DNA of 60,280 nt, filler included, from Jimgerdemannia flammicorona (taxonomy: Eukaryota), in assembly GCA_003990765.1 (NCBI GenBank). It is 2 parts of 2 records of this genome, joined end to end, with 100 filler letters (N's around TTAATTAATTAA, not from the genome) between each part and the next. Parts side by side here need not be neighbours in the genome. Positions count along the whole stretch, not along the records: positions 1 to 30,106 come from RBNJ01000454.1; 1 more part is not named here. The stretch is one strand, 5' to 3'. The notes below the pieces were generated by a model. It was given only the letters and a program-made list of their open reading frames with translations. It made no database searches and was not told where the DNA came from. This document shows, piece after piece, positions 1 through 60,280 of the stretch. A program made the position numbers and the translations under genes. How positions within the stretch are numbered: position 1 is the first letter of the stretch; each line of letters starts with the position of its first letter.

Positions 1-351
1 GGATCATGCGTTGCTGAGTTATGAAGGAAAACGTCTGAATCGCCGATTTTGGAAATTCTTTGATTTGCCGATTTTGGAAATTTCGTCAAATGGAACGTTT
101 TCCTTAATATCTCGGCAACACGTGATCCGATTTTAATGTTCTTGGTATCATTAGAAAGGCCTTATTAAGGGCTTTCAAATGACACCAAGATTATCAAATT
201 TGGATGATTATTCATCAAGTTATTGATGTAAACATTTAATTGTCTAATTTGGAAATCAAAACAATGGTTGATTCGAATCCGATTCGAATCCGATTCGAAT
301 CCGATTCGAATCCATCCGAATCCCATCCGGATTGACTCGTTCGGAGCACTA
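1..351 (-). mobile_element. End of a hAT-like non-autonomous DNA transposon with palindromic subterminal repeats, inserted into a LINE
   Basis: Minus strand begins TAGTGCTCCGAACGAGTCAATCCGG at 351, a hAT-type TAGTG terminus, exactly where the LINE ORF2 frame (WTKEWG) breaks. It has subterminal (GATTCGAATCC)x4, an inverted repeat 1-34/95-128 and a hairpin at ~140-190. The other end lies outside the window. Confidence 0.55.
270..313. repeat. Tandem palindromic 11-bp repeat (GATTCGAATCC)x4
   Basis: Directly visible; each unit contains the palindrome GATTCGAATC. Confidence 0.95.
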
Positions 352-2745
352 CCCCATTCCTTAGTCCATTCCATCCTATCAGAATTATCCTTGCACCTGA
401 CATCCTGCAAGAGAAAGAGATTGGCCTCCAATCCCTTCAACCAAGTAAAAATGTTCCTGCGTCTAACCATGCCCCTTAGCCCATTCACATTCAAAGAAAA
501 AATGTTGGTTGTACTGTTCATAATGAAATATGGTTTGTTCTCAATCAATCCCTACTGCTCCATGCCCATCTCCTCCTGTGCTATGTCCAGATTATGTTCA
601 GCCCTCACCTCCACCTCTTCAGCCCTCTGAGCCTCCAGTTCAGCCAATATCTCATTCATCTCCTCATCAGCCTTCTCCTCAAACTCCTCTCTGTACTCGA
701 TGCAAGCCTCCTGCCAGAGCTGCAACCCATGACGCCTGTTCCAACAGTACTCAGCCTTCTCTCCAGCAACAACCACCAACTCTGCCTCCCTCTCCTTGTC
801 CACCTCATACCCTTCCTCCTCCAGATACACCACAAGAATTTCCACCTTCAGCGCTATCACCACTCCTTCCTCCTGCAAAATTCTTGCCCAGTGCTCATCA
901 CCCATCCCACGCAGGTCCACCTCCCCCAGCTCTTCTGCTGCCAGGTTATTCATCATCTGGCACATCCAAAGTAGGTTCCCCACCTCCTTCCCACCAGGGG
1001 TCGCTGGCCTCCCTCCATCCAGCATCGTGGTGTCAGCTTCAGCACTTGTGTCCTCATCCCACACCTCTGGGACATCCACCAGTTCCTCCTCCCCGGCCAC
1101 CACTACTTGGTCCCCATCCATTACCTCCGGAATGCTGAATTTCACCTACTGGGTCCCCAGCATCGTCACGTCCTCCCCAGACTTGTGCCTGGAAGCTGGG
1201 CTATGCCTGATAAGAGGGAAAGGGGTGGGGGAGTTCTCCCAGACTTCATCCCAAACCTCCAAGGTGCCATCCACATATGGGTCACTAATCTTCACCTCAT
1301 TTGCCTTCCCTGTCTTTGTCTCATCGTTCCCACTCCTCTCACCAGCCCAGACACTTGCTCCGGCCCCTTCTGCACCTGTCTTCATGATCGCATCCTTCTG
1401 TAGTCCACCCCCCAGTTTAGCCAGCTGATCCTTCTGCCTCTTCCACCCCTGAGCCCTCTCCCACTGTACCTTGTCTACTCGAATCCTCTTTCCATCCACT
1501 ACCTCCAGCTGCATCGACTCCTTGAAAGTCTTTTAGGCTTTATCTCGCTATTCCACAGCCCCATCCAGCTCCTCCAGTGCTTTCAATAAATCCTCCTCCT
1601 CTTCTTCACTTCCTTTCACCCATGTCACTTTGCACAGGAATGCTCCCCAAACCATCACTGAAGGCCAGTCCCTTGTCTTCCCAGTAGCCTCTTTCCTGGC
1701 CAGCTGAATCCTCACATCCATGTCCCCAGTCCTGAGTGTGGTCCCTTCCCAGACCTTGAATCTGATATCCACCACCTCTCCATACTCCACCATAACATCC
1801 TCCACTCTCTTCCTCATCTCCATCACCGTCACCATGGGAACTCCTTTCACCAGCAGTTGGACCACCCTCGGATCCCATTTCAAACACCTCGCCATCGGCA
1901 CACATACCTCCCCAACCACCAGCCCAACCTTCAGTACCTCCTCCAGCAGTTCAATCTCCTCAAAACCCACCTCTACCCCCTCCAGCCCCTTCAGAAACTT
2001 CACCAAGGCCGCTCCTGCCACCTGCTTAGCAATAAGCCCCAACACCATTTTCGCCATCACCGCTAAGCCCCAGAAGTACAGCATGACTGTGAATGCTGAG
2101 ATTGACTTCTTGAGTAACGGAGCTACTGCCAGTCCCATTACACCATCCACCAGGTCCCCGGGCCTCATGCCCTTCCCACCACTCAGCTCACCATCAGCAG
2201 TCCCATCTAGATTTTTTTCCAGATTGCCCATTACACCCCCATCAACAGTCCCCACCCCAGCTGCTACCCCCCCAGCTCCACCCCTATGGCCCTCCAGAGA
2301 GGAATCCCCAAGAGGTTGCTGCCTGGTAGCTTTCACCAGTACCTTCCCCCCTCTCAGCCAGCTCTCCAGTCCAGCTCCCTGCTGACCCCCCTTCACCTTC
2401 TCCACAAAGCTCACCCTGCCAGACTCTTGACCTCCAGCTCCTCCCCCTCCTCCACTGTGGCCTCCCACCAGTAGGCCCCTCATACTTCCCCCCAAGCCGG
2501 GGCCTCTCCCCACTTGCTGCCATTCAAATGCTCCAGGGCCACCCTGCCCAGTATGCACCTCCAGATGCTCATTGGTCGCCATGATACTAGTTGCTTTTCT
2601 CCAGAAACTGTGTTGAAAGTGTTGCCAAAAGATTGTGTAACCTGAATGTTACTGGAGAAAGATGCTGCTGTCTTATTATCTCTTAGATTACTTGCATAGA
2701 ATTGATTGTGAGTGAACTTGACTGAGGGGACTGTATTATACATAT
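352..2745 (-). mobile_element. Tx1/L1-like LINE, 5' part (5'UTR, ORF1, start of ORF2)
   Basis: ORF2 starts at ATG 521 with the APE endonuclease motif FSLNVNGLR...FLLQDVR...W. The upstream ORF1 occupies one frame. ORF2 is cut by the transposon at 351. The 5' boundary is approximate. Confidence 0.85.
552..2582 (-). pseudogene. LINE ORF1 (gag-like), ~677 codons with three in-frame stops
   Basis: Track ORFs 1548..2582, 1146..1514 and 552..1145 are in the same frame, broken by TAG (1548-1550), TAA (1533-1535) and TAG (1146-1148). An RRM-like ORF1 segment reads YGEVVDIRFKVWEGTTLRTGD. Confidence 0.75.
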
Positions 2746-3249
2746 TGTCATGTAGTGGGTACTGAGTCCTTAAAATACATCAGATTCTCTTCAAGGTGTA
2801 TCTCTTAGACTAACTACAAGTTTATTATAAGCAAGTTCTTATTGGAGTGCCTTTCCAAGATCTTATAGTCCTCAAAATTCTTATCTTTAAACTGTCTTGT
2901 TATCTCTTAGATTGCTTGCATGGAATTGAGTATAAGTGAACTTGACTGACTTTATTTCAAAGGAAATAAGAGGAGTATTTATACAAAATATAATTTAATG
3001 ATTACCAAGTTATAAAGCTAAATATAAATTCCAATAACTAAATAAAATACTGGAATACAGAAAACTAGGGTTGTAAGTACAAATTCAAGTATCTGTACAA
3101 ATGGTTGCACAAGTTCAAGATGCCAGTAGATTTCAGTAATATAGAAAAAGGATACTAGAAGAATTTCTGAGTTATATAAGATCAGAATACCAGAAGAATA
3201 ACTGTTATACAGAAAAAGGATGCTGGTAGAATTCAGTGTTATCAAGAAC

Positions 3250-4080
3250 TTAAAGCAGAATGTTCAGGACTATGGGGGCTTCATCCTTATCACTATCATC
3301 AAGGCTAGATGTCAGGGACAGGATCTCTTCAAAGGAGATGAGATCAGTGAATATTTCATCTATTTTGTATACATTGTATATCTCACATATAATGTACATA
3401 TCAATTAGCAGAATGATATCATTGTTGATGATGTCATCATGAGTGATATTATCTTGTTAGGTAGTGGTGAGAGCTCTCTAATCTATGATATTCTCTTCTA
3501 CAAAATAAGGAACAAATGTGGTATCTTGGAAAGCTGAGATCAATCCTTATACAAATTGATCTGAATTGTTCTAGAGGATGGGATTCCAGAACTCTTCTAC
3601 TTCATCACTATTGAGAATAATAGTGGACTGGGCTTCTGTGGCCACTATGGCCTCCAGTGCATTAGTAGGGCAGGCTGATAGTTCCTTGAAGTCTGAGATT
3701 CTAGTATACTCTAAGTTGGGGATTGACCATTGTACATGCCTGAAGATCTGATGAATCTTCTTAGCTATCCTTATTTCATACTCATCTATGGAAGTGGAAT
3801 CTTGTATTTCTTGAGAACTAGTCTGAGGGAATTTCCAGCAGAAGAGATTTTCTATTTCATATTTCTGCTATATTCAGAGACATTTGATAGCAATAGTGAT
3901 CCTTGTTTCCATTTTGCTACAGTATAGAATTTAATGATAAGAGTCACCAATATCTAGGTTAAGGCTAGGAGTTCTTCTTATATAGGTCCTCATAGCTCTT
4001 CTAATATCTAAGAACATCCTTTTCTGAACTAAGAGGCCTTAGTGGTTCCTAGACCTTAAGGTTTGGCAAGGGGCAGACAT
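3250..4080 (-). pseudogene. LTR-encoded ORF (solo LTR copy), decayed
   Basis: ATG at 4080 reads MSAPCQTLRSRNH*GLLVQKRMFLDIRRAMRTYIRRTPSLNLDIGDSYH*IL..M..YEIE. It is homologous to the ORFs in the other LTR copies and to the intact frame at 60037. Confidence 0.7.
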
Positions 4081-4175
4081 TTGTTTGTGGTAAGTCTTTT
4101 GAACTATTTCTGTAAGTCATGTTTGAGTTACTACTACTGTGGTTTCTTGATCCTTCTTTTATATTCCTTGAGATA

Positions 4176-4333
<158 letters not shown>

Positions 4334-4505
4334 ATATTCCTTGAGATATCTGTCTTATGGTCATGATGACTTACAGTTGGTCATTATTATTCATCTTATA
4401 GCCTGGGTGAGTCATGCCATATAAACTTCTTGTGCTCCAATCTGGTGACTTGTAAGAAAAGGCTGTCCCCTTTAATAATGTCATCATTCTGAGATAACCA
4501 TTATA

Positions 4506-6674
4506 CTATATATATAAGGCTATATAATACAATATAAGCAGTAGCACATATTGTAGTACTAGAGAGAGTGTCTAATTAGAGAGAGAGTTATATTAGTTGT
4601 AAATATTGATAAGTAAAAGGTTGGTAGATAAGAGTTGATTAGATAGAAATTGGTGGGTGACTCTGAATAGATCATAGAACTATATCAAAGAGAGGTAAGA
4701 AATTCTAATAGAGAGACAGATCTTACCAGTAGATTACTTGATAGGTAACTAAGTTATAAAAATAGTTCTTTATAGTATAGTATAGTTTTCTCTCACTGGC
4801 CAACTATAGTACTTTATAATATAGAAGTTTGTTACTCACAGAAAAGTCAGTGGTTTTAGTGATTTTACAGATAGTAATAAAGTAAAAGAATAAATTGATT
4901 TCTGACTGGAGATTGTCTGTCTAGATATGAGAGCACTAGTAGAAATAGGTATTAAATTAATAGTAATGCCAAAGAGAGATATAACTAAGATAGGTAGTAG
5001 CTCCTAGAGTTAAGGGTAGAGGTGGTTTTGACAAGATAATATATTAGCAGAATTAGCAGTAAAAGAGATATATTGAACTTGAATGTCAAATCCAAGATTA
5101 AGATAAAGAAGTATAATACAATATAAAAGATCATTGCTAGAGAATAGTAATGAGCTCAACCTCTGATCGATATCTCAATATAAGGCTAGTTATTGCTTTA
5201 AGATAATATACTGGCTATAAAATAAAGATCTCTAGAGTAAAAGAGAAATCCAGATGATAAATATCTCTTTTCAGAAGTTGTTATAATAATAAAGAAGTAC
5301 TAAGAAGAGGGCTAGATAAAAACTCTCTCAGTTGGAGTCACATAGGCCACTAGTATTAAGAGTCTCAGATATATTTATAAATAGACTACAATTTAGCCAA
5401 TTGATTGGAAAAATAGATATTGATCTATCTATAAGTAAAGAATATCCTATCAATACTGTAAATTAGTGACTAAATAAGAATATGAATAGTATTGCTCTAC
5501 TTAGGATAACTTCTACAATACAGCAAAATATATAATAGAGTTACAAAATACTTTTTTATTAGAGAGGACCTGAACTATAATATAAGATAACTAGCAACTG
5601 ACTAGGCTTTATAATAGAAATGTAGACATAGATGATAGAAATAAATAAAGACATCAACTGTTAGTAACCAGTGTCAGAATTTGGATATATTTATCTGCTA
5701 AAAGACTAATATCATATTGAGAGCATCAAGTGGAAAATCCATATATTCAATAATAGAGATAGACAGAATGTCCTTTAAAGGCTTCAGTAGAATACAAAAG
5801 TAAGAAGCAGCTATGTAGAATTATACAAATGAGGAATAAGTACTGATGGTAGATATAAATAAATGAAATTATCTATAAAATATCTCAAAATAGAAAGGTT
5901 ATATAACTATATATAAATTTATATGAATAGATCTATAAGAGAGATAAATATAAAGAGTATAGAGCAAAGACTAAAGGAGAGAAACATTGAAAAAGAAGAG
6001 GCCCAGCCAGCAAATGTCTTATATTACCTAGTCTATATAGTGTACTGGAACTATACAAAAGATCACTTTCATATTGGTCTTTCTAAAGATAGTAGTGGAT
6101 CTCAGTACTACTAACTAATAGATGACTGACTGAATAGACTAGTACTGTATAGAGAATTCAACAGAGTCAATCTCATCATAGACAGATGCCTCTTCAGAGA
6201 AGGAGAGGCCTTGAATTATGCAGAACCTGGTGGAGTATTTCTTTTGAATTATACCTAAGAAAGTATTATGAAATATATAAAATTCCAGAAATAGAGATAG
6301 TAGTAAATGGAAGAAGCTCAGGTATCAATCTATAGCTAACTCAGTGAGTATATTGGATGAGAGAACTTTATAGTAATAAGATACTGAAGTCAGATTATCA
6401 GATAAGAGATTAATAGATAGAACTGAACCAATAGTTAGTCAGAGTAGATGTGAAGAGCTTATTACTATATTGAGATATAATATAGAATGAGAGAAGTAGA
6501 GGATTTTACTGAAATTATGAGATTAGCTATGATAAGAAGAGCATGCCAGATCTATATATAGATCATAATAGAAGAGGCAGATATGAGCTTGACTGTATAG
6601 ATTGTGGGAATACTCTGCCCTATTATATATATAGCAAACTGAGTTAGCCACGCTATTGAAGTAGAGCTAGTTAT
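4506..6674. other. Heavily decayed AT-rich repeat-derived DNA of unknown family (continues at 14601-15812)
   Basis: CpG is nearly absent, TpA is abundant and purines are skewed as in decayed coding DNA. It is split by the gypsy insertion. No recognisable motif. Confidence 0.4.
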
Positions 6675-8304
6675 TTTAATAATGATCTCAGAATAGTGAT
6701 ATCATTACAGAAGACAGTCTTTCCTTACAAGCTACTAGATCTGAGCACAAGAAGATCATACAGTATGACTCACCCAGGCTATAAGATAAGTAATGGTGAC
6801 TAATCATAAGTCATCACAACTACAAAATTGATATCTCAAGAAATATAAAAAAAGGACTAAGGAACCACAGCAGCAATAACTCAAATAAGACACACAAAAT
6901 TCCAAAATAGTTCAAAAACTCACAATAAAAAATACATGCTGCTCATCAAACCTGAAGGTCAAGGAACCACTAAGACTTCTCAGTTCAAGAAAGGATGTTC
7001 TAAGATATAACAAGAGCTATGAGGACCTACTTCTAGCCTCAATCTGGGTACTGGTAATCTATATCACTTTATCCTTAACTACTATGAAATAGAAACAAGA
7101 ATCACTATTACTACAGAATACCTCTAGATGTGGCAGGAATATGAAATAGGAAATATCATCTACTATAAATTCTCTCAGGCCAGTCTCTAAGAGATATAAG
7201 ATACTACTCCTATAAATGTATATAAATTGAGAATAGTTAAAAAGATCCATCAGATCTTCAGACATACATCTTAGTTGATCTCTAACTTTGAGTATATCAG
7301 TATCTCAGACTTTAAGAAATTATCAGCCTGCTACACAGATATACTAGAGACCATAGTAGTCACAGAAGCCCAATCCACCATCACTCTCAAAAGTGATAAA
7401 ATAGGAGAGTTCTGGAATCCCATCCTCGAGGACAATTCTGATCAATTCCTATAAGGATTAATCTTAGTATTCTAAGGCCCCAGTATCCAGGTTAGGCCTC
7501 CTCAATATCCTACCTTTGTCCCCTACTTTGTAGAGGAGAATCTTATAAATTGGAGAGTCTTTGATCTCCTTTCTCCTGCTACTCTTAAATGTGATGACAT
7601 CACCAGTGATGACATCACTGGCAATGATGTCATTTTGCTAATTGATGATATGCATAAAATATATAATATATATGAAATATATAAAATGAATAAAATATTC
7701 ACTGATCTCATTTCCTTCAAAGACATCCTATTCCCAACCTCTAGCCTTGATAGTGGTGAAGATGAAGTCCCCAGAATTTTGAATATTCTGCTCTGAGTTC
7801 TTTGTATAATTATTGAAATTCTTCTGGTATTCTAATCTTGTATAATTCAGAAATTATTCCAGCATTCTGAGCTTATATAACTAATTGAACAAATACTCAA
7901 ATTTGTACTTACAACTGAAGTTTTCTATATTCCAGTACCTTATTTATTTGGTTATTGAAATTTATATTTAGTTTTATAACTTAGTAATAATTGAAATATA
8001 TTTTATATAAATATCTCTTTCATTTCTTTTAAAATAAAGTCAGTTGCAAAGTGGTTAAGTATTCAAACACTCAAGTCTCCAACTACTTAAGAAGTATAGA
8101 AGTTCTAGTCCTCTACTCAATTCCAAGCAAGCAAATCCAGAAGACAATAGAACAATTTAAAGATAAGAAGATTGAGGACTATAAGACCTTGGGAAGGTAC
8201 TCCAATAGAACTTACTTATAAGAAACTTATAATTGGTTTAAGAGATATACCTTGAAGAGAATCTGATATACATACTTGGAGAACTTAACACCTACTACAT
8301 GACA
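6675..8304 (+). repeat. 5' LTR of gypsy family A
   Basis: Direct repeat of 12975-14600; ends TGACA, followed by a decayed PBS-like ACTTGATACTCATTGG. Confidence 0.9.
6932..7796 (+). pseudogene. LTR-encoded ORF (5' LTR copy), decayed
   Basis: Continuous frame ...MWQEYEIGNII...KIHQIFRH...GEFWNPILEDNSDQFL...PPQYPTFVPYFVEENLINW...EDEVPRILNILL*. Most stops are explicable by C>T or G>A changes. Confidence 0.7.
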
Positions 8305-8379
8305 ACTTGATACTCATTGGCTGATAATATTACTAGGATTACTCACTTTTAAGCTATAAAATAAACAACTACCACAATA

Positions 8380-11300
8380 ACTACCCTGACTACAAGAGTC
8401 ACTCCCTGCAAAAATTCAAGATAAGATAGAAATATATCCCCCTATATTCTATAGATTTACTACTGAAGAGTCAATCCTGATCTTCATTATAGACTTTGAA
8501 CAATTTGCTACCATATGAGCTCTTAGTATTGAAGCACAATTGGCCCTTCTACCTATCAGTCTCAGAGGAGCTATCAGAGATAAGTTCAATATAGCTACTA
8601 TTGCTGATACTAGTACAGTCAAACTCAACAATATAAAAAACTTCCTCAGAACCATATACTATACTGAAGAGATCATACAAGCTCTCAAATATTAACTCAA
8701 TACTATCTGTCAGAGACTGAGTGAAGATTCCAACTTATTCTATACCCAAATATATTACTAGATTGTCTTGGCTAGCTATGATGATGCCCTCAAGGAATTT
8801 AATCTTCCTAAAAAGAGGCTACTATAAAATTGCCCTAGTAATCTAATCTACTCTAGCTGCTCTGACCCTTGATCAGAAAGTAGTCTTTCAAAGAGATATT
8901 GAACTACCATATACCCTACTAAATACTTAATAGAAAGAATAACTATTATTAAGGTGGAGCTACCAAAGCCAATTAGTATCATACTTATCATAGCTATTAA
9001 TAAACAATAATCCCCACCTACTCCCAAGATGACCAAAGCTGATCTAGTAGAGGAACTTGCCCAGCTGTTTACTAAGATGACTACACATCTTGGTAATATT
9101 GTTGGAGAAGTATGAAGTACCAACAAGAGACTAGTGCAGAAGTTTGCAATCACTATAGAGGAATACACCATCATATACTTCAAATGTGGAAAAGAAGACC
9201 ACTATGCAAGGAATTGTATGACCAAAACAAGATATAGAGCCCAACTAAGTGATACTATCAGAACTAGAGAATAAACCAATACTATAGTCATTGAGGAGAT
9301 TAGTGATACTGATGATGAAGAATACAATGAGGAGTCTGAATTCTACTCTGTTACTGAAGCTACCAGAACTCAGTCCAAGCTCTATGATATGAAGGGCAAC
9401 AGCAAGCCAGTTGGAAGACCAAAAAAGACCTCAACTATCATTATTCAAAGTAAGACCCAATCTGAGGAGATTGATCAAGATATGGAGTTAGATGAAGCTA
9501 CCTGCCAAATTATTGAAGACACTACTCCAGTCTCAGAAGAAAGTGAAAGCAAGAAAGAACAGAAGCTGCACAAGAGCAAGGTCCACCAGTATGATATTTA
9601 CAAGGACCTCAAGGAACAGAAGGTCAATGCTACTTTTGGACAACTAGCAGAAGTCTCTATCTTCAGACAGCAGTTAAGAGTAGAACTTGTAACCACTGTC
9701 AAGAACCGAGAATACAAGATCATAGAAGCTCACAATGTATAGGAAGATGAATAAGGAGACTTAGGTAAAAAATCTGAAGATCAGTATAAGACCTCAGCCT
9801 ATACTCAGTATCAGATTGAAGATTGTATCTTTGATGCTATCATTGATACTAGTGCTAGAGGATATCTCATGAGTAAGAAGAAAATTAACTGTCTAGACTG
9901 GGATATTGAAGAATCCAACAAAATAGTCCATTATCAAGATTGGAGGAGCTACTATCTCAGTAGATATAATTGTTACAAGTACCACCAACTATAATATTCT
10001 CATTGGTATCTAATGGCTTCAAAAGGCCAAGACTATTATAGACCTCAATGCCCAGAAAATACAGATCAACTATAGAGAAAGAAAAGTATGAGTCTCTATC
10101 AATGTTTACTAAGGAGTACTACCAATATAGAGAAAGGAGATAAAGAGAATACAGAAGTCTTTATGCACTTAGTATACAAGAACAAGAGAAAGGCAACCAA
10201 GCTCACTGATGTGCAGTAGTACAATAAGATCATTAATAGCTATACCCCTTAAGGAAGATGCCCCCATGGTGCTAGGATATACAGCTCTAAACACCTGAAT
10301 GACTGCTGGTTCTGTATCAGTGAAGTCAGAAATATCTGTCAATAAAGGTATGAATAAAAAGCTGCTGAAGCAAAAAAGAAAGCTGAAGAAGATGACCAGC
10401 CCCCAGAGCTATTCTCAGACTTTCATCAGATTGGTCTCACTTAAGATGCCAGTGAGAAATCAGTCTTCATCACATCTAATGCCACCTATATCTATCTACA
10501 AATACTATTTGGAATGTGCAATGCCCCAGTAAGTTCTCAGTAAATGATGAATAGAGTCTTCAGTAATGAAATTGGAAAATGGCTCTTTATCTATATTAAT
10601 AATGTAATCATCTTTAGCAATACCATATGGGGTTATTTCAATTACATACAGCTAGCTCTCAAGAAGTTCAAGGAGTATGGTCTCTACATAAAGCCCAAGA
10701 AGTGCAATTTTGTAGCTTAGGAAATTACCTATCTAGAACACATTATTAATCAGACTGGAATTTATACAGATACTATAAAGATTGAGGCTATTGCAGTATA
10801 CCCAAGACCCCAAACAACTACCAAAGTCTATGCCTTCCTTGGACTGGCCTCTTACTATAGAAGATTTATCAAAGGATATTCCAATATTGTATCATCTATC
10901 TATGAGCTACTGAAGAAAGAGATCAAATTCAAATAGACTAAAGAATATCTAGAAACCTTCAATGACCTCCAGACTAGGTTAACCTAAGCACTCATCCTTA
11001 GAAGACCAGATTGAAACCTAGAGTTCATCCTGCAGACAGATGCAAGTACTATAGGACTTAGAGCAGTACTAGCTCAGAAGAAAGATGGACATAAATATCT
11101 CATCTTCTATGCAAGTCAAGGTACCTATAAAGCAGAACAGAACTATGAGTTATACAAACTTGAATACTTAGCAGTAGTCTGAGCAGTAGATAAGTTCTAC
11201 TACAATCTAGCTAGGAAATACTTCACTATTCAAACAGACCATCCTGCTCTTGCCTGGCTATTTCACACTCTGAACCCCAAAGAAATATATACCAGATAGA

Positions 11301-12600
11301 TTTACAGACTGCAAGAGTATGACTGTATTGTTAAATACTGCTCAGAAAGAACTAATACCAATGCTGATGCACTTTCAAGATACTCCAAAATACCTCCATC
11401 AAGACTATTTAACATAAATAAGGAGCTATACTATAGATTAATCAGCTATCTTGGGCAATAGGAGATGCTCAACCACCTTGAACCCTGAACTATCACAATT
11501 ATCAACTAGACTTAAAAACAATTTGAACTAGACCACACCACACTCAGAAAAGGAGGAAAGCTCATTATATCCAAATATAAGAAGTATTAAGTAATAAAGG
11601 AAGTATATGAACAAGGATACCTAGGAGGAACCAACATATATGACAAGATAAGAAGAACTATATAGTGGCCTAAGATAGAAGAAGACCTGTGCCAATTTGT
11701 CAAAAAGTGTGACAAGTACCAAAAACAGAAACAAGAGCAGTAATATCAGATACCCAGGTCTTCAAGAATTGAGCCCATCTCCTTCTACTATATTGCAATT
11801 GATATAATTGAACCACTACCAGTAACTTTATCAGGAAACTACTATATTATAGTTATTGTAGATCTCTTTATCAAATAGATAGAAGCAGGTGCATTACAAG
11901 AAGCCAATGCTCTCTCTATTGCTGACTTCCTATACTGAGAAATCATCTGGTACTACAAGACACTATGACAAATTACTACAGACTGTAGCACAGAATTTGT
12001 CAACAGATTCTATAAGATAATATATCAGAAATACAATATTCAGCACATCAAGACTACTGTGTATCACTCTTAAGAAAATGGACAGATAGAAAGAACCAAT
12101 AAGACCCTCAAAAACATCCTGACTAAGATCTCAGATATATATGAGAATTGGGATAACTACCTCCCAACTGCCCTTCTGTCTTATAAGATATATAGTCACA
12201 AAGTACATACTTTACCTCAAGGGAACTGCTCTTTAAAGAAGAAGATTCTGATGAAACCTCAGTTACAAATCTAGATCTAATATAGCAATAGATTGACTCA
12301 GAAATCTGGAGAATGTACCAAATCAGAAAGAAGGTATAAGATTATATCATCAAGTCACAAACACTAATAAGAAAGAATGTGGAAAAATATCACAAAACCT
12401 TAGAATCTATTCAAATCAGAGAAAAAGTTCTACTATATTAAAATATACTAGAAGTCTCATAGTCATGAAAACTGGAGCCTAAATGGAAAGGACTCTTCTA
12501 TGTATAAGATGTTAAAAAAGCTATCTTCTGGCTTAGAAAACTCTTAGAGACTATACTGTCTACTACAGTATATAGAAACAGACTCAAGAAGTACTATAAA
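8380..12600 (+). pseudogene. gag-pol remnant of gypsy family A
   Basis: Zinc knuckle FKCGKEDHYARNC (~9180-9217), protease AIIDTSA (~9835), RT IYINNVII (from YIDD, ~10590), RNase H QTDAS (~11033), integrase ERTNKTLK (~12090). Many stops. Confidence 0.88.
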
Positions 12601-12974
12601 CTTATATAAGAGAAGAAAAACACAATGATTACCTATAAAGTTCTAGTCTATGAATCATAACAGTATGTCCTATAATCAGCAAGCAATCTGTCTAGACTAT
12701 TTTCTAAAGAATACAGTACTAGCAACTACTCATCTATGAGACTTTCAAAGCTAGAGGAGTTCAAACCATTAACTAATTAGTTAAGATCAAAATTAGGTCC
12801 TTGCTCTATATGAAGGAAGAAACTCTTTACTATCATACCAAAATCCATAAGAAAGATGCCAGCTTATAAATACCACTTTTCAACCCTCTGCCAGAGATTA
12901 TGGGATCAGCAAATTTTTCAGACTAGACCAATAAATAAGAATGTTTAAGAGAAAATCCTTATTCAGAAGGAAGA

Positions 12975-14600
12975 TATAAGAGTGATCTCAGAATAGTAAC
13001 ATCATCACAGAAGATAGTCTTTCATTATAAGCCACCAGATTAGAGTATAAGAAGATTATATGGTATGACTCACCCAGGTTACAAGATGGGCAATGATGAC
13101 CAACCATAAGTCATCATGACCACATGATAGATATCTCAAGGAATATAAAAGAAGGGCTAAGGAACTGCAGCAGTAGTAACTCAAACAAGACTCACAAAAT
13201 TCCAAAATAGTTCAAAGACTCACTATAAACAAATGTCTGCCATCTGCCAAACCTCAAGGTCAAGGAACTACAAAGGCTTCTTAGTTCAAGAAAGGATGTT
13301 CCAAGACATCAGAAGAGCCATGAGAACCCATACCAGAAGGACTCCTAGCCTCAATCTGAGTATTGGCAACCTTTATTACTTTATCCTCAACTGCTGTGAA
13401 ATAGAAACAAGGATCACTATCACTACTGAATGCCTCTGGATGTGACAGAAATACGAAATAGAAAACCTTCTCTGCTGGGAATTCCCTCAGATTAGATAAA
13501 GACATAAATCCTATAGATATATATAAATTGAGAGTAGTCAAAAAGATCCATCAGATTTTTAGGCATACACCTTAGTTGAACTATAACTTAGAGTATACCA
13601 TGGTCTCAGACTTCAAGGAATTGTCAGCTCACTATATAGATACACTAGAGGCTATGGTGGTCACAGAGTACAATCTACCATCACTCTCAAAAGAGATAAG
13701 ATGGGAGAGTTCTGGAATCTCATCTTAAAGAACAATCCTGATCAATTCTTGCAAGAATTAATCTCAATATTCTAAGACCCCAGTATCCAGGTTAGGCCTC
13801 CTCAAGATCCTACCTTTGTCTCTTACTTTATAGAGAAGAACCTCATAGATTGGAGAGCCCCTGATCTCCTTACTCCTGCTGCTTCTGAATTTGATAACAT
13901 CATCAGTGATGATGTTTCTAGTGATGACATCATCCCACTAATTGACAATATTCATGAAATATGCAATATATGAAAAATACAACAAATGGATGAAACATTT
14001 GCTAACCATATTTCCTTTAAAGATATCATGTCTCTGACCTCTAGTCTTAGTAGTGATGAAGATAAAGTCTTCAGGATTCTGAATATTCTACTCTGAATTC
14101 TTTGCATAACTGTTGAAATTCTTCTACCATTCTGATCTTATATAACTCAGAAATTATTCCAGAATTCAGATCTTGTACAACCAATTGTATAGACACTTAA
14201 ATTTGTACTTACAATCAAATTTTTCTGTATTGAAGTACCTCATATATTTAGTTATTAGAATTTATATTTAGTTTTATAATTTAACAACTATTGAATTATA
14301 TTTTGTATAAATACCCCTCTCATTTCTTTTGAAATAAAGTCAATAGCAAAGTGGCTAAGTATTTAAATACTCAAGTCTCCAACTATTCAAGAAGTATAGA
14401 AGTTCTAGTTCTCTACTAAATTCCAAGCAAGAAAATCCAGAAAACAATGGAACAGTTTAAAGATAAGAAGTTTAAGGACTATAAGACCTTAGAAAGGCAC
14501 TCTAATAGAACTTGCTTATAAGAAACTTATAGTTGGTCTAAGAGATACACCTTGAAGAGAATTGGATATATTTGGAGAACTTAGTGCCTACTATATGACA
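12975..14600 (+). repeat. 3' LTR of gypsy family A
   Basis: Direct repeat of the 5' LTR, with TATA-like TATAAAA at ~13144 and AATAAA at ~14333. Confidence 0.9.
13233..14096 (+). pseudogene. LTR-encoded ORF (3' LTR copy), ~290 codons, decayed
   Basis: Reads MSAICQTSRSRNYKGFLVQERMFQDIRRAM...LNLSIGNLYYFI...TTECLWM*QKYEIE...GEFWNLIL...IDWRAPDLL...ILNILL*. The stop is at the same position in all three family-A LTRs. Confidence 0.72.
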
Positions 14601-15812
14601 TTATCTAGCTTTGGAGCAAATATAGATCATGAGAGGGTTCTGAGTGTATGAAGAAGGTGAATGTCTCTATACCCCATATTGAAAGTATAAGAAATTGTAT
14701 AACTGAGTGATCTTAAGAGTATCTGAGATATCAGATAGTAGATTGGAAAGAGAGATATAGTGAGTAGGCTAGTAGGTGAGAGATACTGATGATGGCTAAC
14801 CAATGATCATTTTGAAGGTCCAGCAGATGACCTCTGAGTTACCAATATCAAGACTTATAAAGAGAATATATATTGAAGGTTAAGATATATACAAGATATG
14901 TATAGTTATTTAAGAAGAGCTTAAAGTCAGAAGTATACTCCAAATGTTAAAGATAGCTTTGAGTCAGAGAGATAGGTCAAGGTTGTAATTGAGAAGATGT
15001 ATTTTTAGTTTCTTTCAACTATCAGGATATGAAATAAGAGTCAAACTAGCTCATTCAGCTAAAATTTGATACTCACTTATCTCCAGTAATATCAGAAGAT
15101 CAGGAGGTACCCAGTTTTATTATAATATAATATAAGAAATAAATAAAAGAGTAGATACACTACTGGGAAGAGTTAGCTAATATAGTAGTAAGGAAATTAT
15201 AAGATGCAGTGACTCTGTTAGTAGTGGGGTAATAGGTAGTAGGGCTGACAATAGTTGGAAGGTAATAGAGATACTACTAGAATGAGTTTAGCTAGGGTAG
15301 AAGATACTGGACTAGATATAGCTAAGCTCAGTATCACTAACTGTATAGCTAGTATTGAGTGAAAACACTCAATGAGAGTATCCTGTCTTTCTGATAGAGA
15401 GACCAGATCTAGGTAGTTGGTGTCAAGATATATAATTTGGCTCACTTTTAGGATATCTATAGGTAAGTCATAATTGCAGTAAAGGGCAGTCAATTGGTCT
15501 TTATAGAGGATATATAGATTTAGTAGATCAGAAATTAAAAAAGGCTTAGATAGAGATGTTTGAGAGTATTCAAGCATAAGAACTACTAAAGGAGCTCAGT
15601 GTGACTAATAGATAAAGAGTATAATATTATATATATCTAAGAATTATAATTGCTACAGCTTAACTGAAAAAGTACTCAACTTGGATATAGATAAATCTAG
15701 TAGGGCAAGTAATATATATATAACTATATAATACTACTCTGAGATAGATACTAAACTAAAAGATGAATACTAAAACTAGTACTAGTATTTAAATTGCAAT
15801 AGGGTAAAACAG

Positions 15813-18800
15813 GATTAAGGAATACTTAAGAGAGTAGAGAGAAGAAGAGTATGAGCTATTTATTGTTAGCTTATGCACTTTTATACATATTGATAATATT
15901 TATAATAATAACATAGTCAAACTGCACCACTACATATTGAGTTGCTATAACTAAGATATTTCAATACTCTTGCTCAATAAGATATACTCAGAATATATAA
16001 ATAAAACTAAAATATAGTCAAACTAAGATATAACTAACTAGGTGCTATCTAGATAACTAAAAAAGATTGAAATTCTCTACTTATAAGTATGAAAATAGGT
16101 AAACAGAGTCATAAAAGATGTAAATCCAGAATAAAACTAGTAATATTAATAAGAGAGATATATATATATAAGATGTAGTAGAATACTTATAGTACTCTGA
16201 AAACTTCTTATTATTATTATTGCTATTGCTTACTATTTATTAATATATAGTTTGTATTGATTGACATAGAATTGCCCATTAGTATAAAGTTACCTATAAG
16301 TTCTATTTCTTTTATATATAAATCAAACTTGATCTTTAGAAGGGCTTTAGTTAACAAATCTGTTATCATATACTCTATTGGAGTATTTCTAGTTATATAG
16401 TACTTTTTTCAGATATTCCTATATAAAATAATACTATATATTGATGTGTTTCATCTTAGTATGATATATAGAGTTCATTGCCATAATAATTATTATGTTA
16501 GAGTAGCATAAAGTGTCATTCTTGAGAAAATTTCAACTTCTTTAATAATTCCTGAAGCTATATAGCTTCTTTTATTACTATAGATAATATATAATATTTC
16601 ACTTATATATATAGATAATATTGTTACCAGAGATTACTTATATGTTTGCTCTAAAATAACTCTGATTGTGCAGATTTTAAGAGGTATCTAGTTGTAGAGT
16701 ATTAATTGTTAAGATCTTTAGCCTAGTTTATATCATATATACTAAATAACTATATCATACTACTTCTCTTATTATTACCATCTCCTAAGTTGAGCATATA
16801 ATGTGCTATATCTTTAATATATCTGAAAATATACTTGATTGATATCTAATACAAATTGTCATAGTAGAATGAGTCCTGTGCCACTTTTTTAACTATATAT
16901 AATATATCAGGTCTTATCTCAAGCATAATATATATAAGAGATTTCACAGCTGACCAATAGGAGATTTTATTGAATTCCTTAAATATATCATTACTGAACT
17001 TCTTTAATCTTATAGATGTCTCTATAGAAGTTCTAACAGATTTGAATTCACTTATATTAAATTATTCAAGTATAGTTCAAATATATATATCTAACTTGTA
17101 ATAGATGTATAGCATATTTGTATCTATTATATGTAATTGATATTCCAAGAAGATAAGATATATTACTCATATCTATCATCTTGAATTCCTAGTATAGTAT
17201 CACCTTTATATTATTAATCTTGTTTATCATTCTGACCAAAATGATATCATCAATTCAAATTCCTAGATATATCATTTCTGAGAATATATATTAAGTATAT
17301 ATATATATATATAAATCAGCCTTGTAATGTTTAAATCTATAACCTAAGAATTTTTTCAGTTCCACAGTTTTCTCACTTATTTGATACTATAGAGATCTTT
17401 ATATAATTTGCATATAAGCTCATTTTGCTCATTGTTTTATAGTTTATATCCTTGCAATTAATGCACATATAGCTTTATATCTATATCATTATTTAAAAAG
17501 GTTGTCTTAATATCTATTTAGTGAATTTCATAGTCATATTTGACTCTGATCATAAGAAGTATTCTAAGCAAAGTAAGCTTGAATATTGAGGAAAAGGTCT
17601 TATCATAGTCTATACCATATCCTTATAAATATCTCTTTACTATAAATCAAGCCTTATACTATACTATATTATTATTACTATTATATTTGATTTTATATAC
17701 TCAGTAATATCCTAATATTTTATTTTTATTTTTTTTTTTATAGTTACTTGGACTTTGCTATTTATTACCAATCTATTTCATAAATTACATTATCCTCTCC
17801 TACTACCCAATACCCCTAGAGAGCCCCCCCCCTTATACTCTTATACTTGAAAACCATCTTGTCCCCCACTACTCCAACTTTTCCCTCACTCTGCCTACAG
17901 ATTTTCTCTACCAAATAGGACTGCCCATCACCCTGCAGACCCCATCTCAGCCACTAGCTTATTAAGTTGTCCTCCATCAACCCTTCTTACCTTGCAAACT
18001 ACTTTCTCAAACTTAAATACTTTTCTTTCTCAAAAACAAATAGCCAGTGACCTGCTAGTCCTACCTATACCACTAATACCCAACTCAAAGGCAGCTACTT
18101 CTTCCCCACCTCCCTCAGATCCTCCCATTGACCCTGCTCACCATCTCCCCTATGTATAGCATCTAATCTATTCCCAACTGCTAACCAGAATTCACCAAGT
18201 TTCTCACACTCCCACAGCCAATGTTCTGGTATCTGTACAAACCCCCCTTCCTGTCTCACATTATAACACTCCTCACAGTCAAAGTTCTCTCCCTCTACAA
18301 GATAGCCTGAGTGAAAGTTGAGCATAACATTCCTCTACAGAATGTATCACTAAACTACCTAGTACTTGGATGGCAACTACTATCTTATCTCTACACTCTA
18401 TACCCAGACTCCATTCTGGTCTCACTCTTCTCCAATTCCCACCATCTGCTAGCTGCTAGGCCAAACATCCTTTCCCATCCGCCTCTGGCACTCTACTCCA
18501 TCACTAATATCAAAGTCCAAAAGAAGGGTGCCCCTCAGTAATACTTAATCCCATCTCCACATTGCTGGGCCCCAAGGCACCTCTCCTTCATCCCTCTGTC
18601 AGTGAATTCTAATACAGTGAGCCACATTCACGACTCCCCACCAGAAACCCCACTAAGGACAATAGATCCCTGGTAGTTCCTCTCAGTGAGCACCTCATCT
18701 CCTAGACCTTCTTTATTAGTGGAACCCAGCTACCACTCTTTAATTCTACAGCTCTCTTCAACCACTATGCTCTTAGACAATACAATCTCTTTGGAAAGTC

Positions 18801-21800
18801 AACCAGCTCAAGACCTCCTCTAGCCACTGGCAATAATAAGATTTCCCAGCTAATCTGACTTCTCTATCTAGCCCAGATCTAATCTTTGGCTAGCTTCAAG
18901 AGCCTCTTCACTACTCAGGCCAGAAAGTTCAGATAGTATACCAAATACCACAACTTTGATAATCAGTAGATATTCAAAATCATAATGTGCCCTGTCAAAG
19001 AGAGGTGGCAGCCTCTCCAACCTCACAGGACCTCTCCTCAGATGGCTACTCACTGCTCCCACCAAGGTCATAGTAGGACAGATCTATATATAGAGAGGTA
19101 GATACCTAAGTATCTCACAGCTTCTCCAACAGAGACAATTATTCCAATGACATCCCCTCTTATCAGACAGTTACCTAATTCTATTATTTTGTACTTATGC
19201 CAGTTAAGTTTAGCCCCAGAGTGTATCTCATACCACTCTACCATTTCTTGGAGTTTCTCAACATCAGCAATTGACCCCAGACCAACTACCATATCATCTG
19301 CAAAGGCTCCAACCTTCTACACAATGCCAAATAGAGAGAGCCTTACAATTTTCCACCTAATTCTATTTAACAATAGCTCCCAGAACAGAGTATACAAGAT
19401 AGAGAACAGTAGGTTCCCCTGGGAAATGTCTCTTCCCAGAGAGAATGCCATCCCTGAATGCTTATTTCACATGAGTGCTGCTCTGCTCCCTTCCAGTAAA
19501 CTGATCATTGCCACTTGAAACTACTGAGGGATATCAATTCTATCTAGAACTTTTGCCAGTCAGACTCACTACACATGTTTATATACTTTCTTCTGATCCA
19601 AAAAGACCAATCTCCCATCCAGTCCACAGGCTCAAGCCCCTTCAATAACACTATATATCTAGGCCATGTATCTCTAATGCACCAGCCCCCTATAAAATCT
19701 CACTGCTCTTCATCTAAGACTTGTTGAGTCACCTTCTGCAGCCATATCACCACCACCTTAGTGATCAACTTTCTGTCCATGTCTAGTAGCATGATGGGCT
19801 GCCAGTTTCTCCAATCGTCCCTCCTTTTATCCTTAAATAGCAGAGCCACCAGTCCCAGATCCTGCTCTCCCACCCACCTCCCAGACTGTAATACTAAGTC
19901 ACAAAGTGCCATCAACTCCCCCATCACTCCAGGGACATCTAACATCTTCTTCCAAAAGGCTCAGTACAAACCATCCTCTTCTGGTGCCATATCCTGGTTA
20001 GTTATAACAAAAACCTGATGATTTCCTCCTCCTAAACTGGCCCCATCAAGCCCTTCAGCCCATTAGTCTATAGTGGGTGCCATTTCTCCAAATTGTATTA
20101 TATAGTGGCAGCATTGGCCCCACCCTTCTCCTCACTTCACAAATCACTCCACCTCTCCTGCAATGAGCCCAGAATGTCTTGTGAACCATGCACAAGTAGA
20201 CCACTAGAATCAAGAACCCCTTCCCAACACTGCTTCACTCTCCTTACCTGAAGAGTCCTTAAAAGGTACTGAGAGGGCCTCACCCCTTCCTCCAACCCCT
20301 GCCAGCATGTCATGCAGCCAAACCTCACACTCTTATCTCCTCCTCCTCCCTCAACACCTGTTGTAACTCTGCAACCTCCAGCCTTGCCTCCATCAACCTC
20401 CAGTCCTCCACCCTCTCCAGGGCCAAGAGCCCAGCCCAATCTTCCAAAAGCCTAGCTAATCTAGCAGAAGCCCAAGTCACCCTCCTTCTCCTCTGCATTC
20501 CTATTGTCTTATTAGCTTCATTCCAATAAATTTGAGTTGCCTCCTTCAACCTCACCCACCAGACACCAACCACAGCCCTCTCCTGTATCCAGCCCTCTAT
20601 TCTCTGCTGAATATCCTCCACCCACTTGTCCCACAAACTCTTCTCAGCCAACAAAGAGGAATTGAGGTACTAATGTCTAGGCCCATCCCCACTCCCCCCA
20701 AAATGTCTCTGCCCCAACAGTCTCCAGTGATCAGACCATTAGCCCAGTGCATATATATCCTCCAATTACCCTAGAACTCCCTGCCAGCATCCACCAGAGC
20801 ACTCAACCTCTCCACTTCCTCTCACATCTCCAACCCCCCACTCCTGCCCTCAGTTCCCTGCCCTCTATCAGTCCTATCCACTAATGCCTCCCTGATCATA
20901 TTAAAGTTCTCTCTAAGAATATCCACTTCAGCCTCTGCAAGGGTCTCACTCTCCAGGAGCCCCTTCACCCAATTCACTCTCTCACTATGTATAGCAGAGC
21001 AGTAGCAAGACCCCGCTATAACTGGTTCCCAATCTGATCAAATCCACTCTCCCCAGACTAGTCTGTCTCTCCAGCTTCTCATATCTTGTATCTCTCCTCT
21101 GTCTCTCCATACCAGAATCCCAACCTTACTCTTTCAAACTGCTATACCCCCCCATTCTATTGTCTATTTCAGTCTATCTATATTATCTTCACATCTAACA
21201 TCCTGCAGAAGAAAGAGCAGCCTCCAAGCTCTTCAACTAAGTAAAAATATTCTGATACCTAATCAAACTTTGCAGCCGATTCACATTTAAAGAAAAAGTA
21301 TTCATTATACTAGCCATAAGAAATAATATTAAGAGTCATATGTATCTGCTCTCTACAACTCCACATTCATTCTTTCCTAAGCTAAGTCTAAGTCATATTC
21401 CCCAGCCACCACCTCCTCTTCAACTCTCCTTACCTCAAATCCAACCAGAAGTTCATTTAGTTCCCCATCCTCTTTTTTCTCAAAATCCTCATAATACTCT
21501 AGGCAGGTCTCCTTTTCTTATCTTTTGGAGAGATATCCTTATTGTCATCCTCATTTATAATTTCTGTAATTCTTACCTCTGATAGCCTCATTGGCATAAG
21601 TATGAGTTATACTAGTACTGGTGTATACACCATTCTGGGTCTCTTTGAAATTAGTATAGATATCATTAGTGGTACCATTAGGTTAGATATAGAGATAGAA
21701 ATTTCTGTACAAATTTTCTACTTTGTCTCCTTGAATTAAATATTATAAGAGATGACTATATAATGTTTCTGTGGATTCTATAATCTATATACTGCTCAGT

Positions 21801-24424
21801 TATATCCAAGAAATATATATTTATCTGTCTTAGACTCAAATTTACCTTTATTGCTACCTTTATTTAGAATGTAAGCCTTACTTCTAAATATCAATAAGTA
21901 CAAGATATCAGGCTTAGATCTACTCTATAATTCCTCAGAAGTAAGATTATTATCATTTCTAGATTATTAATCTTTCTTAGATTATTGATTATTTCTGAAT
22001 TAATAAATACTAGATCTACTAGATCTACTAGAATTCTTGCTTAGAGCTCAAAAAATATTACAATTTCAGATATATACTGCTATATTATCTGCTTCAGCCC
22101 AGATAGAGTACAGTAAGTCAGTCATATTTATCATTATTCAAGCTATCTCTACTATTATTCAATTAAGGCATTCTGCTATACTGTTCTGTTCAGATATATA
22201 GAGTTATTATAGAGTGTTGGATATTATACTTCTTTAAGAAGTATCTAAAGACTTTGTTGATATATTTCTTTTTATTATCTGAGTATAGAGTCTATATCTT
22301 ATATTTCATTTTATTCTCTACAGTTGCCTTAAATTCTTGACATTTTTTGAATATCTCATTCTTTGCTATAAGAAAGTATATATAGACTTTGCAAGTATAA
22401 TTATTAATAAAAGTAATAAAATACTTCTTTCTGGAGTATGTTACTATTTATATAAGCTACAGATATCCATATATATCATGTCAAGAATACTGGCTGTTCA
22501 CTTTGTCTATTTCTGAAAAGATTGCCAGGAAGTCTTATTTACTATATATTTATTATAAAAGAAATTTAGAGATATATAGTTTAGTAATCCTCTCACTAAA
22601 CTACTTCTTATTATCTGCTACAAGCTTATCTTACTAATGTGTCATAAGCATTCATATCATATACTAGAGATTCTCTCTAGTTATAGCAGAATATATAGAT
22701 AATATATCACTTAGTATATTATCAATTATATATAGGTTTCTCTTTTTCAATATATATTTTAGCTTCTTATTATTCTTTAGATTAATTACTATTATACTAT
22801 TCATTTATATATTTACTTCTTTATCTCCTCAAGCCATTATTTAGCCTATTAAGAAAAAGTTCTTATCTATATCTAGAGTATACAGTATATCCATAAAGGT
22901 GTCTGAGAGTTTGTCAACTTTTCTATATAAATATATACTGATATTGCTCTTGTCTTGAGTATAGATAATATTATTGTCACCTAATTTAATAAGTATAGAG
23001 TGCTTGAACTTCTTATATATAGAGAATTACTTATAGTATATAGTAATATATTATATTGCACTGGAATTCATAAGTCAGATTTTTTTACTATATATATAAG
23101 CACTTGACATATAGCTTATATTAATACTAATACTTATATCAATATTTTTTATTAGAGTTAAAATTTTTTCTAAATTTACACCTATATCTTCCTTTGTATA
23201 TAAGTAGATTGCTATTTATATAAAGAACAGACTGCTATCACCTTTACTGCTTTTATTATTGTTATTGATATCTATGATATTTGTTTGTTTACATTACTAT
23301 TGGTCATCTTTTTCTTTCTTCTTATGATTGAAGTCTTGCTTGTAATATTTATACTTATTATGATAAAAGTATTTACTATTAAATTTGGCTCATTGACTAT
23401 CATACTGACTGTTATACTGCTGGTTTTGCCCTTGTCCTTTGTTTGGCTTATCTTTGCCTCATCTATATACTCTGTAGAATGCTTTCTCATCATCATTGTT
23501 ATTATTGCCACTCAGTCTTGATTTCTCATTTAAGAGGCTCATGATGATATACTTATAGTTCAATAGTTTGCCAGATTCACTCATAGCAGTAACAACTACA
23601 TTATATATCTCAGAAAGATCATATATAAGAGACAGAATCTTATCTTCATTCTTAATGAGGTCTATTAGTATAGATATAACAGAATTAACTTGATTTGTCA
23701 GATTGTCAATATAGTTGGCATAGTTCCAGATGCTCTTCTTAGACTTCATTCAAAGGTTGAACAGTTGTACTTTCAGATGGAATCTGATTGATGTGGATGC
23801 CTACAAATGATTGTATAAGATTTCTCAGACTTTATTCACTATCATAGTATTGATAATAAGTTTCATTTATATATCAAAGGGGTGAATATAATCTCTCTTA
23901 GTGCTTTATGATCTCTCATAGTATTGTATTCTATTATTTGCCCCTGTGGCTTTCAGTAATCCTCCAGACCACATTCTTCTAAGAGATTTTTCATATAGTA
24001 TATCTATATAACATAGTTCTTACTATCAAAGACAGAAATTGTCCTCTTTACCATTATTGGTACTACTGCCAGAATGATCATTGTCATGACTATTATATTA
24101 GGTGTGCTTATACTGCCAGTACCTGTTCTGGATCCTGTTCCACTTGTACTACTTGGCAGGCTCATGTTTGACATACCTTGTAAGTGTGATATCTTTATAT
24201 AGTATAGTAGCATATATGTTATAGGGGTGTCTTTGTCTTTGTTATCTGCTTTCACTAGCAGGGCTCATAACCTTTTGTTGTGGAATACTTGGAAGAGTGG
24301 ACAGAAGAAGAGCATGAGCTGTTTATTAATTGCTTATGCACTTTTACATATTGATGAATTTTACAATGAGGATGTAGTCAGGCTGTGCCACACATATCGA
24401 GTTGCTATAACAGATATTTCAACA
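15813..24424 (-). mobile_element. Decayed Ty1/copia LTR retrotransposon interrupted by a LINE
   Basis: ~150-bp LTRs at ~15813-15966 and 24276-24424 (TGTTG...CAACA). Copia-type PBS GGTTATGAGCCC lies on the minus strand next to 24276 and a PPT next to 15966. Gag FDSKNYVI (~24010) and RNase H KHINI (from KHIDI, ~16440) are present. Confidence 0.88.
17718..21490 (-). mobile_element. Tx1/L1-like LINE, 5'-truncated, near-complete decayed ORF2 (APE-RT-zinc finger)
   Basis: Poly(A) at 17718-17739, ORF2 start MASIMNTFSLNVN at 21317, WRNWQPIMLL (~19800), GAFADDM (~19295) and C-terminal CEEC...EHWLWEC (~18200-18280). Confidence 0.9.
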
Positions 24425-27400
24425 ACTGGTGTAAACTGAGACTTATGCTATCTTAAGATGCTTAGGTTGCGAGGAAACTAATTTGCGCAACTGCATGAAT
24501 GTCCGCGGCTCGGCCACTTTGCCGAAGTTTGAACTACGTTCATAACTATATAATGGTTGGCGTTGTCTGCAACAACGCCAACACGATCAGTTTTGACAAT
24601 AAATAATCAAAGTGCTTAAAATCAGAGAAATCGAAAGAGCACCTGTCCGACATTGCTTTTGGAATCGGGAAAAAAGATGCGTTAGGAAAAATGCCGGTGC
24701 GCCAGTCCCTTCAATCCTCTTTTTTTTTTTTTTTATGCGGTTTGCGAACCTTTCGCGAATTGTGCCGATACTGGCGTGGTTACATGGTCACTGTTGCGAG
24801 CTTGCATCTGCTGTTTCACGGCGGTGAATATCGAGCGGCCTCGTCCGGTTGCTAATTGCTTATGTACTGCATCCTGTCCGCGTGATGGCTGATTACGAAG
24901 TCCACTGGCATGGCTGTGGACACGCAACGTGTTCGTGCAAGTGTCGCGGTATCTGTGTGCTGGTGATGCTGTTACATACGATGCGGGCGCGGCGCCTGGA
25001 ATACACTGACGATTGCGTATGGCACAAAACCATGATCGCGGGATGTTTGACACCTCTCAAGTTGGATGCTCATGCAAGTCTGAGTACGATCCACTCGACT
25101 TAGAGTCAAAATCTGCAAGACGATCCACTGTGTAACACTCGCCTGAGTAACGACATCATTCGGAATAAACGTAGAATTCTACGAGAGCTGTCGAAGTTCG
25201 CCATACCTACTATTCGGAACCTCGAGGCCACGTGATCTCCGGCCCAATTGATAGTGAGCCAAAATAATTTTTGCTCGACGCTGACACCTGTCTTAGACAA
25301 ATGGACAACTGGCCACAACATATCCACGCCCTACAACTCAAAATCGAATGTTCAGAACAAATGTTTTGCATTTATTGTAAGTAGGATAAACCACTAATAC
25401 TAGTGCTAGCTCGGATACGTGCAGATCGACTACATCATATTTCATTCCAATTCCATTACTGGATGCTTTTTACAGGTCCCGTCTCCTCCTTGGCCTACAG
25501 TAAACATCTATTAACGCCGGAAAATGTACTGCCTTTCGCCGTCTCTTATAAATTCTAATTTTAACAAAAGACACGTCAAACTAACCCAAATTGATAGAAA
25601 TGGTTTCTCAGTGACAGGGGTTGTGACTGGGAACAGCGGTGACAGGGTCCACGAAAAACCGTATACCACTTCATATAGTATCGATCAGCTTTGTATACCA
25701 TGACCCGCATTCATCATGAGACCATAAAATCAAACGCACTTCGACGACGACGACAGCGTTTTATGTGTATATTACATTTGTCGGATATTCCCTTCCAGCA
25801 TGCAGCGACTACTTTTGAGATGTTCCGGCAATATACTAAGGTATGATTGTTGAGTTCGACTCACCAAACAAGAGTACATGGCCATCACAACAATCGCCAC
25901 ATTTTGGGGTTGTAAATAGTTTATCTAAATTTGCGTTCTGCTCCTTTGCAAAAATTTTTGCGCAAAAATTTAGCACAACTGAATTGATATACCTCGAAAT
26001 TGACCTCAAAAGAATAGACATATACTAGCTTTAAAATTCACGAAAACTGACATCGTTTTCACTCGTAAAAATTTTATGTCATTTCGTGGCAATAAATTTT
26101 TGAACCCCTTTACCGAACCTTATTTTCTGATAGGTTCATCATGTGACCTGTTCACCTCTATATTGGGACATGGAAACAAACAATGGAAACGAGAACTGTT
26201 CCGAACCTCCTGCCGGATCCGACACTATCCGATGCACAGTGACCACATTTCCTGAATGGATCGTTCTGTTAAAGAAAGCGATGCCTGATAAGCGTTTATT
26301 TTGGAATCCGAAAATTTTAGCGAAGCCAGAAAACAACAATCACCTTTGAACCGTAGTTTGCATGATGATTGTGAATAGTTAAGACTGGGCGCCGGAGTTG
26401 TTACAAACTAGTACATCGACGTGTTAAATATATTAAATACTTCGTACATCTCTTGGCTACCATTCCATTTAAATCCTGTTTTTGCTAATCTTTCTGTTTT
26501 GATATCGTATATAGTAAAAATGAAATATGAAACAAGTGTTTGAAATACGGAGTCGTCTGCCTTGTGTTGCAGCTTCTCCATGTTCCGATTACTTCGCGCA
26601 ATACGTGGAACGGCGTTGATGGCTCGTATTATATATGTATCTTATTGTCGATTTCGGTAATGTATTACTAGTGGGTTAATTAGTATTATCGTCTGGGCCG
26701 CGCATTGCTACAAAAAAGATCCAATGGTGAAATCATGCATCCAAAGCAATATTCGTGCACAAAATCATATTATAAATTTTTCCACATCCGCTATTGGAAA
26801 AAATTTACCTTAGTTCCTTGTAAGATTTGTTGATGCATGAAACCTGCCGTATCGTCATTTGATATATACAGGCTACTGTAGGTTTTCATTTCGAAATCAT
26901 TATCTTTCAAAATGGAGAATCGGATTTGAATATGGTATTGCCGTGAGCACTCTCCTGTTAAAGGTATGACCATTTCGAGATTTCAAAAACGAAGCGTTCA
27001 TCCGGTGAATTGGTTGCCCCATAGGGTACGGAACAAAAGGCAAGGGCGCATTGGAGCTGTGTATCGTCGCACAAATCGTCAATGTTAAGGCCGACGGCGA
27101 CCTTCTCGATGACGTCAATCGAAAATACCATCCCTATGTCGGGGACGATGTAGTCGTCCGTAACCACCAGGATGGTCAAATTATGCAATGTTTTTGGACA
27201 ATTCTACGTTCATCATGAATGGCATACAATCAATTTAGCGGTATCGGCTCGATACGTAACCGAGCTAACCATTTGATAGTCAGGAGGTTGGGCAATACAA
27301 CTGGGACTGTTTTGGAATGGGTGACTAAGGCATCCTCATTCACAAGCATCCGTGACTGTATTTTTAGATCCTAACGGCCTTGACCCGAACAGTCCACTCC

Positions 27401-28218
27401 GAAATAATAGAAGAGTTCCAAGAAGACCAAATTCAGTGATGATCTAAAAAAGAAACCAGCTGCTCACAATCGCTCCCTGTTGCCAATAGAAGGTAACTAA
27501 TTATCTTTAAGTAATGCCATGACAGCACTTTGGTATAATTTTTCTGATCCCTGCGCTACAACTATTACAGACCGTTTATTGAGTCGTTCAAAATATCCTC
27601 GAACCGATTGTTTAGCCCGACTCACCATAGATCATCATTGCATGATGACCCCTCCGAATTTATATGCTGAAAACAAATCTAACTTTATAATAGATAATTC
27701 AGTTTCTAAATTTTTAATATAGTAGAGTTCTTCTCCTTAGCGGAAAACTAGTAAGCACAACCATATAGACAAACGGTTTAACTCCCGAAATTTATATTTC
27801 TTATACTCACGTTTGTTGTGGTTTTTTTTTTTTTTTTATTATTTTTTTTTTTTAAAATAAATATTTGTAGCATTAAGTAAGTTGAATCACCTTTTTATAT
27901 TTTCTTTAAAATAGGAACTTGGACGCTTATTTTCGGACAGATATAGCACATGACTGATTGAAAATATTTTATGGATATATTGGGACTTAATCTATGTTGA
28001 TGAAAACGAAACCTGAGCGGTATCTTTTTTTGGATCTGACAATTTCGGGTGCAAGAAGAAAACATACACCTTATGCACCATGACTTATTTTTGATGCCAA
28101 AGAAAGCGATGCCTGATAGGTGTCTATTTTTGAATCCCACCAGAACAAAGCATAGCCATCTTCGCGCTCACTGGGCGTACGAGTCGTTAAAATCTACTAT
28201 ATCCATGTGTTAACTTCA

Positions 28219-28229
28219 TATATAAAAAC
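28219..28229 (+). promoter_or_regulatory. TATA-like box upstream of the DUF6345-like gene
   Basis: TATATAAAAAC about 95 nt before ATG 28316; AATAAA follows the stop at ~30048. Confidence 0.4.
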
Positions 28230-28315
28230 CTAGCACAAAAATGTAGTAATAACACCTATCTACCCCAATACCCCGACACCCCATTAAAAAAAAAAAAAAA
28301 AAAAAGCTTCACACG

Positions 28316-29986
28316 ATGCTTGGCTTCCAAGTTCAACCCAAATTCCGGTTTCTGTTCATCGTGACCACCATCTTGATCACGGTGGGCATTGCCAATGGCA
28401 GCCCGACTCCGACCGAGGACGAAGACGTCTCAAACCCGCACCCATGCCACCCCGCAACGCTGCCTGTTTACAAGCTGTCACCAGGCCCCTGTGACGAAGG
28501 TCGAGCCGTAGACTTGGCTCAAAAATTGTACGGTGTCAAAAACTACATAACAAAGTGGCAAGATTCGAGTTTCGTCCTTAAAGGTTCCTGCGGACCTGGA
28601 TCCCAAGTCACCGTCGAGGTGGACAAGTTTAGCGGCGGTATCTGGTCCGCAGACCTGTCGCAGAATTGGAAACCTACTTTGTATCCCTCACTCCCGACGG
28701 ATGAAGAAGCCCGCAAGATTGCTGACGACGTGATTGCCAAGTACGGGCCCAATCTCGACTCCCAGGGACCGTTCAAGATTGGATTCGCCAGCATCGGTCA
28801 CACTACTTACGCCAGCAAAAGTGAAGGTTGCGACCGCGAAGATCGTAAGCTGGACACTCGAGTGAACTACGTGGTGACAGTTAACCATTCCGCCTATGGG
28901 GAGATCCCGATCGTGGGTGGCGGAGCAAAGTTCCAGGTCGGTCTGGGCGATAAAGGTCGTCTGATCTCATATTACGGCACCTGGCGAGTTGCCAACACCG
29001 ATGGCGACGAACACAAGGTTATTCCAAAGGAGGTTGCTGATGCTAAATGGTTGGAAAGCAATGGCGTCGGAAACATGACTTGGAAGTCCTATCTCGCCTA
29101 TTTTGCGGCACCTATAGGCTTGGAGCAGCAATTCCTCTACCCAGTGTATGTCTACGAATCCACCCAAATTGTTAACGGCAAAACAGTTCAAGTTCGTTCG
29201 ACGAGAGTTCCCGCCACCGACTTCTGCCCGGTCATCGTTAACATTGGGCCGCTAGAAGTGTACGAAAAGCCTCGGAAAAACGGAACGGTCCACAAAAAAT
29301 GTCGACACGGCGTCTGCGAAGATTGCATAAAGGAATGTGGAGTCGAATACCTCACCATGGCCCCAGGTTTGGCATCCCTCTCCAAAACCCAAGCAAATGC
29401 CGTAGGTTTTTTGAAGGCACTGGAGGCCGACGGCTGGAAGATTAACTTTAAATGGAGCAATCAAAACGTTTGGCGATCGGATTGGACTATCAATAATGAC
29501 GTCTGGGTCGACGGAGCGGACTTTGTTTTCTACACTGGCCACGCAGGCGGTGACGGCTGGTATTTGGGTGACGGCTCGCTTCTTGCCTACAACCAGATTG
29601 GCCCCAATGTGTACGGTGACACGGATCTCGAGTGGCTAGTCATCGCCGCCTGCGGCCCTTTCCAGGACGATATCATCGAGCCTGGCGAAGGTGACGCCTA
29701 TAGCCGTTGGAATCACGTCTTCAACGGACTGCATCTCATTCTCGGGTACGCAACTGTCTCAGACGACACAGATCTAGAGGGTACCATGCTCATCTCGAAC
29801 GCCCGCCAAGGTTATACACTCCTCGAATCCTGGTTTAAAACCGCAGCTGCAGCCCAGAATTCAGACGTTTATGCAGCCGCCATGTGGGTACACGATGCTT
29901 ACAACGATCATCTCAATGGTTATGGACCCATTTCCGAGGATGTCAAGAAACCCACTTCCTTCGGCTTGATGTGGGCCCCTTGCTGA
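28316..29986 (+). CDS. Secreted DUF6345-like protein with putative clan-CD (caspase/gingipain-like) His-Cys dyad, single exon, 556 aa
   Basis: Intact 556-codon ORF with a hydrophobic signal peptide (FLFIVTTILITVGIANG). C-terminal motifs WVDGADFVFYTGHAG and DLEWLVIAACGP, and FNGLHLILGY, are recognised from memory as DUF6345-type. Confidence 0.8.
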   Translation: MLGFQVQPKFRFLFIVTTILITVGIANGSPTPTEDEDVSNPHPCHPATLPVYKLSPGPCDEGRAVDLAQKLYGVKNYITKWQDSSFVLKGSCGPGSQVTVEVDKFSGGIWSADLSQNWKPTLYPSLPTDEEARKIADDVIAKYGPNLDSQGPFKIGFASIGHTTYASKSEGCDREDRKLDTRVNYVVTVNHSAYGEIPIVGGGAKFQVGLGDKGRLISYYGTWRVANTDGDEHKVIPKEVADAKWLESNGVGNMTWKSYLAYFAAPIGLEQQFLYPVYVYESTQIVNGKTVQVRSTRVPATDFCPVIVNIGPLEVYEKPRKNGTVHKKCRHGVCEDCIKECGVEYLTMAPGLASLSKTQANAVGFLKALEADGWKINFKWSNQNVWRSDWTINNDVWVDGADFVFYTGHAGGDGWYLGDGSLLAYNQIGPNVYGDTDLEWLVIAACGPFQDDIIEPGEGDAYSRWNHVFNGLHLILGYATVSDDTDLEGTMLISNARQGYTLLESWFKTAAAAQNSDVYAAAMWVHDAYNDHLNGYGPISEDVKKPTSFGLMWAPC

Positions 29987-30106
29987 GCTCGTGAAAGCGC
30001 GTGGAGTCAATGGCAATCGCCAAATTTGGACGCGCAAATATGTTATTAATAAAACATGAGTTTACGGTTATGTGCAAATGTATAATTTGATTAACTTTTT
30101 TTTTTT

Positions 30107-30206
30107 NNNNNNNNNNNNNNNNNNNNNNNNNNNNNNNNNNNNNNNNNNNNTTAATTAATTAANNNNNNNNNNNNNNNNNNNNNNNNNNNNNNNNNNNNNN
30201 NNNNNN
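30107..30206. other. Assembly gap with artificial linker TTAATTAATTAA
   Basis: Runs of N flank a 12-nt all-frame stop linker at 30151-30162. Confidence 0.97.
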
Positions 30207-33200
30207 CACCCGGACACGGCGAAAGCACTATTCAGCCTGGCTGACTTTTACTACAGTCAACACAGGTTTACCGATTCGGAGGCGTTGCATCAACGGGTTC
30301 TGGCGAACCGGGAGAAGGAGTACGGGCCTGAGCACCGAGAGACCGCGGTGTCACTGAACAGTCTAGCCATGCTTAATAAGAGGCAGGGCAAGTATAGCGA
30401 AGCCGAGGAACAGTACAAACGGGCGCTAGCAATTTGCGAGAAGGTATTAGGAAACGAACACCCGCAAATGGAAAGGACACTTAGCAATCTTGCCAACCTC
30501 TACGGCACTTTGAACAATTATAACGCGGCCGAGAAACTACAAAAACGGGCTATGGCGATCTCGGAGAAGGCATGGGGAATTGACCACCCGCATACTGCGA
30601 CGGCACTGAGCGGCTTGGCCGTGATTTATAAGAATCAGAGCAAGTACGATGAAGCGGAGATGCTGCAACAACGGGCGCTGGCAATTCGCAAGAAGATTTT
30701 GGGATTGGAGCACCCGGACACCGTGACGACTGTGAACGAACTGGCCCTGATCAAGCAGCTCGTCGAGACTAAGGATCTACAGATTCCTTTTCCAGTCAGC
30801 AGAAACCAGAGCGGACACGGTGCTCAGGCAGATACCGGGATGTCTCTCGAAAATCTGGCGGCAGCCGATACCAGGACGCCTCTCGAAAATCCGGCCGCAG
30901 CCGATACCAGGACGCCTCTCGAAAATCCGGCCGCAGCCGATACTGGGACATCTCTCGAAAATCCGGCCCCTGTCACTAGCACTCAGAGAGAGCACGGTGC
31001 CCAGGCAGATATCGGAACGACCCCAGCCAACATCGATGGGCACAGTGCTCAGGCGGATGTCGGGACGTCTCCAGAAAATTGGAACCGTGAGCTGCCAATC
31101 GCGAAAGAAAGCCGAGAATCAGACAACATGGATACCCTGACGTTTCAAGGAAATCGGGCCCCAGATAAGAACCAAGACCATTCGGGGAATATACCGAGAT
31201 CAGGCAACACAAATACCGAGGCATCGGCTGAAAAAGGTGGCCTGATTCTCCCCTACAACGTGGACGGCATGTTGAAATTGGAAGAGCTTGAGAGCAAGAC
31301 GGAGGTCGATGTTCAGAGTGCCACCAAAGGAGACGACCAAATTCTCCCGTACAACGTGGATGACGCGTTCGAACTGGAACAGGATGACACAATGGTGGCC
31401 AATACCGAGAGTACCACTGAAGGAGAAGGCCTGATTCACCCGTACTACGTGGATTATGTACTCCAAAAAGAAGAGCAGAAGAGCAACGAGGTCAATACCG
31501 AAAGTATTACCAAAGAAAAGGACCCGATTCTCTCGTATAATATGGACGGCATGATCGAATCGGAAGAGCTTGAGAACAAGACGGAGATCGATGCTCATAG
31601 TATCACCAAGGGAGACGACCCAATTCTCCCGTACAACGTGAATGACGCGTTCAACCTAGAAGAGGATGGCATAATGGAGGCAAATATCGAGAGTACCATT
31701 GAAGAAGAAGGCCCGTACTACGTGGATGGTGCACTCGAAGAAAAAGAGCAGAAGAGCAACGAAGGTAGCGCCGAAGGTATCACCGAAGAAGACCCGATTC
31801 TCCCGGACGAAGTGGACAAAGTGGACGAAGAGCTTGAGAGCAAGATGGAGGCCGATGTGCTCCCGTTCGTCGTGGGTGATACATTTGAAATGGAACAGGA
31901 AATCAAATTGGTGGATGCCGAGAGTGCCACTGAAGGACAAGGTCTGGTTTTCCCGCACAACGCGGAAGGTGTGCCCGAAATGGAGGCCAATAACGACATT
32001 ACCACCGTAGGAGAGAACCCGATTCTCCAGGACGACATGGGCAGAGCACATAAACTAAGTGTTGATACAAAAGAAGATGAATTCGAGTATGTATTTTTGA
32101 ATTTTGTATCAATTGTTCTTTTTCAAACATCGCTCCAATTCAAAATTTGTAATCTTCGGTCCCGCTCAGGAATGCCGAAACAGACTTCCACGACTGGCTG
32201 AATAAGCCGCTACCCGACAAGGAGAAAAAGGTCAAAAAGCTTGTGGAGATGCATCAGTTTGGCAATTGCATCAATAGCGTCGTTGAAAAGAAACAAATGA
32301 TCATGTTTATGCCAACCTATTTGCTAGATAAGTTCGGTTGGTACACGGACAAACTCGGCATCTGTTTGTACGTTCGTTGGCCATTAACTATAGACAAACT
32401 TCAATTGCTGAACGACATGATAAAGGAGAATAATACCATTACAATTTTCCATGGTGTCGAGCAACTCGTTGTCGTGGACGATACCACGGCTTCAGAAGGC
32501 GACAAGTCCTCGGATGACAACATCGACGAACCCTCGGATGGTACCAAAGACGAGGGCCAAAGCAATGACGAGAATCGCATGCCAATCAATCAGTCACAAA
32601 GATCTGAGAATGATCCAGCCGAATCATCACCCAAACACGAATCGAACGAAGGCGGGAGCCCTTTTTCCGGAGGTGGCGCGACTTCGGATCTTGGTAACCT
32701 TGGTGAAGGTTCTTCATTTCCGAGAATTGGAGCGGGAGTCGCGGGTCAGGCCTCAAACACCAGTGTCAACAATGGGGAAGGCGGAGATGATGTCGGGCTG
32801 TCAAGACCTGAGGAAATCGACTCTACCCAACCAATGAATGAGAATTGGAGACTATTGCGCTCCTTTTGCGAGTTCTTTTGCTGTTGTCCCAAGAATTCAC
32901 GACATGGACTTCATGTTCCATCGAGCGCGGGTGACAATCCGACCGCTCAATTCATCGAAACAATGAGAACCTCACTTCCGCCAATACTCTCGAACACCCC
33001 AAATGAAACTGTAATATTCTCGATTATGTCCCCCGATAGTTCAAACGAAAAAGCCGATGCTGCTGGGATACATGCTTCGACCGAGGAAAGTGATATACAT
33101 TCAAACAGTATGCAAAACATTATGAACCACAACACATCGAGCGCGGGTGACCAACCGATCGCTCAATACAACGAAAGAATGACAGCATCACTTACACCAA

Positions 33201-34288
33201 TACTCTCGAACACCCCAAATGAAACTGTAATATCCTCGATTACCTCCCCCGACAGCTCAAGCGAGAGAGCTGCTGATGCTGAGATATATGCTTTGACCGG
33301 GGAAAGTGGTACGCACTCAAACAGTATGCAAAACATTGTGAACCACAACAGGGATACCAATGCCTCACACTCAATCAATGCTAACGGATGTGTAAATCAC
33401 AACCCGAATTACACAAGTTAGTATGGCATACATGCAGCACTTTCCGCTTTGACATCATTCTCACCACATTTTTTTATTTTACCAGTTATCAATAATTGTC
33501 CCCAAGGTGCTTCCGTATCCGAAATGCCAAAGGCCCCAAAGTTTATTGTCACTGTCTGCACTGTGTCAACAGCGAAACTGGAAGACAGGGGGCAGGAGTT
33601 TACCATTGATTTTACCCTGAAGATCGCAACCACCAAATGGTCGCACAAGTTTGAATTGAGCAAGATCGCATTGAGTGGAGGCAAGCAACATTTGATTAAA
33701 AATAGGCGTTATTTCTTCAAGAATTTCCGCATCGAGATTGTTCCTTGCAACGATAGGATTAGCTGTACCGATGCGGAGCCAATTTCGAAGATAACGAACC
33801 ACTGGGATATCGCTCAAACTGGGGATAGCAGGGGAATCATATGGTGCCATCGCGTGGATCAACCTGTCATGAAGGCGAGAATTTTGAGACATCAGATCGA
33901 GACTCACATGGCGGAGTACAAGTGGGGATGTTTTAAAACGGAACCGACCGAATACTTCGTTAACTTGAAAGTTGGCTTCACCTTCGTGAAGAGTAATTTC
34001 AAGGATTTCAAGGATAGTTGTTGTCAAACAAATGGCGATGGCGATGACAATGACAATGACGACGATCTGGTAAACTCTGTCTCCGTACAAGTCAAGAACA
34101 TTCGAGAACATGTTGAAGTAAACGAAGTGCCCGAAGCACTCGAGTGCATTTGGGAAGTCGATGGGAAAGTCGAACTCGATGAGCATGGACCACATTTTAA
34201 GAATATTCATCTTAAAAAATGTAGTGATTGCTGTAATGTGAAGGCTCGTATTTGCAACGTTAAACAAGACCAAAACATGTTATCTTAA
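30207..34288 (+). CDS. 5'-incomplete TPR (NLR-type) protein with repeat tracts and fused C-terminal domains; exons <30207-32086, 32170-33416, 33486-34288 (>1309 aa)
   Basis: HPDTA..L..LA-type 42-aa TPRs are open from the gap edge. Introns GTATGT...CAG (32087-32169) and GTTAGT...CAG (33417-33485) join the three track ORFs in the correct phase. Confidence 0.82.
30825..30975 (+). repeat. Coding 36-bp tandem repeat (ADTRTPLENPAA)x4
   Basis: GCAGCCGATACCAGGACGCCTCTCGAAAATCCGGCC units with a 36-bp period. Confidence 0.9.
31240..32040 (+). repeat. Coding acidic ~31-aa repeat (ILPYNVD...ES.T.G..), ~9 units with ~94-aa higher-order period
   Basis: Visible in the translation and in the DNA. Confidence 0.85.
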
Positions 34289-34318
34289 ATCAACACATAG
34301 TTGTCTGATCTTATATAT

Positions 34319-35525
34319 TGTAACGTGCCGGCTCAAATGGAGGCAAATTACAAGGTTGGGGGTTGATGTAGTTTGGCTTGAGCCCCCAGTTACTTTGTCA
34401 AAAAGCAACAAAATGTTCTAAGATTCCTGAGGTCCTTGGTGTTTAGTGGTATAATAGTCAAAGTTGGATTTCTGCGAGCAATTTCCTTATTGGGACAGTT
34501 CTCTGGGTGTAGCGGCGATTTGTGTGTGAATGGATTTCCTTCTTGGGTCAACTGGGAATGCCACAATTTTGTGAAGTGAGGCAATCTCCAAAAGTATGCG
34601 ATTTCTGGGTGTGGCAGTCTTGTGTAGCACGACGATCTTGATGCGTGACAGTCTGGCAATTTGGCGGTTCTCCTTATGCGATTTCTGCATGACGATCTTG
34701 GTACGACGATCTCTGTGTAGCGCGACGATCTCCAAAAGTATATGATTTCTGGCGGTAGCTCGATTTGGCTTACTGGGAATAAACGAATAACTCGGATGGA
34801 ATATGGCGGATAACTTAGAAGCGGCGGATGATGCGGATTCGGCTTCAACTGGGAATACTACTTGGACGATGCGAGTTCTTCCGAATCGGGCTTTTCTGGG
34901 AATACGATGGCATGGATTCTTCTGAATCGGCGGCTTCAACTGGGAAATGGCGGCGAAGTTCTTTCTTGAACCTAGGCAGCAAACTTCAGGCTTATCTGGC
35001 AAGCGAACCAAAACGTAGCGGACTTCTCTTGAAAACGGACTTGTTCTTTGTATCGGAAAGTGGACCAGAGTGGGAAAGGGGCAAAGCTCACAATCTCCTA
35101 GTAGTGGCTGTAGAGCAGGCGTTTCTCCTAAGTGTTGCAATCCAATTCCTTTAGGATCAAGTGGCTTTTGGCAGGTGTATCTCTCGAAGTGTAGTAGGCA
35201 GACTTGTCTTTTGCTTTGTATTTCAGAACTGAGGTTTATTCACTCTTATCTCTGGGGTATTTTATACATTGTGGTTGCTATCTTGGTTGCTATCTGGTTA
35301 ACTATAGAATGCTATTTATGGGGTGACATTCACTGTCAGAGTGACAGCCACTGTCAGGGTGACAGCCACTGTCAGGGTGATGGCCACTGTCAGGGTTTTT
35401 CCTTTCTTTAGCTATCTGGGTTATTTATACATTTTCTGCAGTAATGGTTGCTGGTTACTATGCTATGCTAATGTTCACATCACCTGGTTGGGTTTCGAGA
35501 TTGCTACGTTTTGTGGTTTGTCACA
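34319..35525 (-). repeat. 3' LTR of gypsy family B
   Basis: Near-identical to 43041-44269; contains internal 18-bp GACAGCCACTGTCAGGGT tandem repeats. Confidence 0.95.
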
Positions 35526-38500
35526 TCAGCCCCCACTGAAGGATAGTCTGTCTCAGACTGTTCTTCAGTCATCATCCCAGTAAGCATAAGCTGCTTCTGC
35601 ATCTATGCCCATTCCATCATCTTCATTGTCTGTACCAGGATCACTCCATTCTAGCTCTGGATCTTCTTCTTGTTCTTTGGGAAACAGGATGTCCACTTGT
35701 CAAAGAATACTCTAAAAGGTGGTCTTGTTCATTTGATGAATATCATTGAGATAGAAGTGAGACTACACCAGGGCTCCAACATTTCAATTGTACAGGGTGT
35801 AGATTTGCTTGGCAGTTCTTGCTTCTCTGAGAGTAATTCCGGCTGGACTCCTTATGTAAGGTTGTTCTGTCAATAGCTGTCCAATATTGTAGAAGGCTTG
35901 TAGATGGTGGATCTGAAGTAATCTCTGGGCAATGGCAAGGTTCTCTTGATGCTTCTGGATCAATTGTATGGGGGTTCCTTCAAGTTGGTGAAACTGGGGT
36001 AGAGGAATTGGCAGGGCTTGGAAAGAGCTGAGGATGAGGGTCTGGAGGCATTGATCTATCCTCTAAGTCATGGTTTGTGCAAGTATATCTTGAGGTGATT
36101 GATGTGGACTAGAGTTCTCAAGACAAGTCCATCCATGCTTCTTATATAGATGCTGGTTCCTTTGATGTTGTATACAAGATATGGTCCTTCCCATTTTGGT
36201 TCCAGTTTAGTAGCAAAGTTTGTTTCTATCATGCTTCTCCAAACTAGGACTTGATCACCAATCTTGATCTTCTGATCCTTCTGTTTCAGGTCATAATACT
36301 TCTTTTGTCTTTCCTGGGCCTTGATAATCTGAATTCGGGCTTCATTTCACAGCTGATCTTCTTTTTCAAGAAGCTTTCCAAGGTTCTCATGGTCAGCAGT
36401 TCTGGTTTTCTTGGCAAACATCATTTTGAAGAGTTGATGCAGCAGGGGTATTCTGAATTTCCCATAGGATCTCAGGTAAGCAGAGGTCCCAATTGATAGA
36501 ATTAACTTGAGCAAGTCCTTTCTTGATGGTCTGGTTCATCCTTTCTGTCATGCCATTGGTCTGGGGGTGGTATGATGTGGTCTGTTTGAGATGTATCTTA
36601 TGAATTCGAACATAACTTATGATTATATTGTTGATGAATTCTGTACCTCAGTCAGAGATGAGTTCTTCTGGGGGTCTATATCTGAGTGTGAGTTCATGGA
36701 GAAGGCCTACAATAGTTAGGGCATCTGTGATTTCCATTGGAAAAGCCTCAGGCCACTTGGTCAGATATTCCACAAATACAAGGATGTATTTGTTTCTTCT
36801 TAGTGTAACTGGTAGAGGTCCAATTACATCTATTCCCCATCTCTGAAAGATATTGTCTGGTGGTACAATTAGTTGTAGTGGTGCTTGATAGTTCTTCCTT
36901 CCTTGGTACTTCTGGCAGATGTCACATTTCTGAATGATGTCTTGGACTTGTGCTCTGAGGTGGGGCCAATGTTGATATTGTTCTCAAATCTTGTCTTCTG
37001 TACTTATCTGTCCTTGGTGGGCTTTCTGATATTCTTTTCAGATGAGATCTTCTTGTGCCTTGATGGTCTGAGGAGCTTCCTTTAGGGTATAGTTCCTCAG
37101 GACACCCTTCTTCTGGTTCATTGGGGCTGGTGGGAAAGTACATCAACATTGTTGTGAGCTTTCCCTGCTTTGTGGATGATGGTAATTTGGTAATCCTGAA
37201 GGATAAGGATCTATTGGGCTAGAATTCTGGTGGGTTCCTTGCAGTTTAATAACCATTTGAGGGCTGCATGGTCTGTGATCAGGGTGAATCTTTTTCTGAT
37301 GAGATAATGCTTGAACAGGGTGACTGCCCATATGACTGCAAGATATTCCAGTTTAGTGCTACCATAGTTCATCTGCTGCTGATTGGTAGCTCTACTTGCA
37401 TAGGCTATTACATAGTGCTGTTGATTGGGTCCTTCTTGGGCTAGAACTGCTCCTAGGCCATCTTTGGAAGCATCTGTATATAGGATGAATGGCTTCTGTA
37501 GATTGGGGCATACAAGGATTAGTGCTGCAGTCATGTGGCTCTTGAGTTCTTTAAAGGCTTTTTCTTATAATTCTGTCTATTTGAATGATACTCCTTTCTT
37601 GAGAAGGATTCAGATTGGGGCAGCGATTTGGGCAAAGTCCTTGATAAATCTTCTGTAGTAGGATACTAGTATCAGGAATGATAGTGTTTCCTTTAAGGTC
37701 TTGGGTACTGGCCAATTATTGATCTTTTCAGTTTTCTTTGGGTCTGCATGAGTTCCTTCTTTCGAAACTATGAATCCAAGGAATTCAAGTTTCTGTTTCC
37801 CAAAGTAGCATTTCTTTGCATTCAGCCTCAAGTGGTTCTTGCAGGTGAGCTTGAAGAATTCCTCTAGGTGGTGCAGGTATTCTTCGAAATTTGCTGAATA
37901 GATATTGGAATCATCTATGTATACAATCAGGCAGTGGTGGATCAAGGGGTTGTAGACTGAATTCATCATCCTCTGAAAGATGGGGAGTGCATTGCAAAGT
38001 CCAAAGGGCATTCAGAGGTATTCAAATAGTTTTCCTAAAGCAAGGAAGGCTGTCTTTTGAATGTCTTTTGGGTCCATGGGGATTTCATGGAATCCTGTGA
38101 AGAGGTCCATACTGCTGAAGTATCTGGTATCTTATAACTGATCCAGAAGGTCATCAATTCTGGGCAAAGGATAGGCATCCTTTTCAGTGACAGAATTGAG
38201 TTTTCTATAGTCCATGCAGAGTCTCCATCCTCCTTTCTTTGGTACAATAAGTATAGGGCTAGCCCAAGGGCTGGTAGAGGGTTGGATGACTCCATTGACT
38301 AAGAGTTCTTGGATGTACTCCTTTTCAAATATTTTCAAGTGATGGGGTATTCTATAGGGTTTCTGCCAGATGGGTGTTGCATTTCTTGTATTTATACTGT
38401 GGTGATATGATGGATTGTATGGCAGGTTGCCATAATCAGTAGTGAAGATATCTTGATATTTGTTGAGAAGTTCTACTAGTTGTTGTTGTTGTTGAGGTGT

Positions 38501-38916
38501 CAATTCTTCTCCAATGTTGGTGGAAGGCTTCACTGTCTCCTGGGTCGCAGAGGGGCCTTTCCTTTCTTCTGAGACCTTTTGCCATTTCCCAATAGGTTTA
38601 GTTCATAAACTTCCCTATGGGTTTGGTTGAGAAAAGGCACCAGATGTCCTATGATGGTTCCTTTCAGCAAGATGATGGTCTCCTAACTTTGGTTGGTTGC
38701 TCAGGAGTGTACTGGATTCATCTTGTCAGGGAATGTGTATCCCTCTATGTCCAGGTGTGGGATATCTTCCTTGGGTTCAAAGAAAAGGTTTCTGGGGTCA
38801 GGTGGTGCAAAGATTTCGAAGGTAGCTTGTTCTCCAGGCTCCAGGATGAGATTCTTGTGCAGTCTGACTGGTTGCTGGTATACTTATTGAGGAGCATTCT
38901 TCTTGAGGTGGTTGAC

Positions 38917-39345
38917 TTAAAGGAGATATACTTCCTTCTTGTCTGAGCTTCCGAATCCTTTGGCTTGCCTTGTTCCTTCAGTCAGTTCAGATACTTCCTG
39001 TAATTGTGGGGTCCTGACCTTTATGAAGACTGCTTGGGCAATCTTCTGTCCTCTAATAATTCGGTGCCATTCTGCACTACTGTTGTGTAAGATAACCTTG
39101 ATTTCGCCTGTATATCCTGGGTCAATGGTTCCTCCTTCTATGGTTATTCCTTGTCTGGTAAGTCCAGACCTTGAGGTCAATTGGATGTAAGCTCCTTGGG
39201 ATGGCTGCATGGCTAATCCAGTTCTGATCATGAAGGTTTTTCCAGGCTTGATAAATTCATCCTCCAGACTGTGAAGATCATATCCTATATCCTCTGGGTG
39301 GGCTTTGGTTAGGGGTTTGGCCTTGGGATGTAGCAGGGCATACTG
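38917..39345 (-). pseudogene. dUTPase domain within gypsy pol
   Basis: Motifs DIGYDLHS, SRSGL, GTIDPGYTGEI, KIAQAV and RQAKGFGSS. Confidence 0.92.
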
Positions 39346-42300
39346 GGCAATGTTCTTGCTAAGTTCAGGCTTTCCTAAGGCTGAAGCTCCACTAGCAGAG
39401 AGCCTCCAAGCTCTGAGATTGAGGTGTGGCCATCTGGTTCCAGTAGAGGGATCTTAGAGATAATTGATTCCTCTTCTTCCTGTAGGGTCTAGGGCTTCCA
39501 TGAAGTTGGTAGCATCTTCTGCCCATCCTTGGCAGGTTGCATGTCTGATGAGAGCTAGGATATCTTCTCCCAAATCATAGATCTTGAGGATTCTTCTTCC
39601 TGGCTTCTTGGTTCAGCTTTTTTGAATCTGGCCTCTGTTGTCTCCTCTCTTTAAAGTATGGACTGCAACATCATGACTAAGGTGAATCTTCTGATGTCTA
39701 CAGTCTTGGCAGTCAGGGTGTCTTCCATGGTTGTAATATCCCATTGCTTGGAAATGATGTTTCTGGTTATTGATCTCTTATTGTCTTGGGAATTGGTACC
39801 CATCTTGGTCATAGGTGGGTGGAAGGCAAATGGTCTTCCACTCTCCCCAAGACAACTGCTATCAGTGCCATTTACTGGACCAACAGGAGAGACAGAGACC
39901 CCAGAGACCAGACCCCCTAAACACACTTGCACAGTCAACTACCTTTCAAGAAGTTACCACCAAGCTACAAAGCTGATTCAGGGGGCACGGCTTCTTCATG
40001 TGTGGACATCTTCCTAGCTGAAAAGCTTTCTCTTGGTGAGTTTCTTTCTTGGGGATAATGGTGATAGTACTGGGTCCTTCTTCTGTATTCCAAGGGTCAT
40101 TGTCTTTGGGTGGTGTCCAGCAAGGGTCATCCTAGGGAATGAGTTCAGAGACCTCTTCTTCTTCAGGTGCTTCTTGTTCAGGAACTTCTTGGTCAGAAGT
40201 TTCTTCTTCCTCAGATGATTCTTGACCCCAAATTTCTTGTACTTCTGCAGCTTCAGTTGCAGGTGTTTCTGGAACATGTCGGCATTTCTTCTTCTTCCTT
40301 CTGCACTCTGGGCAGGCTGTGCCAGGCGATTTCCTTGTTCCCATGATCTTGGAAGAGTGCTCAGGATACTTGTGTCTCTTGAGGCAGATAGGGCATCCTT
40401 TGGCTTCTCCTGCAATGGCTCTGATGGTGATGGGGATAGTGTTCTTAGCCCATACATTGTCTTCTGGTCTGTCATCCACCAGGTTAATTCGGGGATTGAG
40501 TCTGGGATCATTTCCATCTTCAGATTCTTCCTCTTCTTCTGTGGTAGATTCTTCACTACTGGCATATTCTTCCTGAATAGTGACCTTCTTCTTCTTCTTT
40601 GATTGCTCATAGCTGGTCACCTTAACTCTATACTTCTTGTCTCGGTAATCAAACTTGAGTACTTATTGACCAATATCAACAACTGCATTCATTTCCTTCA
40701 TCCAGTTGGTGCCAAGAATCATGTCATAGGTGACAGCTTTGGTGATAACAGCTTTGAGGATGGAGAACTGAATGTGTCCAAGGGAGATAGTGATATTTCG
40801 TACTTCTCCAAGGGGTTGAGTTCAGGCTCCATCTGTTACTATGATGCTGAGGTTGGATGGTCCATCAATGGGGCATTGGAGGGTGTCCAGGAACCATTTA
40901 GCAATGACACAGACAGCTGCTCCTGTGTCTATGAGGATCTTTGCCTTTTGTCCTCCAATATCTCCATATAGGTAGGTGCTGACATATCTTTCAGCTGCTT
41001 GAACAGAGATGGGAACTGGTTCTTGCTGTGGGATTGGGACTCGGCCAGTGCTAGACCTGGTGGTTCTCAGTAATTTGTTTTGAACTCCAGCTGGTGTCAG
41101 TTGCAGGAACTGCAGGAGGGGAACTTCCATCTTGGCCTCTTGGATCTTCTGCCAGGCTTCATTATAGATATCTCTGGGCATGGTCTTTGGGGAGTATTTT
41201 TTCTTGGACTTTGGGGCAACAGATTCCTATTCTTCTTGTTCCATTTCTTCATCTTCTGGTGGCAGCTCATTTGTTTCTGGGACAAAAGGTGAGGGGGTTT
41301 GGGGAGATGTTTCTACTTGTTCTTCTTCATGTTCTTCATCTTCCTCTTGGATGGTTCTTCTGCTGACATTTCTGAATGGCCTTCCTACAGGTCTCTTCCT
41401 TTTCTCTGCTGGGTAAACTGTTTTCTGGGTGGTAACCTTGGTAGGATACAAGTCTAGGTCACTGTAGTCTTTGCTGTTGCTTGCTTCCTTGAAATCTTCA
41501 ACAGGATGGGCTTCAGTCTTCTTGTACTGAGTATCATTCCTTTGGTTTGGTGGTTCTCAGTCCCTTTGGTCACTTCTTTTGTTATCACATTCAGTGGCAT
41601 AGTGTCTGTATTGTCTACAGTAAAAGCATTAGACTTGGGCTCTGTCTCAGACAGGGTACCTTCTTTCTTCTTGCTGGTAATTCCTGTTATCTCTTGGTGG
41701 ATAACCTTGGCTTCTCTGTAGTGGATATCCTCTGTTATCTTGGTAGCCCCAATTTTCACATGTGGTAAGTTTTTCAATCTGTGCAACCAACTGGTCCAAT
41801 TTGGAGCTGAGGTCTTGAATTTCACTTCTGTCCTTTATTCCTTCCTTGGCTGGCCTTCTTTCTTCAGATATTTCTTATCCTTGAAGCAGTCCTTGTAGGG
41901 CTTTGACCAGGATATCTTCTTTATCTTCTTTCTTGTCATGGTCACTCCAGGTAGTTCCTTGTCTGACATCAAAGAATCCTTGGGCTGCATCTACTTGCTC
42001 TTCAGACCTTCTGATGCCTAGGGTGCGGACATGCTGGGCAATTTTTGGAGGAATTCCATTCATGAAGGTCATTGGACCTATGATGTCCTGGTTGGTGGCA
42101 TTGAACCCAGCAGTATGCATTCTCTTCTGGATTCTTGTGAAAAAGGCTCTGGGTGACTCTCTAAGATTCATCTTCATCTCCATGATGGATTCTTGAGCCT
42201 TGTGGTGGGTTTCATTTCCTGCATACTTTTCAATGAGCCAGTGGACCATGGCCACATATTCTAGCTCATAAGATAGTGCTGCTTGTATCTGTCTTGCTAA

Positions 42301-43040
42301 TTCTGAATCTGGATTGTTTGCTGTTCAATGGAAAATTCCTCTGGCTGGTTCTCTGAGCTGAGCCTTGTAGATGGCAATTTTTCTTTCATCTGAGAGATTC
42401 CTCAGGGCTGTGATTCCTTCAATTCCATCAAGGAATTCTCTGGAGTCTTCCTCTAGATATCCTGCAAAGATTGGCAATGAGGTGGTCATTTTATTGTCAC
42501 TTTCTTCTGATTCTGGTTCAGGTTCAGATTTTGATTCTGATTCACTTTCTGAGCTATCACTAGAGATGGGGGTGCTTGGGTATCTTGAGGATAGTGTTCT
42601 GGACCTTAGACAAGGTGGAATAAGCCTAGGTATTCTTGTAGGAGCTACTTCTCACTCTGCAAGAGGTTGTGGTAAAGGTTCTATTGGGGAGATTGGTGGG
42701 ACTGATATGGGGTGTCTGGCTGTAAGATCTTGGGCTTGTGTAATAAGATCTTCTAGTTCTTGTACAAGTTCTTCAAAATCTCCAACAGGGCCACCTGTGT
42801 TGTCTAGTTGATCTGGTTGGGAATTTTGGGCTGTACTTCCTTCTGGTTGAGATCCTTCTGATGCTGGGTAGTTGGCAAGTCTTGATGTGATTACTTCTCT
42901 TCTTGTTCAAATGCTGGTGATGACTAGTTCTCTTGTAGTGGCAGAGATTAGTATTGTATCAAATGTATCCAGTTTGACTGTGAGTTCTTGTGAGCTGAAA
43001 AGTCACATCGATTTGAAATCTTCCCAGTTGAGCCCCCAAA

Positions 43041-44269
43041 TGTAATGTGCCAGCTTAAATGGAGGCAAATTACAAGGTTGGGGATTGATGTAGTTTGGCT
43101 TGAGCCCCCAGTTACTTTGTCAAAAAGCAACAAAATGTTCTAAGATTCCTGAGGTCCTTGGTGTTTAGTGGTATAATAGTCAAAGCTGGATTTCTGTAAG
43201 AAATTTCCTTATTGGGACGGTTCTCTGGGTGTAGCAGCGATTTGTGTGTAAATGGATTTCCTTCTTGGGTCAACTGGGAATGCCACAATTTTGTGTAGTG
43301 AGGCAATCTCCAAAAGTATGTGATTTCTGGGTGTGGCAGTCTTGTGTAGCACGACGATCTTGATGTGTGACGGTCTGGCAATTTGGTGGTTCTCCTTATG
43401 CGATTTCTGCGTGACGATCTTGGTACAATGATCTCTATGTAGCGCAACGATCTCCAAAAGTATACGATTTCTGGCAGTAGCTCGATTTGGCTTACTGGGA
43501 ATAAACGAATAACTCGAATGGCGTGGATTCAGCTTCAACTGGGAATATGGCAGATAACTTAAAAGCAGCGGATGATGCGGATTCGGCTTCAACTGGGAAT
43601 ACTACTCGGACGACGCGAGTTCTTCCGAATTGGGCTTTTCTGGGAATACGATGGCGCGGATTCTTCTGAATCAGCGGCTTCAACTGGGAAACGGCGGCGA
43701 AGTTCTTTCTTGAACCTAGGCGGCAAACTTCAGGCTTATCTGGCAAGCGAACCAAAACGTAGCAGACTTCTCTTGAAAACGGACTCGTTCTTTGTATCGG
43801 AAAGTGGACCGGAGTGGGAAAGGGGCAAAGCTCACAATCTCTTAGTAGTGGCTGTAGAGCAGGCGTTTCTCCTAAGTGTTGCAATCCAATTCCTTTAGGA
43901 TCAAGTGGCTTTTGGCAGGCGTATCTCTCGAAGTGTAGTAGGCAGACTTGTCTTTTGCTTTGTATTTCGGAACTGAGGTTTATTCACTCTTGTCTCTGGG
44001 GTATTTTATACATTGTGGTTGCTATCTTGGTTGCTATCTGGTTAACTATAGAATGCTATTTATGGGGTGACATTCACTGTCAGGGTGACAGCCACTGTTA
44101 GGGTGACAGTCACTGTCAGGGTGACAGCCACTGTCAGGGGTTTTCCTTTCTTTAGCTATCTGGGTTATTTATACATTTTCCGCAGTAATGGTTGCTGGTT
44201 ACTATGCTATGCTAATGTTCACGTCACCTGGTTGGGTTTCGAGATTGCTACGTTTTGTGGTTTGTCACA
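43041..44269 (-). repeat. 5' LTR of gypsy family B
   Basis: Near-identical to 34319-35525 with one extra ~22-bp repeat unit; adjacent to the PBS. Confidence 0.95.
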
Positions 44270-45628
44270 ATATGTATAATAAATTTTATAAATATTAATA
44301 CTATTACTATAATATCCAAGTTCATTTGTGACAATAGTATATCAGCATAGTAAAGCCTTAAGTTATATGTACAATTAACTCTTCTAAATATTTTAAAAAT
44401 TGTCTAAATAATTAAGCTGAACAATTTCTAGCTAATTGAAAAGGGGGGATTGAGACCTCTGCGTCTCTGCTATCTTACTCATCATTCCAACTACATAAAC
44501 TAGGGCTGCCATACGCCATGTTTTTGAACATCTTACATGGCCTTACCATTGTAACATCGCAGCAGGTATAGTATTCGGCCTGCAGACTCCTCGATGGTTG
44601 TGCGTGGGTGCACTGCCGTTTTCAGATGATCTGCTGCACTGCTCCGGGATGCACTGTCCCGGCGCGAGAGAGCACGTGAGACTTGGTTTACGACACATTC
44701 ACAGCTTCCAAAACCAACTTTGAATAATCCGTGCGCGCGTAGTTCCATTATACAGGAACACCCACGACGGCTTCCGCTTGTGTATTCGAGGCGTTAGAGA
44801 AATGAGGTTTGCGAGTGACGTGTGCACTGCGGGTGAGAGGAGCCTGAATATCATCACCATTAAGTGGTTCCCGTCAAGTCCACTTTGAGACTGGGACGTC
44901 ACTGTCGAAACTGGTGAAAAATGTCGATCGAGGCGTATGGGACATAGTTTACGACGCGCTTGAGTCAGAGGCGCAAGAGAACAGGAAGTTGCTTGGCGAG
45001 TTAACCACCGTAAAGGGCGGCTCTGAAGCAGAGGTCCCGATTGTTTCCTACGACGTGGTCGGCATATTCGAATTGGAAGAGCATGACAGCAAGACAGAAT
45101 GCATATTCTTCACTCTTCATTCCATCTGAAGTAAAGCATTCCATTAATGTGATCGCCACAAACACAAAGTATCCGACATGAATGACTCCTATATAGCTGA
45201 CCATCAGGCGCAAGGTACTATTTGCGAAAGGATAATAATAAATATAGAGGAAAGTATTTTGAGTACTGCCATAGCATAAGCGGATTTAATTCACCGGAAT
45301 TATAATATGCATTATATGGAGATAGTAGGGATAATAGAAACGGGACGCGTAGTTATATTCAATGCATTTGTTGTCACCCTATATTTAGAAAATCGGGTGC
45401 AAGGATGCTTCCCAAAACTAGAGAATTTATGAATGTGAGATTCATAAGTTATGCATGAGTATGTGTTCAAATTATTGATTTCGCTCGCGCAACAAATAGA
45501 TTTGGGAAGCAAAAAATAAAATAAAATAAAATATTTGGAGGGTTTATTGCAAATCGCCGAAGTGTATTACCAATTCGGCGGGTTTGTTCACATCAATATC
45601 TACACTGCACTCACATTTTGCACTCTCT

Positions 45629-46667
45629 TTACAAATACTTCTTCACATAATCCTCGCTTACACTCCACAATCACTCCGTCGCCATTGGATCTCTCGCCTG
45701 TTCTGCCAGCGGGCGCGACACGCTCACATCTTCCGGATACGCTCCGCCTTTGTCCTTGAGCTCGGGTACTGAAATCACCTAAACTTGTGTCGCGGTACCT
45801 TGCGGCACCGTCTTCCAGAAAGCGGCAAAATTGCCCTTGGCATCTACCCACCCTTTCCTTTGCCTCTCCTCCATGTCGATGTGGTGCTGAAGCGGCGTCG
45901 GGATGTCACCGTGGTAGACACTGAAGGCTTCAACACCCATGGAAGCATAGAGCTTATTAAGTTAGTAGGCGAAGAGAATGTTGGAAGTTTTGGATTGGCC
46001 GTACGATTCCCATTTTTCGTAGGAGTGCGTGGTGAAATTTGGATCGGAGACGTTGATACCCTCTGTAGCTGGTGAAACGAATGGAATTAGGGGTAGAAGG
46101 TAGAAGGGGTGAGAAGGAATGATACTTTCAATGTCAATCTTCGACAATGAAAGTAAGGCGGAGAGAGAGAAAACCCATATAAACCAAATATCACTCACCT
46201 AGATTGTGAGCAACGACCACGCGGGTCGGAGCATTGGCTACAACGTTGTCAATCAGGAGTCAAGTGAGGAGGTAGTTAGTGGGCGACATGGTTCGTGCTG
46301 AACTGGGTCTCAAAACCGCCAACGGTCTTGCAAAATGGAGTGGCCATGGTTCCTGGAGACGATGGAAGCTCGGCAACAAAAGTCGATGAAAAGCGTAGTG
46401 ATAACAAAAGAAATTCTCAGCTTACCAGCATTGAGTATTAGCCCGTCCAGCTGCACGCCGGATGCCCTGACGTCTTCAGCCAAGACCTTGACAATGGCGA
46501 AGCTAGACAAGTCCAATTTGTAGTAGGTGATTTCGGCGGAGGGAGTTTCCACCTTGATTTTTGCTCGGCGGCGGTGAGGTCGCGGGCGCCGAAAACAATT
46601 TTGGCACCGTGCTTGACCAAGACACGTACGCTTTCTTCTCCTGTAAAATGCAAAATTTCGGTGTGAA

Positions 46668-46698
<31 letters not shown>

Positions 46699-46818
46699 CG
46701 GATATTGCAAAAGAGAGCATAACACACAAGACCAGAGGTGGCACCTGTAATAAGGAACGTTTTTCCATGTCATCACGGGATCGGCGGTGGGGTGATTGGC
46801 GAAAAGGTGGAACGGCAC
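45629..46818 (-). pseudogene. Short-chain dehydrogenase/reductase (retinol DH/WWOX-like) pseudogene with introns
   Basis: Motifs GKTFLITGATSGLG, KLDLSS, LILNAG, DGFETQF.TNH, YGQSKTSNILF and LWSVSEDYV. Several in-frame stops and frameshifts. Confidence 0.88.
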
Positions 46819-47368
46819 GTCTTATGTTGGAATACACGTGATACAATGTATGATGTCACCCAGAAATACGTAACCTCTTACTGCTCGCATACGCAAGCTC
46901 TTGCACAAAAATACTGCGCCATTGCTTCATTGGTCAGAACTGGAAGGTTGATTACGTCACCCACGGCAAATGGCATAGAGATTGCCTGCATGCCGTTATT
47001 TGCCTCCAAATTTAATTAAAATAAAATACAAAAATGGGAAATTTTAGCATCAACTGGCCGACGGCGCCATTGTATTTGTAGGCATCAGCTTCCAACGACA
47101 CATCGTCCAGCAACGAAACATGTACCGTTTGTCGCAAATCCGACCTTAGGTATTTTATTTCTAGGCGTTTGATTTGGCGAAGTGCACAGATGCGCTGATT
47201 TTACACGAAATGGCTTGCCATACAGCGCCATTCGCAACCAAACCTCGTCAACATCTCGCAGCCTTGGAAGGCTAAAGCACGGCGCTACTCGGGTGTTAAG
47301 CCGACCTTTCGCAAACCTGTTCGATTCGTCCAAAATACTGCACATTAAATGGCTTTTTATACAGCGGC

Positions 47369-47639
47369 CTTGGCAGGCTCATGTTTGATACATCTGATAA
47401 GTGTGATATTTTTCTTTGTATAGTATAGTATATATGTTAGAGAGGTGTCTTTGTCTTTATTATCCACTTTTGCTAGTGGGGCTTATGTGGAATACTTGGG
47501 AAGAGTGGAGAGAAAAAAGAGAGCTGCAGTTGTTTATTGATAGCTTACATGCTTTTATGTATATTGATGACGTTTATATGATAATGTAGTCAGACTGTGC
47601 CACTATATATCAAGTTGCTATAACTAAGATATTTCAACA
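47369..47639 (-). mobile_element. Copia fragment (leader plus LTR) of the same family as 15813-24424
   Basis: Aligns to ~24152-24424, from CTTGGCAGGCTCATGTTTGA to ATTTCAACA. Confidence 0.85.
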
Positions 47640-49690
47640 TATCCAAATACTGTTGATGATTCATTCTTTTGTAATATCTAAGATTGATACTATATTAAAT
47701 ATATTCAGTTTGACTTTTGAGTTCTTATAAGCTAAAAAGTTATATAGATTTTAAGAAAAATCTTCTCAGTTGAACTTCTAAATATAATATGCCTGGCTCA
47801 ATAAAGGTAAATTACAAGGTTGAGCAGCTATGTAGATTAGCTTGAGCTCCTAGTTACTTTATCTAAAAGTAACAAAATGTTTAATAATCTCTTATAGATA
47901 ATTTTGACAGTTTTTCAATTGAGTGCAGTTTTGTATAATAAGGCAAATTCAGCAGATTTCTTAAATAATACAGATTCTATATAATATGATAGATTACTAG
48001 ATGATGGTAATTTCTCAGACTTTATCTAATAAGCAGATCAAAATATAGTAGATTTTAAAGTTGGCAGACTTCTTTGATAAATAAAGTTATATCAGACAAC
48101 TGCTTTATTTATATAAATGAGTTTACTGCAGAAGTGCATCTGACTGACTGGTTTTAGTCAAAGTAGGGTAGACTTCTCTTTTTGGCAGACTTCTCTTTAG
48201 ACTTAATCTAATAAGTAGACTGAAAATATGACAAATTTCTCAAGTTCTTCTAGCTTGGTCTGGTAAGTATATTAAAAATTAGCAGACTTCTTTATATCAG
48301 AAAGAGACTAGAGTGAAAAAGAAAGCTCATTATATTTTAGCAGTAGCTCATTGATAGATATTCTTCTCTTAAGTATATCAGACAATTGACTTTTGCTTTT
48401 GGAACTTTTCAGACTAAGGTTTATTCACTCTTATTACTAAAGTATTTTATAGAGATATAGTTACTAGCTAGTTACTATGTGATTAATTATAAATTTACAG
48501 TAAGGCTAATTTAGAAAGGTATTCTCTCAGAGAACAGATATTCCTTCAGAATACAGATATACTCTCAGAGTATATGTATATTTTAATAGTATAGAATTTG
48601 TCCTAATTTAGTATATTAGACTATTTATATAATAATATATAAAATTAACTATAGAGATAACTATGTTGAATATTTTATATATTATCTAACTATACTATAA
48701 TATTTACTTATTATAATAGACTTGAGTTGCTTGATATATCTTAGCTTATTTCTTACTAGCTTAGTGATATATATTTTCTAGTTTAGATTACTTATAAAAA
48801 ATCTTCTTAAAAATCATTTAATTATTAATTCTTATTCATTTATAAATAGAGATAAATATAATATAATTATACTATCAGATAGTTATATTTTCTCAGAGAA
48901 GAGTAGTAGTAAATTAAACATAATTTCTCTTTTATCTATATAAGCTCAAAGTATTGGTTTAATTGAAAGATTGGATATTAGTAAATAGTTCTTCTTAATA
49001 ATTATCAAAAGTATCTAACTTAAGTAGCTTAAAACTAATTGATATAATTATTAAGTAAGTTACTATAGAGTATAGATATTTTATTTACTGATATTCTAGT
49101 TATGCTTATAGATTTTGAATCTAGTCTATTATACTATTCTGTATTTTTTTTCAGATTTATTATGATTTCTAGATCTATATCTTTAATGGTAATATAACTT
49201 AATTTGACTAGTTTATCTTTATTAACTATTTGAATATATTAATTTTAGTTTTATAAGAGAAAGTAGCTATATCTGAAGATTCTAGTAGGTTTAAAGTAGC
49301 TTGAAGAGATACTGAAGGTTTAAGTATTCTTGAAAAATTTCTAAGAAAAAATATTCTAAGCTTTATTTAAGTAGATGGAATATTTATACAAAATCTAAAA
49401 AAAAAAAAAAAAAAAAAAGGAATCCAGAAAGATCTAAAAAATGAAAAAAAAAAATACTGAGAGAGTACTAAGAGAAGGTCTTGACAAAAGATGACTAATT
49501 AAGTTCTACAATGTTCCAAAGGGCTCTATAACTAGCTAAGATATGATACTTAGTGTCAAAAAAAGACTAGAATGTTCTGGTATCAAGAGAGAATTTCTAA
49601 GCATTCAGAACATTGTGGAATATTCAAGAAACGACAAGAAAAGACTATTGAAAAGATGTGAAAATGAGCTATAACTAAAATTGTTACATA
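47640..49690 (-). mobile_element. Old, heavily mutated relative of gypsy family B (leader, PBS, LTR from 47783) plus further decayed LTR-element DNA
   Basis: 47640-48500 aligns to 42905-44060 (TATAATATGCCTGGCTCAA vs TGTAACGTGCCGGCTCAA) with pervasive C>T/G>A changes. The right boundary is approximate. Confidence 0.7.
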
Positions 49691-49845
49691 TACAATGAGT
49701 TGCTAGAAAATAAAATATTTATATGTATCTCACTCTTTTGTATAAATAAATTTCAAATTACTAATATGAATACAACCGTAACGTGAAGGAAGAAAATACA
49801 ATCTAAATAGCTTGGAACTCGGGCGACGCGAGTCCATGATCAAAG

Positions 49846-52675
49846 TCATAAAATCACACAGCATATTTTCCTAGGTTTGACATCGCCATCGTGGGCCTGG
49901 TGATTAACAGGACTTCCCAGAGATGGTTCGTTGCCCGTGTTGGCTGCTCCCCGCCTCTGCTTTTCCTGGTCACGGTACTGGTCCTGTTGCTTAACTGGGC
50001 CCAATTTTTCCGGAGATGCGTCATTATCCATGTTTTTGGGTCCCGGCGGGATTAGTTGATTATCGTCCAGGCGCTGAGCTGGGGCCACATTTCCCAAAGA
50101 TGTCTCGGTAATCGTGTTGTCTGATTCCTTAGCTGGGGACCGATTTCCGAAAGATGGCTCGGTAATCGTGTTGCCTGAGCTTGGTTTCACTTCCTTAGCT
50201 GAAGCCCGATTTTCGAAAGATGTCTCGGTAATCGTGTTGCCTGAGCTCGGCTTTAGTTCCTTTGTTGCTGAGGCCTGATTTCCGAAAGATGTCTCGGTAA
50301 TCGTGTTGTCTGAGCTCGGCTTTAGTTCCTTTGATGCTGAGGCCTGATTTCCGAAAGATGTCTCGGTAATCGTGTTGCCTGAGCTCGGGTTTGCCTCCGT
50401 AACTGGGACACGATTTACGGATGATTTCTCGGTATTCGTGTTGCTCGACTTCGGATAGATCGTTGGCTCACGGTGCTCGTGATGGTTGTTAAGGGGTGCC
50501 GGATTTCCCACAGACGTCCCAGGATCCCTGTTGGCTGATACCGGAGACGTCGCAGTGCCTGGATGCTCCAATTCCAATGCCTTCCCCGCCAAACCGTTCA
50601 GCGCCTTTGTATGCGGGTGATCTTTCCCGAAAGTCAACTCCAATATTTCCAGAGCCCGCTTGTGCAGTTTGTCGGCCTCGTCGCATTTGCCCTGGTTTTT
50701 GTAGACTTGGGCCAGTTCGATCTGTGACATCGCAGTGTCCGGATGCTCAGATCCTAACACCTTCTCCCGGATTGTCAGGGCCCGTTGATGCAGCTTCTCA
50801 GCTTTAGTGAAATCGTTCTGACTGTAGTAAACTCCAGCGAGGTCATACAATGACATCGCGGTGTCCGGGTGGTCGGGGCCCCTCTTCTTCTCGAAGACCT
50901 CCAGCGCTCGTTTGTGATGCTTTTTAGCCTTGCCGTGCTCACCCCGCCTCATATATAGCTTGCCCAGATGATTCATTGAAGTAGCGGTGTCCGGGCCATT
51001 TATTCCAAACTCTATTTCGCGAATGCCCAGCGCCTCGTTTTGTACCCGCATCGCTTCGTCGTAGTTGCCGAGGCCTTCGTAAATCACGGCGAGGTGGTAC
51101 AGTGATATCGCGGTATCCGGGTGATCTTGCCGGTTAACCATGTTTGAAACCTCAAGTGAGAGAAGTGCTAGTTCCTCTGCTTCCGAATACGCTCCGTTAC
51201 CCCGAAGATAATCAACTGCTCGGATGAGTAGGTTGTGGAGGTCTTTGGACTTGAGCGGTTTCCGGCTGAGGTCAAGCCATGTGACAAAATGTTGTATGTG
51301 GGAAAGATACGTTTCCATGATCACTCGGGTCGGAGGATCGTATGGATTTAACGAATTAAATGATTTCGTCTCGTTGTTAAGGGCGGTGGCAATATTTTTA
51401 GCCCATTGCAGTTTCTTTTTGTCTTCCATCGAATCGTAGATGGCCTTCTGGACCAATCGGTCAATTGTCAGGAAATAGCGCCGTGGGTCCTCTTTGGAGT
51501 CTTTGACTTCCTTTTTCTGTCTGGTCACGAAGGAATAATTGGCCAGCAAGGCAAAGGCTTTTTGTACGGATTCCAACGGCTGGTCCTCGTCCTGCTTGTT
51601 TGCTGACAAAGAAGCGCGAAGTCCAAGAATAGAATATTGTTTTTCGAAAAGGCGCATAGGAATGTTATCTGGTTGGAGAAAGACGCAGGCTTCAAGGATC
51701 TGCGCCGCTGCGGGATTTTGTTTTTTAATGCGTTCGAGGGAGACCTCCCAGACTGTAGCGAGCGAGTGTTTGTTCAGACCAATGCCGTTTTTGTCGTCAT
51801 TTCGGAACAGACTTTCCTGCTTCGTCATCAACTTGTCCGCATAATCTCGAAGGGTGATATCCGAGGTCTCAATGTATGCTCGTGCGAGATGGAGTGCGAA
51901 CGGCATGCAATCGAGCTGGGTGATGATCTCTTTTGCAATATTTAATTCTTCGTTAACCGAATCCATTGTCGAACCGTCGAGCAACATAGCGATTGCTTCG
52001 TCATGTTTCATCTTGTCGACTTTGATCACTTTTGCCACCTCAGAAGGGATGGGTTCACGCGTGGTTAGGATGATGTGGCCACCGATGCGGGGCAAATACT
52101 TGAACACCTCCGTGTCTGTGTCGTAATTGACGTTGTCCAGAAGGAGCAACCATCCTTCATTTTTCTCAAGCCAATCGCGAACCCCTTCGATGATCTTCTC
52201 TCCTGAGGTTTTCTCCGCTGCGATGTCCTCGCCGGGGCTCAGATTGATGGCCAGTTTGTGAAACGAATCAACCGTCGTACGCCAGTCGCCAACCTCCAGC
52301 CAGAAAGCGTATTTGTATGATTGGAAGTGGATGTAGCAGTAATGAAGCATCAACTGAGTCTTGCCAATGCCTCCCATTCCTTTGAGCGCCAAAATTCCGC
52401 ATGGGCCTGGCAAGGGGCTTTTGTCCAGCTCGGTCTTCATATTTTCCAGGATTTGTGGGCGTTCGACGAATGCCAAGTTCCGAGCAGGGACGCCGTAGAA
52501 TTTATTTTTGACAGTTACTTTGACTTTGATGTGTTGAGAGGAGTAGATGATTGCGACGTTTTAATATTATACAGAGCGGTATTGAAGAGTTTTAGAGACC
52601 GTGAAACCGAGGAGGCAATCTCATGTAGAACTTACGATTGCGAGAAGACTTTCTTTTTCTCTTGTTGGTGTCCAT
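49846..52675 (-). CDS. NB-ARC-TPR NLR-like protein with repeat tail and C-terminal CaaX box; predicted exons 52675-52636 and ~52523-49846 (~905 aa)
   Basis: Walker A GMGGIGKT, Walker B WLLLLDNV, IILTTRE, GLPL-like CMPFAL, 4-5 HPDTA TPRs, and end KPRKICCVIL*. An in-frame stop upstream of VPARN requires splicing; ATG 52675 plus a GTAAGT donor at 52635 and an AAG acceptor give the correct phase. Confidence 0.88.
50095..50450 (-). repeat. Coding ~69-bp tandem repeat (PSSGNTITETSFGNQASASKELK)x5-6
   Basis: GATGTCTCGGTAATCGTGTTGCCTGAGCTCGG units on the + strand. Confidence 0.9.
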
Positions 52676-55121
52676 GACGTTTGTAGTCTTCTATCAAAGT
52701 TCGCAGACGAGGAGCTCGTTCGCAAGTTTTAGTCTCGGTATTTTGTTACTGTACACTCAATTGACCTCCGCACCGCAGGCCAGATTTCGCGCGTCTCCAA
52801 ATCGGCGTTTTAAAACTCAGCACTGACTGCGGGCTCTTCCTTGCCTTAAAGTGGTACTCGGTGGTTGCACCGGAACCGGAATGGCGCAGTTACATCATGG
52901 GACATTATCGCTAAAGCCAAGATTTCTATGGTGCCGACCAGCCGTTGTCAATTTTGGGTATGATTGATGGCTTTAGCCCACACTCCGGCGGGACGTACGT
53001 TTCTATTTCATTTTCTCCAGTTTTAATTGATCGTGCGTCCCTAAGCATATCGCAACCGCCGAACGTGAAAAGCGCGTCAATATTACCGGCACTTGTCGAA
53101 TCCCTCTTCCGTTCCCGTTGTCATTCCAAACTTTTTTGCAAACGTGATGTTGAGCACGAACCATGATACAAATTTGACAATTTTTTTTTTATGCACACAA
53201 ACATCTGCTCCGGATTCTACCATTTAATATCTCTGTACGACTGACATGTATTTTACTCCGAGAAGAAACACGTCGTGGAAAGGGCCTCGGCCTGCTTTGT
53301 CGACGTAAACAATTTGACATTATTGCAGTGATGCAAACGGACTGATACCCAACGTGATGTCGGTCGAAGAAATAATAAAAAAAAAAGTGATATAACAAAT
53401 AAGTGCGTTCAAATCCAACCGATATTATCTTCCAATGAATAAGATGCTTTTGCATTGAACACACTCAAATCACGAAATACTGGTCTAAATATTAACTAAT
53501 AATTCACTAGATAACTTATGGCGGTTTACATGACCGGTTTGTTCAAGTAGTAATTATGTGAAAGATTTTTTGACGTCTCTAATCAAGATGGACGATAGGG
53601 TGTGGCTGAGTTTGACTGCCATATTTATATATACATCTTTACCGTTTTGTGGGGGTCAACGTGCATCCTCTGTATCGACAAAGTAAAAGGGCCCTATTTT
53701 CTCACTTGGTTTCCGCCTAGCGGCAATAGCACTATGGATCTTCTTGCTGGCGGCTCCACTCTCGAGACCATGGACGGTTAATAAAAGAATCTCCTAAAAA
53801 AAAAAAAATAGCTGCATATTGATCGTGTGCGACGATCGATCCATGTCATTTTGTGACACGAAATTGCCAGTGCATGCCGTATTATGATCCGGAATTTACC
53901 GGTTTGGTTCTAACCCGAAATCGTCATTTCGGGGGGGTTCGAGTCAATTTGAACGCCACCGTCCATCACGTTGTCTTCTTTACGCCACAGGAACATAGTT
54001 CAGTAATTGGAGTAATTGCAGTTCTTAATAGTGCAGCATTACTAGTAAAATCCCTAAGACCAGCGTCATGATAGAACCTCTGGCAACCTCTTACGCACTT
54101 GTTATCTCTTATTCTTTCTGAGTGGATACCGAACTGGTGTTTATTGCTACGGGTATAAACCCATTATACTGTTTGCTCTATCACTTCTCTGTTCAAGTGT
54201 TGTGCGTCCGATCAGTTACTTTGATAAATCTGCGCTCGGACTTCTGCTTTTGCATGGATATAGTCCTAAAATACCTGTTGCTGAGAATGGTCGCCATCTC
54301 TGAATATATTTGAACAATTCGTACCAACCTCTGTGGCTTACTACGCGGAAGCAAACGCAGACAATGCGAGGTGAATTGCATGATTGCAAACGTCGATATT
54401 ATTTACACCTTCACAAGTGTTAAGAAACCCATAACAATTTACCTCATTGAGAAGTCCATGTTTAATATAGCAAAACTGCAAAGGCAAACCATCCCAAACG
54501 GCTCGCGAATCTCCCTATTTTACCTCTTTACTCAATTTTCGACAATACCGATAAGACGCTTGGCGATTCCACGTGGTATTAGCTATATAAATGAATGCTT
54601 TTTGTGTATGCTGTAGCCAATACCGTCAATGGGCACACCGTTTGCTCCCATACTTGTAAACGTAACACAGGTAATGTGACAGGGAAATTTTTAAAATGGT
54701 ACCAATCCAGATAGGCCATAAGGTATATACTTTAATAAACTTCACCTCATATATGAAGTTATCCGCGGGCCATTACGAACACACGACTATTATAACCATT
54801 AAATGAATGGGCTTCGATGCAAAGATTACGAATTTCAGCAAGATTCTCGTATATTGTATACAATTATTTATTACGAGAGGACTGGCTAGCGCAAAATGGT
54901 AGATTTGTGCGCGGCGAATTACTGTGTAACGGAATAAGAGTGTGTCAAAATACCGGGAACAGTAACGAACCGACACACAAGGCGTTCCGAAATGGAAGAA
55001 ATTCATGTGTGCCAGACTTGTAAGCGAGTCTGGTGACAACGGCGTCCATACGAATACCGTCAGGATTTGGATGTGACAGAACTTAGCACAATCGTCTTCT
55101 CTCCAGCGTCCAACAAGCAAG

Positions 55122-55730
55122 ATGATGCTCTACAAGCTGAAAGTGCTCGGAGCGGCTGGTTCGGGCAAGGAGGACCTGGCCCTCATAATGATGGCGAACA
55201 TCTTTGACGAATCCTACAATGCAAACACCGAGGATTCGTATCGAAGGCAAGTGGTCATCGACAAACGACCGTGCGTGGTGGAAGTTATGGACATAAGCGC
55301 CGCAGAGGAGTACACTGCTCCGAGTGACCAAGATATCAGGGACGGTGACGGATTTCTCATCCTGTATTCCGTCGCCGATCGCTCCACCTTCGAGCAGGTT
55401 GAACGTTACTATGAGTATATAATTCGCGTCAGAGACGAAACCGTCCCGGTGATGCTGGTCGGTAACAACTGTGATAGAGTGGCGGAGCGCGAAGTGGCGA
55501 GAGAGGAAGGGATTGACATGGCCCGCCGAATCGGAAGTGATTTCATCGAGGCCTCCTACAGGGGTCGCCTCAACGTTGAGAGGTCCCTCTACACCGTTGT
55601 GCGAAGGATTAGAAAACATCGGGATGGCGATAACAAAGACGGTAACAAAGGCAGTAACAAAGGCGGTAACAAAGGCGAGAAAATGACGAGTGCGCGCGGC
55701 GCCGGGTGCAAGATGTGCAATGTACAATAA
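55122..55730 (+). CDS. Divergent intronless Ras-family protein (fungal Ras2/Mucor Ras3-like) with degenerate G-boxes, 202 aa
   Basis: Reads MMLYKL..LG..G.GK, EDSYRRQVVID..PCV.EV.D, EEYTA..DQ.IRDGDGF, VPVMLVGN.CD, EREV.REEG, NVERS.YTVVR; ends CKMCNVQ. Confidence 0.9.
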   Translation: MMLYKLKVLGAAGSGKEDLALIMMANIFDESYNANTEDSYRRQVVIDKRPCVVEVMDISAAEEYTAPSDQDIRDGDGFLILYSVADRSTFEQVERYYEYIIRVRDETVPVMLVGNNCDRVAEREVAREEGIDMARRIGSDFIEASYRGRLNVERSLYTVVRRIRKHRDGDNKDGNKGSNKGGNKGEKMTSARGAGCKMCNVQ

Positions 55731-56843
55731 TTTTGTAGGGGAAGGGAAATAGGTTGCCGTCTATGTATTTAATCATTAAATCGTAGAAATGGCATGTTAA
55801 TTTTCGTCACTTGTCTCTTTCGTGTTCGTAAACTTTTCACCGTCGTTTTAGTTCAATAATGGGACAGGTCAGGTTTAGTTAGAACTATTTCCAATATTTA
55901 TTGTTTGCATGTTGTATTGCATATTTTGCCGTTAAGGTCGCTTGAGAACACTCCTTTAAACACATTTACACCATGTGTTCCTGTTCTCCTTAATGCGATT
56001 TTTTGCTGTTGACTTGCTTGCGCAAAATCATTCATGGGGCTTTTAATAAACTTATTCAAAATACGTATTCATCGGATGTATTAATGCATTAAGGCAAAGA
56101 TAAATCATGACACAATACAACATGCATCAACGCCATTTTCCCATCTGCCATGTACAATCGAGCGCCTTCCTTTCTTTAACTGTCAATTCTGATATCCGTT
56201 CCTTGAAATCGAGCTAATATCTGGCCATCGAACCATTTGTATTTTTGACGCGTTTTATTGTCTATCATGACAACCAAAAGTATTATCAGGAATTTATTCA
56301 AGTCACCAAGAGTGATACAGTTGTCAATGATAAGACTAATATATAGTTCATCTGACCTTTAGAGTCAAAATAGATTAAATTGTAAAGTATAGTACCTGTG
56401 TGTGAACCAACTAACTATATTGCAACTAGTAACTTAGTGGTTTATGCTTGCATGTAGACGCTCAATATTTACATCATCAACACGTCATCAATAATTTGAA
56501 CGCGTAACTTGAGTATCAATAAAAACAATCCCCATTCTTCCAGGATTACTCCAGTAATTCCACTACAATTATAAATTATATTAAATTACAATCCTACAAT
56601 ATATTAATTAAATATATTCTAAAATTAAATATTGAAAATAAATATAATTAAATAATATATCTAATTAATTTAGATTTACAATGTAATGATTTGTTACATA
56701 GCAATAAGCCACTAGAAATTATGATGGAATTTCCAATGGAACTTATAATGGAATTTCCAATATAGTAGTTATATATCATATATAGTATAACTGTATATAG
56801 CTATATTCAGTATATCATATTTAGCAATAGTTCTAAATCTACA

Positions 56844-58621
56844 ATGGCCACAGGGGGATGACCTTTCTCCTGGGACATGGAGTACCACAAGGGGACCCCT
56901 TGTCACCCATATTGTATGCCCTTTCTCTAGAGCCTCTACTGGACAGAATTTGGCATCAGATTGGGGGTTTGGACATTTTAGAGATTAATTGGAAGGTGGG
57001 GCCTTTGCTGATGATATGGTGGTCAGGCTGGGCTCCTTGGTAGATGTGGGGGAGTTACAGAGGTCTGTGGAATGGTATGAGAGGAGTTCTGATGCTAAAC
57101 TAAACTGGTACAAATGTGAGACTCTGGTGCTGGGTGCTGGAATTATGGGTGGTAATGTCATTGGGACAGTGGTACTGGCTGGTGAACCAGTGTATTATTT
57201 GGGAATCTACTTCTTGGTGTTCAGATCTCATCTTTCCTGAGTATAGTGGGACTGACAACTTCTGGAGTAGGAAAATGTTCTGCTGTGGTGGGGAGGTTGG
57301 CATATATTACTAGCCGGAAGGGTGATGGTGCAGAATGTGTATTGGATGTTGAAGCTGTAATATGTGGGATATCATTTGAATTTCCCAACCTGGGTGATCA
57401 AGGGGCTGTTGAAGATAGCGAGGACATGGATCTGGGGAGGGCGGCAGAGTCAAGTGGGTTGGGAGGTGCTTACACTGCCCTTGGAAAGAGGTGGGCTGGG
57501 CTTAGTGGACTTTACTAAGCGGCTTCAGTGTTTGAGAGCTTAGTGGTTGTGAAGGGCGAGTGAGCTTAGGGGTCGAGAGTGGGTGCCACTTATATAGAGG
57601 TTGTGGGAGGTTCAGTACTCCCCATGTGGTGGCTCAGGTGATCTACTCATGATGGTGGCCATGAATGGGAGCAGGAGGATACAGTTTATGGGCTTCTGGT
57701 AGGGGGTGGTGGATGGCACTAAGAAAATTGGACTTCGGTGGTGAGGTGATGAAGCCGAGGAGAATTGGGGACTACAGATGTGGCGGTGGGACAGGCTTCT
57801 ACTGGGTGGTGTCCCAGTGGAGAACTTTCAGCTTGGCGAGGGTCTGGAGTGTCTGCGAGGCCTAGGTGGAGACCTGTGGCCCAAAGCCTGACAGAGGGTT
57901 GGAATTAGTGAGGAGTGGGATTGGAATGGACTCTGGCTTTGGAGCAAAAGGGTGAGGCAGTGGCTGCCCCCCAAGTTCTGGGTGGTGTGGTGGTATGTCC
58001 TATGGCAGAATGTGATATTGAACTATCAGTCTGGACACTTGGTGGCCAGTGGAGTATTCAAGTGTGAGGATTGTTTTGGTATTGGTCAGGAGGGAGGAGT
58101 GGTACAAATGCCTGAACATTGGCTTGGCGAGTGTGAAGTTTTGGAGGAGTTTTAGAGATATATTATAGACCAGGTAGGACTAGGTACCTTGGAGGGAAAG
58201 GAAGGGGGGAGATGGGGAGAGCTCCGCCAGCAGCTGGTGGGTGGGGTTGGAGATGAATGGCTGACCCTTGGTTGGGCTTTGGCTATGTGGGTTGGGTTAG
58301 CTGAGCATTGAGTTTATGTCTTCAAGGAAGGGTCATGGATTGGGGTTGGGGACAAGGTGGCATGTTGGGAATGGTTGCTATTGGACATTTTGAATAGCTG
58401 GTGGTGAGGTTGGGGGCTGGGTGGGGGGTACCATAGGGGCTTGGTGCAGTATATCTCCCAGAAGAGTGGTGGGAGGATTCGAGTAGTGGGTAACTAGGTG
58501 GTGCTTGGGTAGGAGAAGGTTGAGGGAGGAGGATTGGGTTCATGGGACATTGGTTGAGAGTAGGGATGACATTGTATTGTTAGAATTATAGACATTGGTA
58601 ATAAAGGGCAGTCCAAGGGAC

Positions 58622-58653
<32 letters not shown>
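56844..58653 (+). mobile_element. 5'-truncated Tx1/L1-like LINE (RT C-half to poly(A)) with ~15-bp TSD
   Basis: GVPQGDPLSP, GAFADDMVV, CEDC...EHWLGEC and poly(A) at 58625-58653. TSD core GTTCTAAATCTA at 56830-56841 and 58655-58666. Confidence 0.92.
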
Positions 58654-58655
<2 letters not shown>

Positions 58656-59820
58656 TTCTAAATCTATATAAATATTCTCTATACTAAGTATATTATAACC
58701 TCAGCTCTACTTTTCCCTCTTAAGAATAAAGAAGTATTCTTATTCAGAACTCTCAGACCCAACTTATTAATAATTCTAAGTCTGATTAACTTGGAATATA
58801 AGTATGGTATCTCTGCTAGTATAAAGAATTTGAAAGCAATACCTGGACTATATCTCTATAATAGATAGAAGGAACTTGGCACTTTCTCACAGAACTCAGA
58901 ACTTAAGATCAATAGTTATCTCTGATTATCTACAATATATTAACTCTATTAGTATATAGGTTTATTACAATTTGGTAGTAACAGAAGGTTTTCTCACCTA
59001 TATGTGATCTTCCTCAAGAATCTACTATAAATATAATCAAATCTCATAAGAATTCATTACTAATACTAATAGTGATAATTATGAAATATCTTCACTCTGG
59101 CTACTCCTCATAACTAAGCTGAAGAAGTCAATAGAATTATCACCAAGTAGACTGAGATCTATATTAGCTAAGAGAAATTTGATAAACTCAATAATAAAAC
59201 CATATAAGAAGTATTTGATATATTTATAATATATACTTAATAAAGAAATTACTAATATCAAAGATAATAAAGAGAGTTTGAAATATTAATCAGTAGCTAT
59301 TTTCATGAAAAATATATATGAGAATCTATCAAAGCTATAAGTGAATATTTTCAAAATTTTCTCTTTAATAATTATTACTAAAAAGCCAAAGCTTTTCTAA
59401 ACTATAAGAGATATTATACCAATTAAAAAAAATATTACCTCTACTATCAAGTTCTCTATATATAAGTAAAGATAATTCAATAATAAGGATTGTAAGCTAT
59501 CAGATCTAGTGAAGTCCTTACTATATTATTCTGATCTAGAAGAATAATTAAAAAAATATTTGAACCTAATACTGGTGGCCTTAGTACTACTATAAATCCA
59601 CTACTGAGAATATTAAGCCTACTGAGAATTACTGTAAAAGATCTAGTAGTAACTCTATAAAGACTACTAAGCTATAGACTGATTATTAAATTCTCTCATC
59701 TCAATAATATTATAGAAGAAACAACTACATATTATACTACTTTTATAGTAATAGTATCTGAAGAAGGATTACTATTACTCTATTATTCAGATAATGAAGA
59801 TAACAAAATAATATCTATAG

Positions 59821-60280
59821 TGTGACGTCTACAATTGACCCTATCCAAATTCAGAGTACCCTGTGACCACAAGATCAGACGACATTATGGTGCGATAACT
59901 GGTGACCAGCCCAATCTGTCAAGTGATTTCACCAAAAGAAGACAAGATGACCCAAGCCAAAATGAAGACCACGTTATTTAAAGAACCCTACTCCGCCTCA
60001 AGGATCAGCACCAAAGAACCAAGTACCCACCACACAATGCCTCCTATTCGCCGAACCAACCAGACCTCCCGCCGCTCTACCCCTTTGCCTGGCCCAAAGA
60101 CCCTGATCTTTGAAGCTATCAAGAAGGCCATCTGGTGCCCAGATACTTCCGAACACTTGAACTTCTACACTGAAGACCTTGGACACTTCATCAACTACCG
60201 GTATATAATGACCCAACAGCTCAAAGACACTACCAAACGAATGACCCTCTGGCATGACTATGAAATTGGACACCGCCTTC
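59821..60280 (+). mobile_element. Start of a young LTR (family C), running off the window
   Basis: Abrupt switch from AT-rich decayed DNA to CpG-containing DNA beginning TGTGAC. TATA-like TATTTAAA at ~59975, followed by an ORF homologous to the family-A LTR ORF. Confidence 0.65.
60037..60280 (+). CDS. Intact N-terminus of the LTR-encoded protein (partial, open to window end)
   Basis: MPPIRRTNQTSRRSTPLPGPKTLIFEAIKKAIWCPDTSEHLNFYTEDLGHFINYRYIMTQQLKDTTKRMTLWHDYEIGHRL has no stop. It is absent from the ORF track because it is unterminated. Confidence 0.72.
   Translation, partial: MPPIRRTNQTSRRSTPLPGPKTLIFEAIKKAIWCPDTSEHLNFYTEDLGHFINYRYIMTQQLKDTTKRMTLWHDYEIGHRL

Follow-up and report, generated by a model that had tools for sequence, protein, structure and literature searches.

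LTRs are commonly regarded as non-coding control regions and are masked by annotation pipelines. To our knowledge, the placement of a gene inside an LTR is otherwise known mainly from a few retroviruses. In MMTV, sag is a sense ORF of about 320 codons that lies wholly in the U3 of a long (>1.2 kb) LTR and is present twice per provirus, and its product, Sag, is a type II membrane glycoprotein. HIV nef and the foamy-virus bel/bet genes start in the internal region and only overlap the U3 of the 3' LTR. Tat, Tax and Tas are element-encoded trans-activators that use LTR sequence. Outside the retroviruses, the additional ORFs (aORFs) of plant LTR retrotransposons lie between the LTR and gag or pol.

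A review of plant aORFs (PMC7264820) presents them as additions to gag and pol whose function is mostly unknown and which are conserved within lineages of elements. It describes sense and antisense aORFs and assigns gag and pol to the internal region, and the phrases "in the LTR" and "within LTR" do not occur in it. For fungi, secondary accounts mention brtn, an additional antisense gene in Boty-like Ty3/gypsy elements of Botrytis cinerea (Zhao et al., 2011, as quoted in PMC8365987 and PMC7264820).

The DNA of Jimgerdemannia flammicorona studied here contains a real, selected accessory gene of a new protein family that resides in LTRs. The window, by which we mean the whole stretch of 60,280 nucleotides that was analysed, is a GC mosaic in which AT-rich blocks (26-36% GC) adjoin blocks of 44-50% GC, and C>T and G>A changes are the main differences among the repeat copies found in it. 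Other genes in the window encode an NB-ARC/TPR protein, a Ras GTPase and a DUF6345 protein, and with these features the window has a fungal look.

The gene is carried by family A, a true Ty3/gypsy element that is accompanied by a solo LTR and whose own LTRs measure 1.63 kb (Table 1). When the window was compared with itself by BLAST, 6677-8304 and 12977-14600 emerged as direct repeats with 80.7% identity over 1644 columns, and the minus-strand segments 2739-4183 and 4334-4505, which together make up the solo LTR, matched both of them. On read-through frames the 4.67-kb internal region shows the Pfam order zf-CCHC, RVP_2, RVT_1, RT_RNaseH, Integrase_H2C2 and rve. All three LTR copies end in ...ATGACA, and their starts read TA or TT in these RIP-mutated copies, compared with the TG...CA norm. 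The 4-bp sequence TTAT is found on both outer flanks of the full element, which is weak evidence in AT-rich DNA.

The window holds another Ty3/gypsy element, with a 1.2-kb LTR (34319-35525 and 43041-44269), which was considered as a carrier and rejected; its LTR has long frames but is without the gene. Two family members searched against it by tBLASTn at E<=10 gave a best E of 4.4, five more gave no match at E<=1e-3, and its frames had no Pfam match.

Table 1. Positions of the LTR-resident gene, its carrier sequences and the associated signals, counted along the window.
Feature	Position	Strand	Evidence or remark
Family-A solo LTR	2739..4505	-	Self-BLAST and three-way alignment; interrupted by a poly(A)-tailed insert at 4183-4334
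Decayed LTR ORF, solo-LTR copy (start 4080)	3250..4080	-	P0011 tBLASTn 4017-3253, E=7e-82, 7 stops
Family-A 5' LTR, 1.63 kb (possible start 6675)	6677..8304	+	Direct repeat; ends ...ATGACA
Decayed LTR ORF, 5' LTR copy	6932..7796	+	P0011 tBLASTn 7029-7784, E=9e-78, 6 stops
Family-A internal region: gag (zinc knuckle), protease, RT, RNase H, integrase; RIP-decayed	8305..12976	+	Pfam
Family-A 3' LTR	12977..14600	+	Direct repeat; purine-rich tract AGAAGGAAGA just before
Candidate promoter element TATAAAAG, 89 nt upstream of ORF start	13144..13151	+	In all three family-A copies
Decayed LTR ORF, 3' LTR copy, 288 codons	13233..14096	+	P0011 tBLASTn 13296-14024, E=4e-56, 7 stops
Second TATA-like box TATAAATA (14306-14313) and AATAAA (14333-14338)	14306..14338	+	In all three family-A copies
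LTR-like terminus of family B, beginning TGTGACG and free of RIP mutation; truncated by the window end	59821..60280	+	Composition change
Putative TATA-like box TATTTAAAG, 62 nt upstream of family-B ORF start	59975..59983	+	Sequence reading
Family-B LTR ORF; its first 81 codons lie in the window, without a stop	60037..60280	+	88% identical to P0001

The initial annotation held that all three family-A LTRs carry the same decayed frame. Translations, a three-way DNA alignment and tBLASTn with P0011, a database protein of 247 aa, agree on this point: one common frame runs through all of them. Its start lies 256-258 nt inside the LTR, and after its end there remain about 500 nt of LTR, with stops in all frames. 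The frame is in sense, on the strand of gag-pol. The gene therefore lies wholly inside bona fide LTRs in this family. The copies have decayed in their own ways. In the 5' LTR the start codon has become ATA, and deletions of 1 nt and 11 nt shift the frame near the N-terminus, and in the 3' LTR deletions of 11 nt and 1 nt put the middle part of the ORF into another frame. Compared with the intact P0011, the family-A frame shows R>Y/C/H, A>T/V, P>S/L, E>K, D>N, Q>stop and W>stop, all of them changes of the RIP type. P0011, which aligns to all three copies, is the intact family-A protein. It reads VNLGTADPYHFILYRREMETRITIATECLQMWQEYEIG in the stretch for which the pre-RIP residues had been proposed as N>D, Y>H and I>M, with C>R added by inference, and so bears out that reconstruction.

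A second sequence, family B, begins at 59821. Its 81 open codons (60037-60279) retrieved P0001 (325 aa), which is 88% identical, together with P0002, and P0003-P0007 were then added as cluster mates. The two families were then linked from several directions by tBLASTn. P0001 matches family-A LTRs at 7029-7502 (E=4e-9, residues 38-200) and 3774-3595 (E=8e-6), P0011 also matches family B at 60157-60279 (E=2e-4), and P0009 and P0010 match both A (E=8.5e-40 and 2e-33) and B (E=1.9e-13 and 1.1e-13). The 38-residue match between A and B from which kinship had first been proposed is thus real, and it is part of a homology spanning about 200 residues that includes an additional block, HQIFRH.P, beyond the earlier match.

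A phmmer search with P0001 against 1,835,955,588 representatives yielded 10 proteins at the cut-off of E<=0.001. At less than 50% identity, the family divides into six lineages, namely P0001, P0009/P0018, P0010, P0011/P0019, P0015/P0020 and P0016/P0021, which stand at 25-35% identity; three B-type fragments and P0017 were left out of this division. P0017 (E=4e-4) was rejected as a member, its match being confined to the acidic tail and taken as low-complexity. The full-length members are stop-free proteins of 205-342 aa. Common to the lineages are a start MP(P/A)xR and the blocks LN..DLGHF, W.EYEIGH, KK.HQIFRHAP, DNPDQ.LQ and FEGPPI. Judged from these alignments, the gene is homologous between A, B and at least four other lineages, intact there and RIP-decayed in the three family-A copies.

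All members come from metagenome-type protein records, and none from the NCBI or UniRef gene sets. Since LTRs are masked in annotation, genes inside them are systematically missed, and the pattern of sources fits such masking. Searching metagenome contigs with P0001 found nothing, and a profile scan of metagenome contigs found one locus, L001, of 1535 nt. The scan of viral contigs gave no relative, and no B-type DNA was met in the scans of the metagenome and viral contig collections. Of the 15 different lengths recorded for contigs that hold relatives, nine fall at 1.0-1.6 kb, which fits collapsed LTR repeats or LTR transcripts alike.

In family A the LTRs are delimited by their repeats, and in family B the case has to be made from one end. 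At 59821 the AT-rich, RIP-decayed flank switches abruptly to unmutated sequence of normal composition beginning with TG, of which the 5' 460 nt lie inside the window. It could be argued that this is not an LTR but a stand-alone gene, host or domesticated, or the end of some other mobile element, and that the family-A LTR captured a copy of it. With the window ending after 460 nt, no partner repeat, PBS or PPT is in view, and most database contigs with relatives are 0.6-2.4 kb long and without visible context, both of which this explanation would accommodate. However, the TG start coincides with the end of the RIP-decayed flank, and in a contig of run X6 the match begins at exactly the same base after a different, PPT-like purine-rich flank of 8 nt, AGGGCAGA. 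The order of TATA, 5' UTR and ATG and their offset also agree with the proven family-A LTR: as was pointed out at the outset, the distances are similar, the ATG of B coming 216 nt after 59821 and that of A 256-258 nt after the LTR start. Moreover, family-B-type copies are multiple and diverged (81 contig pieces in one soil run), RIP-like R>C, R>H and R>W changes are seen in some database copies (P0002, P0007, P0012 and P0014), and a host gene would sit poorly with the lack of any family member in the NCBI and UniRef gene sets. A stand-alone gene or a different mobile-element end is therefore unlikely, and the gene very probably resides in an LTR in family B too. Whether the frame at 60037 continues past the window had been put forward as a check on this point; loose ends of contigs from three runs extend it in the way seen in P0001.

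The initial annotation had further claimed that the protein is conserved without visible DNA similarity and that this implies selection. The ORF is homologous between the families, whereas the non-coding LTR parts of A, B and L001 do not rise above shuffled sequence (z = -1.6 to 2.8 in transition-tolerant local alignments, against 200 shuffles). A MAFFT alignment of the upstream parts was uninformative, and in tblastx of L001 against the window the matches were confined to the ORF. Within the family-B coding part, the 19 variants listed from contigs of relatives comprise 11 synonymous and 8 non-synonymous changes, compared with an expected synonymous share for transitions of 32% (p=0.018, rough omega 0.34); this is a partial count, with 28 further variants in the stretch outside it and with contigs from several organisms pooled. 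Both claims are supported.

These data also bear on the idea that the ORF is a relic, that is, a fragment of a host gene transduced once into an ancestral LTR and drifting since then without function. LTR retrotransposons do acquire foreign sequence, and a relic would suit a gene without known function, expression or fold. It would not explain why six lineages at 25-35% identity have kept their frames open over 205-342 codons, together with a common start and common conserved blocks, while the surrounding LTR DNA diverged past alignment, nor why the listed variants tend to be synonymous, and no host homologue was found among the 1.84 billion representatives. We consider a relic very unlikely. 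The notion that the frame is an upstream part of gag, encoding a split or extended Gag, would suit a sense-strand ORF upstream of gag, which would be the first cistron of the genomic RNA if the ORF lay in the leader, but it is hardly credible given that the ORF ends well inside the LTR and is followed by stops in all frames, that none of 9 members matches a Pfam gag family, that the 3' LTR and the solo LTR hold the same gene far from any gag, and that the internal region already encodes a zinc-knuckle gag of the element, which makes the LTR frame an extra gene.

The selected LTR gene encodes a protein with a predicted helical domain of about 200 aa followed by an acidic, disordered tail that ends in a short conserved motif. 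The better of two AlphaFold models (mean pLDDT 54.7) places helices within residues 20-155, where block pLDDT is 57-88, and falls below 50 in the C-terminal half; the second model was poor (mean pLDDT 44.1). With models of such low confidence, both the fold and any functional reading are tentative. The tail is proline-rich, with a pI of about 4.05 and 11-30 acidic against 0-8 basic residues, and in several lineages an acidic run is followed at the C-terminal end by P-L/W/M-hydrophobic-LNF. No membrane-like segment was detected in six members, their top 19-residue hydropathy being 0.46-1.07. Taken together, the sequence features suggest that the protein may be a soluble adaptor or regulator.

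The initial annotation did not recognise the family among fungal Ty3/gypsy elements, and no match to a described family was found in Pfam, NCBIfam or PDB sequence searches. Pfam gave no family at E<=1 for P0001, P0005 and P0007, and in a set of 9 members it gave nothing but one unrelated weak match in a single protein. None of the six members searched matched NCBIfam, and the best hit of a PDB profile search had E=0.5. Fold searches with the low-confidence models had best values of E=1.1 (Foldseek against PDB), Z=4.0 (VIA-align wide) and E=0.2 (BFVD). The ESM Atlas returned no usable match for P0001, and for residues 1-210 of P0010 its top scores of 0.90-0.91 went to unrelated clusters with fewer than 170 shared features.

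A TATA(A/T)AAAG box precedes the start codon in each of the three LTR or LTR-like sequences available, at distances of 89 nt (A), 62 nt (B) and 80 nt (L001). Past the stop codon of the family-A ORF, by 210-240 nt, there are a second TATA-like box and an AATAAA, which lie about 290 nt and about 265 nt, respectively, from the LTR end. These could be a candidate promoter for the genomic RNA and a shared poly(A) signal. All such promoter and poly(A) assignments are putative, because AT-rich, RIP-mutated DNA yields motifs of this kind by chance. Matches to the PBS in a search for a self-priming (Tf1-type) complement were at chance level only. Contigs from four runs each cover a small share of the stretch and show no starts, ends or joints; no run listed is recorded as RNA, although X2 may be.

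It is likely that each LTR of this Ty3/gypsy lineage contains a complete sense gene of 250-340 codons for a soluble protein of an undescribed family. Every LTR, solo LTRs included, would then be a self-contained expression unit. From the conserved TATA, which lies 60-90 nt before the equally conserved start codon, an mRNA of about 1.1-1.2 kb would be made; ending at the poly(A) signal of the LTR itself, it would be contained in one LTR. How this unit would be fitted to the genomic RNA can be pictured in two ways. It is quite possible that the ORF lies in a long U3, like MMTV sag, with the genomic RNA initiated at the downstream TATA-like box, some 290 nt short of the LTR end. A second layout, nearly as plausible, has the upstream TATA as the sole promoter of the element and the ORF as a leader cistron in a very long R.

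As for function, the helical N-terminal domain and the acidic tail might indicate that the protein acts in trans as an adaptor or regulator, perhaps by activating transcription from the LTR or by recruiting a host factor. On the sequence features and low-confidence models at hand we rate this role as rather unlikely. The anti-silencing role suggested initially found no support. The three family-A copies that carry the gene are themselves heavily RIP-mutated, and they therefore give no support to protection against RIP.

We put forward, as a tentative reading that falls somewhat short of probable, that this is the first LTR-resident accessory gene family in non-retroviral LTR retrotransposons, in which each LTR would combine promoter, ORF and terminator in one complete unit and so supply the element with a regulator that acts in trans, in the manner of Tat, Tax or Sag, and in which solo LTRs left by recombination would keep expressing it. 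If this were true, the element family would have at its disposal a diffusible factor, supplied in proportion to the number of LTRs and still present after gag-pol has died. The annotation of such elements would have to change if their LTRs encode a conserved protein, and solo LTRs would become possible live genes rather than scars. Dating by LTR divergence would be affected as well, because part of the LTR is under selection at the protein level. The system would also offer a tractable fungal setting in which to follow the extra functions that retroelements gain on the way to retrovirus-like complexity.

Set beside the described cases, the fungal gene has its own combination of features. Unlike the plant aORFs, the ORF lies inside the LTR in all three copies, as at 13233-14096 within 12977-14600, and no sequence relation to the aORFs was found. 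Like brtn, as far as the secondary accounts of that gene go, it is an additional gene, with no known function, of a Ty3/gypsy element from a fungus, and it differs in being sense to gag-pol, brtn being antisense by the title of the original report; the two are set apart here by description only. In the searchable main text of the literature accessible to us, repeat libraries such as Repbase and Dfam apart, no sense ORF in a fungal LTR is reported, and the phrase is met for MMTV only.

By analogy with the retroviral trans-activators, the acidic tail suggests an activator-like role. No Foldseek similarity to viral models was seen (best E=0.2). With Sag there is no Pfam match and no relation in sequence or architecture, and the fungal protein is without the membrane segment of that glycoprotein. 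The setting differs from MMTV too, with a fungal host and a Ty3/gypsy carrier without env, and a U3 position of the ORF is here one of two candidate layouts. In arrangement, however, MMTV sag is the nearest analogue of the gene: a complete sense ORF of similar size lying wholly within a long LTR, kept by solo LTRs, and accessory to gag-pol.

The window holds a second Ty3/gypsy element, the younger one, in which the dUTPase domain lies upstream of the reverse transcriptase (RT), RNase H and integrase domains (see the table). Its LTRs carry long frames containing internal repeats, and these frames proved unrelated to the LTR ORF, the conserved protein frame found inside family-A LTRs and in the LTR-like family-B terminus, when relatives of that ORF were used in tBLASTn searches. 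Two copies of a short dispersed repeat adjoin the LTRs of this element; copies of the repeat are 75-81% identical to one another by self-BLAST.

Coordinates of additional features in the window
Feature	Position	Strand	Remark
Run of N	about 30162-30206		described as an assembly gap, within the filler joining the two records; just upstream of the TPR-repeat ORF
TPR-repeat ORF	30285-32201
Second Ty3/gypsy element, younger	34319-44269	minus	1.2-kb LTRs 94% identical (self-BLAST)
dUTPase domain of that element	38917-39453	minus	Pfam E=9e-26
NB-ARC + TPR (NLR-like) gene	49846-52476	minus
Short dispersed repeat, copies	15819-15964, 24152-24424, 47369-47881, 42908-43139, 34306-34417		self-BLAST

The family-A solo LTR contains an insert of about 150 nt (4183-4334, minus-strand sense), located just upstream of the TATA box of this LTR. 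Roughly its last 100 nt are poly(A), and a sequence of about 17 nt (AGATATCTCAAGGAATAT) is duplicated at its two flanks. The insert resembles a fragment retroposed by LINE machinery or a SINE-like insertion.

Tandem repeats occupy 31241-31966 within the TPR-repeat ORF, and the repetitive C-terminal tail of the NLR-like gene includes tandem copies at 50074-50444. Self-BLAST additionally showed that the TPR ORF, at 30207-30747 on the opposite strand, is similar to parts of the NLR-like gene.

The GC-rich block at 1-2650 has a strongly negative GC skew (-0.41), and each of its strands carries long, overlapping frames rich in proline and serine. Two frames tested from this block had no Pfam match, and the block may be low-complexity sequence or a decayed repeat.

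L001, a 1535-nt metagenome contig with a relative of the LTR ORF, contains a 33-nt direct repeat (170-202 and 1481-1513, 82% identical, spacing 1311 nt), possibly a control motif that occurs more than once in its putative LTR.

Follow-up and report, generated by a model that had tools for sequence, protein, structure and literature searches.

The window analysed here is a stretch of 60,280 nt from Jimgerdemannia flammicorona, filler included, and it carries at 28316..29986 on the + strand a single open frame of 556 codons that runs without interruption and is intronless. A preliminary description of this DNA had reported an intronless gene with three quoted motifs, and all of them lie in this frame: KPRKNGTVHKKCRHGVCEDC at residues 318-337, and further on FVFYTGHAG and WLVIAACGP. 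The features of the gene and its flanks are given below, with residues numbered along the 556-aa protein.

28219..28227, + strand: TATA-like box (TATATAA at 28219), 97 nt 5' of the ATG; not beyond chance
28316..29986, + strand: whole ORF, 556 aa, with likely signal peptide, predicted PepSY-like pro-domain, basic linker and DUF6345 domain of predicted clan CD fold
28316..28399, + strand: likely signal peptide, residues 1-28, with a basic n-region, a hydrophobic core and putative cleavage after Ala-Asn-Gly
28448..29251, + strand: N-terminal domain, residues 45-312, PepSY/YycI/YpeB-like in predicted fold; predicted inhibitory pro-domain
29195..29197, + strand: Arg294, almost invariant, on a pro-domain strand that takes part in the predicted interface; candidate plug for the active site
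29252..29332, + strand: linker, residues 313-339, basic and poorly ordered (pLDDT 57-72); likely cleavage region, with a lineage-specific Cys cluster
29333..29983, + strand: DUF6345 domain, residues 340-556, caspase-hemoglobinase (clan CD) fold by model
29540..29542, + strand: His409, predicted catalytic His, directly after strand 403-408
29651..29653, + strand: Cys446, predicted nucleophile, directly after strand 440-445
29765..29767, + strand: Asp484, loop L5; candidate residue for S1 specificity, present in 119/120 rows and in 28/28 fungal-clade rows
30048..30053, + strand: AATAAA, about 60 nt past the stop codon; not beyond chance

The TATA-like box and the AATAAA had been read as signals of domestication. 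Both motifs exist, but alone they are no evidence because base shuffles produce them often: TATAAA arose in 20% of 5000 shuffles of the 150 nt upstream and AATAAA in 8% of 5000 shuffles of the 120 nt downstream, and the argument was dropped. One sequencing run of uncertain type yielded a single 176-nt contig identical to 29642-29817, while a control stretch gave short pieces only, and we do not use this as a sign of transcription.

The gene lies on contig C454, which occupies positions 1-30106 of the window, belongs to a 231-Mb assembly and ends at an N gap 120 nt past the stop codon. An intronless gene at a contig end beside such a gap might be bacterial DNA, from an endosymbiont or a contaminant, wrongly joined to a fungal contig, but we regard this as hardly credible given what surrounds it. 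Between positions 3000 and 24000 of the same contig the CpG observed/expected ratio is near 0 over 21 kb, a depletion typical of methylated repeat relics, and this DNA is multicopy in the genome: a 1.8-kb piece of the repeat recurs elsewhere as 39 long copies of 72–81% identity on different contigs, among 40 candidates scored, and the repeat end at 24450-24550 is found again on dozens of contigs. The gene's own flank is AT-rich, with long poly-A/T runs. Moreover, a decayed paralog (73% DNA identity), broken by frameshifts and stop codons, is present on another contig, C8436, beside CpG-free DNA; its differences from the gene by codon position are 0.26/0.18/0.29, and it was therefore once under selection. 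A third copy was looked for in the genome and not found. The GC3 of the gene is 0.60, compared with 0.48–0.64 for five other ORFs of the window and, among 79 homologs from prokaryotes, a median of 0.80. For a Ras-like ORF farther down the scaffold, 33 of 33 matches are to Mucoromycota-type genera. Contamination of the contig thus appears unlikely, and the residence in the fungal genome that had been proposed is borne out by the host repeats on the same contig, by the decayed paralog elsewhere and by the place of the protein within a clade of fungal proteins (see below). The J. flammicorona gene is a real, intact and fungal gene.

Family, fold and dyad of the C-terminal domain

The C-terminal part had been assigned to DUF6345, and Pfam confirms this family (PF19872) on residues 353-553 with 136.1 bits against a cut-off of 26.9 (E 1.7e-39), the sole family above its cut-off. 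At the level of sequence the protein is outside C25, C14 and CHAT. A weak Pfam Peptidase_C25 match on residues 391-428, a segment that includes His409, reached 13 bits against a cut-off of 23, and hhalign against nine C25 domains aligned H409 and C446 onto the C25 His and Cys at an E-value of 0.14 and a probability of 0.4%, which is not significant. Pfam Peptidase_C14 gave no match, CHAT (PF12770) was absent among the five families at E up to 1, and hhalign against 16 CHAT domains was out of register and not significant (E 0.35). A sequence search of the PDB with both the protein and the profile gave no matches at E up to 10.

For the structure we used an AlphaFold2 model built on 120 homologs (pLDDT 86, pTM 0.88), in which the leader is disordered and the linker around residues 311-340 is soft; the catalytic domain folded alone without an alignment reached a pLDDT of 34 and was left unused. 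The best structural match of residues 331-537 was SAVED-CHAT (8tl0), with Z 14.0–14.3 and rmsd 3.1–3.2 over ~181 aligned residues, followed by gingipains (RgpB 4ief, Z 13.0; Kgp 4rbm, Z 12.2), metacaspase 6w8r (Z 12.6) and legumains (Z 12.1–12.2), and the top ranks are mostly clan CD entries. A model from the ESM Atlas is concordant and matches CHAT clusters at TM 0.63–0.68. Hence residues 340-556 are predicted to adopt the clan CD fold of caspases, CHAT proteins and gingipains, in agreement with the caspase-clan fold of the preliminary description, here on a predicted structure that matches clan CD entries with Z up to 14.0.

In clan CD the catalytic His follows strand beta3 and the Cys follows strand beta4 (PMC4357240). 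His409 and Cys446 stand at the ends of the corresponding strands and in the clan order, and their conservation is high, H409 being kept in 120/120 near homologs and 138 of the 143 ungapped distant rows, and C446 in 116/120 and 139/141, respectively; nine rows lack the His, the Cys or both. Strand-end placement and conservation together agree with the clan CD positions that had been claimed for the two residues. The hydrophobic-strand-His-Gly motif named at the same time stands as to the His at the strand end, but the actual order is Gly-His-Ala, with Gly408 before the His in 120/120 rows and Ala410 after it in 118/120; for clan CD the conserved Gly is described as 'adjacent' to the catalytic His (PMC4357240). 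D451, H473 and E488 are further invariant residues. Asp484 lies on L5, a specificity loop of clan CD, where its counterparts would be the specificity Glu of MALT1 and an Arg of caspase-7 (PMC4357240; residues mapped by strand order). By this analogy, Asp484 as the S1 residue would favour Arg or Lys at P1.

Leader, N-terminal domain and linker

The leader has a best 10-residue Kyte-Doolittle mean of 2.95, and residues 1-32 of the model have a pLDDT below 50. By the same crude measure of hydropathy, hydrophobic leaders are found in 25/28 fungal-clade rows versus 22/100 others, which makes secretion a trait of the fungal branch and is in line with the secretion signal proposed earlier; in 74 of the 100 non-fungal close homologs the leader is shorter than 15 residues.

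The N-terminal domain is strongly conserved among homologs. In the model, residues 27-303 match 5coz best (Z 12.5, rmsd 4.3, 224 aligned), and then YycI (2o3o, Z 11.1), YpeB (5boi, Z 10.9), YycH (Z 9.0), a fungalysin-type chain of an Aspergillus metalloproteinase (4k90_B, Z 8.8) and 3nqz_A (Z 7.3), all of which we take to be PepSY-type folds, the last two being propeptide chains. Pfam gave no match to PepSY or FTP at E up to 1, and the ESM Atlas returned unlabelled clusters plus a YycI cluster at TM 0.59. The contact between the two domains was predicted with ESMFold2 by entering residues 45-312 and 335-556 as separate chains. The pair scored 0.92 versus 0.02 for the best control, with runs agreeing in at least 94% of contacts and a partner pLDDT of at least 88; this mark is reached by 51/78 solved complexes and 2/108 mismatched pairs (39/65 and 2/126 in a eukaryote set), but because the two chains come from a single protein and pairs of that sort pass easily, the informative part is where the contacts fall. 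They fall, ~150 in number, on residues 351-357, 408-409, 445-447 and 481-485, and thus on the dyad, both His409 and Cys446 being in the same interface list, and on loops that include L1 and L5. These loops set specificity in clan CD (PMC4357240). A tight strand pairing joins residues 549-555 to residues 162-168 of the pro-domain in a shared beta-sheet. The N-terminal domain is therefore predicted to cover the active site, and the pro-domain that had been postulated looks and docks like one in the predicted fold and complex.

Residues 291-297 of the pro-domain are within the predicted interface and contain Arg294, which is conserved in 119/119 ungapped rows and in 103 of the 126 distant rows. 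The pro-domain of RgpB places an Arg in the S1 pocket, and the protein is processed at Arg (PMC4357240), so that Arg294 is a candidate plug. Covariation of R294 with D484 (122 distant rows, p 0.02) was considered as support for a plug and rejected, because four other acidic positions correlate far more strongly with R294 and the signal thus reflects general divergence.

The basic, Cys-rich linker of the preliminary description is present, and its basic character is kept among homologs while the sequence is unconserved; its cysteines are not conserved. C329, C334 and C337 are each found in ~1% of the 120 rows, and linker Cys is found in 0/100 non-fungal rows. A zinc finger or cysteine switch as a family feature was accordingly set aside (zf-C3HC4, E 0.064). 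KR or RR is present in the linker of 21/28 fungal-clade rows and 93/100 other rows. The J. flammicorona linker is without either and has its basic residues as K318-P-R-K321, K327-K328 and R330. Since many leaderless prokaryotic homologs keep a basic linker, the protein is no less likely to process itself than to be cleaved by a protease of the Kex2 type.

Distribution and phylogeny of the fungal proteins

The first homolog search found 211 proteins, and the 120 listed include nine named fungi and eight named bacteria; cluster look-ups and a search with a fungal profile added six more fungi. From the matches listed and the look-ups, at least 15 named fungal species carry homologs, namely Paraglomus (two species) and Ambispora in Glomeromycota, Discina (Maublancomyces) gigas and Morchella snyderi in Pezizomycetes, and ten lichen-formers (Letrouitia, Loekoesia, two Squamulea, Flavoplaca, Gyalolechia, cf. 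Caloplaca, Gallowayella, Brigantiaea and Cladonia). The first three are arbuscular mycorrhizal, and the ten lichen-formers belong to Lecanoromycetes. No model yeast, mould or Mucorales species appears by name among the matches listed. Exhaustive searching with HMMER returned 599 representatives (E up to 0.001). In GTDB genomes 131 loci from many phyla were recovered; 80 of them were retained, and of the 78 proteins used for the first tree none falls inside the fungal clade. In 53 distant proteins that were scanned, DUF6345 lies close to the C-terminal end and in some cases follows Ig, CARDB or CBM96 domains. The surroundings of 148 loci, most of them prokaryotic, show no conserved gene neighbour, the largest common family being found at seven loci and a ~210-aa family being adjacent in four, as expected if the partner is fused.

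In three unrooted trees (308, 88 and 54 rows) the J. flammicorona protein, all named fungi and a number of further sequences are on one side of a branch with support of 99, 99 and 100/99, respectively, and in all three every named prokaryote is on the opposite side. The fungal clade is thus nested among diverse prokaryotic homologs, which upholds the prokaryotic ancestry suggested earlier. A stand-alone acquisition domesticated in this lineage, as had been suggested along with it, gives way to membership of a fungal clade (100/99) with 15 named species. The preliminary description had also held that a broad vertical distribution in fungi would speak against its reading, and here the picture is divided, as the distribution is deep but very patchy. 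Three genes of the clade (P0020, P0072 and P0093) were followed on their own contigs and are uninterrupted ORFs; these contigs look eukaryotic, with low coding density and with a fragmented DEAH helicase, a Gtr1/RagA GTPase and a BTB gene nearby.

For a finer placement, the protein was moved over the 97 branches of a fixed 50-row backbone (LG+F+G4) from which three near-duplicate rows had been dropped. The best placement was within the fungal clade, next to the Ascomycota group as its sister (p-AU 0.997). Joining the protein to Glomeromycota gave a p-AU of 0.02 and an SH value of 0.68, and setting it beside the other fungal rows as the sister of them all gave a p-AU of 0.001. Among the best 40 of the 97 placements, the prokaryotic ones were at least 48.9 lnL units worse, with p-AU of at most 0.011, while SH leaves the nearest few unrejected (0.05–0.06). 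When, in the 88-row set, a constraint grouped the remaining 27 fungal-clade rows to the exclusion of this protein, the resulting tree beat the unconstrained quick tree by 7 lnL units (p-AU 0.61), and the exact position of the protein therefore depends on the data set. Its branch is long (~1.0) and its composition atypical. Hence the fungal clade is solid in these alignments, and the place of this protein in the clade is likely but not certain. The nearest single row to the fungal clade by path is an actinomycete, without support.

Because the trees are unrooted, the direction of transfer rests on the far wider prokaryotic spread. The fungal clade spans Glomeromycota, this one Mucoromycota fungus, Pezizomycetes and Lecanoromycetes, so the transfer is likely to be ancient, and one ancient bacterium-to-fungus transfer with many losses, as opposed to a recent transfer, is the simplest reading and a likely one. 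A less probable but live alternative is a history in which the fungal copies spread from fungus to fungus after a later entry, or in which this copy was gained separately from an unsampled bacterium. The very patchy distribution over the 15 named species fits such a history, as does the grouping of a Mucoromycota copy with Ascomycota rather than Glomeromycota, which is a mismatch with a simple Mucoromycota species tree; moreover, the Paraglomus brasilianum and Ambispora copies are 92.8% identical, more than the two Paraglomus copies (86.3%), all three clade genes checked are uninterrupted, and the 88-row AU result leaves the protein movable. Against it, the tree splits Pezizomycetes from Lecanoromycetes within Ascomycota as the species tree does, fungal copies are only 39–44% identical across classes, and the AU test rejected all prokaryotic placements among the best 40 of 97.

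Proposed activity and comparison with known systems

We favour, with moderate confidence, the reading that the gene encodes a secreted clan CD cysteine protease made as a PepSY-capped precursor, which came from one ancient bacterium-to-fungus transfer and was kept in scattered lineages; on the models, a secreted zymogen of gingipain style is likely. The signal peptide would send the protein into the secretory pathway. The pro-domain strand 162-168 would pair with the C-terminal strand 549-555 and lay residues 289-297 over the active-site loops, possibly with Arg294 inserted as the RgpB pro-domain inserts its Arg126. The linker would then be cut after Arg or Lys, either autocatalytically or by a protease of the Kex2 type, and loss or loosening of the pro-domain would free the enzyme. 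Its targets may be proteins outside the cell, cut on the C-terminal side of basic residues that Asp484 would anchor in S1.

A catalytic dyad in this fold could instead serve a transpeptidase, ligase or amidase that joins or remodels extracellular proteins in the manner of Gpi8 or the legumain-type ligases, a reading that we find unlikely. Structures 5h0i and 6l4y (both Z 12.2) and the GPI transamidase chain 7w72_K (Z 11.1) come within ~2–3 Z of the best proteases, and His-Ala in place of His-Gly, together with the extra invariant D451, H473 and E488, suggests an unusual active site; however, most of the close structural neighbours are hydrolases, and a pro-domain over the site followed by a basic linker resembles zymogens of the gingipain type. 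The N-terminal domain, for its part, may be a permanent regulator or substrate adaptor that is never removed and opens on a ligand or partner, as YpeB and YycH/YycI tune partner enzymes. The ranking of 5coz, YycI and YpeB above the peptidase propeptide chains, the large predicted interface with its shared beta-sheet, the strong conservation of the domain and the absence of a dibasic site from this copy all agree with a permanent domain, whereas a linker that is long, of low confidence, unconserved in sequence and yet basic in nearly all homologs is what cleavage regions look like, and we judge a permanent domain to be improbable.

In the open-access literature DUF6345 appears in a single paper, in a table row for a 536-aa vesicle protein of Tannerella forsythia labelled as outer membrane (PMC10682907). 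In the main texts of the open-licence literature we found no paper on a fungal DUF6345 branch or on a new secreted clan CD family in fungi, and PF19872 was not mentioned there. The new findings are the secreted branch in fungi and, probably, its ancient descent from bacteria. Such a secreted zymogen, if it is one, would be a new kind of fungal clan CD enzyme and an unusual pairing of a metalloprotease-style PepSY propeptide with a caspase fold. To our knowledge, the known clan CD enzymes of fungi work inside the cell (metacaspases, separase and CHAT domains) or in the ER (Gpi8). Moreover, DUF6345 gains a testable activity with named residues, all predicted: H409 and C446 for catalysis, D484 for specificity and R294 for self-inhibition.

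Of the 15 named relatives, 13 live as arbuscular mycorrhizal or lichen-forming fungi. A clade so deep and patchy may mark an old transfer that came to serve in symbiosis. This link draws on only some four independent lineages, could be an artefact of sampling and is treated here as a long-shot lead. In its full form, which we think improbable, an undescribed, Arg-specific secreted family of caspase fold would have entered fungi once from bacteria before the split of Mucoromycota and Dikarya, disappeared from most lineages and been kept mainly in partners of plants and algae, where it would process proteins of the symbiotic interface. The lineages meant are the arbuscular mycorrhizal fungi, Endogonales and the lichen-forming fungi, and the substrates envisaged are proteins of the partner or of the matrix.

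Among known systems, the closest are the prokaryotic DUF6345 proteins of Actinomycetota, Acidobacteriota, Bacteroidota, Pseudomonadota, Cyanobacteriota and methanogens, which share the full-length two-domain layout at ~33–43% identity. That family is uncharacterised and mainly prokaryotic, whereas the fungal branch is eukaryotic and has hydrophobic leaders in nearly all members. The RgpB zymogen (MEROPS C25; 4ief, 1cvr) is similar in its clan CD fold, its export and its large N-terminal pro-domain over the active site, and differs in that the pro-domain here is PepSY-like, an Ig-like tail is absent and no Asp was identified at the S1 site of alpha1. SAVED-CHAT (8tl0) and separase are alike in the fold of the catalytic domain, but there is no Pfam CHAT match and no significant profile alignment. 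CHAT proteases are cytosolic and activated by sensor domains, and are not known to be secreted with a propeptide.

The fungal metacaspases (C14B; Yca1, 4f6p) and Gpi8 (C13), both of which fungi already have, share the clan CD fold (Z 10.1–12.6), but their identity to the fungal DUF6345 protein is 6–12%. Metacaspases are cytosolic, and Gpi8 is a subunit of an ER complex. When positions are mapped by strand order, the S1 Asp pair of metacaspases appears to be replaced by Asn361 in alpha1 and Ala444 in L4, and with Asp484 on L5 these residues depart from the C14 S1 signature of Arg/Gln/Arg or Asp/Asp. Finally, the FTP/PepSY propeptides of M4/M36 metalloproteases (4k90_B and 3nqz_A), together with YpeB and YycH/YycI, resemble the N-terminal domain in predicted fold (Z 7.3–12.5); unlike in the M4/M36 enzymes, that fold is here fused to a predicted cysteine-protease domain instead of a zinc metalloprotease.

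A decayed paralog and the sequence 5′ of the gene

A second copy of the DUF6345 gene is held by another contig of the J. flammicorona assembly (G000), where it is broken by frameshifts and stop codons:

C8436, locus L203:1266-2706, decayed paralog of the DUF6345 gene

Its DNA is 73% identical to that of the gene at 28316..29986, the His and Cys motifs remain visible, and its linker carries two Cys. On the 5′ side of the gene in the window, several short blocks at 25845-26310 recur at 27606-28137 with a spacing of 1.76-1.87 kb, the best being 39 nt at 90%, and no gene remnant was found between the two sets. This arrangement suggests that the promoter side was duplicated long ago, or that the regulatory elements themselves are repeated.

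Composition and other genes of the window

The CpG observed/expected ratio is near 0 at 3000-24000, 36000-43500, 48000-49500 and 57000-60000, and it changes abruptly between these blocks and the gene islands in alternation with them, where it is about 1. Other genes include:

30159-34288, +, ORF with TPR repeats and a tail that is repetitive and acidic, then two further ORFs, just past the N gap
49846-52560, −, NB-ARC-TPR protein with a C-terminal CaaX-like motif
55122-55730, +, Ras2-like gene, divergent

The frame of the TPR ORF stays open back to the N gap, and the two ORFs that follow it gave no Pfam matches.

Relatives, putatively inactive members and neighbouring genes

Among the Glomeromycota proteins (P0004, P0017 and P0023), the copies of Paraglomus brasilianum and Ambispora gerdemannii are 92.8% identical, while the two Paraglomus copies share 86.3%; cross-contamination, mislabelling or recent transfer could possibly account for this closeness. 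In P0122, a member of the fungal clade, the predicted catalytic His is replaced by Leu and the Cys by Ser, and in four related proteins outside that clade (P0043, P0051, P0059 and P0065) the Cys is replaced by Gly. All five retain R294 and D484, and they are probably inactive members of the family.

A eukaryote-like contig carries a DUF6345 gene of the fungal clade and, ∼5 kb away, a fragment matching the Tc-toxin domain TcA_TcB_BD (L157:1-774, E 2e-30); a P450 and Gtr1 are on the other side. In 4 of 148 loci, a bacterial DUF6345 gene is directly adjoined by a member of an unnamed family of ∼210-aa proteins:

L028:5665-6291, ∼210-aa family member
L038:3185-3808, ∼210-aa family member
L045:5654-6289, ∼210-aa family member
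L131:884-1540, ∼210-aa family member

Follow-up and report, generated by a model that had tools for sequence, protein, structure and literature searches.

A predicted Rho-type geranylgeranylation signal at the end of an NB-ARC/TPR STAND gene of Jimgerdemannia flammicorona

Organization of the gene and its conserved domains

The window, i.e., the whole 60,280-nucleotide stretch of Jimgerdemannia flammicorona DNA that was analysed, contains an NB-ARC/TPR gene with a 904-codon frame that is open from stop to stop on the minus strand (49846-52560; 2715 nt). Its features, ordered from the 3' end of the gene towards its start, are as follows:

49846..49848, minus strand: TGA stop codon of the NB-ARC/TPR gene (from the sequence)
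49849..49860, minus strand: CaaX box C-V-I-L of the CaaL type, a predicted geranylgeranyltransferase I (GGTase-I) signal (from the sequence, the ScRho5 box in PMC11304957 and the GFP-BD-CVIL box in PMC3886798)
49861..49863, minus strand: second Cys at position -5, a candidate S-acylation site (from the sequence)
49867..49878, minus strand: basic patch K-P-R-K at positions -10 to -7 (from the sequence)
49849..50565, minus strand: orphan C-terminal tail, residues 666-904 (239 residues), enriched in S, N, P and T, with no confident structure
50125..50444, minus strand: in-frame tandem repeat of 4.8 copies of a 69-nt (23-aa) unit, the units near-identical in DNA
50566..51141, minus strand: TPR_10/TPR_12 array, residues 474-665, about 4-5 units (from Pfam, alignment and pLDDT)
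51415..51729, minus strand: DUF7779 at residues 278-382 (Pfam E-value 3.2e-8), which forms the winged-helix portion of the STAND module
51865..52449, minus strand: NB-ARC domain, residues 38-232 (Pfam E-value 3.4e-11), with a P-loop (GMGGIGKT), Walker B motif (LLLLDN) and TTR motif
52630-52635, minus strand: GTAAGT donor after the hypothetical first exon (from the sequence)
52636..52675, minus strand: hypothetical first exon MDTNKRKRKSSRN, proposed from the sequence and its frames, with an uncertain acceptor

An earlier note on this DNA had recognized an NB-ARC-TPR architecture, which is borne out by the Pfam matches to NB-ARC, TPR_10 and TPR_12. The NB-ARC match has a bit score of 43.3 (cut-off 23.5), and the GMGGIGKT, LLLLDN and ILTTR motifs line up with invariant columns in an alignment with the relatives. 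The MHD-type position in DUF7779 lies in the sequence LTIDRLVQ and is occupied by Asp instead of His, which is found in five of the six relatives aligned over this region (the sixth has Arg). The TPR part is matched by TPR_12 and TPR_10 with E-values of 2.3e-52 and 3.6e-48, respectively, over residues 474-665, and residues 440-658 are modeled by AlphaFold2 with pLDDT values above 90. Alignment with the relatives further reveals that the array stops mid-unit and comprises fewer units than theirs.

The 5' end of the gene is less well defined. The frame opens just 20 residues ahead of the conserved FYGVP block, and no in-frame ATG is present upstream of the conserved FYGVP...VERP region. The N-terminal extension of 40-60 residues found in the relatives is absent from the alignment, and a tblastn search with the N-termini of seven relatives recovered no comparable exon within 2.5 kb upstream, matching only the known FYGVP block. 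Neither is an N-terminal effector or signaling domain recognizable in the protein, and the corresponding extensions of four relatives gave no meaningful match to Pfam. By its sequence, with no secure start, a short TPR array and an Asp in place of the MHD-type His, the gene looks atypical or may be decaying.

The nearest named relatives are hypothetical proteins of Calcarisporiella thermophila and bacterial proteins annotated as 'FxSxx-COOH system tetratricopeptide repeat'. Nine eukaryote-like nearest relatives show 37-48% identity over the NB-ARC half, and the remaining ones do not exceed 31%. One member of this clade (P0004) bears a C-terminal MYND zinc finger. A profile search of 1.84 billion representatives returned mostly TPR-only matches and added three further clade members (P0122, P0123 and P0127). 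Among the 34 loci retrieved from metagenome contigs, only three are close (L001-L003; 46-50% identity), two of which span a fraction of the protein (L002 residues 15-200 only and L003 residues 17-163 only); no ortholog turned up among them, and 0/34 extend to a comparable tail. The public sequencing runs that share words with the gene included no RNA run and a single DNA run, from a soil metagenome, in which 7% of the words occur; 2 of its 20 small records are 99-100% identical to the NB-ARC part, and the tail is covered by none of them.

The C-terminal tail and its terminal motif

The tail that follows the TPR array had been described in the earlier note as a long disordered repeat tether, a description that agrees with both the 4.8-copy repeat and the AlphaFold2 model, in which residues 658-904 have almost no secondary structure and a pLDDT of ~25, a proxy for disorder and not a measurement of it. 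As the tail is unstructured in this model, the C-terminus should be exposed, flexible and accessible. The near-identity of the repeat units at the DNA level points to a recent expansion of the tail. No stop interrupts its coding frame, whereas the two remaining frames have 6 and 11, and 0/20,000 mononucleotide shuffles left the coding frame open. The only two Cys residues of the tail are those of the terminal CC.

Database searches among proteins of near or shorter length recovered either the gene itself alone or nothing as homologues of the tail. Two potential sources of the tail were rejected: an origin from a frameshifted TPR region, because the other two frames lack TPR-like sequence and contain the stops noted above; and capture from a neighboring Ras-like gene, because no DNA or protein match exists between them. 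This Ras-like gene, which adjoins the NB-ARC/TPR gene and is divergently transcribed, is itself degenerate and bears a CaaX box of its own. The window also contains a second TPR gene, likewise with a long repeat tail, and the only faint matches of the tail of the NB-ARC/TPR protein are to the tail of this gene.

Positions 49849-49878 of the minus strand translate as K-P-R-K-I-C-C-V-I-L, immediately followed by the stop codon. The terminal KPRKICCVIL reported earlier is confirmed both by the minus-strand reading and by the 904-codon open frame, with a small correction of coordinates: 49846-49875 covers PRKICCVIL and the stop, and the codon of the first K occupies 49876-49878. The GC content stays at ~0.5 as far as the stop codon and falls to 0.23-0.32 beyond it, and the entire 2715-nt frame contains no GT[AG][AT]GT donor. 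The uninterrupted frame, a GC content that changes precisely at the stop codon and the absence of strong splice donors all favor the CaaX box as the authentic C-terminus.

The box has a Cys at -4, a nonpolar residue at a2 and a last residue belonging to the set L/F/I/M/V, which are the features of GGTase-I recognition given in PMC11304957. The same study describes CaaL as a GGTase-I signal, as the earlier note had held, and sequences of the form Cxa[LFIMV] as the best substrates of the yeast enzyme. It further reports that yeast Rho5 naturally ends in CVIL, and that this box causes a gel shift when placed on Ydj1 and supports Rho1 function. In tobacco cells, a GFP reporter carrying a basic domain and CVIL underwent geranylgeranylation and methylation and was targeted to the plasma membrane (PMC3886798). 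A second membrane signal is also present upstream of CVIL in the form of KPRK and the Cys at -5. The proposal of a Ras-style anchor holds for its components (the CaaL box, the adjacent Cys and the basic patch) but not for its type: with L as the final residue, the signal is predicted to be of the Rho type (geranylgeranyl) and not of the Ras type (farnesyl).

From amino-acid frequencies, ~6.5 proteins ending in C-a-a-[LFIMV] are expected by chance in 16,800 proteins, ~0.08 if a second Cys at -5 is included and ~0.0004 if the basic patch is added as well; these estimates are rough and the features were defined post hoc, with the motif already seen. On these figures, it is unlikely that a basic patch, an extra Cys and a CaaL box would coincide by chance. 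The background rate of terminal CaaX boxes is reported as 1-2% of a proteome (PMC10541624). Conservation of the box in homologs, the absence of which the earlier note took as refuting, was not found, and this weighs against the reading in that note: the tail is without any relative, and the nearest homologs (37-48% identity) have other ends. A Cys at -4 occurs in 2/9 of the closest relatives (CIIS and CFQQ) at non-homologous positions; of these only CIIS is canonical, and CFQQ closes an automatic gene call whose terminus looks like junk. Counting the index protein, a Cys at -4 is present in 3/10 members of the closest clade and in 2/254 of the remaining relatives retrieved (Fisher p 3.8e-4); the clade figure is 2/9 once the index is left out, and the comparison set is mostly prokaryotic.

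Proposed membrane anchoring and its alternatives

We consider it somewhat more probable than the alternatives combined that the frame represents an NB-ARC/DUF7779/TPR STAND (NLR-like) gene with its true 3' end, which encodes a flexible, lineage-specific tail carrying a composite membrane-targeting signal. The last ten residues would constitute this signal, combining the KPRK basic patch, the additional Cys at -5 and the CVIL box of the CaaL type. Provided that the protein is produced, GGTase-I would join a geranylgeranyl group to the Cys at -4, the VIL tripeptide would then be removed and the new C-terminal end methylated. The Cys at -5 might be S-acylated afterwards and the basic residues would contribute electrostatic membrane binding. 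The ATPase/TPR switch would thereby be tethered by a long leash at the cytosolic face of the membrane, where binding of a ligand to the TPRs and nucleotide-dependent oligomerization could take place. A lineage-specific, geranylgeranyl-anchored STAND protein is thus plausible from the sequence; that it is expressed, lipidated and located at a membrane, and that it has any part in immunity, is inferred, and the label of immune receptor would follow from architecture alone.

A tentative alternative, to which we assign a distinctly smaller but still appreciable probability, is that the CaaX box is a neutral accident on the young tail of a decaying NLR paralog and that prenylation, if any, is a functionless by-product. 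Under such a scenario, the TPR array would have been truncated, a low-complexity, minisatellite-bearing extension would have become the new end, and the CaaX box would be unselected; the gene may even be poorly expressed or silent. The orphan status of the tail, the near-identical repeat units and the shortened array cut mid-unit are all consistent with this, as are the lack of an in-frame ATG ahead of the conserved N-terminal residues, the missing N-terminal extension, the Asp at the MHD-type position and the ~6.5 CaaL ends expected by chance per proteome. However, 904 codons without a stop or frameshift argue against decay, as does a tail frame that no shuffle kept open and whose GC content resembles coding sequence and differs from the AT-rich flanks. 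Moreover, the full combination of basic patch, CC and aaL is expected by chance in <0.1 proteins per proteome, and the faintly similar repeat tail of the second TPR gene hints that this type of tail is older than a single accident.

It is improbable that the end is an artefact of the gene model, with the mRNA ending or being spliced upstream, or the tail belonging to another transcript, such that the protein lacks the CaaX box. A public hypothetical protein (P0002; source name Jimgerdemannia flammicorona) derives from the identical gene, and its model is indeed poor in parts, starting 40 residues late and cutting out 104 conserved residues as an intron. Yet this independent automatic annotation picked the same KPRKICCVIL end. 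The TPRs and the stop codon are joined by one unbroken frame that holds no strong donor motif, the length of the repeat unit is divisible by three and the compositional break is located at the stop codon itself.

The last alternative takes the tail for an integrated decoy, made to resemble a Rho/Ras GTPase in its hypervariable region and lipidated terminus. The geranylgeranylated, palmitoylated and polybasic 'fake GTPase tail' would hold the NB-ARC/TPR switch at the membrane until an enzyme of an endobacterium or mycoparasite cleaved or modified it, freeing and triggering the receptor; the adjacent Ras-like pseudo-GTPase with its own CaaX box may be a co-guarded bait. The order of basic residues, Cys and CaaL does follow the layout of small GTPase tails, CVIL being the ScRho5 box, a degenerate Ras-like gene does adjoin, and non-canonical C-terminal add-ons are on record for fungal NLRs (PMC12258605), as is the MYND zinc finger of P0004 in the present clade. 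Nevertheless, no homology between the tail and that of any GTPase was detected, and the scenario draws on the general biology of protease effectors; it is the most doubtful of the readings by a narrow degree. If true, it would represent a guard system held by a prenyl anchor in a fungus of an early-diverging lineage.

Known membrane anchors and significance

Known membrane anchors of NLRs are acylations, and those of plant NLRs are N-terminal acylations. Full-text literature searches found no description of a CaaX-prenylated NLR or STAND protein. With the NB-ARC-TPR STAND/NLR proteins of fungi and bacteria, the protein shares the NB-ARC domain, including the P-loop, the Walker B motif and the TTR motif, as well as the DUF7779 region and the TPR_10/12 sensor array. 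It differs from them in the absence of a recognizable N-terminal effector, the shorter array and the Asp at the MHD-type His; the 239-residue orphan tail with a CaaL box is shared by none of the relatives.

The closest parallels to the terminal signal are S. cerevisiae Rho5 and the rice CaM61 basic domain-CVIL reporter, which have the identical tetrapeptide and upstream basic residues (PMC11304957, PMC3886798). Both are geranylgeranylated, and the reporter goes to the plasma membrane, whereas lipidation here is predicted from sequence. The cargo also differs, being a ~660-residue STAND ATPase on a 240-residue leash as opposed to a small GTPase (Rho5) or a calmodulin (CaM61). Human OAS1 p46, an animal nucleotidyltransferase from a family unrelated to STAND proteins that acquires its CaaX box by alternative splicing, offers a functional parallel: it is reported to be an intracellular innate sensor directed to endomembranes by a C-terminal CaaX box, which is important for its function (PMC7612834, PMC8357416). 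NLRP3 is an NLR with NACHT/LRR instead of NB-ARC/TPR domains; its S-acylated site is internal, close to NACHT, and it carries neither a CaaX box nor a prenyl group. It is reported to be held on membranes by a polybasic region and an S-acylated Cys (PMC11392533).

One survey records no NLRs in 20 Mucoromycotina proteomes (PMC7928374), and the Mucoromycota counts of another go down to one per species (PMC12258605). Given this scarcity, a complete NB-ARC/TPR gene in Endogonales is notable in itself. Should the motif have arisen by accident on a paralog in decay, its value would be confined to annotation. If the anchor is real, a Rho-type prenyl route can place a STAND switch at the membrane, and the Cys residues of the tail would offer a simple handle on where such receptors act.

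Architecture of the NLR-like gene

We read the product of the minus-strand NLR-like gene, with a confidence somewhat better than even, as a STAND switch that carries a geranylgeranyl anchor, and probably a second lipid, and hangs from a membrane on a leash some 240 residues long. The frame is open for 904 codons, stop to stop, beginning at 52560 and closing with the TGA at 49846-49848.

Features of the NLR-like gene (all minus strand)
52636-52675: candidate 13-codon first exon, MDTNKRKRKSSRN, followed by GTAAGT; its AAG acceptors are weak, and it is the sole candidate seen
Residues 38-232: NB-ARC (Pfam E 3.4e-11; 43.3 bits against a cut-off of 23.5)
Residues 278-382: DUF7779 (Pfam E 3.2e-8)
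Residues 474-665: TPR_12 and TPR_10 (Pfam E 2.3e-52 and 3.6e-48)
50125-50444: tandem repeat in the tail, 69 nt (23 aa), 4.8 copies
49878 down to 49849: C-terminal residues K-P-R-K-I-C-C-V-I-L, read directly from the DNA

Beyond the TPRs lies a 239-residue tail in which S, N, P and T abound and the two cysteines of the terminal CC are the only ones. In an AlphaFold2 model whose input alignment was shallow, with just 7 sequences, pLDDT exceeds 90 over the TPR part and falls to about 25 over residues 658-904; this predicted behaviour agrees with a flexible tether. Both the long repeat tether and the terminal motif claimed in the earlier note are thus present, the interval 49846..49875 given for the latter spanning PRKICCVIL plus the stop.

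The best database match is P0002, a 760-residue hypothetical protein with the source name Jimgerdemannia flammicorona, which by sequence is the same gene: BLASTP gives 557/561 identities over residues 344-904, with all 4 mismatches at the public model's join across a predicted intron, and its C-terminus is the identical KPRKICCVIL. This model starts at Met41 of our frame (51520-52440, minus, for its 5' part) and treats residues 244-347 as intron, a block of 104 kept in 6/6 aligned relatives, several invariant columns among them; its 5' half is therefore probably wrong. The 5' end of the gene is itself not secure, there being no in-frame ATG in it ahead of the conserved FYGVP...VERP block.

Relatives and the phyletic spread of the tail

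A whole-protein search recovered 162 proteins at E <= 1e-10 among 7999 candidates scored; together with the best 150 from a profile search across 1.84 billion representatives, it gave 265 proteins, query included. Among the matches listed, nine form a close clade (P0003-P0006, P0008, P0012, P0122, P0123 and P0127) with 37-48% identity over the NB-ARC half, the next best match listed having 31%. A metagenome scan yielded 34 loci, of which 3 were close, two of these being N-terminal fragments.

The tail was found in 0/9 of these relatives: one ends in a MYND zinc finger, the record of another is partial, and the majority stop right after the TPRs. Searches with residues 660-904 matched the gene alone among 4994 candidates of similar length and nothing among 4629 shorter ones. 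The earlier note had named conservation of the terminal CaaX box in homologs as a test, and such conservation was not found; what remains is that the CaaL-bearing tail would be a lineage-specific feature. Cys at -4 occurs in two of the nine, P0008 (Calcarisporiella; CIIS, immediately past a TPR helix) and P0005 (CFQQ, on a metagenome gene call whose end looks like junk). With the NLR-like gene counted, this amounts to 3/10 in the clade against 2/254 other retrieved proteins (Fisher p 3.8e-4), and canonical boxes to 2/10 against 0/254 (p 1.3e-3); the comparison set is mostly prokaryotic with unverified gene models, and omitting the NLR-like gene leaves 2/9, one canonical, so that we give the enrichment little weight.

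P0003, P0008, P0012, P0122 and P0123 carry G/N-rich N-terminal extensions of 40-60 residues with h-x-h-G-N-like patterns, which match no Pfam family and which to us resemble the amyloid signalling motifs found in NLRs of fungi and bacteria.

The chief alternative, which we regard as unlikely but by no means negligible, is a neutral motif on the young tail of a decaying paralog. The gene is unusual in being devoid of its relatives' N-terminal extension (with no such exon within 2.5 kb upstream), in a TPR array that breaks off inside a unit (...LNGLAG/KALELEHPGTATS), in an Asp at the MHD-type His (His in 5/6 and Arg in 1/6 aligned relatives) and in tail repeat units so nearly identical in DNA that they point to recent expansion. 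The 904 codons, free of frameshifts and stops, speak against decay.

The C-terminus and the neighbouring genes

It is improbable that the motif stems from a wrongly modelled 3' end. The tail has no in-frame stops, whereas the alternative frames contain 6 and 11; 0/20,000 shuffles of it stayed open; the entire 2715-nt frame has no GT[AG][AT]GT donor; the repeat period is divisible by three; and GC is 0.46-0.59 along the tail and 0.23-0.32 immediately beyond the stop. The CaaX box is probably the real C-terminus. Per 16,800 proteins, the upper proteome size given for Endogonales in passages of PMC7928374, amino-acid frequencies of the clade predict about 6.5 chance ends of the form C-a-a-[LFIMV]. 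Requiring a second Cys at -5 lowers this figure to about 0.08, and further requiring three basic residues at -10 to -7 lowers it to about 0.0004; these are rough upper-level arguments, since the features were picked after the motif was seen. Rough as they are, the composite of basic patch, CC and CaaL does not resemble the end of a random tail.

Neighbouring genes
30207-32201, plus: second TPR_10/12 array, right after an N run at ~30108-30206 taken as an assembly gap
55122-55730, plus: K-Ras-like gene of one exon (Pfam Ras E 5.2e-33; top PDB hit KRas, E 4.3e-44)

The second array is 33% identical to the first, and the upstream part of its gene is lost in the N run read as a gap. Its frames extend as far as 34288, interrupted by one in-frame stop (33419-33421), with a GTATGT donor-like site close to the apparent end; they encode a long acidic, repeat-rich, low-complexity tail with faint DNA and protein likeness to that of the NLR-like gene (32 nt at 87.5%), so the pairing of a short TPR array with a long floppy tail may be older than the NLR-like gene. 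Directly before the N run, an ORF at 28253-29986 (plus) has a signal-peptide-like start and DUF6345 (E 1.6e-39). A dUTPase-domain ORF (38917-39453, minus; E 9.1e-26) and a TGxxxGxG motif like that of short-chain dehydrogenases, spotted by eye alone (46500-46770, minus), are ordinary eukaryotic neighbours supporting a fungal, non-contaminant contig.

The K-Ras-like gene lies about 2.4 kb upstream of the NLR-like gene and is divergently transcribed. It is altered at key sites for nucleotide binding, in the P-loop (GAAGSGKE), switch I (YNANTEDSY) and NNCD motif, with DISAAEE replacing DTAGQEE and SYR replacing SAK, and keeps a CaaX end of its own, CKMCNVQ; the product is probably a pseudo-GTPase. 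That the tail of the NLR-like gene imitates a GTPase tail as an integrated decoy is the least probable reading.

Competence of the signal and parallels

Yeast GGTase-I modifies Cxa[L/F/I/M/V] best, and CVIL is the native box of ScRho5, gives a prenylation gel shift on Ydj1 and supports growth on Rho1, according to passages of PMC11304957. In tobacco cells, as described in part of PMC3886798, GFP fused to the basic domain of rice CaM61 and CVIL is geranylgeranylated and carboxyl-methylated and resides at the plasma membrane, moving to the nucleus once geranylgeranylation is blocked. From the Ydj1, Rho1 and GFP results in these passages, CVIL is a transferable GGTase-I signal. The proposed Ras-style anchor thus holds as a CaaX-type signal, but it follows the Rho pattern (geranylgeranyl) and not the Ras pattern (farnesyl), the tetrapeptide being identical to the ScRho5 box. 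In GTPase tails, an S-acylated extra Cys and a basic patch work alongside the prenyl signal; by analogy, the Cys at -5 would be S-acylated and the KPRK patch would add to membrane targeting.

The earlier proposal of a prenylated, membrane-tethered immune receptor is borne out in its terminal signal and in the competence of CVIL elsewhere, but not in homolog conservation. Passages of one survey report NLRs in 0/20 Mucoromycotina proteomes (PMC7928374) and those of another a count that goes down to one per species in Mucoromycota (PMC12258605), whose supplementary tables, with NLRs from 122 proteomes, may bear on the rarity of such genes. Full-text searches brought up no description of an NLR or STAND protein prenylated at a CaaX box; the nearest functional parallels, from partial accounts, are OAS1 p46 and NLRP3 S-acylation. 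Overall, the sequence observation is confirmed, and its reading as a geranylgeranyl-anchored switch has partial support.

Follow-up and report, generated by a model that had tools for sequence, protein, structure and literature searches.

Few signalling switches are as conserved as the classical Ras proteins, and most known derivatives with an unchanged fold and lipid anchor but no GTP hydrolysis come from the Rho and Ras relatives of animals. The Endogonales are an old lineage of fungi that live in symbiosis with plants, and their genomes are very large and rich in repeats. In one of these fungi, the ectomycorrhizal Jimgerdemannia flammicorona, a stretch of 60,280 nucleotides (assembly GCA_003990765.1; hereafter the window) holds an open reading frame (ORF) that resembles Ras and has every nucleotide-binding motif altered. 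Is it a duplicate on its way to being lost, a Ras protein fixed in one state, a trap for the Ras machinery, or something that selection has kept for another use? We lean, without great confidence, towards the last of these, namely a selectively maintained, lineage-specific, non-cycling and lipid-anchored Ras2 derivative of the Endogonales.

An intact reading frame of the Ras2 subgroup

The locus had been described from its sequence as an intact, intronless Ras paralog, and our analysis bears this out: the frame is single and intron-free with no internal stop or frame break over its 202 codons, it matches the Pfam Ras family (PF00071; E 4.2e-33, 114.7 bits against an applied cut-off of 21.6 bits, with residues 5-164 aligned to profile positions 1-161 of 162), and it lacks the catalytic and Mg2+ residues. 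One canonical member scores 188.1 bits against the same profile. The best match among solved structures is KRas (E 4.2e-44), which aligns over residues 2-183 of both query and chain with one 1-residue gap, and it is this similarity to solved Ras structures that fixes the fold of the ORF. The canonical order of strands and helices also appears in an AlphaFold2 model of moderate confidence (mean pLDDT 66, 12-sequence alignment).

The nearest canonical proteins are Mucoromycota Ras2, at no more than 59% identity, and against the Mucoromycota Ras2 consensus the ORF is 59% identical with a collinear G domain and a single 1-residue gap. In the tree, a branch with 100/100 support parts the Ras2 sequences from four Ras1-type rows; the ORF falls on the Ras2 side, a placement obtained a second time. 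On these alignments and trees the ORF is a member of the Ras family, Ras2 subgroup.

Like canonical Mucoromycota Ras2 proteins (Phascolomyces, Lichtheimia, Mucor), the ORF begins with MMLYKL and closes with a basic tail and a CaaX box; unlike them, it has all five G motifs altered, a roughly 10-fold longer branch, a CaaX box ending in Q rather than L, and a tail that holds one more Cys and an expanded in-frame repeat (Table 1). The 12-nt repeats encode Lys-containing G/D-x-N-K units, and the last residues read CKMCNVQ, with the CNVQ that had been reported as kept lying directly 5′ of the stop. This is the kind of terminus that prenylated Ras proteins have, and lipidation is predicted from it. 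CaaX boxes that end in Q are of the farnesyl type. The same final Q occurs in all four full-length members of the paralog group described below (the ORF, P0062, P0312 and P0314), and P0083 has no CaaX box at its end.

Table 1. Positions of the ORF, its motifs and neighbouring features, counted along the window
Feature	Position	Strand	Description
NB-ARC + TPR (NLR-type) gene	49846..52560	-	head-to-head with the Ras ORF, ~2.6 kb apart
RNA-covered stretch	55110..55333	+	one 225-nt contig (X1), 100% identity, depth 2.4, soil metatranscriptome
Ras2-type ORF	55122..55730	+	ATG start; 202 codons, then TAA stop
G1 / P-loop, codons 10-17	55149..55172	+	GDGGVGKT > GAAGSGKE; G10, G15, K16 kept; G12A, T17E
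Switch I, codons 32-40	55215..55241	+	YDPTIEDSY > YNANTEDSY; T35 replaced by N; E37-D38-S39-Y40 kept
G3, codons 57-61	55290..55304	+	DTAGQ > DISAA; D57 kept; G60A, Q61A
G4, codons 115-118	55464..55475	+	NKCD > NNCD; Ras K117 equivalent is N; N116, D119 equivalents kept
G5, codons 145-147	55554..55562	+	SAK > SYR
In-frame 12-nt tandem repeats, hypervariable region	55626..55685	+	4 overlapping 24-nt copies, spacing 12 (family D1)
Lipid-anchor motif (putative)	55707..55727	+	Cys196, then CaaX C199-N-V-Q abutting the stop; from ORF translation
LINE-like retroelement fragment, 5′-truncated	56837..58654	+	weak RVT_1, E 7.5e-4; poly(A) of ~33 nt at its end

All five nucleotide-binding motifs are altered

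Every change listed by the sequence-only reading in G1, switch I, G3, G4 and G5 is present in the ORF, and the Ras2 consensus used there agrees with that of the real Mucoromycota Ras2 proteins that we aligned. The P-loop departs from the Walker A pattern GxxxxGK[S/T] at its last position, where Glu follows the retained Lys in place of Ser/Thr. Of the features that a cycling GTPase carries, Thr35 of switch I is Asn, DxxG and its catalytic Gln have become DISAA with Ala for both Gly60 and Gln61, [N/T]KxD has become NNCD with the Asn and Asp present and the Lys gone, and SA[K/L] has become SYR. A GTPase fold with degenerate G motifs would, as judged from the sequence, place the ORF among the pseudoGTPases.

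The residues that are lost serve GTP hydrolysis (G12, Q61), Mg2+ coordination and γ-phosphate sensing (T17, T35), switch II movement (G60) and the tight hold on the nucleotide (K117, A146). From Ras biochemistry we take E17, N35, A60, N117 and Y146 to be changes that abolish the coordination of Mg2+ and lower the affinity for nucleotide; with Glu17 and Asn35, the product probably binds nucleotide weakly, without Mg2+, or not at all. Some of the changes counted below at nucleotide-contact sites are mild, D11A being the mammalian state and A59S and K147R conservative.

Selection versus neutral decay

If the ORF were a dying duplicate or a processed pseudogene, its frame would be open by chance and the loss of its motifs would be neutral decay. 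Its branch is indeed very long (1.74 against a median of 0.17), it sits in repeat-rich, gene-poor surroundings with an AT-rich block on one side and a LINE fragment on the other, and its nucleotide-contact sites, a list that we picked from Ras structures, have changed no more slowly than the variable ones (13/22 and 23/40, respectively). The remaining conserved sites, however, have changed at about half the rate of the variable ones (32/104 against 23/40, p = 0.004), and compared with these 104 sites the nucleotide-contact sites are substituted in excess (Fisher p = 0.015). That excess is real but modest. The proposal that changes concentrate at the catalytic sites stands as to enrichment, which is only about twofold at nucleotide sites; the changes are not confined to these sites, as 68 of the 166 G-domain positions depart from the Ras2 consensus.

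The frame itself also speaks against decay. In neutral simulations carried to 41% amino-acid divergence, a stop-free frame survived in 52-187 of 4000 (1.3-4.7%), with point substitutions alone; indels would push this share lower. GC at codon positions 1/2/3 is 0.56/0.39/0.64 and mirrors the neighbouring gene, Leu/Ser codon choice is strongly coding-like (all ten Leu codons are CTC or CTG), and the CpG content that had been noted as kept is confirmed at an observed/expected ratio of 1.25, whereas the AT-rich block at 47.5-49.8 kb has a ratio of 0.11. Start codon, CaaX box and stop are all in place, and annotated relatives with the same derived states occur in a second genus. Neutral decay is disfavoured because the frame is intact, the codon bias is of the coding type and the scaffold changes more slowly, in agreement with the earlier impression that the changes are unlike random decay.

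On the side of decay there is also the record of the ORF, which is annotated in none of the sources examined. The exact protein was not found in a collection of 15 billion proteins, in which the neighbouring NB-ARC + TPR gene is identical to an annotated Jimgerdemannia flammicorona protein, a match that assigns the window to this species. RNA evidence is minimal: the single contig of Table 1 comes from one run with 0.19 of the sampled words, with a 1.9-kb stretch examined and its uncovered parts uninformative, and may be a sign of ORF transcription, DNA carry-over being possible. Taking both sides together, we regard a dying duplicate as decidedly unlikely.

As to the origin by retrocopying that the sequence-only reading had proposed, in-frame insertions near codons 31/32 and 61/62 in the Ras2 gene models of other species (P0013, P0017, P0063) lead us to infer that canonical Ras2 has introns at about these places. 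No poly(A) tract was seen by eye in the 3′ flank (55731-56836), and the repeat search found no repeat flanking the ORF. The absence of a poly(A) remnant is expected for an old retrocopy. LINE fragments nearby do carry poly(A) tails.

Similarly degenerate Ras2 paralogs in the Endogonales

By its derived residues and tree placement the ORF belongs to a group of similarly degenerate Endogonales paralogs. Its relatives with the same style of degeneration are P0062 (J. flammicorona), P0083 and P0312 (Endogone sp., on the same 14-kb contig), P0314 and P0113. Membership in such a group is a point that the sequence-only reading had missed. When the ORF is compared with P0062, P0083, P0312 and P0314, none of the five sequences has G12, V29, T35, Q61, K117 or K147, and every one of them retains G10, G15, K16, N116, D119 and S145; T20A, I36T, E76D, I84V, F96Y and K104R are additional derived states common to the group. 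Position 17 is Glu in the ORF and I, T, T and T in the other four, the three Endogone-type members keeping both T17 and D57.

Identity among the ORF, P0062 and the Endogone-type sequences is only 41-48%, each being nearer to the canonical consensus than to the others. In a careful tree the degenerate group forms one branch (bootstrap 91, SH-aLRT 88), which joins long branches and is not strongly supported; two other long-branched degenerate copies, from Linnemannia and Lasiosphaeria, were placed with the Ras2 of their own lineages. Among annotated proteins, RUS30224.1 (J. flammicorona) and RUS18900.1 and RUS18901.1 (Endogone sp. FLAS-F59071) resemble the ORF in the replacement of G12, T35, Q61, K117 and K147, in the retention of K16, N116, D119 and S145, in several additional derived residues, in the final Q where the protein ends in a CaaX box, and in their position in one tree group. 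They differ from it in being annotated, in sharing only 41-46% identity with it, and at positions 17 and 57, where the Endogone copies have T17 and D57 and RUS30224.1 has I17 and V57, against E17 in the ORF.

A metagenome scan with the ORF protein gave no relatives among 92 pattern matches. In a scan with an alignment (A3), the best 80 of 292 relatives were all at most 59% identical to the ORF and none of these 80 had the Endogonales pattern of degeneration; two of them (L034, L045) have NNSD and SAR, with DTAGQ and switch I unchanged.

The clade-wide retention of K16, N116, D119 and S145 suggests that the ancestral form still bound guanine nucleotide, and because these residues are kept, the case for lost hydrolysis and switching is stronger than that for a complete loss of nucleotide binding.

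A possible GTP-bound form or GEF trap

Rnd1-3 and RhoH keep their Mg2+- and nucleotide-binding residues and are GTP-loaded. If the ORF product were of this kind, it would bind GTP without hydrolysing it and act as a permanently ‘on’ Ras2 whose signal is set by abundance. The replacement of G12 and Q61 (both Ala in the ORF) alongside the nucleotide-binding residues kept in all five clade members fits such a model, as do T17 and D57 in the three Endogone-type members. According to PMC13236570, Rnd and RhoH proteins are constitutively active through like changes at G12 and in G3/switch II, and Rnd1-3 and RhoH share with the ORF the substituted G12 and Q61/switch II equivalents, abolished hydrolysis (predicted for the ORF) and a retained lipid anchor. 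However, they belong to the Rho family and the ORF to the Ras family, and the ORF has in addition lost T17, T35, K117 and A146, carrying Glu17, Asn35, Ala60, Asn117 and Tyr146. Its Mg2+- and nucleotide-binding residues are thus not intact, and the loss of T35 leaves switch I unable to close over the γ-phosphate, which makes an ‘on’ conformation doubtful. We consider a constitutively GTP-bound emitter unlikely.

The sequence-only reading had instead proposed a dominant negative that, like Ras S17N, sequesters a Cdc25-type exchange factor (GEF). The position-17 hydroxyl is gone and G60 is Ala, and changes of either kind turn Ras into a dominant negative; the anchor would, moreover, put the protein where the GEF acts. 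However, switch II has L67P, R68S and W71D at positions that are invariant in 35/35 canonical Ras2 proteins and that we take, from Ras-SOS structures, to be part of the Cdc25/SOS docking surface and necessary for the GEF to dock, and the variation of position 17 within the clade leaves no common trap design. Both points weaken the proposal, and we hold a GEF trap to be very unlikely.

A further parallel is microsporidian ArlEM, a small-GTPase paralog restricted to a single lineage related to the fungi and the subject of a class i pseudoGTPase proposal. According to PMC13393502, ArlEM has, like the ORF, mutated canonical motifs, predicted lipid anchors and an open frame; it is an Arf-family protein, more divergent and with deletions, whereas the ORF is of the Ras family with an undisturbed scaffold and K16, N116 and D119 kept. 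Our literature search found no paper joining the Endogonales with a small GTPase, and within the fungal Ras pseudoGTPase literature, judged by title, none was found on Endogonales or Mucoromycota Ras.

Genomic surroundings and the neighbouring NLR-type gene

A tblastn search with canonical Ras2 found no second Ras copy in the window; the sole other match (E 1e-5) is the P-loop of the NLR-type gene and not Ras. The LINE-like fragment sits 1.1 kb downstream of the ORF and is separate from the gene. A 21-nt inverted repeat (55128-55148 / 57820-57840) was set aside as a chance match, its second arm lying inside the LINE fragment without a Ras-like frame. An antisense ORF (55083-55760, minus strand, 225 codons from stop to stop) matches no Pfam family and is a by-product of codon bias, being open because the sense frame lacks TTA, CTA and TCA and the codons are aligned. 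Two small upstream ORFs (54773-55006, minus strand; 54817-55023, plus strand) have no family match in Pfam.

The head-to-head neighbour allows a further model, in which the ORF product serves as a Ras-like bait guarded by the prenylated NB-ARC-TPR protein next to it, and modification of the bait by a Ras-directed effector of an antagonist or endobacterium would trigger the receptor. The sequence-only reading had likewise thought of a decoy, there in connection with bacterial toxins that act on switch I; our results gave no evidence for or against such a link. The neighbour has no effector domain at its N-terminus, and its last residues, KPRKICCVIL, form a CaaX-like tail, so that both products could share one membrane. 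NLR and Ras-like families are, according to PMC12581995, expanding together in ectomycorrhizal truffles (Tuberaceae), and the same paper cites Rajashekar et al. 2009 for a Ras-type expansion in Laccaria bicolor. These fungi resemble J. flammicorona in having extra Ras-type paralogs in transposon-rich ectomycorrhizal genomes (PMC12581995); they are Ascomycota and Basidiomycota, and the likeness is one of family expansion. Against the bait model, adjacency is the sole link between the two genes; on reading both translations we noticed no shared motif. We regard an NLR-linked decoy as a very long shot, and we give just as little credence to a combined reading in which the ORF comes from a long-standing family of Ras2 derivatives in the Endogonales, farnesylated and unable to hydrolyse GTP, and serves as a membrane bait paired with the NB-ARC-TPR receptor. 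If this combined reading were true, tampering with Ras by an effector of a competitor or endobacterium would be detected by means of a dedicated decoy, and an early-diverging fungus would have a guard/decoy arrangement built on a small GTPase.

A probable non-cycling Ras2 derivative

For the reading that we favour, a maintained and non-cycling Ras2 derivative, the ORF has kept the whole G-domain scaffold, the protein start, a tail that contains Lys, and a CaaX box of the farnesyl type that is preceded by an additional Cys. Its product would be unable to cycle as a switch and would form, on membranes, a constitutive Ras2-like binding module that is independent of nucleotide state. Most likely, partners that recognise the β2 edge (E37-D38-S39-Y40-R41) or the well-kept α3-α5 face would be occupied or bridged by it, and Ras2 signalling would be modulated in place of a GTP-dependent signal being passed on. 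Whether as competitor or as adaptor, this mode of action is our inference from the residues that are kept and lost.

The ORF is a real-looking gene overlooked by current annotation. Should it prove to be unexpressed, what is left would be a duplicate in an uncommonly good state of preservation. If the Endogonales family is indeed maintained, it would be a natural example of a Ras switch turned into a non-cycling module, and the Mucoromycota would join the ectomycorrhizal Ascomycota and Basidiomycota in which an expansion of Ras-like and NLR families has been reported.

Structure and family of the Ras ORF

The degenerate Ras2-type ORF (Ras ORF) matches the Pfam Ras profile (PF00071) from residue 5 to 164 on profile positions 1–161 of 162 (E = 4.2e-33), scoring 114.7 bits as against 188.1 bits for a canonical Ras2 relative, and together with its unbroken frame this upholds the claim of the sequence-only reading that the ORF is an intact member of the Ras family. 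Searching solved structures returned 782 distinct sequences at E ≤ 0.001, headed by KRas (E = 4.2e-44), which aligns 2–183 on 2–183 with one single-residue gap per side; the best-scoring KRas chain reads NNCD at G4 and is thus a K117N variant. The AlphaFold2 model (shallow alignment of 12 sequences; mean pLDDT 66, pTM 0.65) has the strand and helix order of the usual G-domain, with pLDDT below 50 at residues 29–37, 60–64, 118–122 and 171–202, corresponding to the switch loops, the G4 loop and the tail. The exact protein is absent from a 15-billion-sequence protein collection and gave no self-hit in the homology search; the Ras ORF is unannotated. The 4.3-kb piece carrying it is single-copy within the window.

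Features of the window
Feature	Position	Strand	Remarks
Diverged LINE-like pieces	4177–4314; 17718–19317	−	reverse orientation
Four consecutive long open frames	28253–34288	+	frame 1, DUF6345 (E = 1.6e-39); frame 2, TPR_10/TPR_12 repeats
Degraded Ty3/gypsy-like retroelement	about 34400–47000	−	separate frames: aspartic protease, RT, RNase H, integrase, dUTPase domain (E = 9.1e-26)
NB-ARC + TPR gene	49846–52560	−	904-codon frame beside the Ras ORF
Ras ORF	55122–55730	+	one unbroken frame, 202 codons; ATG ATG start, TAA stop
LINE-like fragment	56837–58654	+	5′-truncated; FADD reverse-transcriptase motif; poly(A) tail of ~33 nt

Motif changes and lipid-anchor motif

In an alignment with actual Ras2 proteins of Mucoromycota, Mortierellomycota and Glomeromycota, the Ras ORF departs from their consensus in G1 (GDGGVGKT to GAAGSGKE), switch I (YDPTIEDSY to YNANTEDSY), G3 (DTAGQ to DISAA), G4 (NKCD to NNCD) and G5 (SAK to SYR). 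The consensus used in the sequence-only reading is the one that these proteins give, and all five of its motif changes are present. As read directly from the sequence, the ORF lacks G12, Q61, T17, T35, G60, K117 and A146. In established Ras biochemistry, hydrolysis depends on G12 and Q61, Mg2+ coordination and gamma-phosphate sensing on T17 and T35, switch II movement on G60, and a tight hold on the nucleotide on K117 and A146; a protein without them would be unable to cycle.

The C-terminus reads GCKMCNVQ, that is, the CaaX box already seen to be kept (CNVQ, X = Q) with a second Cys three residues upstream, and it follows a Lys-containing stretch made by in-frame 12-nt repeats. Farnesylation is the rule for CaaX boxes with X = Q and geranylgeranylation for those with X = L, such as the canonical Ras2 box CLIL; a Cys upstream of the box is a typical palmitoylation site.

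Probable constraint on the frame

In a neutral simulation, random point substitutions were placed on the ORF's own DNA until 41% of residues differed, and 52, 77 and 187 of 4000 runs kept a stop-free frame at transition/transversion biases of 1, 2 and 4, respectively; because only substitutions were simulated, indels would lower this fraction further. The G domain of the Ras ORF has only one 1-residue gap.

For a site-by-site comparison we used 35 canonical Ras2 proteins from the homology and profile search matches, omitting models with obvious insertions or deletions (e.g. P0005, P0013, P0017, P0027 and P0063). Across 166 G-domain positions the Ras ORF departs from their consensus at 68, with change at 23/40 variable sites, at 32/104 conserved sites outside the nucleotide pocket (Fisher p = 0.004 versus variable sites) and at 13/22 conserved nucleotide-contact sites (p = 0.015 versus other conserved sites), the contact list being our own, drawn up from Ras structures. 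Some of the 13, such as D11A, A59S and K147R, are mild. The scaffold is still constrained, and the pocket is evolving about as freely as variable positions. The view that changes concentrate at catalytic sites in an unbroken frame is supported in part: contact sites show an excess, of about twofold, and conserved positions outside the pocket have changed as well.

The GC fractions of codon positions 1/2/3 (0.56/0.39/0.64) come close to those of the neighbouring gene (0.55/0.38/0.58). All ten Leu codons are CTC or CTG, and TTA, CTA and TCA do not occur (expected probability 0.0017 from the neighbour's usage). CpG is not depleted (observed/expected 1.25), as had been noted from sequence, and start, CaaX box and stop are all present. 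The open frame, the uneven change, the coding-like composition and the intact protein ends argue that the Ras ORF is not decaying. An antisense frame at 55083–55760 (−), in register with the sense codons, runs for 225 codons without a stop because the sense frame lacks TTA, CTA and TCA; it has no family match.

Degenerate relatives in Endogonales

An exhaustive search of representative proteins returned 20,640 matches at E ≤ 0.001, with no single-domain match closer than 59%. Other degenerate Ras2-type proteins are P0062 of J. flammicorona (RUS30224.1), P0083 and P0312 of Endogone sp. FLAS-F59071 (RUS18900.1 and RUS18901.1, on the same 14,070-bp contig), and P0113 and P0314, from the homology and profile searches. 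Within the nucleotide set, the Ras ORF and four relatives have all replaced G12, V29, T35, Q61, K117 and K147 (always by Arg), and all keep G10, G15, K16, N116, D119 and S145. The Ras ORF shares the derived states T20A, I36T, E76D, I84V, F96Y and K104R with at least two other members, and in the four members that end in a CaaX box the last residue is always Q (CNVQ, CSIQ, CRLQ, CNLQ).

A careful maximum-likelihood tree (32 rows picked from ~410 proteins) places the five on one branch inside the Ras2 group, with a bootstrap of 91 and an SH-aLRT of 88, which is not strong; long branches meet there, and Ras2 and Ras1-type rows split at 100/100. The terminal branch of the Ras ORF is 1.74 long versus a median of 0.17. 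A quick tree of 53 rows gave the same grouping (SH-aLRT 80). As a control for long-branch attraction, two further degenerate proteins on long branches in the careful tree, Linnemannia P0052 (0.89) and Lasiosphaeria P0061 (1.01), stayed with the canonical Ras2 of their own lineages. The copies may nonetheless have arisen independently and changed convergently, as identities among the Ras ORF, P0062 and the Endogone-type proteins (41–48%) lie below those of each to the canonical consensus (45–59%). Whether by one origin or several, two genera retain a protein of this kind.

Degenerate Ras2-type paralogs also arose separately in other fungi: G3 reads DMSSH or DYSCG in Linnemannia elongata P0052/P0191, and G4 reads NNCE in Lasiosphaeria hispida P0061. 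Entrophospora sp. P0042 and P0085 join repeated Ras-like domains to kinase-like sequence, and P0043 (417 aa) carries two degenerate Ras domains in tandem.

Expression and possible retrocopy origin

In the search of public sequencing runs, the one match was a soil metatranscriptome, which contains 0.19 of the words sampled. Over 54500–56400 it yielded one 225-nt contig, identical to 55110–55333, at a depth of 2.4. This is a weak hint of expression, and the contig may come from DNA in the RNA library.

The Ras ORF is intron-free. In other Mucoromycota, introns probably interrupt canonical Ras2 genes near codons 31/32 and 61/62, sites deduced only from in-frame insertions of 15–28 residues in some models (P0013, P0017, P0063). 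Reading 1.1 kb downstream of the ORF revealed no poly(A) tract, and the repeat search found no repeat flanking it; LINE copies with poly(A) tails in the window show that retroposition machinery existed. A canonical Ras2 of J. flammicorona is absent under its own name from the homology and profile matches and may be hidden in a 90%-identity cluster named for another species. The observation of the sequence-only reading is confirmed, and its interpretation is partly supported, for an intact paralog altered in a way unlike random decay; the retrocopy origin and the decoy role are conjectural.

Genomic surroundings

P0192, an annotated J. flammicorona NB-ARC-TPR protein, is contained letter for letter in the 904-codon frame (P0192 1–203 = frame 41–243; 204–760 = 348–904), which places the window in this ectomycorrhizal Endogonales species or one that cannot be told from it here. 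The annotated model excises 104 codons that in the window form open, in-frame sequence. The gene has no N-terminal effector domain and carries a 69-nt coding repeat (4.8 copies, 50125–50444) near its 3′ end. Its C-terminal KPRKICCVIL combines a basic stretch with a CaaX-like box; a Cxxx end occurs in only 5/120 relatives. Its few Mucoromycota matches are from Calcarisporiella (42–44% identity); the other nearest relatives are bacterial, at ~25–31%, among them Ktedonobacteria, actinomycetes and myxobacteria, and often bear the name ‘FxSxx-COOH system tetratricopeptide repeat protein’. The last two of the four consecutive frames match no family; together the four could represent a second gene of the STAND/TPR type, either fragmented or interrupted by introns. 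A 216-nt unit occurs twice at 32919–33350.

The surroundings of the Ras ORF are rich in repeats. An identical 18-nt tandem unit at 35321–35396 and 44065–44139, ~8.7 kb apart, may mark the two LTRs of the Ty3/gypsy-like element. Blocks of 24–33% GC alternate with blocks of 43–54% GC. The AT-rich block at 47.5–49.8 kb, the sole one measured, has a GC of 0.25 and a CpG observed/expected of 0.11 with TpA undepleted, a pattern consistent with methylated or repeat DNA decaying by C-to-T change; further AT-rich blocks lie at 3–17, 21–24 and 59–60 kb. The C-rich blocks with strong GC skew are at least partly explained by the reverse LINE-like pieces, one of which finishes in a poly(T) run of 108 nt (4178–4285).

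Proposed mode of action

As K16, N116, D119 and S145 are kept clade-wide, the ancestral member is suggested to have still bound guanine nucleotide, as do Rnd and RhoH (PMC13236570). Differing from these, the Ras ORF (E17, N35) and P0062 (I17, V57) have probably gone further, to nucleotide binding that is weak, Mg2+-free or absent. The retained lipid-anchor motif would place the protein at membranes, and partner surfaces would be offered by its E37-D38-S39-Y40-R41 edge, which is kept, and by the C-terminal half, which is well conserved. On these grounds our preferred reading is that it acts constitutively in Ras2 signalling, as a competitor or an adaptor. We rate the GEF trap raised in the sequence-only reading lower, because switch II positions 67, 68 and 71, invariant in 35/35 canonical Ras2 proteins, are P, S and D here.

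By title, the papers found on pseudoGTPases, Ras and fungi do not deal with Endogonales or Mucoromycota Ras, and the literature search found no paper joining Endogonales with a small GTPase; gene-family tables of Endogonales genome papers may already list such paralogs. PMC12581995 ranks NLR and Ras-like families with the most strongly expanded ones of ectomycorrhizal Tuberaceae and refers to Rajashekar et al. 2009 for an expansion of RAS GTPases in Laccaria bicolor, and PMC13393502 describes ArlEM of Microsporidia as a lineage-specific, lipid-anchored putative pseudoGTPase. The known kinds that cover the Ras ORF are atypical or pseudo-GTPases and the Ras-family expansion of ectomycorrhizal fungi. 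Its most fitting description is an unannotated representative of a group of putatively non-cycling, CaaX-bearing Ras2 derivatives in Endogonales.
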